DNA of 64,000 nt from Obrimoposthia wandeli (lineage: Eukaryota). Positions 1-64,000 of this stretch are shown piece after piece; the stretch's first letter is position 1; each line of letters starts with the position of its first letter. The notes beneath the pieces are model-generated. The model made no database searches. It was not told the DNA's origin and saw only the letters and a program-made list of their open reading frames with translations. The position numbers were made by a program, and so were the translations under genes. Where the stretch lies: positions 124,001 through 188,000 of the forward strand of contig CDROCS010000669.1 of assembly GCA_977020255.1 (NCBI GenBank). Direction: 5' to 3'.

Positions 1-3000
1 AAGTCACAAATCATTGTTTTAAATGTAAACAACTTGTTGAAGACTGGGACAATATTTTTAAAATTAAACTATGACATAATAATCGTAAAATTACCATTCT
101 AAATCTATAGGTTATATATCGACACATTCGCTATTCTCTAAGAGTTTATCAGAAAACCAACTCATTTGTTAGAATATTTAATTGGAATGTATGACGAAGT
201 GAATTAAATGACAGTCTAAACTTTAAAATATCAGCCATAAAAATAAATTTGAAAAAAAATTTATTAACAAAGAAAATTAGTAACTTATAAATAAGTTTAA
301 AGCTGTATAAAAAGGCATGGTATATGAAAATGATTTGTCATACCGGATTTTCTAGTTTAGCTTACAGGTAATGTGAAGTTTGGTATGTGGTTGTTATCTT
401 ATATTTAGTTACATGTCGTTTATCAATTCCGTTAGCAAAATTCGTATAATGTCCCATGTCTCTTTGGTCAAATAAATTATCAATTCGATGTTCAGCGTAG
501 AGGAAACAATATGTAACTGTAAAAAGCCTCATCTCATTTCAATGTCATCTAAACTACTATTCGGTATTAGATATGTTGTTTCGCCCATGCTGAACATCGC
601 CGAATTGATAATGTATTTGACTGAAGATAATCGATATTCTACATAAAGGGAATTTTGTAAACTGAATTTTAAACGATAAGCGATTTAATGTCAAATTCCC
701 ACTACATGCCGAGCTTCTCTGAAGGGAATGCATGCTTCACTAAAAGCCATATCTTGTGTAAATCTACCATGCCGATTTCTACACAGTCCTGTCAGACCGG
801 CCAATTTGATAGTGGTCTAAAGACATCCGGCGGTTTCATGCCTAAGAGGTTACTGGATAATTTATCTGCACTGCAGCTAATTGCAAAACTGAGAGAGATA
901 ATATCGGCCTTTTGTCATTGTAAGCGTGCTGTAAATTGATGTTTTGTTGGCTTCTTCAGACCTTGCATGTGGATTAGACATGCTACCACTCATGAGTAAG
1001 TGTTTCTTCTGCACTAATCAATCGCCTCGAATGCTGAAACGTCCAGAAACAAGTTTATTCTATTTTTGCACGATATTTTGTATCAAAACTGTCGATGATA
1101 AGTTTGTTACAAATTCTCAAAATCACTATTGTTTGATCCCTTAAGAAAACTGTCGAATTAAATATGAATTTAAAAAATGATCATTTACCTTTTTTGTGAT
1201 TTTGTAACAAATTGAAAAAGTCAACTACACGCTCGATTAAGCTTTCTTATAGTCAATACCGTGTGCCGTATTGTGCCAATTTCGGTTTTAAAAGGTATCG
1301 ACAGCAGCCCTAGTGCATACAGCTCTAACCCCTATAAAAGCAGAAATATTGAATTAAACGCCATTTTCATATTAAAAAGGTATCGTAAAAAGATTCCCTT
1401 ATGGATTTTGTGTTAAGATTCACATCAAGTTTAGCGAATAGATGAACGAAAATAAATGGAATAAACAGTAGGTAGGCAAGAAAGAGAGGGAGAGGGAGAG
1501 CCATGTGATATAATTTCATTCCTCGTTCATGGAGCAATGAGCGAGTATAGTTTTGACTACCCTTAAGGGGTTTGAAACATGTAATTCTAAAAAAGGTGGC
1601 CACTAGTTGGTGGAGGGGGTAATCAGCCATAGGATAATACGGTAATGGTTGTAAGATAATATTTGAATTTTAATAGGTGTCAGGGATTCAGAGCTGAAAT
1701 TGCAGGGAAAATAAACTGTTATATATTCCGAAATGGTGGTGGAATTTACATCTAAACCTTTCATTGTTTTCACTACAATTTGGAGTCGGATTTCTGAAAC
1801 CAACTGCTTTCAACTGCATCACTCCTATTCCATACATATTGTTAAGAAAGTCTAAGAAACATCTAATTAGACTGTCACATAAATTAGTTGAACTGAATCG
1901 GATTTTAAATATAGTTTAGACTTTTTAGAAAAAAAAAATTTTCATAATGTGAAGATATTTTCAGAAAAGCTAAGAAATAATTATAACGTAATTTGGTATC
2001 ATTCAAAAGTTTCATTGTTTCGATTTTGTAAAATTTGAATTATACATTTTGTTAATTTTTCAATCTACATTAACAATTTAATAGAGAAATGTTTTTTGAA
2101 GTTGACATGAATACCTTTAAGCTACATGTAAATATATTTGCTATGTTTTGTGACGTTTCGTGCTATCATTTCCATTAAAAACAGTTTCTCTGTTTTTCAA
2201 TTTTTTACTTACCGAAAGTATACTATTTGTGCTAATAAGTATTAGATCAGTTTAATTTTTTATATATAGATAAAGTCAAATTTTGCGGGTGTGCATTTTT
2301 TTACTCAATGGTCTTTTTAGCCTGTAAATGTCCACTTTCATAAACTGATACGTCTGAAAACGAAGAACCATAAACAATAATGGATTATAGGATTGCTCTT
2401 TAACTCATTTTTATGACCTTATGAAAAGATTCAGGTCATGTGTTACATTCGAAATTTTTAAAAATGAAAAATAACATTCATCCCTGTTAAATGATAGATT
2501 CACAATCAATTATAACTTTAGTTAAGATTGAAAAAGGTTAAAACATACATTAATAAGTTCCTAGCTTAATAATTATTGATATTTAAAATAAAGTATACGT
2601 TTTATATTTTTATACAGAAAATTCTCATTATTAACGATTTAATTTGTATTATTGTCTTGAATTTCGTTCCGAATTTTCTCCTATTTTATTTCTTTTAATA
2701 GGTTTTTTGCATGATTATATCGACTATATCTGATAATTACCATATTTGCATGGTAAAGAGAAATCAAAATTTTGTTCTATTTTTTTCTCAATTACTTTTG
2801 ACTATTTTAATTTTATTAGTTCAAGTTATGCAAATGTAGATAAATATAGAAGCATCTTTTTTTAATATTTCTTTTAAAATCCGTGTTTTATTAAATATAC
2901 GTGTGTAGGAATACATAGGGAAAATAGATTAGAAAAACGCCATATTTTGTTGCAATTTAGGTCAAAATAATTTTGATAACTTGCGTTTCTCTGATTGACC

Positions 3001-3851
3001 TTTCCAAGGCGACTTACAATTTAGGGAAATAAGTGGAGGCCATTATTAAGCTAACAAGTCAAATCTGATGATAATAAGTTGACATTACGTTAATCGTTGT
3101 TCTGAATAAATACACGAGTAGATTTTTCTTAAATGGGAAAAATATTTGTTAATCTAATTTCGATCCAAAGGCTTCATTGGATTTCCTATGCTGAAATTAA
3201 ATTGAACCAAAATTGGCCTTGACAAATTTGTAAGCAACAAAATTTAATAATTTTGGTATTTAAAATAATTTTATGTTTATTTAAAACACATTTTTGTTTC
3301 GATATATGTTCACCCACAGTGGCCTCCGAAAAATTCTTATCAAAATGGTTGCTAAATGTTTAAACGAATATAAAAATTTCTATAAAGAAAATCGACTTTT
3401 AACTAGCTGCTATACTTGATCCCTATCAATGCCTGTTGTACGAAAATAATATTTTGCAAAGAAAAATATTAGAAAATAGCTTGTAATAAATTGTATACAA
3501 TATATTTGATTTCCTATTTTATTGATTTAAAATATTTTTTAAATTTCTTTATGCAAATTTAATACAAATTAATTTGAATTTATGAATTTGTTTAAAATTA
3601 ATTTAAACTTTACTATAGAATATTTTTTAATTTTTTTAATATACTTATTAAGTAATGTCAGTGTCGCTACAAAGTGGTTAGAAGACGAAATTTTTATTTT
3701 TGAAACTTGAAAATGCCAATCCACAGCTAAAGTAGTCATACAATATTTAAAAGCTATTGGTTCTTGATATACAAAGATACCTATTACTGTATCAATATAG
3801 TGATTAAACTATAATTATACTTTGACGAGTTAACTTTCACTGACCTTCCAG

Positions 3852-4389
3852 AAAGCTGTCCAATCCATCTCCACAGTTAGACCAGCGTCCCTCTCCATCG
3901 GGGTACCCAGAGCGCGGCAACACGTTGCAGATGCTGCAGCACCATAGCCACACCCTGCAGCACCAACACCAGCAGCAACACCAACAACAACTGCAACAGC
4001 ATCTAGGTGGCGACACAGACAATCTCATCAGCAGCAGCAGTTGCGCCACTAGTCTCACCGCGACCAGCAGTAACTGCTCCTTGACAGCGGCTGCGCCCAC
4101 TAGTGGAGGAGCCGGAGCCTCGTCAGTGTCGTCCTCGTCAACAACCGGCTTCAAGACGTCTGGGACTGGCGTCGGCGGCAAGAGCAATACCATTGTCAAG
4201 CCACGCAACCTCCGCTTCTCCTTCCGCACCGAGGCCACCAGCAAGAAGAGCCCCGACGACTTGCTGGCTGAGCTGAAGCGTGTCCTCATAGCCTTCCACA
4301 TCGACTACGAAAGTCGTCAGACGCCCTACTTGCTGTTCTGTACGCACGGCGAGAGCAGTGATGAGGTCATCATCCAGTGGGAGATTGAG
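3852..4389 (+). CDS. MARK: Penultimate exon of a MARK/PAR-1-family kinase (Q/S-rich linker plus most of the KA1 domain)
   Basis: Frame reads KPRNLRFSFRTEATSKKSPDDLLAELKRVL...LLFCTHG...IQWEIE, matching the MARK KA1 consensus KPRSLRF...LLFCVHG...VQWEME. Acceptor ttccag ends at 3851 and donor GT starts at 4390. Confidence 0.85.
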
Positions 4390-5937
4390 GTAAATGTCAT
4401 TGTTGTGAACTTTGACTTTCTTGTCGAATTCAGAGTTCAATAAACATAGTCGTCTTAACCTGTTAAGGATCAAAATCTTTTTTACATTAATTTTTGATAT
4501 ATATATAATTAATATTAAGTAAATAGGCTGTTTACATGTTTAAATTCGTTTCTTATTCTACCTAGGATAAATTATAACAGCATTATAGCATCACAAAAAA
4601 TAATTTCGGCTAGAGTTTAGACAAAACTATAATGAGCAAGCGTTACACATTACAAAAGAATTCATGTTTTTCACATTTAAATTATCGTTTGACATGGGAG
4701 ATTGCTATGATTTGTATAAAGCACATACAACTTTCAAAATTATAATATATAATACTAAAATGTGATTGAATGTTATTATCAAATAACAATTCGATGGGAA
4801 ACTTTCTAAAAATATCTTTTTATACCCTATACTTCATTTTTGGAATGATTAATGAGAACATTTATCATCTTTTATTCACCAATAAGTTTTGTAGTTTCGA
4901 TCATACACCATTTAGGTAGAAATTATTAAAATTGAATACGAAAAATTTCTTAATATTCAATTACAGTTTAATAAATAAATTTTGCATTGTGGCTTTTAAG
5001 AAATATAATCTTCAAAATCTTTAATCAATTGTATTCAGTACATTAAATTTGAATTACAAATTCAATTAGGGCACATTGAGACATATTTTTCAAATAATTA
5101 AATATTTTTTTAAACATGCTACTTTAATTTTCAATTTTTTAGTTTCAAGTACTTATAGAAATGAATAAAATATTGTTTGAGATATTTAATAATAAAATAC
5201 ATTTTTATTTTAAAATTATTTTCTGTTATAAATAGTAGATATTAAATTTAGCATCGTAGAATGCAGTCATAATTAATATATGCAATCTTAAAAAGTGTTT
5301 AAATTAGTTGCATTTCTTATCTTAAACAAACAAATAAATAAATACACAAATTTATAAATATTTTTAGATAGAATGAATTGAAAGAAAAATATTTACTACG
5401 TAAATTGTTTTAGAAAAAATTGATAAATTTTAAAATAATATAAAAGTTTATGATTTTCACCTTCAATAGCTTCCCTTGTTATTGCGAACCCTGACTAAAC
5501 AATTTCAGTTTTTTTTATTTGGTATTAAGCTCATACTGCAATGTCAGTTTTGCTCACCACGACAATTACAAAATCCGTTTCTCTAATAAAGTACTCATAG
5601 TTTGCAATGTACGATTTGCAAGCATAAATAAATCAAAAAAACATTAACAATCCAAATATGATTTATAGGAAAATGTATAATTTAATTTTTTAAATAAACA
5701 TATTTTGTATTAGTATTATTACATTATTAGAATCGATCCATTTTCTGCTAGGAATATATAATTATTAATTTAATTCAAAAAAGGACTTTATTATTTGATT
5801 GTATTTTCCGTAACCGACTATAATAAAATATTATGATTTCATATTTAACAGAGTTGAACAGAGGTTTTCATATAGTTTCCGGGTAAATTTTAACACATTT
5901 TCAAACTATACTGACGTATTCACTCAATTTTTCGCAG

Positions 5938-6051
5938 GTGGTTCGTCTCTCCTCCAAATCAATTAACGGTATTCGGTTCAAACGAACTTCGGGACCTCAA
6001 ATTAAGTTCAAGGAGATCTCCAAAAGAATCACAGAACGACTGCAATTATGA
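5938..6051 (+). CDS. MARK: Last coding exon of the MARK/PAR-1-like gene (end of KA1 domain)
   Basis: After acceptor tttcgcag (ends 5937) it reads VVRLSSKSINGIRFKRTSGPQIKFKEISKRITERLQL*, matching MARK VCKLPRLSLNGVRFKRISG...ELKL*. The phase-0 join to 4389 is in frame. Not present in the ORF track. Confidence 0.88.
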   Translation: MVRLSSKSINGIRFKRTSGPQIKFKEISKRITERLQL

Positions 6052-8399
6052 TTGGTTGACACTCCTCAGTCAAGAGCCAATCAAACTCAAGAAAATCCCT
6101 TTACACATTAAACCGACTTTGCACATCTGTTGATACATACGCAGCTCCGGACAGACCAATTAGACTTTAGCCAGTGATTTCTGCAACTGACCAATCACAA
6201 TGCATCTCTGGTGGAGCTGAACTGCTATTTGTCATCATCATATATATATATATATTATCTTTTTTAAGTTTAAATTTCAATTTTTACATGTACATTACTT
6301 TCCATGCAATGTTTTGTCATTTCTCATTGATGTGCAAATTATTTGTCGGTGTGTGTATGACTGCTTATTTGTTTGTATCAACTCAGAAGCTGATTAGTTA
6401 ATAATATCTTATGCACTCGTGCACCAATAACATTGGTTGTTTTAAATTTTTTACAACCCAATGCACACGTGGATGGCCTTACTTATTTTCTTTGCACTTG
6501 TCAAAATGTACACCATTCAGACAGATTTTATTCCCGATACTTCAGCGTGCTCTCTGTCGCATTTCTATGCTTTGTCTGGGATTTCCTTCGTCTCTGGTCA
6601 GTCAATAGGAGGACTCAAAAAGGTGCATTTGTATAAACACAATATTTATTGTTTTTATGTCAACTAAAAAGTATTACTTTTTTGGAAAATCTAAATAATG
6701 AATGTTGTGTTTATAAGAACGAAATTGTTTTGTGGGTCTCCTATATTTACTTGTAGGAGTGGAGAATTTTCAGTATTGAACTAAATATCCTCTTGAAACT
6801 AATCAATCCTATCATTTCATGAAGCATTAAAGCGGAGCGTGGATTTTTTAAAAGCGTTTTGAATCTAATAAATATATCACTTATTGGAAATAGTCCATTT
6901 TGTGAAGCATAACTCTCTTTTTCCAGCCTAATTTTCGTTTGCGCTTGTCTCAAAAATTTCACAGTACATTTAGGAATATATTATGGTTTAAAAATCTTAA
7001 AGTCGAAATTTAACTTTTGGGAAAAAAGTTGATAGAGCTTAAAAATGTGAAATTTGCAGTTCTGTGACTATTGAGAGAAGTTAGATAGTATATTACAGTT
7101 GTCTCTGACATTTTTGAAATTAATTAAGTGTTACAATTCCAACTGAGAATTGAGAATCGCCAAATCACCCGTAACAGAGAGATATTTTGCTAACACTCGA
7201 ATTGGATGATAAAATCAAATTAGCAATGCTATGAGCCAGATATATCTTCTTATGTACCGTGACAATTTCAACTTGAAATTGAATTATTTTTCCGATATTT
7301 TAGTATGTTTCTTTTAGTTTTTGCAATTCCTTGGTGATTATTTATTGTTCATGGAAGCGTTTTGTTAGAGTGGTATTGGGGTTTCTTATTCTTCATATGT
7401 ACTTATCTTGACTATCAGTTTCCGATCTGGGGAAGTATATATTTTTAGTAGAGTATCCATGCATATACACTATCATGAGTCTGTTTTTTTTTAGTTTTTC
7501 GAGTGAAGCATACAGACCTTTTACTATTTTGTTTATTTTAGTGACGAAATAAAAGTGTGGCAAAGAACACAAAACCCTGATAATAACTGATCACGAGAAT
7601 ATTTTGTACTGTCCATATATTTGTAACAAACGGAACTAACTTTTGTGATTGTTCTCATTACTATGTATATCTATTTTCTTTTTTCCTTTCTCGCGATTAT
7701 CTATCTTTCACTATCTTTATTTCTCACCCTGTACAGATCTAATGACCAGCTGCAACAAATCCAGAAAAATCACGAAACAGAAAACAGATTCCTTTCTAGT
7801 TTGATTGACCTACTATTCTCTATTATGTCAACATTTGGATGTTGTTTGTGAGAAAAACTGTAGGTTATAAGTGTGAATTTTAATCTGTGTTTTATGTTTG
7901 TCTTGCAAAAAAAAACGATGGGGAACCGATAACATATTGCCGAGTATCTATAATAAAAACATACGTTTTAACATTATCTGTGGGAAACATTTGATTACAA
8001 ACTAATGTTGCAGAATTTCCCGCCGATCTAACTTCAAAATTTTCTTAAACTGTAGTGACTGATTAAAAAAGAGTTAGTGGGGAGATAAGGGAACTTACAT
8101 TGTGTTGGAATGGTTGGGTCCAAAAATAGGTTTGTACAATTGATTTAGGCACAAGATCTCCTAAACACGAACATGATATTTAAACCATCTTTCACACATG
8201 TCATTTTTCAATTAAAATATTTAGAAAATGAGGATATCACAATTGTATGGTCAACAAAGAAACATGAAACCTATGAAATGAGAAAATATATATGTTTGTT
8301 AGTATTAACACTACAAGATCCGAATCGGTCATTTTGACACAACACCATGTTTGAATTTGAAAAAGCCAACGAGTATGAATTATTTATGGTCATAATTTC

Positions 8400-9110
8400 T
8401 ACGAAATGAAAAGCTCTAATTTTAAATTATACCGATTTAACCTATTGCATTCAATATGGCTTATTTTAACCCTTATGGAAATATCAAAAGATATCAATTA
8501 TATTTGCAAAAAACATTAATTATGAGGTTCATTTTGAAAAGAAAATTATTATAAAAATTATTAGAAACTGATGCAAACATTGGAAGAAAGATCAGTGGCA
8601 AAAACAATTTGTTACAGTTCTAGAAGCATTTTATTTATAATGAAAATGGAGGAATCTTTATTTCTAATAACTTTATTTATCAGAAAATGTTTTGTTAACA
8701 GTATATAAATGTAAAACATCTAAGAAAAGATTTTTAATGTCGAGACAATGCACAAGAATCCAGCTATCGATTGTAACAGTCCAAATGAAAACCCTCATTT
8801 AATGACATTTTTATCAAAATAAAATGGGAGTATATATTCTGTATAATGCGTTACATTTATATTCAACAAAATCTATAACACGTCGAGGGTATGTATGTGT
8901 TTATGATATGTCTGATAAGGCTGCCTTAAATTCTCGCATATTATTCAATTTAGTTGTTGGTACAAACATCACTACTAATTCATGCAGTATTTCTATCAAA
9001 ATAACTACCTTCAATACTTAGTAATTTATTTTCCAATGAAAGTATTGTGAATATCAGGACTGTAGCAGTAAAATGTCACATCTTGGAATACATTTTATTG
9101 TGACAACAAT
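8400..9110 (+). pseudogene. Highly decayed piggyBac-like transposase fragment
   Basis: Frameshifted pieces TMH...NPHLMTF..NKMGVYIL and YSTKSITRRGYVCVYDMSDKAALNSRILF resemble piggyBac STMH..KPE..FYN.TKGGVD.LD and Y+TK..TRRWP..VFYN+LD+A.+N..IL. A Cys-containing tail follows. No TIR or TSD found. Confidence 0.55.
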
Positions 9111-10199
9111 ATTAAAAAGGCGTTTCAAGTGTACTAAGTATAAATACATTTATTTTTACATTATTTATTATTTGTATCTATGGGTCAAATTGTGGATGTA
9201 TGTGTTATGATTAAATAATGGATATGCTAGTGGGAAATAACACTAATTAATTCTTTGAAAAACTCTTAGCAGCATTTATCAGTATATTTTTATTTTTTGC
9301 AAAAACGAATAACAAGTTGACTTTTATAAAGTATTTCCAAACATTTGTATGTCAAATGAAATCCCAATATATACGTGTAAGTCTTCTCTAGCAAGCCAGC
9401 AAATGTCACCAAAAGTTAAGAGTCCAGGATTTGTTTTTAATACAAGACAATGCTTCCTAATGCACAAGCCAGGTCAGATATTCAGCGATTATCAAGTCTG
9501 GCTTCAAGTTATTATCGTGCGCATAATATTCATAATTTTAATAGGTCACTTAGTAACTTCACAATATGTTGTGTGTTCAGTTCCAAAGGAAAGTTAAATT
9601 TAAATAATAAGTAAAATGGGCTATATTTATGGACATTGCCAAGGACATTTTAAGAACCATAAATTAAATTAAAAATAAAAAGTGTTTCTAGTTAACTTTT
9701 AATTATTCAACTAAGGTTATCTCTAGAAACGATTATTAATAGAGTCAACTGAGCTGCAGAAAAACAGAACGGTGGATTGGATAACATTTAATGGCAGAGC
9801 TGCAGTGTGTGAGTCATACAAGCAACAAGAGTCACCTAAGCCTGACTAAGCAATATTGTTTGTCAGCATTGCTGAGCCACATTAGTCAGAGTCAGTATCA
9901 TCAACAGGAATTTCATTGCGTTGAAGACATTTCTGACACCAGCCAATCATACGCCAGCGAGAAGAAGTTATAAAAAGAATTTGAAAACCGTAAAAAGATT
10001 ATAAGTTAAAGAAATTTACAAATATATCAATATAACTCGAACCATCGAATCACAAGTATAACGAGTAAGCATCGTATATCACAAGTATAGGCAGCCATCG
10101 AACACTATCGAAAACGGACTCCGAAAACAACAAGGATTTGATCAATCAGGCTCTCACCACATTTGGAAAATCATAATAAATAACAAACTAACACTAAAC

Positions 10200-11060
10200 A
10201 CAGAAACGTGTTCAGGCAGCATGTAAAAAATAAACTTTCTAGGATATACTTTGTCCATATATGGCATCAATCTTAATGTGACAAAACTGAAAACCATCTC
10301 AGAAATCTACCCACCACAAACATTGAAACAATTACGCATATTTTTTGGAAAAATCATTAAACGAGTACATAAAAACGCAAAAACTAAATTCAACAATTAA
10401 CAACTCCAAGATTTTAACAATGTAAATGAAGCACTTAAAACTGCCACTACTTTAACAAGCCCAACCAACAATGCGAAGGTAACTCTAACTACTGGCGCAT
10501 CCAACTTAACAGGAGCCGTATTGAATGAGATTATCAACAAACATAATTACCATTAGCTTTCTTCTCCAAAAAATTTAAGACTAATCAAACTAAATATTCA
10601 ACAAACAACAACGAAGTACTAGGAATATACCGCGCCATCAAACACTTCGAACAACAACAAATCGACAAAACATTCATCACATACACATATGATAAACCAT
10701 TAATACACACATTGCACATGAAAAATCCTACACCACGAAAAATAAAGACAAATAAATTACATGTCACAATTCCACACAGACATCAAGTTCATTCCAAACT
10801 TTACAATTATAATCACTGACACATTATCCAGACCATCTGACATAGACCAAACAAACACTACCAACCCTATAGATAACTTTTTTGAACCAAACAAACTCAT
10901 CAGCAAACAAAACTGACATGAATTCACACTCACGATACATACCCTTTCACTATGTACAACAACATATGGCATGATACTACAATCACATGTCTCACAAGAA
11001 TCATACTACTGCGAGAGTTACAAAGATATTAATAAATATACGAAATGCGATTACAACACA
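10200..11060 (+). mobile_element. Decayed Ty3/gypsy pol: RT C-terminus, RNase H and start of integrase
   Basis: KINFLGYTLS..GI...PPQTLKQLRIFFG; TTGASNLTGAVL...LAFFSKK...YSTNNNEVLGIYRAIKHF...TYDKPL fit the gypsy RT/RNase H consensus. Confidence 0.85.
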
Positions 11061-11476
11061 GTGATGGAAATATAAGAGGCGGTGTTTGGGTTAGGGAAGC
11101 AATAAGCGTATGAAACTCTAGTAGGTGGATCTGTCCGGTCTAATCCAACCCCAACCGTGCCTGTGTGTGGAGTTAAATTCCATGCATGTGTGTGTGGAAT
11201 GAAATTTCACGCATGTATGTGGAGCGAAATCTTGTGTATGTGTGTCCAGTCTACTCCCTCACCCTCTTGGGGAGGAATATCCCCCCTCATTTTTTTGTGT
11301 GTTACTTGGAGTGAAATTTCATGCATTGTGCATGAATTTCACATCCAATCTCAAAAGTGATTAAAGAAATCCACACGAATCCATCTCGACCCCATCGACT
11401 TATCTATTTCAGATAATACTTAGATATGAATATATGACTACTATATGTTAGAAGGATATCTAATAACAGATTTTAG

Positions 11477-12051
11477 ATGAATAAATTACTACATTGCAAG
11501 GACAAAATATGTCAAATAGATTTATATATTTTATTGAAGAAAATACAAGACGAAAAAATTTATTTCAATACATTTGTTGGGGTTTTTAAATGAAACCGTT
11601 AGATCCTCGTATGGAGGCCCCCAACGTGAGTTCTTTAGCGTTAAGATATACATATGGATGTGGCCTACCTATTCTTTCTTAAATTAGTTCTTAGTCTCGT
11701 GTTATGAGATGCAAAATACCTTTGCTTGAGTTCAAATTACCATTTGGAATTCGAATCACTGCAATACAATCAGTCACAATTTTAGCTAATCTTGGGAAAC
11801 AAATAAATCTTTATAAAATTGCAGAAAAAATGAAAGAAGAATGCATGTTTAAACTGTAAATTTTTCTTGCTCTCAGTTATTTGAAGTTTAAACCGCTATG
11901 TGTAAATATATTTTCCTTTGGTAAAGTTATGATATTGTGATTGAAAAGTTTTGATTATCCAGACATTGTTGATTCGATTTTAGAAAATATATCTTATTAC
12001 ATCTTGTTATCGTTTTTCTATAAACAAACCCGTTTAAACCTATTGTTTTAA
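11477..12051 (+). pseudogene. TBP-like (TATA-binding-protein fold) Polinton cargo gene, with stops
   Basis: 11700-11960 reads AIQSVTILANLGKQINLYKIAEKMKEECMFKL*IFLALSYLKFKPLCVNIFSFGKVMIL*LKS, which aligns by eye to the TBP repeat IQNIVA.A.L...I.L..+A...YEPE.FPGL.YR...P.....IF.SGKV.ITG.KS. Confidence 0.62.
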
Positions 12052-12258
12052 ATGAATAATACTATAAATACAGACAATGAAGGGGATCGTCTTGTCGACG
12101 AAATATTTTCTGGAAAAATCAAGGATAAACAAATTTTATCAGAATTAAAAAATAATGATATAACAAGAGATAACATTGAAACATTGGTTAAATCACACGT
12201 TATTCGAGTATTTAGAAATCGAACACAAATTAATAACATTATAACCAATATTCATTAA
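12052..12258 (+). CDS. Small Polinton ORF (68 aa) upstream of the ATPase, function unknown
   Basis: Intact ORF with ATG, conserved in the mirror arm (25254..25460). Confidence 0.5.
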   Translation: MNNTINTDNEGDRLVDEIFSGKIKDKQILSELKNNDITRDNIETLVKSHVIRVFRNRTQINNIITNIH

Positions 12259-12360
12259 TTTATTTTTGTATTTAATCTACAATAGCTCTAACATTATACA
12301 TATCAATAAAAAAAACTTATATGATACTATAAACAATATTAAAATGAAAGAGTATATGCA

Positions 12361-12996
12361 ATGGAGCTAAACAATAATGCTGTATTTCAAATAGTTGGTC
12401 CCCGTGGAAGTGGAAAGACACATTTCGTATGTAAATTGTTGCAAAAGGAATCTCTTTTCAATTCTAGTTTCAAAAATATTTATTGGCATCATGGTGGAGG
12501 AGGGGAAAGGGGTTTAACCAAAACAGAAGTTTGCAAGTTGAAAGGAATAACATTTATTGAAGGATTTCATGCGAATTGGTGTGAAATATTTAAAAAATAA
12601 GATGTAATAATAATTGAGGAAGCTAACAATAAATTGGACTTAAATAATTTATTTACAAAGATAGCAAGACATCGTGAAGTAACAGTTATATTTATCTCTC
12701 AAAATCTTTTTCACCAAGGAGGTCACCATAGAACAAGAAATCTTAATGTACATTAGTTAGTTTTATTTAAAAATCCTAGAGATCAAACAGTTGTAGATTT
12801 CGTGGCCAGACAGGCGTTTCCTCAAAATAAGAACTTCTAGTTGATTCATTCCATGATGCTGCTAAACAAGCACATGAGTATATATTTATTGACTTTACAC
12901 AAGCTTGTCCAGATGATTTACGTATTTTAACAGACATATTTAATTCTAAGGGAGTAACTGTTTATAAACAAATAGAGAACAATTATAAAAAATAAA
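12361..12996 (+). pseudogene. Polinton packaging ATPase (FtsK/HerA-like), frameshifted and with stops
   Basis: Walker A IVGPRGSGKT; downstream ARHREVTVIFISQNLFHQ...RTRNLN and LFKNPRDQ motifs typical of Polinton ATPases. Confidence 0.85.
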
Positions 12997-13172
12997 TTTA
13001 CAATGCCTTTTACGAAGTTGATAGTAAAACGTAAAGCAAAGCCTAAGAAATAATGAAAAGAATCATTAAGAAAAAAGAAGTGAAAAAATTAATCAAATCT
13101 GTAGTTAGAAATAAAAAAAACTATAATGGCTTCGAATATAAACAATACTCAAATTGAAGCTATTTTATTAAA

Positions 13173-13502
13173 ATGAAGAAAATACAAAGAAGCATACTCT
13201 ATTTTAAAGCTTTAGTCAAAGCCTCTTCTCATAAGAGAATGATTATTCTTAAAGCATTTCCATCCTTTGTTGTAGATGATTTATTGGAAGTTTTGTATAA
13301 TATAGTTTTGGGTCGAGTAAAAGTTGGAAATCGGAAAAATATATTAAAGAAATATAGAAAAACTCTTCTAGATATTGCTAATGTAAAAAGTAAAAAAAGG
13401 AAACGAAATATTATTCTTAAACATAATGGTGGTTTCATAGGGGCTGTTATTCCAGTTGTTGCTTTAATTATCAGTAGTATTATAGCTACAACACGATCAT
13501 AA
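13173..13502 (+). CDS. Conserved small basic Polinton protein (109 aa) located between ATPase and integrase
   Basis: Intact ORF ending in GGFIGAVIPVVALIISSII. Homologues at 24010..24339(-) and 60536-60874(-) in the same gene context. Confidence 0.65.
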   Translation: MKKIQRSILYFKALVKASSHKRMIILKAFPSFVVDDLLEVLYNIVLGRVKVGNRKNILKKYRKTLLDIANVKSKKRKRNIILKHNGGFIGAVIPVVALIISSIIATTRS

Positions 13503-13588
13503 ACAATTATTCATAAAATCAGCTAAAGATATGGGTGCTAACCCTAATTTACCTAAATTTAAATTTTCTTTCTATTCAAATTGCTGTA

Positions 13589-13951
13589 ATGGAGAAGATA
13601 TGGTTCAATCCAAAAAATTCAATTGGCTACACAGGAGTTTCAAAATTAGCAAAAAGAACAAAACAAAATTTAACAGAATTTTCTTTTTATTATTCTCCAG
13701 TTACTATTAGAAAAAACTCACACATTACGTTTACAAAAGAAGTTGATCATGAAAAAACAACTGAAGTTGTGATCGGGTTTGATAGTAAAGGACAATTCTA
13801 TTACAATTGTATAGATAAAGAAGTGAAAGTAATATTTGAAAATAACAAAGTCAGATTTAAAAATCGATTAAAATATCTTCAAGTTATTAAAATTAACTTT
13901 GAATCTAAAAAGAAGCTCTTCTATTCAGTTATGATAGTGAACAAACAGTAG
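13589..13951 (+). pseudogene. Deletion chimera: integrase N-terminus fused to internal penton sequence
   Basis: MEKIWFNPKNSIGYTGVSKLAK matches the element C integrase start MEKVWFDPSHPVGYTEISKLA; it then runs into TEFSFYY, matching element C penton AALTEFSFNY. Confidence 0.75.
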
Positions 13952-14049
13952 CTCGTAATAAACGGGATATAGTCTCATCTAAATCGGTTAGAAATGTTCC
14001 TGGTAGATTAGCAAGAGTATTTTTAGTTTAAACGAGACCAAAGATTGTA

Positions 14050-15015
14050 ATGGAACTGAAAATGTTTTCAAAAGATTATAAATTAGATAGTGAAGTGAAT
14101 TTCTGTAAATTAATACAGAAGGAATGTAGCGAATATTTAGATAAATGTGTATCATTAAAAAATGGTAAAATAACGTTTACAGTAAAGAGCAATATAAAAC
14201 GAGTTTTATTTGATGATAAACTCGCTAAAAACCTTGGTTTAAACATAAATACCTTTGAAACTCATACAATAAAAACCATAAAAGCTAAAAATAAGCCCAA
14301 ACCTTTAAATGCTGTTAATCATTTATATATTTATACTAATTTAATAGAACCAACGCTTGTAGGAGAACAGCGAGTTCCACTTTTGAGAACAATATGGATA
14401 TCTAAAAATGAAAATAAAGATGTGGACGCTGTCGGTATGTGTATAGATCAACCAATGTATCTTCCAGTTTCTCTCTTTTCTATAAACAATATTGAAGTAA
14501 ATATTAGAGATGATTCCAGACAACTAATAGATTTCACGTACGGGGCCAAGACAAGTTTAACAATACTTTTAATAAACAAAATGGCGAATCCAGCAATAAT
14601 TGAAGCTTATAGTCAAAGCCAACAAGGTGGAGAATTACTATATTTTGTTGGTAAACAATATGGATCTGGCTGGCTTAGAACATTAGGTAGATTTGCCTTT
14701 CCTCTTTTAAAGAGACTCGGGCGGTTTATATCAAAATTAGTAAAGGATTACCTTTCATCTAAAGACAATAAACTAAACAAATTTATATATAATGTTTTTT
14801 GTAAAATGGATAATAAAAATTGGAATAAATTATACATAAAATTATCTCCAGATTTAATGGAAGATTATAAAAAAAATTACTTTTCAGAAAATGATACTCC
14901 GGAAATTGTTGGAGATAAATTATGTAATTTAATTTCGAAATTTTTAGGTATGTTTACATTTAATATAATATATTTTAATATTCAAAGGAGAATTGACAAT
15001 ATATACCAATCTTAA
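14050..15015 (+). CDS. Chimeric 321-aa ORF: penton C-terminal half + start of the small pre-MCP protein + ORF across the inversion junction
   Basis: NHLYIYTNLIEP..VG...PLLRTI is penton-like; GGELLYFVGKQYGSGWLRTLGRFAFP is the pre-MCP core protein; the tail MDNKNWNKLYIKLSPDL is homologous to 39930-40140. Confidence 0.7.
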   Translation: MELKMFSKDYKLDSEVNFCKLIQKECSEYLDKCVSLKNGKITFTVKSNIKRVLFDDKLAKNLGLNINTFETHTIKTIKAKNKPKPLNAVNHLYIYTNLIEPTLVGEQRVPLLRTIWISKNENKDVDAVGMCIDQPMYLPVSLFSINNIEVNIRDDSRQLIDFTYGAKTSLTILLINKMANPAIIEAYSQSQQGGELLYFVGKQYGSGWLRTLGRFAFPLLKRLGRFISKLVKDYLSSKDNKLNKFIYNVFCKMDNKNWNKLYIKLSPDLMEDYKKNYFSENDTPEIVGDKLCNLISKFLGMFTFNIIYFNIQRRIDNIYQS

Positions 15016-15237
15016 CATGAAAGACTGAATCCTGAGTACTTTGTTATTTTAATAAATTTTTGATTTATGATTTTTTATTCGTTATAAACAAAGGGATTTG
15101 CTACAAATTTGGGTAATTATGCAGGAATATATCATAGATTTTGAGGGTTTCGTTAACAAAAATGGTGATTATATTATAAATGAATTATGTATTATGGATT
15201 TTCATCCTTTGCATTTCATTTTTCATATATATATATC

Positions 15238-16638
15238 CAGTGGTGGGATTCAAGGGTTCGCACCGGTTCGCGCGAACCGGTTCCTAAAAATATAAAAGTT
15301 CGCAGAACCGCCTGAACCGGTTCCTGGACTACCTTCTTCGACTGAAACGTACATAATCATCTGGATAAAAAAGATATAATTTTTTAATTCGTTGATTGAA
15401 CGCATTATTTATTCTTATTTATTCTTATATTAATATTAATGGGAAAGTCAAAATTTCAAAGATATTTCACCAGTCAAATAAGAACCAAATGGAACTTTTC
15501 AAAATTTCCGAACAACTTGGAATAGAAATTCTAAAAATTGGTAGAGTTTTAGGACCGAGATGGGCTGCTTGCAGTCTTAGATCAACAGTTGCAGTATGGC
15601 GTGCTTACCCAGCATTATTTGATTATTTTAGTAGCAAAGAAAAGTTCACAGGAATGGCCAAGCGTTTTGCAAACAGATATTTCCTTGAGGATTTAGCTTT
15701 AATGATAGATATATTAAAGGAAATATCATTACTTTCAAATGCTCTACAATGTAGAAATTTAAATTTGCCACGAGCCGAAAAGTTAATAAAAAGGTCAATC
15801 AAGGCGCTAGAAATGATGAAAGAAATGAAAGGTTCTTATGAAACAAAAATTGACGAGACTGTTGCTTCTGATGCATTTCTTCATATTAAGTTTGTTCAAA
15901 ATAAGAAATATATTAACCTTCCTCGCCAAAGCCTGTTAGATTCTATTATAAAAAATATGAAACTAAGATTGATGGATTCTGATGAAATAAAAGCAAGCAA
16001 AAACTCCAAAGAAATTGATAACAAAATTCACTGTTTAGTAAACATCGTTAGCCCTGAATCATGGGATATTGATGAAGTTGTTGTACCGTGGAAACAAGCT
16101 GAAGAAAAATTACCCGGATTCTATAAGCAGTTTCACCATAAAATATGCGTTAACGATTTCCGTGACTATGTAGAAAATGTTATAGAAAACCGTCCCAATC
16201 AAGATGTTCCTTCTACAATACAAAAAGCAAAAAATATTATTAATACAATTGCTTTGAGTTCTGCTGAAGCGGAACGCGGATTTTCAGTTATGAATGTGAT
16301 ATATAGCGATAAAAGGAATCGTCTTGAAGTTCAAAATGTCGCAAATCTTATGGTAATAAAGTTAATTGGTCTTCCTCTTAATTTATGGGATTCTATGGAT
16401 TCTGTTAAAACGTGGCTAAGAAAGCACCACACAGCTGATGATAAAAGAGTGAAGCATTCATCTAATAGTTCTTATAATTCTAATGAATTATCAATCTGGA
16501 AATATTTGGAATATGATGGTAAATAAAATGATTAATTGGACTTGTTTATTATTAACCACACACGGAAAAATTGATTTAATTCCACATCAACCGGTAAATG
16601 AGCGAACCGGTTGCTAAACAGTTTGAATCCCACCACTG
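15238..16638 (+). mobile_element. Internally deleted hAT DNA transposon (1401 bp)
   Basis: 16-bp TIR CAGTGGTGGGATTCAA / TTGAATCCCACCACTG, 8-bp TSD TATATATC (15230-15237 and 16639-16646), and subterminal GAACCGGTT repeats. Confidence 0.95.
15396..16526 (+). CDS. C-terminal half of a hAT transposase (ZNF862-like), N-terminally truncated
   Basis: TRW-equivalent GPRWAACSLRS and hAT dimerisation motif TIALSSAEAERGFSVMN...RNRL. The first ~30 residues of the ORF are probably not coding. Confidence 0.85.
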   Translation: MNALFILIYSYININGKVKISKIFHQSNKNQMELFKISEQLGIEILKIGRVLGPRWAACSLRSTVAVWRAYPALFDYFSSKEKFTGMAKRFANRYFLEDLALMIDILKEISLLSNALQCRNLNLPRAEKLIKRSIKALEMMKEMKGSYETKIDETVASDAFLHIKFVQNKKYINLPRQSLLDSIIKNMKLRLMDSDEIKASKNSKEIDNKIHCLVNIVSPESWDIDEVVVPWKQAEEKLPGFYKQFHHKICVNDFRDYVENVIENRPNQDVPSTIQKAKNIINTIALSSAEAERGFSVMNVIYSDKRNRLEVQNVANLMVIKLIGLPLNLWDSMDSVKTWLRKHHTADDKRVKHSSNSSYNSNELSIWKYLEYDGK

Positions 16639-17228
16639 TATATATCCCATTTAGAAGTTTAGATTATAAAAAAAATTATTAATTTATATCTAACTAATTA
16701 TTTTCATTTATTAAAATAGAAAGAAGGACATAAGGCTTTTTGTGAAATATGTATTTTCGATAAAATAAAATCTAATTTTGATATTGAAAATAGAATTTTT
16801 TATGTTTTAGATGGAATGGACGGCAAAAAGTATAAGACTTAAAAAAAAAATTTTCCTAAATTGAGGTTAAAAACTTTAAATGTTTCACGCGATCATCTAT
16901 TAAAAATTCCACGAAATATTTGCTGTCCATATCGTGATCATGGTGACCATTGCGCATATAAAAAATGTTTAAGTCTTTCTTATTATTACTTGACATGTAG
17001 ATAAACAATTATTCTAATTCATAATTTACAAAATTTTCATCAAATTACAAATAAGCCTTTTAATTGGAGGAATAAAAAAATAATAATATCAACCAATAAC
17101 AGATAAACAATCCTTCTCAATAAAATTCAAAATTTTCATCCAATAAGAAATGAGCATGTGTGCATAAATTTTAGTATATAAGCAAACACTTTCTTCATTT
17201 AAATCCCCGACTATTTGAAATAATGACT

Positions 17229-20200
17229 ATGATAAGAATCTATACTTATTATTTCATTATTAATATTTATTATTTCAGATTACATGTATCCTGTTTCCAG
17301 CATATTGTGGTGCTTCGGCTCCACATGGAAGAGAGTCCTGCATAGAGATAATGTCCGCCTACTATCGGACAAAGTCTCATGGGCTTCAATTCTTCATCTG
17401 CCCCTTCTGCAGAACAATGGAGGAGAAGGAGTTTCGAAACTTCTTCGGTGAACATCGAGATCATCTATCCTGTTTCACGGCCAACAACAAGAAGAGGGAT
17501 ATCGTGCAATTGGTGTGCGATTCACAGGCCGCACTTGCTCCAATTCCAGTTGCAATCGTTCAACTCGTTTACAGTCCTGCGATTGGTCTCCCGTCTCCTG
17601 ATTCTGCCCCATTCACTCAAATGACTAACAATGAGTGGATGAACGACATCTCCGAAGAAGATTTTGAGATGGAGCAGTGGAGCAACAACAGCTAGTTTGA
17701 GACCACCGAGGAATCTGATTTCGTCGAGTTAACGGACGACAGCTTGATGGATTCCATCAATGAAGAGGACTTCCAACCAGCTACAGTTGGATTGGCTTCA
17801 TTAGGTACTTTTTTATTATTTTTTATTATTTTTTAAAATTGTAATTATATATATTTTATATTTTATTTTTTATTCAGGAAATTCCGTGATACAGCCGTCG
17901 TCCACTACGACAGCTATGCCTCCCCCATCGCGAGAGCCTACATCGATGTTTGCACGCCTTAGAGGTAATAATTAAAAATATATATATTTATTTTTTAATA
18001 TATTTATTTCAGCAGCATCATCCTCTACAACAGCAGCTTCTTCGTCGGCAATGTCGGTTACTACTCCAAATGCAGCATCTACAACTGCGGCAGTACTTAC
18101 TACAGCAGCATCTCCTACAGCAGCATCTACTACAGCAGAATCTACTACATCAGCTGCGATTGCCTCAATATCGGCAGCATCACCAATATCAGCACCTTCA
18201 ACCTCAGCTGCGTTTGTGTCAACTGTTAATATAAATAGTTGTCTTCCCGTTCAATTAGGGGGAGGTTTGTCAGCGACTGTAGGAAGAAAGAGGCAAAGCC
18301 AATTTCTTAATAAGGTCCCACCAAAAAAACGTAGAGAAAATGGTGCTACTATAGAGTATCACGTAAATAATAAATATGTTATAGTTAAGGTGCCATTAGG
18401 AAATGAAATTTTAAGAAACGTAGTTGTAGATTCAAATATTGAAAATCTTTTAAAGTCAGAAGTGACTAAATTAGGACAGGCTAAGGTTCAATTTTGCTCA
18501 ACAGTTCAGTTTAAAAATGTCAATGAGGAGACTAAAACTTGGGTAATTTCACATAAAGCAACTGTTTTCTATGATAATTTTGTAACTGAATTGGAAGAAA
18601 CCTAGATGAAAAAATTGCTAATTATAGCGAGTTAAGTAGTGGCTGGAATCTAGTTAGAATTCACGATGTTAGCTTTGTTTTAATAAAGTTCACTGATATG
18701 ATATATCTTTCGGGGAGTTCATACATTCCTTCACCTAGATCTCTTTAACTTTCACGTTCCATTGTTAACGTATAAAACAGTGATAACCTTTGCTTTCTGT
18801 ATAGCGTATTGGCCATACTCAAAAGGGATGTAATTACTGAGCATAGAGAGCGTGTCAGTAAATATACCCCGTTTTTAAATGAATTGCAGTATCATGGAAT
18901 AGATTTTCCTGTTAAATTAACTGCGATATCAAGATTTGAACATCTTAATAACTTGAGTATTAATGTATTTAAATACAATACTGATATCCCAGTTAATGTA
19001 ACAGATGAAGAAAATTTTAAAAATCCTTTTGTAGATGTAATTTATAGGAGAAAAAATGAGGGGACTCAGATCAACTTAATTTTTCTCTAACATAATAAAA
19101 ATACCATTATGCTGCAATTCCCAGTTTAGATCGTCTTTTAAATTTAGATAATGGAGCCTTACCGGTTAGGATAAGGTGTAAGTGGTGTCATAGATGTTTA
19201 TATGGATTCTGATCCGAGCTCTCTTACAGCAAACATCTGACATTATGTTCACTGAATCCTGATGACAATATGCTATACAGCATGCCTAAGGATAAGGATT
19301 TAAAATTCAGGGATTGGGCAAAATGCATACCCGTGGAATTCAGGGTGTATGCAGGTTTTGAGTCAATTCTAGCATTGCACGACCAGTATGAGAGTATTCA
19401 CTTACCGGCTTCGGCAGGACTATTATTCTTAGGCCTTAATATTACACAGTATCATAAATTTTCCGGTACAAATTGTATTTTAGATTTTATGTTAAAATTA
19501 GAAGAATTAGGAACCAATATTGTCAAACCGTGGTATGATCTTAATGCTCATCAAGCAATGATCATGACAGGCATAGACTGGGTTAATTTTAATTCTAGCA
19601 GATCATGTTATTTGTGTGGTACCCAGTCTAAGTTAGTCAGAGATCACGATCATGTTACGGGGCGATAGTTGGGAATAGCGTGCAACCTCTGAAACCTTGG
19701 CGGTCGACTCCTTAAAATACCCCGCATTCCCATAGTGTTTCATAACCTCAAAGGACATGATTTGCATCATACACTTAAATACGCGTTGGATACATTAAGC
19801 TCTTGGGAAATTTCATGTAAACCTCAAACTTCAGAGAAATATTTATCTTTAACTGCATATACTGAATTCTGTAGTTTAAGATTCATAGATTCTCTGCAGT
19901 TTTTGAGCGGGTCTTTAAAAAATTGACTTAATAATCCCTTCCAATGTGCATGATAAATTAGATGATCTTTCAGTAGCGCCTGTTCATCAATGCCCACATA
20001 ATTCAAAGGTTAAGAAATTATTGTTAACACATGAAGACAAGTTGAATTATGTTGTGCATTGGTGGCTTCTTCAATTCTACTTACAGTTGGGAGCGAAAGT
20101 TACTCGTATTCATCGTGCTATAAGCTTCAGTCAAAACTGTGTGTTTAAAGATTATATTGAGAAGAATTCTAGAAAACGTAATTTGGCCACTAGCAAATTC

Positions 20201-20987
20201 GATCGGGATTTTTACAAGTTAAAAAGTAATAGTCTCTTTGGAAAAGCTGTAGAGGACTTGCGGAAACGTATTTGTCTACGGTTTTGCAATGATGAGTGTA
20301 AACTAATAACATATACTAGCAAGTACAACTTCAAGCGTAGTTTTACAATTGCAGATGACTTGGTAGCAGTGTTATTAGGAAAACAGAGTATTTGTTTCGA
20401 TCGACCGAGTTATATAGGTTAAACGGTTTTAGACATTTCTAAACTCAGAATATACGAGCTTCAATACATAGAATTAGAAAAATATCGACAAGAATTCAAT
20501 TGTGAGATCAAAATCGCAGCTGGGGACACTGACTCTTTCTTTTTAGAATGTAAAAATGTTAGTTTAAATAATCAATTATTACCGGCAATGTTTAGGGACA
20601 ACTTACTAGATACCCATAAATATCCCGCTAACCATCCTCTACACTCAATGAGTTTAAAGGATATTATCGGGAAATTTAAGTATGAAAGCTAGGGACAGGT
20701 TTCGTATGATGATTTTATTTTCCTACGCCCTAAATGCTACAGTTTACATGCATCTAATAATACATGTTCAATGAGAGCAAAGGGTGTGGGAAGAAACAAT
20801 CTTACATATGAGGCATACCGGAAAGTTTATGATACTGGGTGTATTGAAAGCTTTGAGCAAACAAAGATTTATTTCAAGAGCCCATCAACTGTATTCCCAT
20901 AAATCAACCAAAATAACTTTGAATAGTAATGACGACAAGCGCTTTTGGGTAGAAAAGAACGCTAGCCTGGCTTATGGACACTTCTGA
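17229..20987 (+). pseudogene. Intron-containing protein-primed DNA polymerase B of element A, with N-terminal Cys/His and S/T-rich module
   Basis: RVYAGFES, RDHDHVTG, FHNLKGHD, FIDSLQF, KLKSNSLFGK and AGDTDS motifs. Introns at 17232-17278, 17805-17877 and 17965-18012. Many stops, and a ~600-bp deletion near 19920 relative to element B. Confidence 0.92.
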
Positions 20988-21256
20988 ATTTAAGCGGTTT
21001 TGATTTTTTGATTTTTTTAGTTTAGTTTTTTAAAATTTTAGATCCTTATGGCACCTTGACTCTAACATTTTGTTATTTCAATACATTTTTTAGGATGGAC
21101 CTTATCTTTGCTGACATATCTCATTGTGATGTTGTGATTAATAAATGTATTAAAAAAAATTCGTCTTATGTCTTTTATTATTTTACCCTTATATTTTTAA
21201 GGGATTTAAAAAAAAATTCAAAATAAAACATTAAAAATATTTATTTTTATAACACA

Positions 21257-21636
21257 CTAGTCGTTTTGCAACGATAACCATAAAATACATAAATGTCCAC
21301 AGTTTCTCGTCGCATGATCCTGATATTGTATCTTGTTGTAAAATACTCTTCTTCGTCCTTTTTGAATAGTCGAAACAAGTTTGTGTGGATAATACATTGC
21401 AAATGGATCAAATACATGTATTGTCCACTCTCTAACATAAATAGCTATCCAATGTTCTCCTGGTAAATTCGAAGTATGAGTATTGATAATGTAACCTCCA
21501 GATTGAAAAAATGGAATCATATCAATAGGATAAACTCCATTGAGTTTATCACCCAGGACCTTCTCTGCTGATTCTTGTACTTGTACTGAACTAAATAAAA
21601 ATTAATAAATATAAATTTAAAAATGTCTTACATCAT
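21257..21636 (-). CDS. Adenain-like cysteine protease of element A (ATG 21636, 41-bp intron 21591-21631)
   Basis: INTHTSNLPGEHWIAIY, VFDPF and YQD...NCGHLC give the His/Asp/Gln/Cys catalytic set. Splicing gives an in-frame MISVQVQES start. Confidence 0.88.
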
Positions 21637-21637
21637 T

Positions 21638-22571
21638 CTATAATATGACAGTTATGTTTTTATTGATTTGTATTTCCGAATCAAACACTCCGTAAATAAG
21701 CACCGTAGTAGGATGTGTTAAAGCTGCATTGAACTTAATTTCTAGACGTAAATTTCCATCCTTTGGTAGTTGGCATTGGTTTATATCAAAGTCTGGTGCC
21801 AAAACAAATGTGAAGAATGAAGGGCAGCTGCTTTTAAACTCAGTGAAAGAAATACCATTGTTTATATTTTTATCTAGTTGGCCCAAATTCCGAATAATAG
21901 ATTGCGTATATGCCAAAGCATAAGCGTTACCTTCGAAATCTGTTTTATATGTTTCGCGATAATCAGTATTTAGGTCTAGGTTTTAGAACGTCTGTGCTTA
22001 TCAAAGAAAAATTTCATTTATTACGCTTTAAACGAAGATGTACATTAACACCGAGAATTAAATATTTCGGTTGTTCAAAGAAATTCAATCTCAAAGACCC
22101 ACACATTTCGTAAGCTTTAGAACCTGTAATCCAATCTTTGCGAGTTGCAACTGTTTTATCATAACCAATGGTTGCCAAATTAGTATTTTGAGTATCAGTA
22201 CTATAATTCAAAAGACTTTCAATCAAAGCTTTATGAGCATAGGAAGAATTTCCACTTTCAATTTTGACATTATTAAGAGTAACAATGGCATCACTAAATA
22301 AAGAATTAAAGAGATAATTTACAGGTGTTACATCGGCATTTTCCTCTACATTAGTACCATCCTGATTTAATACTTTTATTTGAACATAAAGCAAAGTATC
22401 ATTCAAATCTAAATACTCGCTATTGGAACCATTAATATTAAATTCTAAATCGGTTAAAGTGGTTCCTGAAACTGAGTTAACTAGAAATATTTCTTCAAAG
22501 GAAGTATTATCTACTACTACTTGTGGAAGCGGTTTATCAAAAATACACAATTCAGTTTTGGCGCAACTCAT
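21638..22571 (-). pseudogene. Major capsid protein (double jelly-roll) of element A, with ~290-bp internal deletion
   Basis: MSCAKTELCIFDKPLPQ...LDLNDTLLYV...NYLFNSLFSD and FDINQCQ...GNLRLEIKF....L..P.TVLIY match Polinton MCP. The missing middle part is retained in element B (46046-46335). Confidence 0.88.
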
Positions 22572-22945
22572 TTTGCAAATATTGTTTCTTCAACTTTCTT
22601 ACGTTTGTTTATATTGATTTTTAGCTTCTTTTTACTTTTAAATCCACTACCTCCTTGGCTTTTATTTGATTTACGTTTTCTAATCAAATTAGCAACTTCA
22701 GGTAAAACATTATCAAGTTCATCAAGTGCATGCTTCTTAAAAGTTGGTATTAGTTTATTGTCCTTAGATGAAAGGTAATCCTTTACTAATTTTGATATAA
22801 ATCGCCCGAGTCTCTTTAAAATAGGAAAGGCAAATCTACCTAATGTTCTAAGCCAGCCAGATCCATATTGTTTACCAACAAAATATGGTAATTATCCACC
22901 TTGTTGGCTTTGACTATAAGCTTCAATTATTGCTGGATTCGCCAT
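22568..22945 (-). pseudogene. Small basic pre-MCP core-like protein of element A
   Basis: QQGG*...YFVGKQYGSGW...KKHALDELD...QGGSGFKSKKK; its stop overlaps the MCP ATG (ATGA). Confidence 0.65.
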
Positions 22946-23462
22946 TTTGTTTATTAAAAGTATTGTTAAACTTGTCTTGGCCCCGTACGTGAAATCTATT
23001 AGTTGTCCGGAATCATATCTAATATTTACTTCAATATTGTTTATAGAAAAGAGAGAAACTGGAAGATACATTGGTTGATCTATACACATACCGACAGCGT
23101 CCACATCTTTATTTTCATTTTTAGATATCCATATTGTTCTCAAAAGTGGAACTCGCTGTCCTCCTACAAGCGTTGGTTCTATTAAATTAGTATAAATATA
23201 TAAATGATTAACAGCATTTAAAAGTTTTGCCTTATATATAGCTTTTATGGTTTCAAAGGTATTTCTTTTTAAACCAAGGTTTTTAGCGAGTTTATCATCA
23301 AATAAAACTCGTATTATATTGCTCTTTACTGTAAACGTTATTTTACCATTTTTTTAATGTTACACATTTATCGAAATATTCACTACATTCCTTCTGTATT
23401 AGTTTACATAAATCCACTTCACTATCTATTTTATAATCTTTTGAAAACATTTTCAGTTCCAT
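22946..23462 (-). pseudogene. Penton (minor capsid) C-terminal half, right arm
   Basis: Mirror of 14050-14580 with a frameshift; LRTIWISK...PMYLPVS...IEVNIR.DSGQLI.F..GAKT. Confidence 0.8.
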
Positions 23463-23560
23463 TACAATCTTTGGTCTCGTTTAAACTAAAAATACTCTTG
23501 CTAATCTACCAGGAACATTTCTAACCGATTTAGATGAGACTATATCCCGTTTATTACGAG

Positions 23561-23923
23561 CTACTGTTTGTTCACTATCATAACTGAATAGAAGAGCTTA
23601 TTTTTAGATTCAAAGTTAATTTTAATAACTTGAAGATATTTTAATCGATTTTTAAATCTGACTTTGTTATTTTCAAATATTACTTTCACTTCTTTATCTA
23701 TACAATTGTAATAGAATTGTCCTTTACTATCAAACCCGATCACAACTTCAGTTGTTTTTTCATGATCAACTTCTTTTGTAAACGTAATGTGTGAGTTTTT
23801 TCTAATAGTAACTGGAGAATAATAAAAAGAAAATTCTGTTAAATTTTGTTTTGTTCTTTTTGCTAATTTTGAAACTCCTGTGTAGCCAATTGAATTTTTT
23901 GGATTGAACCATATCTTCTCCAT
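23561..23923 (-). pseudogene. Integrase/penton deletion chimera, right arm
   Basis: Mirror of 13589-13951. Confidence 0.75.
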
Positions 23924-24009
23924 TACAGCAATTTGAATAGAAAGAAAATTTAAATTTAGGTAAATTAGGGTTAGCACCCATATCTTTAGCTGATTTTATG
24001 AATAATTGT

Positions 24010-24339
24010 TTATGATCGTGTTGTAGCTATAATACTACTGATAATTAAAGCAACAACTGGAATAACAGCCCCTATGAAACCACCATTATGTTTAAGAATA
24101 ATATTTCGTTTCCTTTTTTTACTTTTTACATTAGCAATATCTAGAAGAGTTTTTCTATATTTCTTTAATATATTTTTCCGATTTCCAACTTTTACTCGAC
24201 CCAAAACTATATTATACAAAACTTCCAATAAATCATCTACAACAAAGGATGGAAATGCTTTAAGAATAATCATTCTCTTATGAGAAGAGGCTTTGACTAA
24301 AGCTTTAAAATAGAGTATGCTTCTTTGTATTTTCTTCAT
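24010..24339 (-). CDS. Conserved 109-aa Polinton protein, right arm
   Basis: Translation identical to 13173..13502. Confidence 0.65.
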   Translation of the reverse strand: MKKIQRSILYFKALVKASSHKRMIILKAFPSFVVDDLLEVLYNIVLGRVKVGNRKNILKKYRKTLLDIANVKSKKRKRNIILKHNGGFIGAVIPVVALIISSIIATTRS

Positions 24340-24515
24340 TTTAATAAAATAGCTTCAATTTGAGTATTGTTTATATTCGAAGCCATTTAAGTTTTTTTTA
24401 TTTCTAACTACAGATTTGATTAATTTTTTCACTTCTTTTTTCTTAATGATTCTTTTCATTATTTCTTAGGCTTTGCTTTACGTTTTACTATCAACTTCGT
24501 AAAAGGCATTGTAAA

Positions 24516-25151
24516 TTTATTTTTTATAATTGTTCTCTATTTGTTTATAAACAGTTACTCCCTTAGAATTAAATATGTCTGTTAAAATACGTAAATCATC
24601 TGGACAAGCTTGTGTAAAGTCAATAAATATATACTCATGTGCTTGTTTAGCAGCATCATGGAATGAATCAACTAGAAGTTCTTATTTTGAGGAAACGCCT
24701 GTCTGGCCACGAAATCTACAACTGTTTGATCTCTAGGATTTTTAAATAAAACTAACTAATGTACATTAAGATTTCTTGTTCTATGGTGACCTCCTTGGTG
24801 AAAAAGATTTTGAGAGATAAATATAACTGTTACTTCACGATGTCTTGCTATCTTTGTAAATAAATTATTTAAGTCCAATTTATTGTTAGCTTCCTCAATT
24901 ATTATTACATCTTATTTTTTAAATATTTCACACCAATTCGCATGAAATCCTTCAATAAATGTTATTCCTTTCAACTTGCAAACTTCTGTTTTGGTTAAAC
25001 CCCTTTCCCCTCCTCCACCATGATGCCAATAAATATTTTTGAAACTAGAATTGAAAAGAGATTCCTTTTGCAACAATTTACATACGAAATGTGTCTTTCC
25101 ACTTCCACTGGGACCAACTATTTGAAATACAGCATTATTGTTTAGCTCCAT
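24516..25151 (-). pseudogene. Packaging ATPase, right arm
   Basis: Walker A IVGPSGSGKT; same disruptions as the left copy. Confidence 0.85.
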
Positions 25152-25253
25152 TGCATACACTCTTTCATTTTAATATTGTTTATAGTATCATATAAGTTTT
25201 TTTTATTGATATGTATAATGTTAGAGCTATTGTAGATTAAATACAATAATTAA

Positions 25254-25460
25254 TTAATGAATATTGGTTATAATTTTATTAATTTGTGTTCGATTTCTAA
25301 ATACTCGAATAACGTGTGATTTAACCAATGTTTCAATGTTATCTCTTGTTATATCATTATTTTTTAATTCTGATAAAATTTGTTTATCCTTGATTTTTCC
25401 AGAAAATATTTCGTCGACAAGACGATCCCCTTCATTGTCTGTATTTATAGTATTATTCAT
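25254..25460 (-). CDS. Small 68-aa Polinton ORF, right arm
   Basis: Mirror of 12052..12258 with one amino-acid difference. Confidence 0.5.
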   Translation of the reverse strand: MNNTINTDNEGDRLVDEIFSGKIKDKQILSELKNNDITRDNIETLVKSHVIRVFRNRTQINKIITNIH

Positions 25461-26035
25461 TTAAAACAATAGGTTTAAACGGGTTTGTTTATAGAAAAAC
25501 GATAACAAGATGTAATAAGATATATTTTCTAAAATCGAATCAACAATGTCTGGATAATCAAAACTTTTCAATCACAATATCATAACTTTACCAAAGGAAA
25601 ATATATTTACACATAGCGGTTTAAACTTCAAATAACTGAGAGCAAGAAAAATTTACAGTTTAGGCATGCATTCTTCTTTCATTTTTTCTGCAATTTTATA
25701 AAGATTTATTTGTTTCCCAAGATTAGCTGAAATTGTGACTGATTGTATTGCAGTGATTCGAATTCCAAATGGTAATTTGAACTCAAGCAAAGGTATTTTG
25801 CATCTCATAACACGAGACTAAGAACTAATTTAAGAAAGAATAGGTAGGCCACATCCATATGTATATCTTAACGCTAAAGAACTCACGTTGGGGGCCTCCA
25901 TACGAGGATCTAACGGTTTCATTTAAAAACCCCAACAAATGTATTGAAATAAATTTTTTCGTCTTGTATTTTCTTCAATAAAATATATAAATCTATTTGA
26001 CATATTTTGTCCTTGCAATGTAGTAATTTATTCAT
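25461..26035 (-). pseudogene. TBP-like cargo gene, right arm
   Basis: Mirror of 11477-12051. Confidence 0.62.
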
Positions 26036-26451
26036 CTAAAATATGTTATTAGATATCCTTCTAACATATAGTAGTCATATATTCATATCTAAGTATTATC
26101 TGAAATAGATAAGTCGATGGGGTCGAGATGGATTCGTGTGGATTTCTTTAATCACTTTTGAGATTGGATGTGAAATTCATGCACAATGCATGAAATTTCA
26201 CTCCAAGTAACACACAAAAAAATGAGGGGGGATATTCCTCCCCAAGAGGGTGAGGGAGTAGACTGGACACACATACACAAGATTTCGCTCCACATACATG
26301 CGTGAAATTTCATTCCACACACACATGCATGGAATTTAACTCCACACACAGGCACGGTTGGGGTTGGATTAGACCGGACAGATCCACCTACTAGAGTTTC
26401 ATACGCTTATTGCTTCCCTAACCCAAACACCGCCTCTTATATTTACATCAC

Positions 26452-27311
26452 TGTGTTGTAATCGCATTTCGTATATTTATTAATATCTTTGTAACTCTCG
26501 CAGTAGTATGATTCTTGTGAGACATGTGATTGTAGTATCATGCCATATGTTGTTGTACATAGTGAAAGGGTATGTATCGTGAGTGTGAATTCATGTCAGT
26601 TTTGTTTGCCGATGAGTTTGTTTGGTTCAAAAAAGTTATCTATAGGGTTGGTAGTGTTTGTTTGGTCTATGTCAGATGGTCTGGATAATGTGTCAGTGAT
26701 TATAATTGTAAAGTTTGGAATGAACTTGATGTCTGTGTGGAATTGTGACATGTAATTTATTTGTCTTTATTTTTCGTGGTGTAGGATTTTTCATGTGCAA
26801 TGTGTGTATTAATGGTTTATCATATGTGTATGTGATGAATGTTTTGTCGATTTGTTGTTGTTCGAAGTGTTTGATGGCGCGGTATATTCCTAGTACTTCG
26901 TGGTTGTTTGTTGAATACTTAGTTTGATTAGTCTTAAATTTTTTGAGAAGAAAGCTAATGGTAATTATGTTTGTTGATAATCTCATTCAATACGGCTCCT
27001 GTTAAGTTGGATGCGCCAGTAGTTAGAGTTACCTTCGCATTGTTGGTTGGGCTTGTTAAAGTAGTGGCAGTTTTAAGTGCTTCATTTACATTGTTAAAAT
27101 CTTGAAGTTGTTAATTGTTGAATTTAGTTTTTGCGTTTTTATGTACTCGTTTAATGATTTTTCCAAAAAATATGCGTAATTGTTTCAATGTTTGTGGTGG
27201 GTAGATTTCTGAGATGGTTTTCAGTTTTGTCACATTCGGATTGATGCCATATATGGACAAAGTATATCCTAGATAGTTTATTTTTTACATGCTGCCTGAA
27301 CATGTTTCTGT
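26452..27311 (-). mobile_element. Inverted copy of the gypsy RT/RNase H relic
   Basis: ORF 26693..26986 reads EVLGIYRAIKHF...DKPL; mirror of 10200-11060. Confidence 0.85.
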
Positions 27312-27446
27312 GTTTAGTGTTAGTTTGTTATTTATTATGATTTTCCAAATGTGGTGAGAGCCTGATTGATCAAATCCTTGTTGTTTTCGGAGTCCGTTTT
27401 CGATAGTGTTCGATGGCTGCCTATACTTGTGATATACGATGCTTAC

Positions 27447-27665
27447 GTAATAGTACTGAAAAAGTACGCGGACCTACTCAAAGTTCCAATGACGAAACCG
27501 AGACCCCAAGCAGCTACTGTTACTGCTACCGAGGACCAGCAGCATATTGAGACCCGGACCTACGTAAAGTAGAAGAGGCCCCTATGGGGCCTTTGAGAAA
27601 TTGATTGCATTCACATTAATAAATGTTTGATAAATAGATAAATAAATAAATAAATAAATAATTTT
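27447..27665 (+). mobile_element. Arm-specific 219-bp segment resembling a retroposon 3' end (stem-loop plus (TAAA)n tail)
   Basis: Absent from the left arm, where 46 bp (10019-10064) sit instead. Contains the hairpin GAGGCCCCTATGGGGCCTT followed by AATAAA and about seven TAAA-like repeats. Confidence 0.5.
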
Positions 27666-28195
27666 TAAATTTCTTTAACTTATAATCTTTTTACAGTTTT
27701 CAAATTCTTTTTATAACTTCTTCTCGCTGGCGTATGATTGGCTGGTTACAGAAATGTCTTCAACGCAATGAAATTCCTGTTGATGATACTGACTCTGACT
27801 AATGTGGCTCAGCAATGCTGACAAACAATATTGCTTAGTCAGGCTTAGGTGACTCTTGTTGCTTGTATGACTCACACACTGCAGCTCTGCCATTAAATGT
27901 TATCCAATCCACCGTTCTGTTTTTCTGCAGCTCAGTTGACTCTATTAATAATCGTTTCTAGAGATAACCTTAGTTGAATAATTAAAAGTTAACTAGAAAC
28001 ACTTTTTATTTTTAATTTAATTTATGGTTCTTAAAATGTCCTTGGCAATGTCCATAAATATAGCCCATTTTACTTTTATTTAAATTTAACTTTCCTTTGG
28101 AACTGAACACACAACATATTGTGAAGTTACTAAGTTTCCTATTAAAATTATGAATATTATGCGCACGATAATAACTTGAAGCCAGACTTGATAAT

Positions 28196-28550
28196 TCACA
28201 ACTGCATCATGGGTCTCAGAACACCCCTCACCTAGATGACAACAAAAGCCTCACACATCGAATATTCAAATCACACATATACAACAAACACACAAATGAA
28301 ACCCAAATCTATCACAAGCATACATAAAAATACACAAACATTACTCACTAGACCCAAAATACAAGGGTCCATACACCATCATCTGACACAACTCCAACAA
28401 TACAACGATCATCATTTGAAAATCACACACCCAAAGAAACACAAAACCATATCACAAATACACTACCACAAGACAGTCAAATTCCCCACCGAAACAATAC
28501 CGACAAACACTACTCATTCCATAACTCCGTTATCTTAGGGGAAAGTTATT
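28196..28550 (+). mobile_element. Gypsy integrase C-terminus (GPY/F) and probable polypurine tract
   Basis: IMGLRT (cf. VLLGLRT), PKYKGPYTII, then TTAGGGGAAAG. Same strand as the relic at 10200-11060. Confidence 0.7.
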
Positions 28551-29822
28551 TTGTGACCCTATTCTTTCTCTCTCACTCTTTCATCTCATTCTCACTTTGT
28601 GTTTTTATGCTAGTTTTAATGTTTATGTATATGTGGAAGTTCTTTTGTTTGTGGAAGTTTCTACGTGGTGTAAATTTTATTTTGAAAAAAAAATTATTTT
28701 GCAATTATGAAATTAATTAAGGGATCAATCGTTATATCAATAAATCTCAATTCTTTGTTACCTCTTCTCCTATAATCTTTATCGGCCACTAACACCTACA
28801 GTAACATATTATAGATTAAGTTAGATAGGAGTAAAATCTCAAATGACTGCTTTAAAATGCATACTTTTTTTGCTGGAAAGCAACATTAATGTATTTGAGA
28901 AAAATACTATCCAAGTCAATGTAAGGATTTTCTAGTAAACTATTCAATATTTATGTCAAATAAAAATCTACAATATTTTAGTTATATGCTCATTTATTTA
29001 GATTAATTCTGATATTGAGTACTACCAAGATACGGAAAAGTTGAAATTGTCTGAAAAATAGTCCGTAGATAAAATATAGAATTGGAAAAAAATGTTGGCG
29101 TATTTGTTTTAATGTCTACTTTTAAAAACAAAATATTGTAATTTTGTACCTAAGATAGTAAATAAACATTTATTGGATTAATTAAAATTACCTATTTTAC
29201 ATCTTACATAGTATTTACTTAACTATAAATACACTTGTAAGAGAAAAACAGTTAAATATTTTCTTTTGACAATTAAAGGTAAATAATAAAAAATCTTATA
29301 GAATTTTCTGTTTATATTATAACATGGTGCTATTAATAGTTACTAAGCTCAGTTAGCAAGCAAAAACATTAAATTTTTTATAAATGAGATATTTATTCAA
29401 ATCATGTATTTTTCATTACACAAATTTAAGCAGACATAACAATCTAATAAACAAACTCTATTGACTATTATTCACTCAACTGTACATAAAAATTAACTAT
29501 ATTAAAAGGAAAAAAAATCATATTCACAAATAAAAAGTAATTTACAAATACAGCAAAACAAGGAAGTAAAATGTATATTTAGTGACTTCAAACGCAACTG
29601 AAACAGTTAAAAATGTGGAAACGCAACGATAAGAAAAAACTATCATCGGTGATCAATTAATAACCATTACAGATCATCAGTACTTCTGATCGTCCGTGCT
29701 TCACCTGTGAAAGAAAAATCTACGTGAAGTATTAGTAACAAAAATGACACGTTAAAGGATTAAAACTACGTTTACATTTAAATTTTGTATAAAATGTTCA
29801 AAAATGCAAATAAAAAGACTAC

Positions 29823-31091
29823 TTAATAAACAGTACTTTTTGAGAAAATGTCATCAAGACGGATACTTTTAAAATATACGAAGTAGCCACAAGCGATCGA
29901 TACAGATAGCACAATTAGGCTGTATTTACCGGAAAAATAAGTTACAACACCTAGGAAAACTATACAACAGAGAACTTTAAAAAATTCCCGTTCAAATTTA
30001 CGAGTCCAAATTTTTTTATTACGTCGTTTATTATTTTTATCATTCTTACCACCTGTATTTTTCGTAATTTTATCAGTCTTTTTAAAATCATCTATTTTCT
30101 TACTTTCTCTGCGAACACATTTTCCACTCTGAGAGTCTTTGGTATAATCTTCTTCACAACTACATTCGTAGCTGCCCGGAATGTTTGTACACTTCTCTCC
30201 AACGCCTCGACAGAGAGCACTATCGGCACTGCACTCGTTTACATCTTCACACACATAACCAACACTCTGATAACCGTCGTTACACTGTATACATTTATCA
30301 GAACCTTCTCCAGTACAATTGAGACATGATTTATCACATGCTTTGCAGTCGTAATTCCCATATGTGTTAAAGCAATACGTTCCTTCTGTGCAGTTAACAT
30401 TTTCCTCCACACACTCATCTATATCTTTACAAGCACCTTCAAATGACAAAAATCCAGATGAACAATTCAAACAATCTTTATCAGTTGGACCGTTACAACC
30501 ACTACACGACATCGGGCATGAGTTACATCCATTTTCAGAAGAATAATACGCGAATATACATGAATCACATTGATCACCCATGTATCCAGTATGACATAAA
30601 CAAGTCCCATTACCATGTCTGGTACCATTACCATCACAATTACCGTGTCCATTACAAAACTGTTGAGAAGTGGCATCAAAATATAAGCACTTGTTACAAC
30701 TTTCCCCAAAATGATTATCAGGACAGCATATTTTTATTTTATCAACGCATAGAAATTCGAATAAATTCCGTAACGTCTGATCTTTACGGAAGTAATTGAA
30801 CCACCAATCCTCGATTTTTTCTTCAACTTCCTCGCGTAAATATTGACATTTATCTCGATTAGTAACTGAACTTGGGCATAGATTCTCTAAAATATGAATC
30901 AATCTTGTTTCACTAGTTGCAAAATTTCCTAATCGTCGCTCCTCCCACGCTGTGTTTCCACCACCAAAATTGCTTTTTTCCGATTCCTTCAAACCATTAT
31001 TAAATTCATTAACAAGATTTTTACATATATCGCAAGGCTCAAATGCAGCTTCTGATATTAACAATGAAATAATTAATAAAAAAACATGCAT
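29823..31091 (-). CDS. CRELD: CRELD-like protein (signal peptide, CxxC/DUF3456 domain, EGF and furin-like repeats, C-terminal TM helices), single coding exon
   Basis: CDIC...NFGGGNTAWEERRLGNFATSETRLIHILENLC...EEKIEDWWF is diagnostic; calcium-binding EGF DIDEC/DVNEC repeats and two hydrophobic C-terminal segments. Likely start is MHVFLL at 31091. Confidence 0.95.
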   Translation of the reverse strand: MHVFLLIISLLISEAAFEPCDICKNLVNEFNNGLKESEKSNFGGGNTAWEERRLGNFATSETRLIHILENLCPSSVTNRDKCQYLREEVEEKIEDWWFNYFRKDQTLRNLFEFLCVDKIKICCPDNHFGESCNKCLYFDATSQQFCNGHGNCDGNGTRHGNGTCLCHTGYMGDQCDSCIFAYYSSENGCNSCPMSCSGCNGPTDKDCLNCSSGFLSFEGACKDIDECVEENVNCTEGTYCFNTYGNYDCKACDKSCLNCTGEGSDKCIQCNDGYQSVGYVCEDVNECSADSALCRGVGEKCTNIPGSYECSCEEDYTKDSQSGKCVRRESKKIDDFKKTDKITKNTGGKNDKNNKRRNKKIWTRKFEREFFKVLCCIVFLGVVTYFSGKYSLIVLSVSIACGYFVYFKSIRLDDIFSKSTVY

Positions 31092-32951
31092 AGTCTGAAC
31101 TATAAAATCTGAAAACAAAAAATAAAAAACAAAAATTTACGTTTCAATTTTGCATTGGCTAGTTGTCAATATTAAAACAATGGAGGAATTTAATAATAAA
31201 ATTTTGAAATCTTTAAATCTCTGAAATTTGAAACTACCAGAAAACAACTGTACTTTAAATACTTAAATTACCCTAATTTTTATTTAAAAATTTATCCACT
31301 GCTCTTCATTAAATAATTAACTTTGACATTTGTCATCTATAATTAAATGTATAAAAAACTTAACCAACTAAATACCTTAAAGTTTATGAGTATCACATGA
31401 TATTTTAATAATAGTCTAATAATTATGTATTATATATTATAATAGTTTAAATGTTCTATTTATTATTTTCTTTCATTTTTATAGTTTACATGATATCTTT
31501 TATAGCGTATTTTATAGATAAAATAATAATATCGTTACTAAAAAATCATATTTTAAATTTTAAAATAGTTCTAAAAAATTCTCTCATAAAGTATATTCTC
31601 AGTAACTTAAAGTAACTTTATCGAATATGTTATATTCATAAAGTTTATTGTGAAAAGTTTGTTAATTTTAAAAAAATAATTATTATAGATGGTTAGTGTC
31701 GATGAATAAGCTGAAGTACAGAGATGTTTTTTATATTTGCAAAAATGCTTTCAGGCACAGCAATCTTGAATTAAATTTAGAACCTAAAACTACATCTAGA
31801 TGTATAAATATCAATTTATTTACTACTAACAGTAAAGCGTTTAAAAATTAGAGTGGCATAAGTGTTCTAAGAATAGTTACTTTATAACTTCAAAAATTCC
31901 AGGATGTGTTTTTTTGTCATTTTTATCATCATAGTGTTTTTATTTAAAAACAGTCGATTAAAAAGTCAAATCAAATAAGAAGTATATAAATTGACCGTTT
32001 TTTTAACTGCAAAGAAGAATAAAAGTTTTAAGTTATTTCAAATGTCTATCAAATGTTCAAGAAAACTTTTAAATTTATAATTCTATTTAATATTTTGAGA
32101 TGCTGTCCAAAACTGTCATGAAAGATGTATTTCCAGGTTAATGAATGTTAATACCTGCAGGGAGTGAAAAAGTTGTGGAAGACATGGTATGTTAGAAACA
32201 CGGGTACACCTGAATGAGGGGTAAATAGGTGAGATCAAGTTGAGACATCCCGGATTTCAAAAAGAGTTTGTAAAAGCTCCACCAGGACTTTTGTGATTTC
32301 GTGATGATGCGTCATCACAAGATGATTTATTATCTTGGTTTGATCAGAGGAGTCAATTTAAATTAAACTGATAGCAGATTGGAACCCATGTTCACTGAAT
32401 AGAAGGATATTTGATTACTCATAAAGCTAACGAAGTTCATCGAAGAAATTTTGTTTTGTCGAATTACTTTCTTATTTTTATTGTATTTACATTTTAGAAT
32501 TATTTTAGACTTATCTGTAAATACAGATTTTCAACAGTAAGCTTAAGCCGACGATAAGCCAAAAAGTGAAATAAATTTGTTTCAAAATTAATTTGTAGAT
32601 ACAAGTGACGTTATTATTTATTTGTTTAAAGTTTTAAGGATTATTTGGAATTTATCCGTGAAAATCTGTTTTATTAAATTAACTCTTTATTTATAAACAA
32701 GAAGCCCCACGAAACAGTTGCACCACATAAATGTGGATACAACAGAGGAAAAAAGTGAATCATGGATATTTTTCCAGAAGAACATTAGTGGGCTGATCAT
32801 TGCAGGAGAGACGCAGCTTCAGTAGGTTAGCAGGTGAGACTGGTCACAAAATGTCGCAGCTCCAGTTGGTCACATCTATCAGAGGATTAGCCAACTCTAC
32901 CTGGATTTGATGATTAGTAGATAGGATCTAGTCAGGACGTCCCAAAATGGA

Positions 32952-33005
32952 ATATATATATATATATATATACGTGTGTATATATATGTATATATGTGTG
33001 TGTGT
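32952..33005. repeat. (TA)n/(TG)n microsatellite
   Basis: Direct reading of the sequence. Confidence 0.9.
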
Positions 33006-34615
33006 TAGCAAGCTATAAAGTGATGCGATGAGAATGTTTCACTAAAGAGGAATTAAAATCCTGAGGAATAAAGTCATCTAAATAATTTGAATCCATTCTA
33101 ATCTATGAGGAGGTCCATCGAATATTGCTCCATTCTCCCGCTTGAAAACAGAATCTTTACCTTTGATCATAAATTTGTTCTCTTGAATCTGATACTTGAT
33201 TCCATATTGATTGAAGAAAGTATTTATTTTGTCCACGTCCACTGAAGTAAAATTTGATACCTGAAAATCAAATTTAAGCGCTTCTATGTTGACAAAAAAA
33301 TTAAAAGTATGGTGTTGAAGTTTTTTCAAAAAACGCATTTCATATTCATAATATCTTTTTACACGTTCAGATAGATTTTCAATATTAATATTTGAAATTA
33401 TCAGTTCAAATATTCAATTGTTTATTCTCTAAAGATTGATTCTAATTGATTAAGAATGTTGTTTATGAAAATCGCTTAGTATTAGTAAAATCCTTAAAGG
33501 AAGTGCATGGGAAGCTCGTGTAGTACTTGTTATTGTTTGAATTGATGGATGGATATTTTCTCTATCATTATTTCAATTATAATTCATATTAGCATATAAA
33601 TTACTACAAAAACCTATATACGTACTTGCTGTATTTTAATCATTATTTATTTTGATTATTTTGGTTTTTCATTTTCAATAAAATCATTATCAAAATAGTT
33701 TTAATACTGATTTTAGTTTGTTCTCGAAGACAAAGACATCACATGACATCACTTGCACGTAAGTTGCAATTTTACTAAAATTAGATTTATCTATTAATAT
33801 ATAAGATGAATCCTGTTTATAATCATCAAAAACTTTACTCCATAAAATCAAATTAGTAAATATTAATTACAAGGAAAGGGTTGTTAGTGACATCGAACCC
33901 TTAGTTTTTCGGACTTGAAGGCCGTATCGGTATTGGCTCAAGTGTGAAGATTATTCGTTAATAAATTTCCAATCTGATAATTTATTGTATATATAAGTAT
34001 TAATATAATTTAGGAACTTGTAGAATAATGGGTTGTAAAAGAGTGTTAGATAAAAGCAATCTTTCTTTTGATAGTAATACCGTCAGTGTTATTTTCATGC
34101 TGTAAATCTCAGCAAGTTGAGCCAAGGCCATAAATTTCCCTGGAGTTCGATACGTCAAGTACAATCCGCTATATGTGAACATTATCGCAAGCGGGAAGGT
34201 GATGATACTTTGTGTTTCCCACTAAGCTATGAATATCAGATTGAATGTATCTTGTTTAATATATAGCTTCACGTCTGTGTTATTTCTTGCCAAAACAAAA
34301 ACATCACATGAAATGAAAAATGTTGCAATGTTACTAAAAATAGATTTATGTTTGTTTCCTGATTTATAAACAGTAATTTAATAACTTTATCACAGAATGG
34401 ATGAATTATTGATTGTAAAGAAGTGCAGGATGTATTACAAGATCTCACATTCACTATTCATACTGTTTTAATTAAAAAAAATCATTTTGAGTAAGGTTTA
34501 TTTCTAGTTTATTTAAAAATAATAATAATATTAATAAATAAAAGTCATAAAAAGTCAAAAGAAACATATTTACAATTGATTTTTTAGCCCAAAAGGCTTC
34601 CTCAGCTTGATCATG

Positions 34616-34891
34616 TTAGATCCATTTTCTTTCAGCTCTGTGTTTTTCCTTCATATCCACTTTTCTTCTTTCTGCCAATTGCTGGTTTTTTAATTCCATT
34701 GTCTTATTCCTCTTCAAGGCCATTCTTCTTTCAGCTAGTCGTCTATCTTGTACCTTTTCATTCCACTCCGTCGTGACAGCAGGATATAAATTCAGATTGA
34801 AAATCTTATTTCGCACGTCTACTTTCTTTTCATTTTTCTTAATATCCTTCGTTATTCACGCCTTGAGCTTCTTCGTTTGTGAGAGTTCCAT
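34616..34891 (-). pseudogene. Charged coiled-coil accessory ORF, copy 1
   Basis: NLNLYPAVTTEWNEK...LAERRKV; homologous to 39496-39800 and 47607-47986. Confidence 0.55.
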
Positions 34892-35657
34892 TTTATAAAT
34901 TATTAAATAAAAAATAAAATTGATTCTATTTATATAAATTTATTTTATTTAGTTTACAACAACAGGTCAATTACATAAGAGTTTGAGGCAAATGAAAAAG
35001 TTTAATAATTCTCCAATCATATCACGTGGAGAGAATTATGATGAAATTGATAGTCCAATCAAATAAAACCTCGATTTAGTATATAAGAGTAAAACTTTCA
35101 ACTCTAAATTAAAAAAGAAGATAATAAACTAGACAATAGCAACATCAGCAGCAACATCAACAGCAACATCACTAGCAATATCATCATCACCAGCAACAAC
35201 ATCATCAGAATCATCATCATCAGCTGCAACAACATCATGAGCAATGAGACTGAAAGAAACTATTGATGAAGTCAAGATAGAAGAAATGATTGTAGTGAAG
35301 ACAATTATTGAAGAAGATGAAGATAAAAAATGCCTTTTTAAATGCTTTGGCTTTTATGAAACCCATAATAGCTCATACTTCAATTATTTAAATCAATCAT
35401 ATGACCAACCTTAGTTTGTTTGGTGTGGGATTTAGTCAACTTAATGCAGAAAAATTAAACAGAACAAAAGTAAGTGAGATTTTAGTAAATCAATTATATA
35501 TTGATAATTACAGTAATTATTTACCTATAAGGGGTCCCACCTATAAGGGTGTCCGGTCACCGAAAATTTCACGCTTCACCTATAAGGGTACCCGGTGACC
35601 GGATTTAAGTCCTTGATTTTTTTTTAATCACAGAGAAAATTCAACTCAATGATCAAT

Positions 35658-37484
35658 TTATTCATCATTTCCCCCCTCATTTTCACTCTCACTTTCAATT
35701 TCACTTTCTTCTTCATCAGAATCATCATTTTCATAATCGCTATCGCTATCACTTTGGTCTTCATCGTCACTTTCTCCGATTTGATAGTCTTCGAGCGCTT
35801 GGACTTTGATCAACGCATCCTCCGAACCATCAAAAGCATTGAGCATACCACATTCAACGAATGCTTTCGTGATCTGCGCTAGACTATTCTCATTGAGAAA
35901 TTCTTTCCAAGATTCGCTGAGCCAAGTTGCATACAGAAATCGTCTTTCCCTAGCGTTGATTTCGCCGTTGACCCAACCATCGTGGTTGTCATCGAAGTGC
36001 TTGTTATATTTCTTCTTCATTCGATCTTTTATTGCTTTCCCCAATCCTCGATCTGTCACAGCACAGAGATCTGTGCAATCAGGAAGGGTATAAATTAACA
36101 AAGTATTTGAATCGCGGATCATTTTTTTAAATTCCGGAGAACATTGAGATCCAAGATTGTCCAGACCAAGGAGCTTTTCATTGCTGCCACGAGTTTGTTT
36201 CTCGAAATTGTGAGCGTATTCCAATGAGGTTGCGGTATCAAACCAGGCTTTCGGTTGATAATAAATTTCGACATCTTTTGGCATATTCTTTTGCTCAGCA
36301 TGGATACGTTTGTCATATGGGATACTCGGGTTGATAGTTCCGTCTTTAGATTTATGCGGTTTGAGTCGAAAACATATCCCAGGTTTGATACGTTGAGGTA
36401 AATCAGCACAAAAAGTTAACTGTAGCGTTGTTTGTCTTCGACTTTGATCAACTTTTGCTTGCTTTATTTGTACGACTCTTTTTCCTTTCTTTTCATAAGT
36501 ATCTTTGAGCGGTCCTCCGAATTCCAAAGGAATTTGATCGACGTGATATCTGTTGTTTGGGGAAAAACGTCCGTATTTTTCGTCTTGGCTCGGAGGAGGT
36601 TGACAAAATTGTTTCACAGTTCTGTGAAATTTTTGCACTTCTTTCATTCTTTCATGTGCAGTTTTTGGCTTTCCATTTGTTCTCATTCGTTTAGTGACTT
36701 GAAAACGTTTGCACCACCGCTGAACCCAACCTTGTGAAGCTTTGAAATTTTTTGCTTTCTCAATTTGTTCAGCATTCATCAATTCTTTGTATTCAGAAAC
36801 AAGCTTCTTCATCTTTGATTGGAGCCATTGTGATGAAACTTTCTTCGCATCAGCGCGCCTTTGACCGAAGAGGTCGTAAAGTTGTGATTCTTGTTTAGGA
36901 AACAATCCACGTTTATACTTTTCAAGACGTTCACCACTGACTTTTGCTTGACGAACAGTTGGATTAGAATCTGTAGCGTCTTTGGCAATCAACACTCGAT
37001 TTTTTTTGGTTGACCAGTTAGAAATTGTTCTAAAACTGACTGTTGGATGCTCAGCCTTGAATTTTTCTTCGAAACAAATTGGATGATCACGCCTCGTGGC
37101 TTCAAAAGAGAGTATAAGCGAAAATTTCTTTGAGTTGGAGAATCTGATTCTTATTTTGCATATTTGTTGTTTTGTTGGTGATCTTTTCTTTTTGTTATTG
37201 TTGGTCTTCTTTTTCTTCGGTTTGGGCGAAGAACTGATTCTGACTTCATGTTCAGACACGTTGGAATTTGAACTTGCGTTTTCGAACTTGTCAAGGTTGA
37301 GTTTGAGTTGTTTCCTCTTGTCTTTTCGTTGTTTGTGTCTGAATTTATTGTGTTGAGCCAAAGCACCCGAATTTGGAAAGATATAAGTGCAAGGTGAGCA
37401 AGATACGTTCTTTCTGCTTTCCTTTTCTGCTTGTTGAGCTCGTTGAGTTGCAGCTCCTTCTCTCATAGCGTCAAAGAACGACAT
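35658..37484 (-). CDS. Intact 608-aa pogo transposase: C2H2-like finger, CENP-B-type HTH, DD35D catalytic domain, acidic tail
   Basis: FKASQGWVQRWCKR (CENP-B HTH); HVDQIP, LGLDNL and AVTDRG with 35 residues between the last two Asp. Confidence 0.92.
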   Translation of the reverse strand: MSFFDAMREGAATQRAQQAEKESRKNVSCSPCTYIFPNSGALAQHNKFRHKQRKDKRKQLKLNLDKFENASSNSNVSEHEVRISSSPKPKKKKTNNNKKKRSPTKQQICKIRIRFSNSKKFSLILSFEATRRDHPICFEEKFKAEHPTVSFRTISNWSTKKNRVLIAKDATDSNPTVRQAKVSGERLEKYKRGLFPKQESQLYDLFGQRRADAKKVSSQWLQSKMKKLVSEYKELMNAEQIEKAKNFKASQGWVQRWCKRFQVTKRMRTNGKPKTAHERMKEVQKFHRTVKQFCQPPPSQDEKYGRFSPNNRYHVDQIPLEFGGPLKDTYEKKGKRVVQIKQAKVDQSRRQTTLQLTFCADLPQRIKPGICFRLKPHKSKDGTINPSIPYDKRIHAEQKNMPKDVEIYYQPKAWFDTATSLEYAHNFEKQTRGSNEKLLGLDNLGSQCSPEFKKMIRDSNTLLIYTLPDCTDLCAVTDRGLGKAIKDRMKKKYNKHFDDNHDGWVNGEINARERRFLYATWLSESWKEFLNENSLAQITKAFVECGMLNAFDGSEDALIKVQALEDYQIGESDDEDQSDSDSDYENDDSDEEESEIESESENEGGNDE

Positions 37485-38179
37485 TCTTGTGGTGAAAAGA
37501 AAGATTCTAAAGTAACCAGATTTACATAAATGTTCTATATAATACTAAAATTACCACCAACATTATATAATTTCGGTGGGTTATTAAATCCGGAGTTATA
37601 GAATGAAGTTTTAACTGGAGTAGCGCCTCGTTGGATTATCAAAAAATCTATAATGATATTGAATATATAATATCTTCGAATCTGTAAAAGGTTAAAAAGG
37701 GCTATAAACTTTTCATATTATATAAGTTATTAAATATCCATATAGGTATCTGAAAAATTTCAAGAAATTTTCTGTTTTTTATTTTTCGAGGTATTAAATC
37801 ATAAATACTTTAAATTAAATTAAATTTTGTAATATTATTTTTGCCTATTTACTATTTTAAATATAATTTTTGTATTAGAGTTAGTTTTTCTAGTTTAATC
37901 ATAGGATATAATTTTCATTTTAGGAGCAGTTTGACTTTAAAGTGCTATTCTACTTTTAGGAGGAGTAGTGCAGTAGTTTTCGGAGATTCATCTTACATAC
38001 ACACACTGGCCAAATGACTGAAAAAATGAATATATTTAGATCCACGACGCAAACAACTCCTTCAATAACGTATGAAACGATGTTCAAAGAAATTTCTTGA
38101 CCTAGAGGAGGCACATATGTAATGCGAAACAACAAATTGTAGGACAAAAAGTATCAAAGTAAAAAGAAACACTCAAAAC

Positions 38180-38342
38180 AAATGAAATCAACAAGTACAA
38201 ACAAAAAGTATCAAAGTTCAAAGAAAAAATCAAAACAAATGAAATCAACAAATACAAACAAAAAGTATCAAAGTTCAAAGCAACAATCAAAACAAATGAA
38301 ATCAACAAATACAGACAAAAAGTATCAAAGTTCAAAGCAAGA
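38180..38342. repeat. 57-bp tandem repeat (about 3 units) inside pogo copy 1
   Basis: Unit AAATGAAATCAACAAATACAGACAAAAAGTATCAAAGTTCAAAGCAACAATCAAAAC, visible as the 19-aa repeat in ORF 38182..38424. Confidence 0.9.
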
Positions 38343-39495
38343 ACCTTCTAAGAACGCAGAACAACGTTTGGCTAAAACACTTGCAAACCTGATCAAGAAT
38401 AAATGTTTTTTAGCCGCACAATAAATCGAGAAGGAAATTATCGAGTTGAACACCACATATAAATGTATCTGAACATATGTAATTAATGTAAGTAAACATC
38501 TTTTCAGGATTTTAAGTTCTTGTTTGAATATTCGACTGTACTCTTACAGGCGAGACTTTTAAATAATGCATCTATAAGTGATTCGGTGTCGGTCTCTCTC
38601 AAAAACATGTTTTAATGAATACCCTTACAGGTGAATAATTACTGTATCAAGATGCTTTTGGTGAATCTGGGCTTCTGAAATCAGGATTCACACATCATCA
38701 ATACATTTTTAACAGACAAAATTTCTTATAAAAAATATATCTTTGTAAACTCAAATTTAGGAGAAACAATAATGAAATATTTTAAACAGACTAATAATTT
38801 ATTTAAAGAAACTATCAAAAATGGTGGAAAGGTTTTAGTATGCGATCATTATGGTAGTTTACTTGCTGTTTGTATTGTTATTGTATTTTTCCTCTTTCAA
38901 TGGATGTTACTGCCGCTTCCAATTTAGTTAAAGCTAAACGGAGTATTACTTCTCCTAGTGAATCTTTGTTTAATCAAATACATATTTTAATCATTATCGT
39001 GAAGATATTTAATCTTTTTATTATTCCTTATGAGTTAATGTCGTTGTTAGTATTCTTTATAGTTTTTTTTGTTATTTAGTGTTTTTGTTAGTTAGTGTCT
39101 TTATTAGACAGTGTCTTTATTAATCAGCATCAAATCAAATTTTAGCTTTATAGTATATAGACAATGTTTTTCCTACTTCATTACTATGTCTAAATATTTC
39201 AAGCAAGATCTTGACTAAGCAGTGAAAAGGTTCATCTTGAAAAATCTCATTAAAGAAGATGTCTTGAGACTCATTGAAGCAATGGATTTGCCCATAAAAA
39301 ATTATGTAATAAGAATGATTCACAACAATGCCGTTGAGCGACTAATCCTGGACTATAATCAAAGGAAACATTAGAGCTTTTTCTGAAGAAGAGATTTTTA
39401 ATATTATTTATTGGTGGATGTATTATAATAAAATATCTTAAATAACTGTTTTTTTGCATTGGGCTCAACTGTATTTATTATTTCATTATTGTAAA

Positions 39496-39800
39496 ATGGA
39501 ATTCATTCAAATGAAGAAGCTCGTCACAAACATAGAGGAGAATATCAGAAAATATACAAAGAAAGGAGACCTACGAAAGAAGTGTTTGAACGAGAATTTG
39601 TATGCTGATGTCGCAAAGAAGTGGAGATTCAGGACAGACAGCTTGCTGAACAAAGAATAGTCTTGGATTGGAATAAGAAGGTGGAATAGGAGAAACGACA
39701 ATTGGCAGGAAAAAGAAAGGTGGAGATAGAGGATAAACACATAGATGAAAGAAAAAGGATCCACCAAATTCAACCTCAAGATAGTCCTTTGGCTAAAAAA
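39496..39800 (+). pseudogene. Charged coiled-coil accessory ORF, copy 2
   Basis: MEFIQMKKL...NENLYADVAKKW; nucleotide homology with 34616-34891 extends into the 3' flank. Confidence 0.55.
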
Positions 39801-40244
39801 TAAATTTTATAAAAATATGTTTCTTTTGAGTTTATTTTACTATTACTTCTCGGTATTATTTTGTTGACTAAAAAATTTGACTTACAAATACTAAATATAA
39901 ACAATTTTATATATAAGGTTTCTATAAGATTGATGATAAAATAAATTGGAATAAATTATACATTAAATTGTCTCCTAATTTAATGGAAGATTATGAGAAA
40001 AAAAATCAATTAACGACACTCCAGAAATTGTTACAGATAAAAAATAAAATTTACTTTCAAAATATTTAGGTAGGATTACATTTCATATAATTTATTTTAA
40101 TATTCATAGAAGAATTGAAAATATATTGCAACATTAACGAAAAAAAATTAATACGTTTAATTATTTTGATGTCGTAATACATTTTTATTTATAGTTATAG
40201 TTTATTGTTATAAACAAAGCCATGTACGTTATATTTGGGTATTT

Positions 40245-40600
40245 ATGCAAGAATATTTTATTGACTTTGAGGCTTTCATAAATAAAATGGAGATTATATT
40301 ATAAAATAATAATGTATTATGAATGAATGTGATGTTTTTCGTATGTATTTTTGATAAAATGAAATCTAATTTTGATATTGAAAATGTACTTTTTTATGTT
40401 TTAGATGAAATGAATGGTATAAAGTAAAAGACATTAAAAAATATTTTCCAAAAATTGATATTGAATACCTTAAATATTTCACTTGATCATCTATTAAAAA
40501 TTCCAAGAAATATTTGCTGTCCATATCGTGAACACGGTAAACATTGCGCATATAAAACGTGTATAAGTCTACCTGACATGCAATTAAACAATCCATCTAC
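40245..40600 (+). pseudogene. DEDD-like nuclease accessory gene of element B
   Basis: EYFIDFEAF...CCPYREHGKHCAYKTC. Confidence 0.55.
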
Positions 40601-40721
40601 TTACAGGAATAAAATAAATGAAAATAAATATTTTCAGTCAATAATATAAGATCATGTATAAATTTTGTATATAAGCTCTAACATTTTTTAATTTCAATCA
40701 CCGATTTTTGAAATTATGAAT

Positions 40722-43700
40722 ATGGTAAGAACATTATATTTTTTATTCTTTATTAAGATTTATTATTATAAATTACTTGCAACTTGTTCCCAGCGTATTG
40801 TAGTGCTTCGGCTCTACATGGAGCAAAAATCTGTCATACGACAATGTCTGCATACTATCGGACAACGTCTTATGGACAGGTTTATTACGTCTGCTTGTTC
40901 TGCAGAACGATAGAGTACAAGGTTTATCCGGTTTTCTTTGATAAACATTGTACTCACTTGTCAAACTTCAGAATCAACAATAAGAAAAAGAGCATGATCC
41001 TATTGGTGAGAAATTCTTTGAATGGTCTAGCCCAGGGTTTCTCAACGGGGGCCCTGGGGCCCCCTGGGGGGCCACACAATTTGCCAGGGGGCCACACGAG
41101 CCAAACAAAAATAAAAAATTAACACCCCTGTTTTCACTGGGTTAAACACTTCGATGGCTGCACACGTGTGCCACAAATAAATGTTTGACATGGAATAAAA
41201 ACAGAGTATAGACTTCTAGATACATATGGTCGCGACGCGTCAACTTATTGCGTGGGCGTATCAGCCCAATGAGGGCCGACGGTGAAACATCATAATATGC
41301 CTTTGCAAAAATATCATCGCGCTACAAAAGTTTGTGTGGCGGATGTGGCATGTGCATAATCATCATCCTGAGTAATCTATGGACTAAAATCAGTAATTGT
41401 AATAGTATAATTGAAAACAATACGTATACGATGTAATCTTTTTGTCCATAGTAGAGGGGGGCCACAGCAATTTGCTGCAAACTAAAGGGGGCCATGGTGA
41501 AAAAAGGTTGAGAAACCCTGGTCTAGCCATTCAGCAGCAGTTAGACTCCAACCTGATTTTGGTCCGGAAAACGCCCTGCCTGTCGCCCCTCCTGTATCTA
41601 CACCTGTAGTTGACTCATTCACTCAACTCTCGAACAATGACTGGATGGATCAAATCACGCAGTCAGATCTCGAGATGAAGCAGAATTAGTGGAGCGACAA
41701 CAACTGGTTGGACGAAATCGACGAATCCGATTTCCAGTTAACCTATGAAAGCTGGATTGATGCTGTCGATGAAGAAGACTTCCAACCAGCTGCAGTTGGA
41801 TCGGCTTCATTATGTTTTAGATGTCATTATTTGTTATGATTAAAAAAAGAAGTCAAATGATTTATTAAATATTGCTAATTTTATAAGGAAATTCCTTGAG
41901 ACCAGCAATGCCGTCCACTACTACAGCTGCAAGACCCTCCTCTGAAAGTGCCTACATCTATGTTCGCAAGTCTCAAAGGTAATGCTTAAGATAAATATAT
42001 TTTAGTCAGCAGTTGCATTATCGGCTTCCACAGCAGTTTCATCCCGAGCTTCCTTGATGGTAATGGCACAATCATCGATGATGGCGTCAAGGGCAACTTT
42101 GACTGGATTAATAGGTTATTTATAAATTAAATAAGATATTTATTGTTTTTTTCAACAACTACGTCTTCAACACATCATTATCAATGGTAACACCTGCAAC
42201 CACATCTTCTTTATCAGCCGCAATAGCTTCACAATCATTTGAAACATCAGCACTCATTCCATCGACATCAGCATCACCATCTACATCAGACGCTGTCCCT
42301 TTGACTCCAGCAGATCCATCAAGAAATTCAGCAAGAATATTTAATAAAACTAGTGGTCTTCCAGTTCAATTAGGGAGAGCTGTGTCAGCGATAGTAGGTA
42401 GAAATAGATGAGATCAATTTCTGAATAAGGCCTTACCAAAAAAACGTATGGAAAACGGAGTTACTACAGAGTACAACCATGGCTAATAAAATTTTATTAA
42501 ACGTAAGTGTAGATTCAAATATTAAAAATATTTTAAAATCAGAAGTGACTAAATTAGGATAGGCTAAGGTTCAGTTTTATGCAACAGTGCAGTTTAAGAA
42601 TGTCAATGAGGAAACGGAAACTTGGGTAATTTCACACAAAGCTACGGTTTTCTACGATAATGTTGTAACAGAGATTGGAAAAAATCTAGATGAAAAGATA
42701 GCTAATTATAGCGAGTTAAGTAGTGGATAGACTCTAGTTAGAATTCACGATGTTATCATTGCTTTATCAAAGTTCAACATAATAATAAATTCTACGATGC
42801 AGCAATTCCCAATTTAGATCGTCTTCTAAATTTAGATAATGGAGCCTTACCGGTTAGAATAAGGTGTAAGCGGTGTCATATATGTTTGCATGGATTCTGA
42901 TCTGAGTTCTCTTATATCAAACATTTGATGTTATATACACTGAATCTTGATGACAATACGCTATGCATGCCTAAAGATCAAGATTTAAAATTCAGTGGTT
43001 GGGCAAAATGCATACCCGTGGAATTCAGGTTGTATGCAGGTTTTGAGTCAATTCTAGCATTGCACGACCAGTATGAGAGTATTCACATATCGGCTTCGAT
43101 AGGACTATTATTTTTAGGCCCCAAAATAACTCAGTATCATAAATTTTCCTGTTCAAATTGAAATTTAGATTTTATGTTAAAATTAGAAGAATTCGGAATC
43201 AATATTGTCAAACCGTGGTATGATCTTAATGCTCATCAAGCAATGATCATGACAGGCATAGACTGGGTTAATTTTAATTATAGCAGATCATGTTATTTGT
43301 GTGGTACCCAGTCTAAGTTAGTCAGAGATCACGATCATGTTACGGGGCGATACTTGGGAATAGCGTGCAACCTCTGAAACCTTGGCGGTCGACTCCTTAA
43401 AATACCCCGCATTCCCATCGTGTTTCATAACCTCAAAGGATATGATTTGCATCATATACTTAAATACGCGTTAGGTACATTAAGCTATTGGGAAATTTCT
43501 TGTATAATTTCTGAATTCTGCAGTTTAAGATTTATAGATTCTCTACAGTTTTCGAGTGGGTCTTTAAAAATTTTAACGACATTTTTAAATGCATGGCCAA
43601 TTACACAGTCAATGTTCCCAGCTTCAATTATTGATAAGGGGATTGTTCCGTATAAATTTGCGAAAACCTTCGCAGATTTACAAAATACTACAGAAATCTC

Positions 43701-45256
43701 ACCACAACTGAATTTGAGGGTGTAAGTCTTCAAGACTATAATGAGGCCCGTACATTTTGGGCGAATAATTGTCGAAATCTTTTAGAATATATGCTTTATT
43801 ATATGAAGTTAGACATTTATCTTTTAGCTGATTTGTTTGAGTCCTTTTGTGTGAAATCTTTATCAAAATGGGTTAGATCCCATGCATTTCTTTAGTTTAC
43901 CTGGTCTTTCATGGGCAATAGCAATAAAAACTCTTATGATTAATGTCGAGTTACTGCAAGATCCTGCGATGTATCAAATGTATGACAAAATCAATCCACG
44001 GAGTTTCTGTACATCGAAATTAATAATTTTTATGTGGGGGCGCTTACTCAACCTCAATCACATGCCAACTTTAAGTGGGTGTATGATGTGGAAGAGTTGA
44101 ATAAATTGATGATAGATTTGGCTACTGTTGATAAACTTTCATAAAACATCGGCTATTTGGTTGAGGTCGATTTAATAATCCCTCCCAATGTACATGATAA
44201 ATTGGATGGTCTTCTATTGGCACTTGTTCATCAATGTCCACTTAATTGAAAGGCTAAGAAATTAATTTTAACTCATGAAGACAAGTTAAATTATGTGGTG
44301 CATTAGCGGCTTCTTCAATTCTACTTAAGGTTAGGAGCAAAGGTCACTCGAGTTCATCGGCTATAAGCTCCAGACAAAACTTTCTGTTTAAGGAATATAT
44401 TGAGAAGAATTCTAGAAAACGTAATTTGGCCACTAGCAAATTCGATCGGGATATTTACAAATTAAAAAGTAATAGTCTCTTTGGAAAAACTGTAGAGGAC
44501 TTGCGGAAACGTATTTGTCTACGGTTTTGCAATGATGAGCGTAAACTAATAACATATACTAGCAAATACAACTTCAAGCGTAGTTTTACAATTGCATATG
44601 ACTTGGTAGCAGTGTTATTAGGAAAACAGAGTATTTGTATCCATCGACCGAGTTAAATAGGTAAAACTATTTTAGATATTTCAAAACTCAGAATGTATGA
44701 GCTCCAATATATTGAATTAGAGAAATATCGCTACGAATTCAATGGTGAGATCAAAATCGCAGCTGGGGAAACTGATTCTTTCTTTTAGAATGTAGAAATG
44801 TTACTTTACAAAATCAATTATTACCGGTAATGTTTAGGGATAACTTACTTGATACCCATGAATAACTTACTTGATACCCATAAATATCCCGTTAATCATC
44901 TTCTACACTATGAGTTTAAAAGATTTTATCGAAAGGTTTAAGGATGAAAGCGAGGGTCAGGTTTCATATGATGATTGTACTTTCCTACGTCCTAAATGCT
45001 ACAGTTTACATGCATCTAATAATACATGTTCAATGAGAGCTAAAGGTTTTTAAGAAGAAACAATCTTACACATGAGGCCTACGGAAACGTTTATGATAAA
45101 AAGTATTGTATTGAAAGCATTGAGCAAACTAGCTCTGTTTCAAGAGCCTATCAACTGTATTTCGATAAATCAACAAAAATCGCTTTGAGTAGTAATGACA
45201 AACGCTTTTGGGTAGAAAAGCACGCTAGCCTGGCTTATGGACAGTTCCGAATTTAA
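40722..45256 (+). pseudogene. Intron-containing protein-primed PolB of element B
   Basis: Colinear with A. Motifs RDHDHVTGRY, FHNLKGYD, HFFSLPGLSW, KLKSNSLFGK, AGETDS. Many stops and frameshifts, plus a hAT MITE in the 5' part. Confidence 0.92.
41033..41520. mobile_element. hAT (Charlie/Buster-type) MITE, 488 bp
   Basis: 14-bp TIR CAGGGTTTCTCAAC / GTTGAGAAACCCTG, 8-bp TSD GTCTAGCC (41025-41032 and 41521-41528), and GGGGGCCAC subterminal repeats. Confidence 0.95.
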
Positions 45257-45526
45257 ACAGTTTTCTTAATTTAATTTATTTTGTTAAGTTTTTTTAAATT
45301 TTAGATCCCTATGGCACCTCGACTCTAATTTTTTGTCATCTCGATATTTTTTTAGGTTTGGCCTTATCTTTGCTGACCTTGTGATATTTTGATGAATAAA
45401 TGTATATAAAATTTTTCTTATGTCTTTTATTATTATTCATATTTTGTCCTTATCTTTTATTCATATTTTGTAAGGTTTTTAAAAATAATTCAAAACAAAA
45501 CATGTTTTTTAAAATGTTTATTATTA

Positions 45527-45770
45527 TAACACATTAACCGTTTTGTAAAGATAACTATAAAATACATAAATGTCCACAGTTTCTCGTTGCTGGATCCTGG
45601 TATTGTATCTTGTTGTAAAATACTTTTCCTCGTCCTTTTAAACAGTTGAAACAAACTCATCTAGATAATACGTTGCTAGTGGACCAAATACATGTAATAC
45701 ATGTAATACTCTTTAACATACATAGCTATACAATGCTCTCCTGGTAAATTATAAGTGTGAGTATATCAAT
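45527..45770 (-). pseudogene. Adenain-like protease remnant of element B (5' part deleted)
   Basis: Nucleotide colinearity with 21257-21490; LPGEHCIAMY. Confidence 0.8.
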
Positions 45771-45789
45771 ATAGATCCGAATCAAATAC

Positions 45790-46408
45790 TCCGTAAATAA
45801 GCACTGTAGTAGGATTTGTTAAAGCTGCATTGAACTTAATTTCTGGTCGTTAATTTCCATCCTTTGGTAGTTGGTATTGGTTTATATCCAAAACATATAT
45901 GAAGAACGGACAACTGCTTTTAAACTCAGTGAAAGAAATACTTTTGTTTATATTTTATCTAATTGACCCATATTTCGAATAATTGTTTGCGTATAAGGGC
46001 ATAGGCATTACTTTCGAATTATGTTTTATAGGTTTCGTGATAATCGTTGTTTCTTGAAAGTGTCACTGAACCTACATTTAGATTGGCAGATTGTATTACA
46101 TATGTCGTATAATTTCCTAGAAACTGTGCAGTTTTTTTTAAAATGAAATTAAAATGAATTTCAACAATCTTAGATCACCAAAAATATGATCCTTATTAAA
46201 AGTTTGTGTACCCGTGCCCAAAGAGTATAATATAAGTTTAGTTTCTGTAATAGGATAAAAAGCATTGTTTTTTCATTTCTATATTATTGCTCGGTTATAA
46301 CTCTTCATACACATAGTTTTGTATTAAAAATATCAAGTCTAGGTTAAGAACGTATGTGCTGATCAAAGAAAAATTCCATTATTGCGTTTCAAACGAAGAT
46401 GTACATTA
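45790..46408 (-). pseudogene. MCP C-terminal half of element B, truncated at 46408
   Basis: Matches A 21680-22050 and additionally retains NAFYPITETKLILYSLGTGTQTFNKDHIFGD. Confidence 0.8.
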
Positions 46409-47065
46409 AGTAGGGAGAAGTGATGACTTTGACTCAAGGCAATAGGTCTCCCTCGACAGGAAAGATTCTCCCAAGTACGATGGGCATTGCGCCAAGTACG
46501 CCAAGGTCAAGGTCATTTGAAGGTCATTCTTTTGTTTTAACGAGTCAAGATCATTTTTGTGTAAACGCATCAATATTTGTGAGCGCCAAATCCAAATTTT
46601 CAAGGTCAAATTTAAAAAAAAAGTATTTTTGGCTAATTTTCAAAATATTTTCGAAAAGATGATATTGTTTAAATTTTCAAAAAACTCAAAATTTCCAAAA
46701 AACTTAAAAACTTCTAAATATTTATATTTTGTATTACTTTTAATAACAAGTAACAAGTATTTTTCAAAATCCTATCTTAGTGTTTTATATTATATTCCAA
46801 AATTTTCATCATAAAGATTTTATGTTTAAATACATCAATTTCATTACATATTATTCAAACAAATGTGATCTATCTTAATGATAATACATTATTTAATTTT
46901 AATCAGGTCAATGCATCCAGGTTATTATATACCATGTGTATTTTATTTTAATAGGAATTTTATAATATTATCCATTGTTTTTTAAAAAGATAATTGGTTT
47001 TAACAGATCAATGAAATCAATTAGGCTAAGAATAATTTTTTTAGTTTCATTTCATTATTGATAAA

Positions 47066-47254
47066 ATGGAATTCAAGAGAGAAAAGTTATTAAACGACCT
47101 AATGAACAGCGAGAAGCACTCTCTAGCAGAAAAGTGCTATCTAGCAGAAGGGTTGATGCTCCGGGAGTCTCTTGAAGTAGAAGAGATCCCGGGCTTCATT
47201 GGTTGGTCACCAAATGGCCATCCACTCATACTGCCACATAAAGACTGGCAGTGA
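47066..47254 (+). CDS. Small 62-aa ORF of unknown function, possibly Polinton accessory
   Basis: ATG-initiated, locally GC-richer than its surroundings; no motif recognised. Confidence 0.3.
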   Translation: MEFKREKLLNDLMNSEKHSLAEKCYLAEGLMLRESLEVEEIPGFIGWSPNGHPLILPHKDWQ

Positions 47255-47606
47255 GTCCTTAACACACATGCACAAACAAGTCCTCATTAGGACTACACAA
47301 GAAAGGGATGGGAGGGCTTCTAACTTTTTGTTAGAGTATTTTGGAGGATCTTAAAAAGTTGTATATAATAATATTTTTTAAATCTTTAACTTCTTACAAC
47401 TAAAAGTAGCAAACTATTTACTAATTAGAAATTAAATTCTATTTTTTTTTCTAATTTTATTTAAATATTCATCAAAATAAGTAGTATATACTAAACTTTA
47501 GCAAAATAAATTTTATTTCACATTGTGTTTTAATCATCAAAAATATCAATTAGAGAGAAAATACTATAAAATAGAAATTTTTTAGCTACACTTCGTTATT
47601 TCAAAA

Positions 47607-47986
47607 ATGGATTTTTCAGAAATGAAGAGGCTATTGGCACTGATAGAGAAGAATTATAAGAAAAACTCAAGAAAGGAGACCTGCATAAGCAAGTTTTGTA
47701 TCTTAATTTGTTTGAGATCGTTAAAGCAGAGTGGAATGAGAAGTTAGAATTTATCAAACTACGAGAAGCTAAAACAAGAAGGATCCTGGAATGGAACAAG
47801 AAGTTAAAATTAGAGAATAGAGAATTGACAGAAAAAAGGAAGGTCATGGCAGAAGAAAAACGCAGAGCTAAAAGGAGGGAGCTGATGTTGCTGGGTATAC
47901 AGCAAGAGACGCAGAAAAGGGGTCTACACAACAAGATGAATAAGCCCCTTCTACTGAACAATAAATATTGGCTTTTATCTATTTAA
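47607..47986 (+). pseudogene. Charged coiled-coil accessory ORF, copy 3 (one frameshift)
   Basis: MDFSEMKRL...YLNLFEIVKAEWNEKLEF...LTEKRKV. Confidence 0.55.
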
Positions 47987-48066
47987 TTAATGTTCAAATA
48001 TTAGCAATTTTTATATTATTATTTTTCATGAGTAGTGTGTCTGTTTTAAAAATATTTAAATATGTA

Positions 48067-48372
48067 GACTAAGTATCAAGATGATGATGATGTAATCATA
48101 ATATGTTATGTGTTAGTATAATTATTTATGACTTTTATTACATCTCAAGTGCATGTGTGTGTGTACATTAGCCTAAGTGATAAGATGATGTAATCACCAT
48201 CTGTCACATGTCAGTGTAATTATACACGACTTTATCCCATCTCAAATGTATGCATGTGTACATTAGCCTAAGTAACAACATGATGTAACCACAATCTACC
48301 ATGTGTTAGTGTATTATTGTATCACATTTATTACATCACTAGTGCATGCATGTGTAGTTGTCGTATGTGTAC
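48067..48372. repeat. Three degenerate tandem units of ~95-104 bp
   Basis: Recurring (g)cctaagt...gatgatgtaatca...tgcatgtgt..acatta starting at 48067, 48171 and 48266. Confidence 0.7.
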
Positions 48373-48630
48373 ATGTTACATATTTTATCTGACAGCTGTT
48401 TTTATGATAAAATTATTATTATTATTAATATGAATAATGAAGTTTACTAAAAAATGAAAATCAAAAGACGAATAGTGAAAGACAATTAAATTCCTTAAAA
48501 TCACAGATATAAAGGAATCAATCAAATCATTCTTACATTCACATACATACAACTAATGTTTCAAACATACAAGTAATATTTCAAACATTCTTACATTCAC
48601 AGGCATTCAAGATTAAAGATAAATAGTCAT

Positions 48631-51600
48631 CTAAAAGAGATTCGTATAATTGCAATGACTATAAGCCACACTCAGATTCTGTCCAATCCAGTTCCGCTTA
48701 TTATCAACATTGCTGAGTGCGATCTTGGAGGATATTGTCGTAAACAGCTTATGGTTTATTGATTGAATTATCTGCTGCTGGATACTTTCGCTTACCCCTG
48801 TTTCATATACTTGGCGACAATTCGCGTGTTTTATGAAAGTCTGATTTAAGCTTACTACCTTTGCTCTCATGGATTCAGAGTCATTTGTATCAAGCATGCT
48901 ATATGACTTAGGACATAGAAATATGCATTCCTTAAAAACTCTGACTCCCTCACTTTCATCCTTAAATTTTCATATAGCAGTGTTCGCCAAGGTGTAAAGT
49001 GGATCTTGTTGCGAAAACTTTGAAGTATCAAGGAGACGGTCTTCTAACATAGCCGGTAATAACTCATTGGGAACATCAACATTTCTACATTTGAGAAGAA
49101 ACTATCAGTATCTCCAGCAAGTATTCAGATATCGCAATCAAACTGTCTTCTATATTTTTCTAACTCTACATATTACAGTTTATACATGCGTAATTTACTG
49201 ACATCTAAAACAGCCTGACCCATATAGCTAGGCCGATTCAAGCATATGACTTCTTTATTTAGCAATACAGTTATTAAATCATCATATATTTGCATCGACT
49301 TTCTAAATTGAGCTTTGCTGCAGTAAAATACGAGTTTCCTAGGGGTGTTACAAATCCTTATATTAGTTCGGTTCATCAAATTTTCAATTAATTTTCCAAA
49401 AAGCGAATACACCTTTAGTTTGTAAAAATCTTTATCAAACTTATTTTGCGAAGAAGCTCTCTTGTGTATTATAATCTATATAATCTGCAAAAACATTATA
49501 TTGTTCGAACCTTACTGCTCGATGAATGAAATCTACTTTAGCACCAAGGCTAACATACATTTCCAAAAGTCGGAAATTAATAACATAATTTTTTTTCGGA
49601 TAATGCGTCATCAACAATTTTTCAACTTTTCTCCCAGAAGGACACTGCTTTAAGGGGGCTAAAGGAAGATCGTCAAGGAAATCATGTAAATAATTAGGAA
49701 TACTTAAATATATTTTTAGTAAATGAGCATACTTGCTACAGGATAAATCTACTTTCCAAAAATCACTGATTATCTTCACTAATTCAGCCTGTTCTAATAC
49801 CCACTAAAGTCACCCACTGGTAGATATTGCGACATCACCCACCCATACAAATTATTAATGTCGATGTTTAGTATAAAATCCCCATCCGATGTGTCTACTT
49901 TATGGGTGTTCACGAAAATCATCCCACTCCTTATACCGTGTGTGAACAGCTTGTGCATATCCGGGTCTTGTATTAACTCCACCCCTTTAGCTGCTTGACT
50001 GGTTGCACTGGGGTATATTGAAAGCAGCGACTTGAACGCGCTAGCAAAACTGAGACCTGTAATGGAATAATAAATTCAATTTAAAAAACTTAATTATTGA
50101 TGAAAAAACTTTAAGTAAATCAATATTACTAACCGGGTATTGAGAAGACGTTCAGAAACTCCAGTCTGTCTTCATCAATAGCCTTCAATCGGAATGCAGT
50201 GAATACATCGGCGAGAAGGTACACGTCCAGCTTCAGATAAAGGATCATGTAGTCTCATAGAGATGTGCATCCCATCTCAATCCACACCTCCTTCGCGAGC
50301 TCATATTGATTGCCTGTGATTTCTGCTTTCCATTTAGGTTGTAGACTGGTAATGTTTCTGAGAGCAGTCTTTGATATCACTAAATCGTAAGGAAATATCC
50401 CTTTTCCTCCTATGAGAAGAGGCGGGAACACTATCTTCGTTATAGATACATATTTGACATTCTTCACTAGTTGATCGAGGCTAGCATTCAGAAACTGCAG
50501 CGAATCGATGAATTATGGTAATTCTCTCAAGGCGCACAATCATGGCCTGGAACATCTCGCTAGTTTGAGGAATGACAACGATTGACCAATGCGGGGATTT
50601 GCTCAATGCATGCTTCAGAATATGGTGCATGTCATATCTTCTCAGGTGATGAAAACCGACTGGGAGAACATGACTTATCCGGCGAGAAAAATTACACATA
50701 GAGTGATCAGCACCTAAGAATTCTCCGCTTATGTGATCATGTTCCCTAACCTTACTGATACAGCGTTTCTTGCTGAGATAACAAGTAGTTACAGCATTGT
50801 ATCTAACCTGCTGCATCGGGGTTAGCTGTCGTATAACTGCTTGAGCGTGCTGGCTGTACCACTGAAGAACAGTTTCCTTTGCAATTGTTTCGATATTCCT
50901 AAGAAAATCTACTACACAATTTTCTCCAGTGAAAAAAGAGTAAATTTGTGTCGGAGCCGCCCTTATTGAAGATAATAGCATACCCGCCGCTATTGGGACA
51001 TGCTGCTGATGATGAATCCTACGAGGGGTAAGTATTGCCTCAAACTCAGTATATACGGAGGAGAAATAGTTTTTGAGAAATCTGTAAACTCCATATATTT
51101 ATCCTCGGGCATGGTATACAACTTTGTATTTTCAATATTTTCAGTGCACAGTGAGACGTGTTTATTAAACGATTCGGTACGTCTAAAACCATGTAAACAC
51201 TTATGGCACAACTTGCATTGAATAATAGCCGAAAATCTTCTACGAACATTTAAGAGCCTATTCAAATCTGGAACTGCCACATAGTGAAACCTATCCTTAT
51301 CCTCTAAAATAATGAGATTTCTGGTCTGACCTCCTAAATTCTTGCTCCGATATATCACGTCAATAAATGGATTTTTATATATCTCCGTTCCTATGGCAAA
51401 TTCCCTATATGATTGTACGTGAAAACATTAATGGAAAGTTCAGAGTTTTCCCTCTCAAAGCTCGAATATTCCCTAATTTTATAGGCATATCATTTTCATC
51501 ATAATGCAATTCAGACAAGAAAGGCTCATACCCTTGCGGTCTATGTATATTTCTAGGAAATAAATTACGTTTCAAAATAGCCAAAATACTAAATATGAAA

Positions 51601-52555
51601 CATAAATTATTTCCTATATTCCTAACATTAATTTCCTCATTAGCAATCCCTTCTGGCGGAGGAATGTACGAGTGCCCTTGCAGGTAATTAATTTCACTAG
51701 TCTTAGTAACTGTGAAATAAATCTCTAGTAACTTATCCAGAGAATACTGCTCCAGTTTCGAAGTCAGTAACGCGGATCCATCTTTAAGAAACGATGGAGA
51801 AAAGGGAATTACCCTATTGGATACAACCCATTGCTTTGTATCAGTTTTATTCGAGAACTGTACCTTAGTCCCAAACTGAATTTTACAGGTTTCAAACTGA
51901 TCTAACACCTCTCTTAAGGCATCCAAAAGATCCCGAGGAACTATAATATTTACTAACTCCTTATTTCCTACATCTAATGAAAGTGAGAAATAAACTACAT
52001 TCAATCCTCACTTATTGACCACATTCCCGATCCTTCTCTGCTTCCCTAACGCTCCTCCAACTAACGGCATATTCCGCTTCCTAACACCGGCGGATGTAGA
52101 CATCCCCGCTAAACTTGGTATAGGTAGACCGGAAACACCGACGGTACTACTTAATGAAGTAGATATCGCCACAGAGCTAGGCATACCAACAGAAGATATC
52201 GAAGCAGCAGCAGCAGCAGCTGATGTTGAGGCGGTAGTATGAGCCCGAGAAGATTGAGCATAGAATGAAATGCTGCATTGCGGACATTTATGGAAAATCA
52301 CCAATTTCCAAATTTTCTGGAAGTGGGCTAAATGGTGGCGATGACTGTTGCAGAAACATATCCAGTCTACTTCTGCACTTGTTTGGCAGATTGGGCATAT
52401 GAAATACTCATGGCCATTGAATTTCTTCCTGAAATATTCCTCCATCCTTCTTCGACAATCCACATGTCTGACTTCAAAGCATAATTTCCTGTTCATGTTG
52501 CAGTTCTAAAAATAATATTAATCAATATAAATCAAAAATCAAGAAATCTTACCAT
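48631..52555 (-). pseudogene. Intron-containing protein-primed PolB of element C with fused N-terminal Cys/His and S/T/A-rich module
   Basis: REHDHISG, FHHLRRYD, KGIFPYD, DINNLYGWVM, SLFGKLIEN and LAGDTDS motifs. Introns at 52506-52552 and 50057-50133. Confidence 0.92.
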
Positions 52556-52716
52556 TTTTGATATTGTTTATAAAAGAGGGTATCAAATGGATTATGCTTC
52601 CTTATATACTATTTTCAAAGTAGTATCAAGCCAATGAGATTGATTCAAAACTCTCAATCCAATCAGTAAATTTGCATTGAAAATAGTGATTTTATTTGTA
52701 AGTGGTATATTTTTCT

Positions 52717-53215
52717 TTAATATTGCTTCTTCAATTGTAAGTAGTTTAAATAATCCAAACTAGCCGCAAAGCATTTCTTGTGCTCCATGTGCTCAATATA
52801 TGTGCAACTAATATTTGGAGGAATGGGGGATAACTGTTTCAGCACTTTAAAGTAATTTATGACTCTAAATTCAGGAAAAAGATTATTGATTGTCTGTATT
52901 TTAGTCCCATCATATTCATCCAAAACAAAGAAAATTGATTTGGATACATTACATTTACTTTTAATTTCTTTGCTTATTTTTCTTATCCTGAAATAACTAT
53001 CCCCATCGTCTAGATTTAACTGATAATGATGTTTAATGAGATATATATTTATTTTTTATACATTTTCTACTCATCATACTCCACATAGGATACATTTAAA
53101 AAACATAATGCTCAGGAAATATAATAATATCCACATTCATTATGGACAAGTCCTTCACAAGGAATTCATTATTTGACTCGATGAAAGCTTCAAAATCAAT
53201 AAAATAAATAGACAT
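52717..53215 (-). pseudogene. DEDD-like nuclease accessory gene of element C
   Basis: MSIYFIDFEAF...SCTYIEHMEHKKCF. Confidence 0.55.
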
Positions 53216-53247
53216 TTTTTAAATCAATTCGTTTTATTTAAGATTGT

Positions 53248-53590
53248 TTATATCCCTTGTTTATGCTTTAACCATAATAGACAGAGTTGTCTGCATGTTC
53301 GTGTTAAAGCATTCTGATAATGTTTCTTACTAAGACGTACTTTCTTTCCAGAGTCAAGTACTGTAGATATTAATTTAGATGGGTAATATACCCCATAGGG
53401 GTCAAAAACAAATATCTCTTTTTATTTAACATATATTGCAATCCAATGTTCTCCACGCAAATTAGATGAATGTGTATTGATCACATATCCACCTGGGCGA
53501 GTCAATGAGGGGATATGATCGAGACTGTGGAATCCATTGAAACGCGATCCGAGTAGTTTTCTCCCACTTTTTGTTAGTAAGTGAATGTGT
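53248..53590 (-). pseudogene. Adenain-like protease of element C (start missing)
   Basis: GYVINTHSSNLRGEHWIAIY...VFDP...YQNALTRTCRQLC. Confidence 0.85.
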
Positions 53591-53686
53591 CCGGTCTAAT
53601 CCACCCCCTTCCCCCAACGGGGGGCTACCACTGTCCTTTAAAACCGTGCATGTGTGTGGAGTGAAATTTCGTGCATGTGTGTGTCC
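53588..53686. repeat. Fragment similar to the element A terminal repeat
   Basis: GTCCGGTCTAATCCA...AACCGTGC(A/C)TGTGTGTGGAGT(G/T)AAATT shared with 11134-11247. Confidence 0.75.
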
Positions 53687-53697
53687 GTTCCTTCAGT

Positions 53698-54805
53698 TTA
53701 TACTAGTACGGTACCCGCCTTGGTAATTTGGACCTCAGAATCAAATACTACATATATTATAATATTCATAGGTTGTTCAAGTGCTTTTGTAAACTTGATT
53801 TCTACTTTCAAATTTCCCTGTTTAGGGATTTCAGCTTGATTAATATAGAAATCGGGAGAGAAAACAAATGTAAACAGTGTATACTTGTAAAATCAGTCAT
53901 TGAAATACCAACATTGGCATCCTTATCCAAGTGACCAAGATTTCTAATTAAAGATTGTACGTAAGAAAACACATAATCATTATTTTCAAAGTCATTCGTA
54001 AAAGTTTCTTGATAATCGATATTTCGTGCTAGTTTGATTGAAATCACATTCACATTCCCAGGTTGAGAAACCTCATTTTTAGACTCACCTCCATAGGTGG
54101 AAGTGTTTTGGAAAGCAATTAAAACAAAATTTGGGAGCTGCATATCCCCGAAAATCTGATCTTTTTAATAAGAGAGTGCTTCTGTAGGGATAGGATGAGA
54201 AACAAGATTAGTTTTTCTAATATGATAGCAAGCATCCTTCTTCTCCAACTCCATTCGATGTCCAACGAGTACAGATGGTTCCACATTTACTCTACGAACC
54301 AGTAACTTTGCTTCCGTAATCTCAATTGCTGATTAAATAGTATCTGCGCAAAAAACGCTATAACCTACTGGATTTCATTTCATTCGGATATGTACACTTA
54401 TACCTAGTAAAAGATACTTTGGCTGATTAAAGAAGTCCAAATGGAGACTTCCACAAAGTGACAATATTTTGATTTTGCAATCCAAGCTTTTCTTCCATCT
54501 TCACTATCATCAAACCCAATTGCATCAAGATTAATCAATTTCGTATCATTACTGCAATTCAATATCCATAGCATTATACAGATCACCTCCTCCCTCCTTT
54601 GTATCTTTCAATTTAACAAGCAATAAACTATCATTCAAATCAAGATATTGAGTATTGGATCCATTTATATTGAATTCTAAATCAGGAGAAGATTTATACC
54701 GCTAACCGCATTTGTCAGAAAATTTTCCTCAAAACTAACACTATCAACCACTCCCTGAGGTACGGGTTTATCGAATATGCACAATTCATTTTTAGCACAA
54801 CTCAT
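53698..54805 (-). pseudogene. Major capsid protein of element C
   Basis: MSCAKNELCIFDKPVPQ...LDLNDSLLLV...MQLPNFVLIAF...VFDSEVQI; several frameshifts. Confidence 0.88.
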
Positions 54806-54809
54806 TACT

Positions 54810-55165
54810 TAAAAATTGTTTCACCTGGTTTCAGACGTTTGTTTATACCCAAGACTTTAGAAGTTTTCTTACGTTTATAACCACTTCCCTTTTGAGTTTT
54901 CTTTATGAAATATTTAGCTAGATTGGGCGAAATTTCATTTACCTGGTCAATGGCTGCACTTTTGAGCGTTGGAAGTAATTTCTCGTCGCTGGATAAGTAT
55001 TTTGATCCGACATTACCTATAAATTTCTAAAGTCGTTAGAGTAGAGAGAAAGCAAAACGTCCAAAGCATTCATCCATCCAGATCCATACTGTTTCCTGAC
55101 AAAATAAGGCAAATCACCTTTCTTGTATAGGTTTACCATACGCATTGATTATACTTGAATCAATC
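54810..55165 (-). pseudogene. Small pre-MCP core-like protein of element C
   Basis: LPYFVRKQYGSGWMNAL...QKGSGYKRKK. Confidence 0.6.
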
Positions 55166-56377
55166 ATCATTTACGAAAATGAACTGTTAAACTTGTTTTA
55201 GCTCCGTAAGCAAATGTAATTAATCTTCCAGAATCATTGCGTATGTTAACTTCAATAATGTTTATAGAAGAAGAACTCACTGGAATATACATTGGATTTT
55301 CAATTGCAATATGTATGATATCCTCATACTTGTGCTTTTTCTGCTGAACCCAAATTGCTTTTATTAATGAAAGTTTAGTTCCTCTTACGAATATTGGTTC
55401 AGTAATACTCATGTAAATATAAATCTGATCATATGAATTAGTTATTTTAGGAATAATCTTTGCTTTGAAAACAATATTTTTATTTTTAAATTCATTTTCA
55501 TCAAAACCGATAATTGTGGCTATTGATTTATCCATGATAACTTTATCAACATATGGTTTCAATTTGAATTGAATCAATTTATTAACTAGTTTAAAGTTTT
55601 CAAATACATTTGGTAACATGGTTTTAAAACGTTTACATATGCTTTCACTATCTGGAAAAATAAAATCATTGGGAACTGAATATATTTTCCTCTCGCGTTT
55701 ATCTTGTTGTTTTTATCTTGAAAGTGAGTATTGGATAATTAATATGAATATTCATAATTCCTGAAACCACAAATTTTCCTTCATTAGGTTTATTAGGAAA
55801 TCCATATTGTTCCGCAAAAATCTCATCATAAAAAACTATTTCAAAATTAACTCCTTGTTCAGCAATTTGAATTTGATTCTCTTTATTTAAAAAGATTGGT
55901 AAATCATCTACTGTCTTAATAAGGCTCAATTCCATTTGCTCCAAATAAAATAGTAAAGTCACATTAGTTACTTTCTCAACTTATTGTTGAGTAATATATT
56001 CAATCTCAGTTCCACTTTGAATTGATAGAGATGAGTAATTGAAAGAAAATTCAGTAAGAGCAGCCTCCTACAGTAATTATTCACCTGTAAGGGTATTCAT
56101 TAAAACATGTTTTTGAGAGAGACCGACACCGAATCACTTATAGATGCATTATTTAAAAGTCTCACCTGTAAGAGTACAGTCGAATATTCAAACAAGAATT
56201 TAAATCCTGAAAAGATGTTTACTTACATTAATTACATATGTTCAGATACATTTATATGTGGTGTTCAACTCGATAATTTCCTTCTCGATTTATTGTGCGG
56301 CTAAAAAACATTTATTCTTGATCAGGTTTGCAAGTGTTTTAGCCAAACGTTGTTCTGCGTTCTTAGAAGGTTCTTGC

Positions 56378-56650
56378 TTTGAACTTTGATACTTTTTGTC
56401 TGTATTTGTTGATTTCATTTGTTTTGATTGTTGCTTTGAACTTTGATACTTTTTGTCTGTATTTGTTGATTTCATTTGTTTTGATTGTTGCTTTGAACTT
56501 TGATACTTTTTGTTTGTATTTGTTGATTTCATTTGTTTTGATTGTTGCTTTGAACTTTGATACTTTTTGTCTGTATTTGTTGATTTCATTTGTTTTGATT
56601 TTTTCTTTGAACTTTGATATTTTTTGTTTGTACTTGTTGATTTCATTTGT
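56378..56650. repeat. 57-bp tandem repeat (about 5 units) inside pogo copy 2
   Basis: ORF 56290..56646 has five 19-aa units versus three in copy 1. Confidence 0.9.
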
Positions 56651-57343
56651 TTTGAGTGTTTCTTTTTACTTTGATACTTTTTGTCCTACAATTTGTTGTT
56701 TCGCATTACATATGTGCCTCCTCTAGGTCAAGAAATTTCTTTGACCATCGTTTCATACGTTATTGAAGGAGTTGTTTGCGTCGTGGATCTAAATATATTC
56801 ATTTTTTCAGTCATTTGGCCAGTGTGTGTATGTAAGATGAATCTCCGAAAACTACTGCACTACTCCTCCTAAAAGTAGAATAGCACTTTAAAGTCAAACT
56901 GCTCCTAAAATGAAAATTATATCCTATGATTAAACTAGAAAAACTAACTCTAATACAAAAATTATATATAAAATAGTAAATAGGCAAAAATAATATTACA
57001 AAATTTAATTTAATTTAAAGTATTTATGATTTAATACCTCGAAAAATAAAAAACAGAAAATTTCTCGAAATTTTTCAGATACCTATATGGATATTTAATA
57101 ACTTGTATAATATGAAAAGTTTATAGCCCTTTTTAACCTTTTACAGATTCGAAGATATTATATATTCAATATCATTATAGATTTTTTGATAATCCAACGG
57201 GGCGCTACTCCAGTTAAAACTTCATTCTATAACTCCGGATTTAATAACCCACCGAAATTATATAATGTTGGTGGTAATTTTAGTATTATATAGAACATTT
57301 TTGTAAATCTGGTTACTTTAGAATCTTTCTTTTCACCACAAGA

Positions 57344-59154
57344 ATGTCGTTCTTTGACGCTATGAGAGAAGGAGCTGCAACTCAACGAGCTCAACAAGCA
57401 GAAAAGGAAAGCAGAAAGAACGTATCTTGCTCACCTTGCACTTATATCTTTCCAAATTTGGGTGCTTTGGCTCAACACAATAAATTCAGACACAAACAAC
57501 GAAAAGACAAGAGGAAACAACTCAAACTCAACCTTGACAATTTCGAAAACGCAAGTTCAAATTCCAACGTGTCTGAACATGAAGTCAGAATCAGTTCTTC
57601 ACCCAAACCGAAGAAAAAGAAGACCAACAATAACAAAAAGAAAAGATCACCAACAAAACAACAAATATGCAAAACAAGAATCAGATTCTCCAACTCAAAG
57701 AAATTTTCGCTTGTACTCTCTTTTGAAGCCACGAGGCGTGATCATCCAATTTGTTTCGAAGAAAAATTCAAGGCTGAGCATCCAACAGTCAGTTTTAGAA
57801 CAATTTCTAACTGGGCAACCAAAAAAATCGAGTGTTGATTGCCAAAGACGCTACAGATTCTAATCCAACTGTTCGTCAAGCAAAAGTCAGTGGTGAACGT
57901 CTTGAAAAGTATAAACGTGGATTGTTTCCTAAACAAGAATCACAACTTTACGACCTCTTCGGTCAAAGGCGCGCTGATGCGAAGAAAGTTTCATCACAAT
58001 GGCTCCAATCAAAGATGAAGAAGCTTGTTTCTGAATACAAAGAATTGATGAATGCTGAACAAATTGAGAAAGCAAAAAATTTCAAAGCTTCACGAGGTTG
58101 GGTTCAGCGGTGGTGCAAACGTTTTCAAGTCACTAAACGAATGAGAACAAATGGAAAGCCAAAAACTGCACATGAAAGAATGAAAGAAGTGCAAAAATTT
58201 CACAGAACTGTGAAACAATTTTGTCAACCTCCTCCGAGCCAAGACGAAAAATACGGACGTTTTTCCCCAAACAACAGATATCACGTCGATCAAATTCCTT
58301 TGGAATTCGGAGGACCGCTCAAAGATACTTATGGAAAGAAAGGAAAAAGAGTCGTACAAATAAAGCAAGCAAAAGTTGATCAAAGTCTACAGTTAACTTT
58401 TTGTGCTGATTTACCTCAACGTATCAAACCTGGGATATGTTTTCGACTCAAACCGCATAAATCTAAAGACGGAACTATCAACCCGAGTATCCCATATGAC
58501 AAACGTATCCATGCTGAGCAAAAGAATATGCCAAAAGATGTCGAAATTTATTATCAACCGAAAGCCTGGTTTGATACCGCAACCTCATTGGAATACGCTC
58601 ACAATTTCGAGAAACAAACTCGTGGCAGCAATGAAAAGCTCCTTGGTCTGGACAATCTTGGATCTCAATGTTCTCCGGAATTTAAAAAAATGATCCGCGA
58701 TTCAAATACTTTGTTAATTTTTACCCCTCCTGATTGCACAGATCTCTGTGCTGTGACAGATCGAGGATTGGGGAAAGCAATAAAAGATCGAATGAAGAAG
58801 AAATATAACAAGCACTTCGATGACAACCACGATGGTTGGGTCAACGGCGAAATCAACGCTAGGGAAAGACGATTTCTGTATGCAACTTGGCTCAGCGAAT
58901 CTTGGAAAGAATTTCTCAATGAGAATAGTCTAGCGCAGATCACGAAAGCATTCGTTGAATGTGGTATGCTCAATGCTTTTGATGGTTCGGAGGATGCGTT
59001 GATCAAAGTCCAAGCGCTCGAAGACTATCAAATCGGAGAAAGTGACGATGAAGACCAAAGTGATAGCGATAGCGATTATGAAAATGATGATTCTGATGAA
59101 GAAGAAAGTGAAATTGAAAGTGAGAGTGAAAATGAGGGGGGAAATGATGAATAA
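57344..59154 (+). pseudogene. Frameshifted pogo transposase of copy 2
   Basis: 1-bp deletion in the A-run near 57825 (7 A versus 8) and a 15-bp in-frame deletion removing RRQTT. Confidence 0.92.
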
Positions 59155-59413
59155 ATTGATCATTGAGTTGAATTTTCTCTGTGATTAAAAAAAAATCAAG
59201 GACTTAAATCCGGTCACCGGGCACCCTTATAGGTGAAGCGTGAAATTTTCGGTGACCGGACACCCTTATAGGTGGGACCCCTTATAGGTGAATAATTACT
59301 GTATCGACCAGGTAAATTAATTGAGCTTTGATAATCAATACTAAAATGATTTGTAGTATTATTAGGTTGAGTTAATGGAGATCCGTTACTCGGTAATACA
59401 ACATACATCGAAT

Positions 59414-60439
59414 TCATTCTATTTGAGAAGCTAATATCCAACTAGGTTCGCTATATCCATGCCACTAAACTCGATATTGTTTATGCTTTCCCTGCCCTTT
59501 TGTCTCTAAGATTTCCTGAATTCTATATACATTCGGTTTCTCGGGCAAGACTTGTAATTCTTCATGATAAAATTAACCGGTGATTTCATTATTGGTTTCA
59601 TCCTCAATGAAATACATTACTGGAGCATGTTTTTATCGATTTTAGTTATACGAAATACTTTATCACTCCAATTATCTTTGAAATTCTTTATAAAAGGAGT
59701 ATTGATAATTTGAGATATACGTACATAATCCCCAATTTTATACTTGGGTTTCTTTAAAACTTTACTTTAATTACGTCGTTGCCAAATTTCCATAGAATTC
59801 TTATCCGTAACATCTACATGTCTCTTCCCATCTAATGATTCGTGTTTGCTATGGTTGTATGCATTTATTATTTTCGGTAAAACGTCGATCCAGATCTTAT
59901 TTCCCTGCTTAGTAAAATACTTTTTAATCGATCTCTCAATGTACGATTAAAACGTTCAACTAAGGCAGCTTTATATTGGGAAAACACTGAGTATCATGAT
60001 TAATGTCATGTTTTTTCAATAAAGCACCAACATGTTTATTATAAAACTCTTTTCCACTATCCGTTTGGAAATTTATTACTTTTATTTCTTTAATCATTTG
60101 CTTCATCGCTTCTAAGACATCCGTACCAGATTTTTACTTTAACGGAATAGCTCGTGCAAATTTACTAAAGACATCAACATAAGTTCAAATGTATCTATAA
60201 CCATCGTTAATACTCGCATACGGAATCACTTCTATCAAATCTGCTTGCCATAAATCATTTGGCCTGCTCGTCCTGTATGATCTCGTTGGAAGCGGACGTC
60301 TCATCGATTTGTTTAAGCTGTAAGCTAATTGAGTTTTCAACCACGTCTGAGTTTTTTCTTCTATCCTCACCTTTATTGCCAATTTTGAAATTTCGGTGTA
60401 ACCAACGGGATGACTTGGATCGAACCATACTTTCTCCAT
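59414..60439 (-). pseudogene. Retroviral-like (RVE) integrase with C-terminal chromodomain-like region, element C
   Basis: WQADLIE...YRYI...VDVFSKFA, TDSGKEFYNK, ALVERFNRTL and YRIQEILETKGQG...Y.V.WHGYSEPSWI. Confidence 0.9.
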
Positions 60440-60535
60440 TACAACAAGATGATTTGATTTTTATATTTTATTTAGAAATAGTTGGAAGTGATCCCATAAA
60501 AAAATCATATTATTTATTAAAATTCATGTTTCTAA

Positions 60536-60874
60536 TCATCCTTTTATTAATCTGCTAGCGAATGCACCAACTATTAAGCTAACAATCCGTACTAGAAATC
60601 CTAAAAAAAATCCGCATTGGTTATACAGCAACTTACGTTTACCGGCTTGTGTTTTAGCTTGAAACAAGGCAAGTAGAGGTTTCTTATGTCTATTCATTTT
60701 AGTCTTAATGGGTACCTTACCGGAAACTATTTTATGTACCATATTAACTAAATCATCTATTACAAAAGTAGGAAATGATTTAAAAATAGTCGGTCGTCGA
60801 ATAGCAGGCGTCTACATAAGATAATTGAAATATGGAATACTCTTAGATTTCTTATTTGATTTTTCAGCAACCAT
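60536..60874 (-). pseudogene. Homologue of the 109-aa Polinton protein, element C
   Basis: FPTFVIDDL...GKV...QCGFFLGFLVRIVSLIVGAF in the same gene position. Confidence 0.6.
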
Positions 60875-60979
60875 TTTCCTTGTTCTTAAAACCGATTTAA
60901 TCAATTTCTTGACTTCAAGTTTAACAACTTCCTTTTTAAAACGTATCTTCGGGAAACCGGTTTCTTTGATTGTTTATAG

Positions 60980-61581
60980 ATGGTAATACTGACGGGGTTG
61001 AATATATCAGATTTAACTCTTAGCTCATCAGGACAATCTTGGGTAAAATCAATAAAATGTACCCATGAGGAATGGTAGTAGCATCTTGAAATGCATCAAT
61101 CAGGTAATTTCTATTATTCGGGTAAGCTTGCCTTGAAACAAAATCAATAACGGCCTGATCACGTGGAATCAAAAAGAGAACAAAGTAATGTACATTTAAA
61201 TTACGAGTTCTATGATTCCCACTTAGGTGAAATAGATTTTGCGTGATGAAAATAACAGTTGCTTTACGATGTCTTGCTATTTTAGGGAATAAATGATTTA
61301 AATCATTCTCTTTATTTGCTTCTTGATACAAGTCATCAATAACAATAGCATCATGTTGCTGTAATCGCTCAGACCAATTATCATCAAATCCGTTATATTT
61401 TTGATTTTCTTAAACTCTTTACTAGTTAAACCTGCTTATCCATCTCCACCCCGAAGCCAATATATCTTATTAAACTTAAATTCAAAGTATTTATTATTTT
61501 GTAGTAACTTGCAAATAAAAAAGTTTTCCCACTACCACTAAGCCCTACAATTTGAAAAACCGAATTATTCTTTATGTCCAT
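60980..61581 (-). pseudogene. Packaging ATPase of element C
   Basis: VGLSGSGK; ARHRKATVIFITQNLFH...RTRNLNVHYFVLF..PRDQ. Confidence 0.88.
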
Positions 61582-61995
61582 ATAAAATAAATATTAGTGT
61601 TGGGCTAATGTTTATAAGACAAAGTTACTTAAAATATTTTATTACAATACATCCATCAAAAAAACAATAAAGAACTATTCTCCTAGAAAAAGCTCCTCTT
61701 CTCTTCTTTCGTCTCTTCTTTCTTCTTATTGTAGCTCAGAATGAAAAGATTGACTGCCTTATTGTGAATCATTCTTCTTACATGCTCCTCCAGAGGTAGA
61801 TACGTTGCTTCGATGAGTCTCAGACATTTTCTTCTAAAATATTTTTTGAGATAAAGCTCTTCACCGCTCGATCAACATCTTGCTTGAAATAATTGCGAGT
61901 AGACATGAAAATGAAGTAGGAGTATAAGGTTAACTGTTTAAATACTATACAACTAAAATCCGATTGGATGTTGGAAGATTCATAAGAAATACTAT

Positions 61996-62412
61996 TTATG
62001 TATGATAATGATTAAAAATACGTATTTGATTAAGCAAAGTTGCATTAGATGCAGCAATACTACGTTTAGCTTTAACAAGATTCCAAGCAGTGCTAACGCC
62101 CATTGAAAGAAATAAAAATACAATAACAATACAAACAGCATGTAAACTTCCAGAATGACTACATACTAAAACTTTTCCTCCATTTTTGATGGTTTCTTTA
62201 TTTATATTATTAGCCTGTTTATAATATTGTAATATTGTTTCTCCTAGTTTCGTATTTACAAAGATAGATGTATACTTTAATTCCTTATAAGATATCTTAT
62301 CCACTGGAGATATATTGTTTACATGTGTGAATTCCAATTTTAGAAGCTCAGTTTCATCAAACGCATTTCGGTAATTTCCAATATATAATTGATTTACTAA
62401 AATCTGGCTCAT
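61996..62412 (-). CDS. Dual-specificity-phosphatase-like cargo protein (138 aa), catalytic loop degenerate
   Basis: MSQILVNQLYIGNY..A....L....THV.N...GGKVLVCSHSGSLHAVCIVIVFL....AWNLVKAKRS.A..N..L..Q follows the DUSP fold consensus but lacks HCx5R. Confidence 0.75.
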   Translation of the reverse strand: MSQILVNQLYIGNYRNAFDETELLKLEFTHVNNISPVDKISYKELKYTSIFVNTKLGETILQYYKQANNINKETIKNGGKVLVCSHSGSLHAVCIVIVFLFLSMGVSTAWNLVKAKRSIAASNATLLNQIRIFNHYHT

Positions 62413-64000
62413 CGGGGTTATGTTTAATTTTTCTACATTAAGTGATTAAATCTAGCTCTAAAAAACTATCTAAAAATTGGGTTATATGATTCATTTCCAT
62501 ACTGGAAGCACGAGCTATTATGGGTTCCATCATATCCAAAGCATTAGTACTGACACTGATTGATTGGATTCTTTCGATTTTGATTTTGAAAAAGGCTTTC
62601 ATCTAGCATAGCTTTACACCCCATTATTTTACATGTTCCTAAATTATATTAAAACTTAAATGTAAAATAAATTACCGGATTTTAAAATTATAATTTGATG
62701 CGGCTTCGAAGTCCGAAATGGTAAGTGTTGAATATTGCTTACAACCATTCCCTTATAACTAATATTGACTAATTTTATATTATGAAGTAACATTTCTAAT
62801 TATTATAAACTGATTGCTATTTGAAAATCTAATTTTAGACCACATGTTATCTCTTTGGTCAAATGCCTATGATATGAAATCTAAAATGTATTACTCGTCT
62901 AATGATAAGTTCCCCATTTTGCGTAACGTGCAACAAATTTAGTAGTCAAAAGAAGATATAAAAAATAAATTTTAGATTTATATACTACTTGAAAATCTAT
63001 TTTTAGATTACATTGCAAATTATCGCTATAAACAATATCTCGATATTGATTTTTATTGAAAATGGATAATCAAGTTAGAGCAAGCACATATATAGGTTCT
63101 GGTAGTAATTTATATGCTAATATGGATTATAATAGAAATAATCATAGATAAAATATTAATCCAATAACTGAAACAATAACAAGGCCTACGCGCGTAACCG
63201 AAGAACGTAAGCCCTTCAAGGATATAACTAATACCAAGCGATTTTCATAAACAACGTTATTAAACAATTAGAATCGAGCTTCAAAAGATTAACAATTGAA
63301 TATTTGATTTTGCTTGAGTCAAACCCGCGCAATACTAACGTTGTGATAAACCCTGGAGTAAATGGATTATTGAAGAAATTATATATCCTTTAAGTTATAA
63401 AGTAAATTTTAATTTCGTTTCCTCACCATATTTCAGATTTATGACCTAGAGTTGACCATCAAATAAACCAGTGAGATGAGCTGCATGATTTATTGACTAA
63501 ACCTATACGACGGATGAGGAATCCGATGCAGAAATTACTAATGGAACTCAACTGAGGCTGATACACCAGTCAGATTAGCGATATAGACCAAAATGCGAAG
63601 ACTAGATCGAGATATCAGATGAAGATTCCATGGAATCTAGTGGGGTTGTAGTTAATGATTGAGTAATTACCTAATAATCATTAATCTGATTATGGGTTAG
63701 TAGTGTTAACCTATCATGTAATAAAATTTATCAGCATTATTAAGCTATAGAACGTTAAGATTAAAAATATTTGTGAGTTTTCGTCATTAATCTTTATTTA
63801 ATATTCAGTTTAGATACTTGAATTTGTCTGGAAGACATTTTACTTGAATTTATTAATTATAAGTTATTTTGAGCCGACTGTTGATTTTATAGTAGTCAAG
63901 TTGTTAGTGGTATCGCCTTGGTTATCGTTTTGTTGTTGTTCCAATCTTATCTGACTGTCGATTGCAGTTTTATTTTAAAGGAATTCCTACTGCCTGGTTA

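Follow-up and report, generated by a model that had tools for sequence, protein, structure and literature searches.

A mirror duplication spanning one end of a decayed Polinton in Obrimoposthia wandeli, probably formed in one event with two template switches

RESULTS

A 5.3-kb mirror repeat at a dead Polinton

A 64-kb window of the Obrimoposthia wandeli genome contains a 5.3-kb mirror repeat that probably arose when a single episode of replication or repair switched template twice. The event likely duplicated one end of a Polinton that was already dead, together with its flank, and lost the other end. No function is indicated for the repeat.

The left arm (9488 to 14776, plus strand) is the reverse complement of the right arm (22750 to 28195, minus strand), as the preliminary description had it, with an overall identity of about 98.6% in the arm-to-arm alignment. 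BLAST of one arm against the other returned 4,723 bp at 98.6% and 540 bp at 98.5%. Relative to the AGTAGG termini at 11120 and 26392, the arms extend 1,632 bp outward and 3,657 bp inward, matching the earlier estimates of 1.6 and 3.6 kb. The single-copy spacer between them (14777 to 22749) carries the left interior of the element, a hAT transposon with an 8-bp target-site duplication (15238 to 16638, plus strand), a broken pPolB gene (plus strand; Pfam DNA_pol_B_2, E=5e-9), what we take to be a protease gene (minus strand), and a major capsid gene (minus strand), for which matches of 0.94 to 0.96 to Atlas capsid clusters provide a lead.

Both arms carry a broken packaging-ATPase gene (12343 to 12916, plus strand) with a P-loop motif and 74% identity to a sister copy at 61025 to 61301, whose open reading frame matches Pox_A32 weakly. 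Downstream lie the start of a putative integrase gene (13517 to 13670, plus strand), interrupted by a deletion of ~1.07 kb common to both arms, and a piece of a minor capsid (penton-like) gene (14050 to 14580, plus strand; both arms). The latter matches Preplasmiviricota and Sputnik V18/19 clusters in the Atlas at 0.96 to 0.97, with a recognition of 2266, and hence is a lead only. The integrase and cysteine protease fragments gave no informative Pfam match, and these presumptive labels come from motifs and gene order. Together, pPolB, the packaging ATPase, and the major and minor capsid genes (the capsids as Atlas leads) make up the gene set of a Polinton/Maverick.

The right arm alone holds an insertion of 217 bp (27445 to 27661, plus strand), which replaces 37 bp of the left arm and derives from a young non-LTR-type retroelement, truncated on the 5' side so that only its 3' end with an (ATAA)n tail is present. 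Neither this insertion nor a 230-bp tract in which the arms are 93% alike (see below) appeared in the preliminary description.

Two junctions are new

The structure contains exactly two new junctions. At J1 (14774 to 14776), the left arm breaks off in its core-protein gene and gives way, through a 3-bp microhomology (TAA), to left-hand interior sequence of the same family. At J2 (28194 to 28195), the mirrored left flank meets another gypsy element through a 2-bp microhomology (AT). Microhomologies of 2 to 3 bp can also come from chance or end joining. Twenty-six family HSPs cross 22750 and none crosses 14776, in agreement with the proposal that the inner part is native on the right, and the sequence upstream of 14774 differs in all 10 family copies compared. 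A like count at 28195 gave no matches at the thresholds applied and is given no weight here. Beyond 14776, the sequence is colinear with element B at 78%, as noted earlier, and also with the left-hand interior of other copies in its own family, at 96 to 98% in 39 of 39 non-self matches. J1 lands ~3.5 kb inward from where the missing far end would be. It lies 3,657 bp from a terminus, and J2 lies more than 1.6 kb from one.

At the mirror position of J2, four loci of one repeat align over 9376 to 9508 at 73%, a weak match that reaches 21 bp past the junction; continuity at 9488 rests on this match and one read contig. To this extent, the outer part appears native on the left, and the view that each arm is a hybrid holds, but the gypsy argument offered for it does not. 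The left flank contains the RT end, RNase H, and integrase start of a decayed gypsy element of subfamily A (10167 to 11020, plus strand; Pfam RT_RNaseH, E=4.5e-10), mirrored at 26492 to 27344. The piece at 28196 to 28690 (plus strand) contains a gypsy integrase end and a motif that we take, from its sequence, to be GPY/F-like, and copy comparison places it in a separate, likewise decayed element of subfamily D. The left-flank piece is 79 to 82% identical to one set of gypsy copies and 63 to 68% to another, whereas the piece at 28196 is 66 to 73% identical to the first set and 89 to 92% to the second. These opposite profiles indicate that the two pieces derive from two elements, ruling out a single gypsy that resumes at 28196 across the Polinton. 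With gypsy continuity rejected, an early estimate of ~0.4 kb for the host deletion was dropped. On the deletion side, the 5' part of the subfamily D gypsy and the far Polinton end are absent.

One Polinton end accounts for both termini

Family comparison identifies the two putative termini as copies of one ATPase-side end, with ATPase-side subterminal sequence present at both. Copy 1 of the terminal inverted repeat (TIR) occupies 11120 to 11229 (plus strand) and copy 2 occupies 26283 to 26392 (minus strand), where the flank mirrors the left flank and there is no target-site duplication. Family copies start at the AGTAGG terminus, and none passes across it. No difference separates the arms over 11068 to 11468, which includes the TIR, whereas the two TIRs of one element align at only 81 to 89% in eight family elements, implying that the TIRs were overwritten too.

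The far end of this Polinton, about 3.5 kb long in full-length family copies, is absent: the first 3,493 bp of a full-length copy have no match between 9 and 29 kb apart from the TIR. Its usual length is 3.3 to 3.7 kb in 5 of 14 measured copies, with a range of 0.7 to 5.7 kb. Family TIRs are about 100 bp long (alignments of 74 to 126 bp in all eight two-ended elements), and five of these eight elements have a 6-bp target-site duplication. An intact relative with TIRs as long as the arms, which the preliminary description had named as a refuting observation, was not present among these eight. A genuine long Polinton TIR is likewise ruled out, since the repeat extends beyond the element by 1.6 kb of host DNA and lacks a target-site duplication.

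The arms share private changes but diverge unevenly

The ~1.07-kb deletion (at 13670 and 23842) is private to both arms, and the extra sequence is kept in three family copies. Over 11697 to 14080, where ~30 to 40 family copies are available per site, the arms share 55 rare bases versus 11 differences. The shared deletion and rare bases indicate that both arms come from one long-dead copy. By contrast, the adjacent 230 bp (14081 to 14310) hold 15 substitutions and two indels, with no rare base in common. In one arm, sequence of a different Polinton copy has likely replaced the original tract. A near-identical donor was not found, the best matches being 97% for the left version and at most 95% for the right; one of the locus sets used was chosen by its match to one arm and is partly circular, whereas the rare-base count used a wider set.

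Outside the terminus the arms differ by 14 events in 1,589 bp versus 10 in 2,961 bp inside it (p=0.03), and the inner arm edge has eight events in 466 bp. To explain this unevenness, conversion between the arms, use of a homologue as template, or a two-step origin is needed. No step in divergence is seen at the TIR, within 11068 to 11468.

Read support

The four sequencing runs come from one sample, possibly the assembled one. The read-depth check suggested earlier gave a mixed outcome, with the arms at about twice the flank depth in two of the four runs (X3, flank contigs at 50.7 and 51.8 versus arm contigs at 91 to 95; X5, 3.3 to 3.9 versus 6.1 to 8.5) but a flat ~3 throughout in X4 and no flank coverage in X2. 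Position 9488 is precisely where read contigs start or branch, and right-arm bases are present in reads. The left flank has a single successor, one X3 contig covering 8752 to 9517. In the assembly each flank occurs once, and no ancestral allele turned up there or in the read contigs. An adjoining 3,054-bp contig at depth 50.7 should, if colinear, contain a KA1 kinase exon (Pfam E=3e-9). At J1, family copies swamp the read matches and the junction did not appear; no molecule spanning both arms was found among the short read contigs at the locus.

The structure is absent from 40 surveyed family loci

We surveyed 20 kb around 30 of 38 other ATPase matches, taken from 40 of 4,268 candidates scored, and around 10 of 39 other interior matches, from a search with 2,494 candidates. 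Inverted repeats were present at 11 of the 30 ATPase loci and 5 of the 10 interior loci. Nine of the 11 were mapped (two at 72 to 76% identity were left out) and five were extended; these are separate or nested Polinton pairs or other long-armed elements, none crossing a terminus into the flank. At locus C1277, a break 6 bp away from the position mirroring J1 suggested a second case, but terminus-like sequence at that junction leads us to read it as a nested insertion. The same structure was thus found at 0 of 40 loci, as expected of a one-off event.

DISCUSSION

Neither of the two new junctions in the structure is close to a TIR. A single continuous tract including the terminus appears to have been copied once. 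The ancestral order would have been flank, ATPase end, genes, far end, and flank. Synthesis may have halted in the core gene at 14776 and, at the 3-bp match, resumed on the opposite strand at a point within the element ~3.5 kb from its far end. Copying would then have run backward through the element, past its ATPase end and a further 1.6 kb into the flank, as far as 9488, before returning to the forward strand inside the different gypsy (28196) at the 2-bp match. The outcome would be a duplicated tract, an inverted spacer, and loss of the far terminus with some host DNA. Parsimony favors a single, presumably replicative, origin, and the 217-bp insertion and 230-bp patch are probably later changes, or else may come from a partner chromosome that served as template. 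In an isomer with the opposite spacer orientation both junctions would be identical, and the two forms are indistinguishable. The closeness of the copied inner length (3,657 bp) to that of the lost end (~3.5 kb) is treated as chance in this model.

The preliminary description had proposed that the TIRs seeded an expansion by template switching or gene conversion. A process of the template-switch type agrees with our reading, but growth guided by the TIRs is unlikely. In that scheme, the ~100-bp TIRs would pair and two conversion or fold-back events would extend the repeat outward and inward, or a panhandle would set where a single switch lands. One terminus does lie inside the copied tract and the other inside the lost tract, and the similar inner lengths and the greater divergence of the outer arm part are weak hints in its favor. 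No junction falls at a TIR, however, divergence has no step there, the right flank does not continue the left gypsy, and extended TIRs occur at none of the 40 family loci. Two events would also call for two rare microhomology joins where one event suffices, and with 17 kb of the 64-kb window matching one Polinton copy, breakpoints near termini are expected. There is only a slim chance that Polinton ends form a panhandle that steers long-range template switching, such that one end and its flank overwrite the other over a matched length. If that were true, Polintons would be a recurrent source of multi-kilobase host mirror duplications, and the hairpin loci could silence the family. Literature retrieved on Polinton/Maverick inverted duplication, inverted-repeat expansion, and the adenovirus panhandle did not describe TIR-seeded Polinton expansion.

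We also give little credence to an assembly artefact, whether high-copy Polinton sequence bridged two haplotypes or loci that share the arm, or a chimera from fold-back amplification was assembled. J1 does lie within sequence that has thousands of relatives (2,494 candidates), the arm differences of 0.3 to 0.9% plus one insertion could be allelic, and the short read contigs over the locus include no spanning read. Yet the left flank has one successor and the arms twice the flank depth, both flanks are single-copy, and a chimera would give identical arms and low depth. A haplotype merge would require a hemizygous flank, whereas the contig at depth 50.7 should, if colinear, hold the kinase exon. 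Aberrant transposition by the Polinton integrase, resembling maize Ac alternative transposition with re-replication, is very improbable: although such products are described as holding transposon ends and flanking DNA in inverted form (bioRxiv 10.1101/2020.01.07.897926), neither new junction here joins a terminus to a new target, there is no target-site duplication, and the copy was heavily decayed before it was duplicated.

The single event with two switches likely represents an ordinary copying or repair slip, a well-resolved example, in dead repeat DNA, of a known class of complex rearrangement. It also cautions that two matching Polinton "termini" can be a single terminus duplicated. Should terminus-spanning mirror duplications be enriched among the thousands of Polinton copies, TIR pairing would be tied to host rearrangement; the 40-locus survey gave no sign of such enrichment.

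Comparison with known systems

The element resembles the Mavericks/Polintons outlined by Barreat and Katzourakis (2021, PMC8097293) in its pPolB, ATPase-like, and capsid genes and its AGT-type end; vertebrate Maverick TIRs are given there as 46 to 1,447 bp, versus ~75 to 130 bp in this family. Inverted duplication of a transposon end is also seen in Ac composite insertions and Mu killer (bioRxiv 10.1101/2020.01.07.897926), but those are transposase-initiated or are short-spaced hairpins that make siRNA, whereas here the spacer is 8 kb and the junctions are not termini.

MMBIR, for which Hastings et al. (2009, PMC2621351) give a microhomology range of 2 to 5 bp, and FoSTeS provide a closer likeness, given the 3 bp at J1, the 2 bp at J2, and the mixture of inverted duplication with deletion. 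In the DUP-INV-DUP cases described in PMC7702065, a second inverted switch restores orientation, as proposed here. The mechanism at our locus is suggested by its junctions alone, in contrast to those systems, and end joining with fill-in may instead have produced them.

The structure is likely a dupINVdel of the four-point type 3-1-2-4. In the four-point model outlined by Loytynoja and Goldman (2017, PMC5453318), one switch and return, in the order 3-1-2-4 or its isomer 3-2-1-4, yields an inverted repeat and an inverted spacer from no prior repeat. That model acts at short range within one fork, whereas the reverse-copied tract here would be ~13 kb, or 5.3 kb in the isomer. In the dupINVdel class described by Collins et al. 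(2017, PMC5338099), two junctions produce an inverted segment with duplicated sequence on one side and lost sequence on the opposite side. Our locus has the same layout, with the inverted duplication at one end of the segment read as inverted. The human cases described there are larger in scale, whereas this one lies in a decayed Polinton, with an ancestral allele reconstructed from family copies.

One end of a decayed Polinton is present twice

The inverted duplication around the decayed Polinton consists of a left arm at 9488-14776 (+) and a right arm at 22750-28195 (-), limits set by base-level alignment. Self-comparison of the window recovers the arms as two blocks, 10065-14784 with 27446-22740 (4723 bp, 98.6% identity) and 9488-10027 with 28195-27658 (540 bp, 98.5%), separated by an insertion of 217 bp that is specific to the right arm (27445-27661) and replaces 37 bp of the left arm. 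This insertion derives from a young, (ATAA)n-tailed repeat, of which it holds the truncated 3' end, and it is 100% identical to many copies of that repeat. The same young retroelement occupies the same Polinton site in three of the five other copies viewed (loci L086, L087, and L088 of this assembly); it may have been carried along by a Polinton lineage or may reflect a site preference.

Each arm comprises 1632 bp of flank, holding a decayed gypsy RNase H, and 3657 bp inward from the Polinton terminus, holding an ATPase, an integrase start, a penton-like gene, and a core-gene start (the integrase and core gene labels are putative). This content matches only one end of a full-length 16.8-kb family copy; the opposite end, about 3.5 kb of different sequence, has no match in window positions 9 to 29 kb beyond the TIR. 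The two arms have the same deletion of about 1.07 kb, which is absent from three family copies, and across 11697-14080 the arms have 55 family-rare bases in common versus 11 differences. Because of the shared deletion and rare bases, the positions that the preliminary description took for two termini, 11120 and 26392, evidently both represent a single terminus, duplicated, of one long-dead element. No TSD was found for this Polinton. The terminal region (11120-11350) is only 70 to 77% like family termini, compared with about 93% for the interior, and may be of another subfamily origin.

Two junctions are new and two are native

Family HSPs cross 22750 in 26 cases and 14776 in none, and other sequence lies upstream of 14774 in all 10 family copies examined. 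The junction at 14774-14776 (J1) shows the microhomology TAA; at 28194-28195 (J2), the mirrored flank joins gypsy sequence with the microhomology AT. Position 9488 is spanned by one read contig and is crossed by the alignment of one repeat family (4 loci, 73%). The crossings at 22750 but not at 14776, the microhomologies, and the continuity at 9488 thus bear out the earlier proposal of two new and two native junctions. The accompanying claim that the left-flank gypsy resumes at 28196 fails. The left piece is 79 to 82% like 11 subfamily-A loci and 63 to 68% like six of seven subfamily-D loci (the remaining one gave no alignment), whereas the piece at 28196 is 89 to 92% like the seven subfamily-D loci and 66 to 73% like 8 of the 11 subfamily-A loci. 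Judged by these similarities, the right-flank gypsy belongs to a different element than the left.

Host genes lie on either side, and the duplication cuts neither of them: an intronless EGF-domain ORF (29823-31136, -; 437 amino acids; presumably CRELD-like) and a KA1-domain kinase, which we take to be MARK-like and whose last exons lie at 4140-4390 and 5938-6051 (+). Polintons neighbouring the locus carry dual-specificity phosphatase genes as cargo at 61996-62445 (-; Pfam DSPc, E=9e-12) and 38679-38927 (+), 83% alike at the DNA level.

Read support

Four runs of one sample (X2 to X5), assembled as contigs, were compared with window positions 8600-22600. Read depth over the arms, named in the preliminary description as a check, was roughly doubled in two runs: in X3, flank contigs stand at 50.7 and 51.8 and arm contigs at 95, 94.9, and 90.7; in X5, the flank stands at 3.3 to 3.9 and the arm at 6.1 to 8.5. 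X4 shows no doubling (depth about 3 throughout), and X2 contigs do not reach the flank. One X3 arm contig begins exactly at 9488 and another covers 8752-9517. An X5 contig carries right-arm bases with 31 unmatched letters ahead of 9488, taken to be the putative J2. J1 was not discernible in reads within 8600-22600, among Polinton family contigs, and no read record spanning both arms was found among the contigs of the four runs. Each flank occurs only once in the assembly; the left one contains a KA1 kinase exon. A fold-back chimera is unlikely, as is a mis-join of haplotypes or loci; the locus looks like a real inverted duplication with deletion, a one-off in dead repeat DNA.

Inverted repeats elsewhere

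Candidate relatives of this Polinton number in the thousands in the surrounding assembly (1.35 Gb, animal). No inverted repeat spanning a terminus into the flank was found in 20-kb stretches at 30 hits to the ATPase and 10 to the left interior, these 40 loci being a small sample of the thousands of copies. A pair of ATPase-side Polinton ends at L129-L130 (G000:C2261) lie 15.4 kb apart and point toward one another. They match at 93% over 2.8 kb and show neither TSD nor mirrored flank; we read them as two separate copies. Inverted repeats at L111-L112, L121-L122, L037-L038, and L143-L144 (arms of about 1.5 to 4 kb, 94 to 99%) are other elements with no match to the Polinton reference, some inserted in Polintons. 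A second large inverted repeat in the window, 35509-38646 versus 56069-59303 (98.7% over 2835 bp), is ordinary: one pogo/Tc5-like DDE_1 transposon has inserted separately in two different Polintons, and each insertion has its own TIRs. In the core-protein gene, three unrelated breaks or insertions lie at most about 40 bp apart (L135-L136, G000:C1277 about 25040; window 22750; G000:C1158 at the match of window 22715), a possible hot spot or chance.

A single template switch and return is the favored origin

A single switch-and-return event probably explains the whole structure. Synthesis would depart at 14776, re-prime about 3.5 kb inward of the far end on the other strand, continue in reverse to 9488, and return to the forward strand at 28196. 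The preliminary description instead had the TIRs seed growth of the repeat outward and inward. At 3657 bp, the inner part of the copied tract comes close to the typical length of the lost end, as gauged from 14 measurable family copies (0.7 to 5.7 kb, five at 3.3 to 3.7 kb), the window element itself having lost several other pieces; yet TIR-guided growth requires two events with the same two nonhomologous joins, and we regard it as improbable. Aberrant transposition of the Ac type (bioRxiv 10.1101/2020.01.07.897926) predicts a terminus joined to a new target; none is observed here, and this origin is very improbable.

Uneven divergence between the arms speaks against a single event: 14 events fall in the 1589 bp outside the terminus, compared with 10 over 2961 bp on its inner side (p=0.03), and the inner edge has 8 in 466 bp. 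Across 14081-14310 the arms differ by 15 substitutions, 7 of them on family-polymorphic sites, and 2 indels, and share 0 rare bases where about 5 are expected (p=0.005). This pattern points to a patch from another Polinton copy, for which searches with each arm's version found no donor. The unevenness could stem from arm-to-arm conversion, a homologue as template, or two steps.

The locus is a fresh instance of a known rearrangement class. The proposed single event would be of the same class as dupINVdel (PMC5338099) and of the same form as the 3-1-2-4 four-point template switch (PMC5453318), a model stated there for short range; the microhomologies at J1 and J2 fit MMBIR (PMC2621351, PMC7702065).

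Follow-up and report, generated by a model that had tools for sequence, protein, structure and literature searches.

The polymerase (PolB) genes of the Polintons in this stretch of Obrimoposthia wandeli DNA (64,000 nucleotides, referred to below as the window) very likely carry a U2-type spliceosomal intron at their 5' end, 47 nt long in the window copies and placed directly behind a start codon. An intron at this place had been proposed in a first-pass annotation, and the proposal is supported by splice sites across genomic copies, by selection on the codons that follow and by the alignment of conserved cysteines. Taken as a whole, the sequence evidence makes it highly probable that these segments are ordinary, host-type GT-AG introns of the U2 class, close to minimal in size, in the PolB of high-copy Polintons. 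PolB intron 1 is likely to be one case of a clade-wide habit, in which short introns lie near the 5' ends of core genes, and such introns are in all probability real and needed for full-length proteins.

Identity of the elements

Elements A, B and C of the window are Polintons. The PolB of the window is a Polinton PolB, as evidenced through a Pfam profile search (PF03175, E=5e-9 at 19919-20419); its homologues also carry PF03175, and all 91 scored candidates, of 24,442 in the genome, matched this polymerase profile. An integrase is encoded at locus L232 (PF00665, rve, E=5e-13), with homologous broken ORFs in the window at 13517 and 23995, and the match of an A32-like packaging ATPase to PF04665 (E=4e-5) exceeds the cut-off. 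The adenain-like protease matches PF00770 weakly, below the cut-off (E=0.003-0.03), with His and Cys motifs visible; it has 1486 homologues at E<=0.001, and the protease matches scored in the genome were at 100% identity in 150 of 150 cases. The ORF adjoining the protease is conserved and has no Pfam match; from its position, where a capsid gene is expected, it may be such a gene. Terminal inverted repeats (TIRs) of 93 bp, starting AGT, together with matching 6-bp target duplications, were seen in both family-A copies examined, whose mutual identity is 97-98%; these are copies other than those of the window, whose own true ends were not found.

The genome copies were drawn from a 1.35-Gb animal assembly, in which a first look gave 4634 candidates for the 5' region of A and 873 for that of C. 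The CCT4 of this genome is just 62-66% identical to its best database matches, mostly from invertebrates. The repeats of A and B are mostly 80-95% identical, and all three PolB copies in the window are decayed, with many stops and frameshifts. PolB also contains an endonuclease-VII-like insert that recalls the HNH-bearing pPolB2 described in the available text of 10.1101/2023.08.22.554363, a likeness only and not a group assignment. The ORF at L012:2258-3451 was dropped as a C-family PolB frame, as it is mostly a Gypsy gag insertion.

The probable intron behind the PolB start codon in the window

The features at the 5' ends of the three PolB genes, with introns and exons as predicted, are as follows.

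17175..17181, + strand: TATA box of the PolB gene in A, 48 nt upstream of the first ATG
17223..17231, + strand: PolB exon 1 coding part, A (three codons, Met-x-Met); upstream ATG in 36 of 37 parsed copies
17232..17278, + strand: PolB intron 1, A, 47 nt, phase 0; non-canonical donor here, the copy being decayed
17279..17804, + strand: PolB exon 2, A, N-terminal Cys/His domain and acidic repeats; one stop here
40716..40724, + strand: PolB exon 1 coding part, B (Met-x-Met); TATA box at 40668-40674
40725..40771, + strand: PolB intron 1, B, 47 nt, acceptor non-canonical; same family as A
52602..52608, - strand: TATA box of element C PolB, read from the sequence
52553..52555, - strand: PolB exon 1 coding part, C (single Met codon), read from the sequence
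52506..52552, - strand: PolB intron 1, C, 47 nt here, phase 0, GT-AG; 34-56 nt in other copies
48631..52505, - strand: PolB exon 2, C, Cys/His domain continuous with the polymerase frame; broken here, 3' end approximate

When the sequence was re-read, the 47-nt segments lay where the first-pass annotation had placed them, all three in phase 0 to a downstream Cys-rich open frame. On the + strand, the ATG of A (17229-17231) is followed by a segment at 17232-17278 that starts AT and ends TTTCAG, and the ATG of B (40722-40724) by one at 40725-40771 that starts GTAAG and ends AA, whilst on the - strand the ATG of C (52555-52553) is followed by GTAAG..TTTTAG at 52552-52506. A search for the pattern ATG-GT[AG]AG..T[TA][CT]AG with an AT content of at least 80% gave a single match on both strands of the window (128 kb), at C.

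The three segments are not three independent cases. The interiors of intron 1 in A and B are identical at 24/35 positions (p=0.002 against shuffles), and since A and B are one family, the window offers two independent observations; the interiors of A and C share 16/35 positions, no closer than shuffled sequence (p=0.54). Exon 2 has its first Cys at codon 3 in A, against codon 2 in C, and the intron is therefore in an equal position only with respect to the start codon. The distance from TATA box to first PolB ATG is 48 nt in A and B and 53 nt in C, the first ATG after the TATA box in A and B being an in-frame one 6 nt upstream of the ATG at the intron. The description of the first exon as a single codon therefore holds for C and fails for A and B, with three codons, and for a C variant with a different upstream sequence and a first exon of 13 codons; all of these first exons end in phase 0. 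No second PolB intron was found in the 5' region of C that was examined, and a suspected one near 52010 was rejected because other copies read through in frame (L024 passes the place of the window's stop).

Splice sites, length and selection across genomic copies

GT-AG is retained at the site in other copies, in 34/37 parsed copies of family A (41 loci given) and 35/42 of family C (51 given, six duplicates having been left out first). The odd donor of A in the window appears to be a rare variant, as position 17232 reads G in 99.7% of the depth in sequencing run X1 and similarly in X2-X4. These four runs come from one sample, with the regions of introns 2 and 3 (see below) skipped as repeats; their coverage is even over promoter and intron 1, and they thus behave as DNA. 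None of the 15 joints listed for them, with 127 more beyond that list, connects exon 1 to exon 2, which speaks neither for nor against splicing. The length of exactly 47 bp is true of the three window copies and is not a conserved trait: family A has 47 nt in 33/37 copies and 46 nt in 4/37, and family C ranges from 34 to 56 nt, with 3/42 copies at 47 nt and 8/42 at lengths divisible by 3. AT-rich tracts slip easily, so that this length variation alone is not proof of an intron.

Selection was assessed over the codons from the acceptor to a conserved internal Met (1-21 in A, 1-20 in C), with shared variants being those in at least three copies. In the spliced frame, the shared variants of A comprised 8 synonymous and 4 non-synonymous changes (pN/pS 0.17, binomial p=0.003), and those of C 11 changes of each kind (pN/pS 0.20, p=0.0003); these p-values are indicative only since shared variants were counted per column and the copies are related. 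The other two frames gave 0.85-2.2 or held no synonymous change, and private variants in the same codons gave 0.71-0.87. This pattern indicates that purifying selection acts on the codons between acceptor and internal Met as read in the spliced frame, and in neither of the other two, and codons selected as protein need an upstream start.

It could instead be supposed that the segment is left unspliced, as 5'-UTR or promoter, and that PolB starts at a downstream Met, for which exon 2 offers in-frame candidates, codons 22 and 25 in A and codon 4 in many copies of C; family D, described below, moreover has a look-alike segment upstream of its ATG. Such a reading is very improbable. Purifying selection and conserved cysteines are found upstream of those Mets, one C subfamily has Ile at codon 4, which removes the nearest alternative start, and a TATA box is already present upstream of exon 1. 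In addition, introns 2 and 3 of A and the protease intron hold in-frame stops or shift the frame, so that they do not allow read-through. In those C copies that do have the codon-4 Met, a slightly truncated PolB could start without splicing.

The segments agree with what is expected of U2-type introns, with a GT donor, a YAG acceptor and a T-rich tract, and their removal restores the frame that appears to be under selection, by phase arithmetic and pN/pS. Branch-point-type words resembling TAAT/TAAC are present, which is uninformative in such AT-rich sequence. The Polinton introns also match host introns in size and composition, those predicted by profile score in a small sample of CCT genes being 40, 42, 48, 69 and 90 nt, with longer ones too, and 76-83% AT. 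An ATG|GT intron in host CCT4 was rejected as a start-codon intron, the Met being internal.

The N-terminal Cys/His domain

The frame that splicing would join to the start codon encodes a Cys/His domain. Across 12 aligned N-termini, Cys3, Cys21, Cys41, His59 and His62 (A numbering) are invariant and Cys10 is conserved in at least 90%. In family D, which was found by Pfam search, the 20 loci fetched hold single unbroken PolB frames of ~1200 codons, in which the Cys/His domain lies at or near the first Met and runs into the polymerase. The domain is also present in metagenomic PolBs, and in C copies outside the window exon 2 is continuous with the PolB frame. Intronless relatives have a Met 1-4 residues before the same first Cys, where splicing would put the exon-1 Met, and in three of them (L123, L124, L129) the PolB ATG follows a TATA box at a distance of 34-40 nt. 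Judged by these alignments, the Cys-rich frame is the N-terminus of PolB.

The domain probably binds metal. It has no Pfam match, and its matches in the Atlas were under 0.9. A model built from the alignment (pLDDT 77) gave no Foldseek match at E<=0.001 (best Z 2.4), and the single-sequence fold was unusable at pLDDT 31.

Further probable introns in PolB

In family A, the Cys/His domain is parted from the polymerase by two more predicted introns.

17805..17877, + strand: PolB intron 2, A, 73 nt, phase 1, GT-AG
17878..17964, + strand: PolB exon 3, A, 87 nt; 87 nt in 16/20 mapped copies
17965..18012, + strand: PolB intron 3, A, 48 nt, phase 1, GT-AG
18013..20990, + strand: PolB last exon, A, linker and then polymerase; stops and frameshifts here, 3' end approximate

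Among the 20 copies mapped of 30 examined, intron 2 has GT-AG in 20/20 (67-121 nt), intron 3 has GT in 20/20 and AG in 18/20 (31-49 nt), and exon 2 measures 526 nt in 17/20. Ten young A copies were chosen only for a long last exon; the four parsed in full have all exons open and in phase through three GT-AG introns, the other six not having been parsed in full, and in L211-L214 the last exon is open for 1180-1200 codons. The first Met of the A last exon is at about residue 233 of 1212, which, by the domain order published for Polinton PolB, including the terminal protein region (PMC11161782), would fall past that region. The earlier suggestion that the full-length replicase depends on splicing is in keeping with this arrangement, and in A the dependence would be stronger still, through introns 2 and 3 and the late Met.

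Intron-like segments are also found in metagenomic relatives. L125, L126, L133 and L139 have two to four phase-1 GT-AG segments of 40-53 nt in the linker, with stop-free exons, and the eight closest metagenome loci, as examined at their 5' ends, comprise four with linker segments, one with a segment before the ATG and three without; L128 holds an intron-like segment just before its ATG. A control scan over 21,921 nt of PolB core returned one candidate, itself an in-phase intron in L125. In IMG/VR, no relative was found with a single query, and with an alignment only distant ones (25-31%). The first-pass annotation had overlooked introns 2 and 3 of A, the protease intron described next and the introns of the metagenome relatives.

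The probable protease intron

The protease gene of element A, on the opposite strand to PolB, is predicted to have the same plan, with its start codon on a very short first exon.

21632..21636, - strand: protease exon 1 coding part, A (ATG and 2 nt), read from the sequence
21591..21631, - strand: protease intron, A, 41 nt, phase 2 in codon 2, GT-AG
21257..21590, - strand: protease (adenain-like) exon 2, A; weak PF00770 match, homologues

Copies of A have an intron of 41-46 nt here, with GT-AG in 27/30. In C an intron of 39 nt interrupts this codon, again in phase 2, as does one of 38 nt in the single D copy read; the PolBs of these three families are about 45-50% identical. Read without splicing, the protease frame of A, C and D copies outside the window ends in a stop at codon 3. 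Many of the closest protease homologues begin M-N/D-x, the product expected from splicing, whilst P0243, P0245, P0246 and P0255 have intron-like hydrophobic leaders that end at the same place and three others start late, all of these N-termini having been read from protein sequence only. The fetched metagenome loci gave two distant protease matches, one with an uninterrupted Met and one cut off at the 5' end. In the frames for the integrase, the ATPase and the capsid position, no intron was evident in the one young A copy read. On these comparisons, the protease intron would be a better case than PolB intron 1 for an old, shared intron.

Recurrence of an intron in dispersed copies also bears on the idea that introner elements of the host placed introns in dead copies after integration. 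There is a precedent in dinoflagellates, where, according to the available text of PMC12166617, eupolintoviral elements are filled by introners, mostly post-integration. Here, however, the same intron occupies a single site in dozens of copies that are scattered through the genome and have 6-bp target duplications of their own, which suggests that it travelled with active elements, and introns at different sites share no sequence (judged by eye, with intron 1 of A and C tested). This makes insertion into dead copies extremely unlikely; a variant in which introners acted before the families spread is possible. For intron 1 and the protease intron, insertion into dead copies is already contradicted.

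Family relations and the origin of intron 1

The distances among families A, C and D are roughly equal, with PolB identities of 49% between A and D, and of 34-57% to A and 36-59% to D for the C fragments of the window. The earlier claim that the intron is older than the split of A and C is plausible and no firmer than that, as A and C group only weakly (SH-aLRT 81) and D lacks the intron. In a quick tree, from which L125 was left out as too short, A and C group with P0003 and P0007 at this support, P0007 being a metagenomic protein with an unbroken N-terminal Met. Family D has no intron after its PolB Met. Upstream of the ATG, 20/20 loci hold a GTAAGT..AG segment, 47-59 nt long and separated from the ATG by 6-53 nt. 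It can be read as an intron in the 5'-UTR or as a promoter (TATA and initiator) that resembles one, and it shows that intron-like segments can mislead.

A single origin of PolB intron 1 in A and C is somewhat favoured. The introns agree in phase and in donor hexamer (GTAAGA), their promoters are similarly spaced, the two families group together, if weakly, and it is possible for an intron to persist through A, C and D, as the protease intron demonstrates. Nonetheless, it is quite conceivable that the introns are real and that a start-codon intron of host-minimal size was gained separately in A and C at a favourable ATG|G site. The two PolBs are only 34-57% identical by segment, their introns have unrelated interiors and, measured from the first Cys, sit one codon apart, and the grouping of A with C (SH-aLRT 81) takes in P0007 with its unbroken N-terminus. 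D, L123, L124, L129, L133 and L139 have no intron after the Met, and the linker introns vary in number and place between lineages, which points to repeated gains.

Expression of the elements and the role of the introns

The arrangement suggests that the element would be transcribed in the nucleus by host RNA polymerase II, and that the spliceosome would remove the introns constitutively, joining the start Met to the Cys/His domain, with two more junctions in A that would link this domain to the polymerase. Without splicing, PolB RNA would yield no more than 7 codons in C, and in A and B a peptide that is out of frame. It is likely that this Polinton clade gained the introns and carried them along through active transposition. 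Their persistence is most likely explained, although this is the least certain part of the account, by near-neutral or mildly expression-enhancing 5' introns and not by a dedicated switch, because the young family D manages without a post-Met intron and because linker introns come and go.

A regulatory switch, in which retention of the 5' introns silences replicase and protease and splicing in the germ line or under stress activates them, is improbable. It has some appeal, as in two core genes the intron parts the start codon from the rest and retention gives a stop or a frameshift, and the P element, which is controlled by tissue-specific splicing, offers a precedent. The splice sites, however, are strong and host-like, and D, with its young, unbroken frames, has no intron after the PolB Met. 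A broader proposal also goes further than near-neutral or enhancing introns, namely that core genes are spliced across an entire clade of animal Polintons, most of it unsampled, and that a tiny first exon bears the start codon in both replicase and maturation protease. Inherited from the ancestor of the clade, within the group that gave rise to adenoviruses, this would be an adenovirus-like plan of splicing-dependent expression that times replication and maturation; we consider this unlikely.

Comparison with other elements

These elements resemble Polintons/Mavericks (eupolintoviruses, adintoviruses) in having pPolB, an rve integrase, an A32-like ATPase, an adenain-like protease, TIRs and 6-bp duplications. 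Intronless core genes are part of the usual description of Polintons/Mavericks, not a formal criterion, and are not what is found here. The first-pass annotation rightly took them to be the norm: in the text available, intact vertebrate Mavericks are described as having "eight conserved and intronless ORFs", with "No introns were observed" (PMC8097293), nematode Mavericks have intronless core genes and cargo genes with introns (10.1101/2022.07.12.499685), and prokaryotic gene callers have been used since endogenous viruses "do not contain introns" (PMC10120064). Unlike the vertebrate and nematode Mavericks so described, PolB and protease here carry one to four introns.

In human adenovirus, a short exon supplies the first three residues of pTP and pol. 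Adenoviruses descend from polintons (PMC11161782), and their pTP and Ad-pol mRNAs have common 5' exons spliced to a terminal coding exon, pTP being encoded on two exons (PMC11304566). The Polintons described here would be like adenovirus E2B in that replication proteins have 5' exons spliced to a coding exon, a likeness of arrangement and not evidence of homologous introns. The adenovirus introns span kilobases and are alternative, within a common transcription unit, whereas those found here are host-type introns of 30-120 nt in single genes.

Dinoflagellate Polinton-like elements likewise hold spliceosomal introns, which in the available text are mostly young, post-integration insertions (PMC12166617), whereas the introns here are fixed traits of families, with the protease intron present in three. 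Mirusviruses, as far as the text available describes them, are dsDNA viruses that also have spliceosomal introns in core genes, read as a sign of nuclear reproduction (PMC12768974); they belong to a different realm, and many of their introns encode homing endonucleases, in contrast to the minimal AT-rich introns of these Polintons.

Among titles and the openings of abstracts in the literature on Polinton and adenovirus splicing, no fixed spliceosomal introns in Polinton PolB or protease were found, with Kapitonov and Jurka 2006, Koonin et al. 2024, Krupovic and Koonin 2015, Repbase and supplements lying outside this scope. The available portions of PMC8502044, 10.1101/2023.08.22.554363, PMC9683012, PMC11296320, PMC7851563, PMC5507307 and PMC9499273 likewise contained no Polinton spliceosomal introns. 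Polintons and U2 introns are each known; what appears to be new is a Polinton clade with spliced core genes, of which an earlier mention is possible.

Significance

The finding conflicts with the view, used as a working rule, that the core genes of Polintons lack introns. Survey pipelines built on this rule would truncate or miss such elements, and several database proteins of this clade do have truncated or intron-like N-termini. Reads across the splice junctions would offer an easy assay for the expression of high-copy Polintons. Fixed spliceosomal introns would also imply nuclear transcription, by host polymerase, of an actively spreading element, and these Polintons, as a DNA virus lineage with adenovirus relatives, may serve as a model of how introns are gained.

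Organization of the elements and intervening sequence

The ATPase-integrase-capsid arm of element A is present as an inverted duplication of ~5.3 kb (window 9488-14776 versus 22750-28195), the two arms sharing 97-99% identity. This duplication was not found in the two other family-A copies that were compared and is therefore specific to this locus, representing either a recent duplication or an assembly artefact. A comparable inverted duplication, with 99% identity, was observed at genomic loci L235-L237. Other transposons and genes in the window are as follows.

Further features of the window
15396-16526: hAT transposase ORF (PF05699), inserted in a small ORF upstream of the PolB promoter of element A
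29823-31136, minus strand: single-exon CRELD-like gene, between the Polintons
35509-38666 and 56049-59303: two pogo/Tc5-type DDE transposons in opposite orientation, 99% identity
41033-41520: hAT-type MITE inserted in PolB exon 2 of element B; it is short, its ends are inverted and it is flanked by a target duplication of 8 bp
61996-62445: dual-specificity phosphatase (PF00782, E=9e-12), adjoining the ATPase in C-type elements

The small ORF interrupted by the hAT transposase bears an exonuclease-like motif, and the pogo/Tc5-type pair is accompanied by a 57-bp tandem array. The CRELD-like product possesses EGF_CA domains, a signal peptide and a C-terminal hydrophobic segment. The phosphatase, of which a decayed copy lies near 38680-38990, is likely cargo of the C-type elements. 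In element C, a fragment resembling a Polinton terminus (53576-53683) occupies the expected site of the protease start and its intron, and the window copy thus lacks the protease intron.

Family D and assembly composition

Family D encodes a TBP-like protein (L098:1513-1974, minus strand; PF00352, E=1.5e-12), head-to-head with PolB at a spacing of ~100 nt. Within PolB, an endonuclease-VII-like insert (PF02945; residues ~554-608 in loci L098 and L094) is found throughout this Polinton clade. Large contigs of the assembly carry ~20 full-length Cpn60 genes without introns; one locus, L122, is a groES-groEL pair of bacterial type, making it likely that the assembly includes bacterial contigs.

Further intron-like segments

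A variant of family C (L066, L072 and L088, with L066 and L067 being a single duplicated locus) joins a 13-codon first exon to the usual C acceptor, and differs from other C copies in its upstream sequence. The metagenome relative L125 has a 44-nt phase-1 intron (1133-1176) within the conserved part of PolB, and database protein P0029 contains an intron-like insert, apparently at the same site. In family A, upstream of PolB, further GT-AG segments of 44, 47, 76 and 72 nt separate accessory ORFs (L231:600-2200, minus strand), which suggests that these ORFs form one multi-exon accessory gene.
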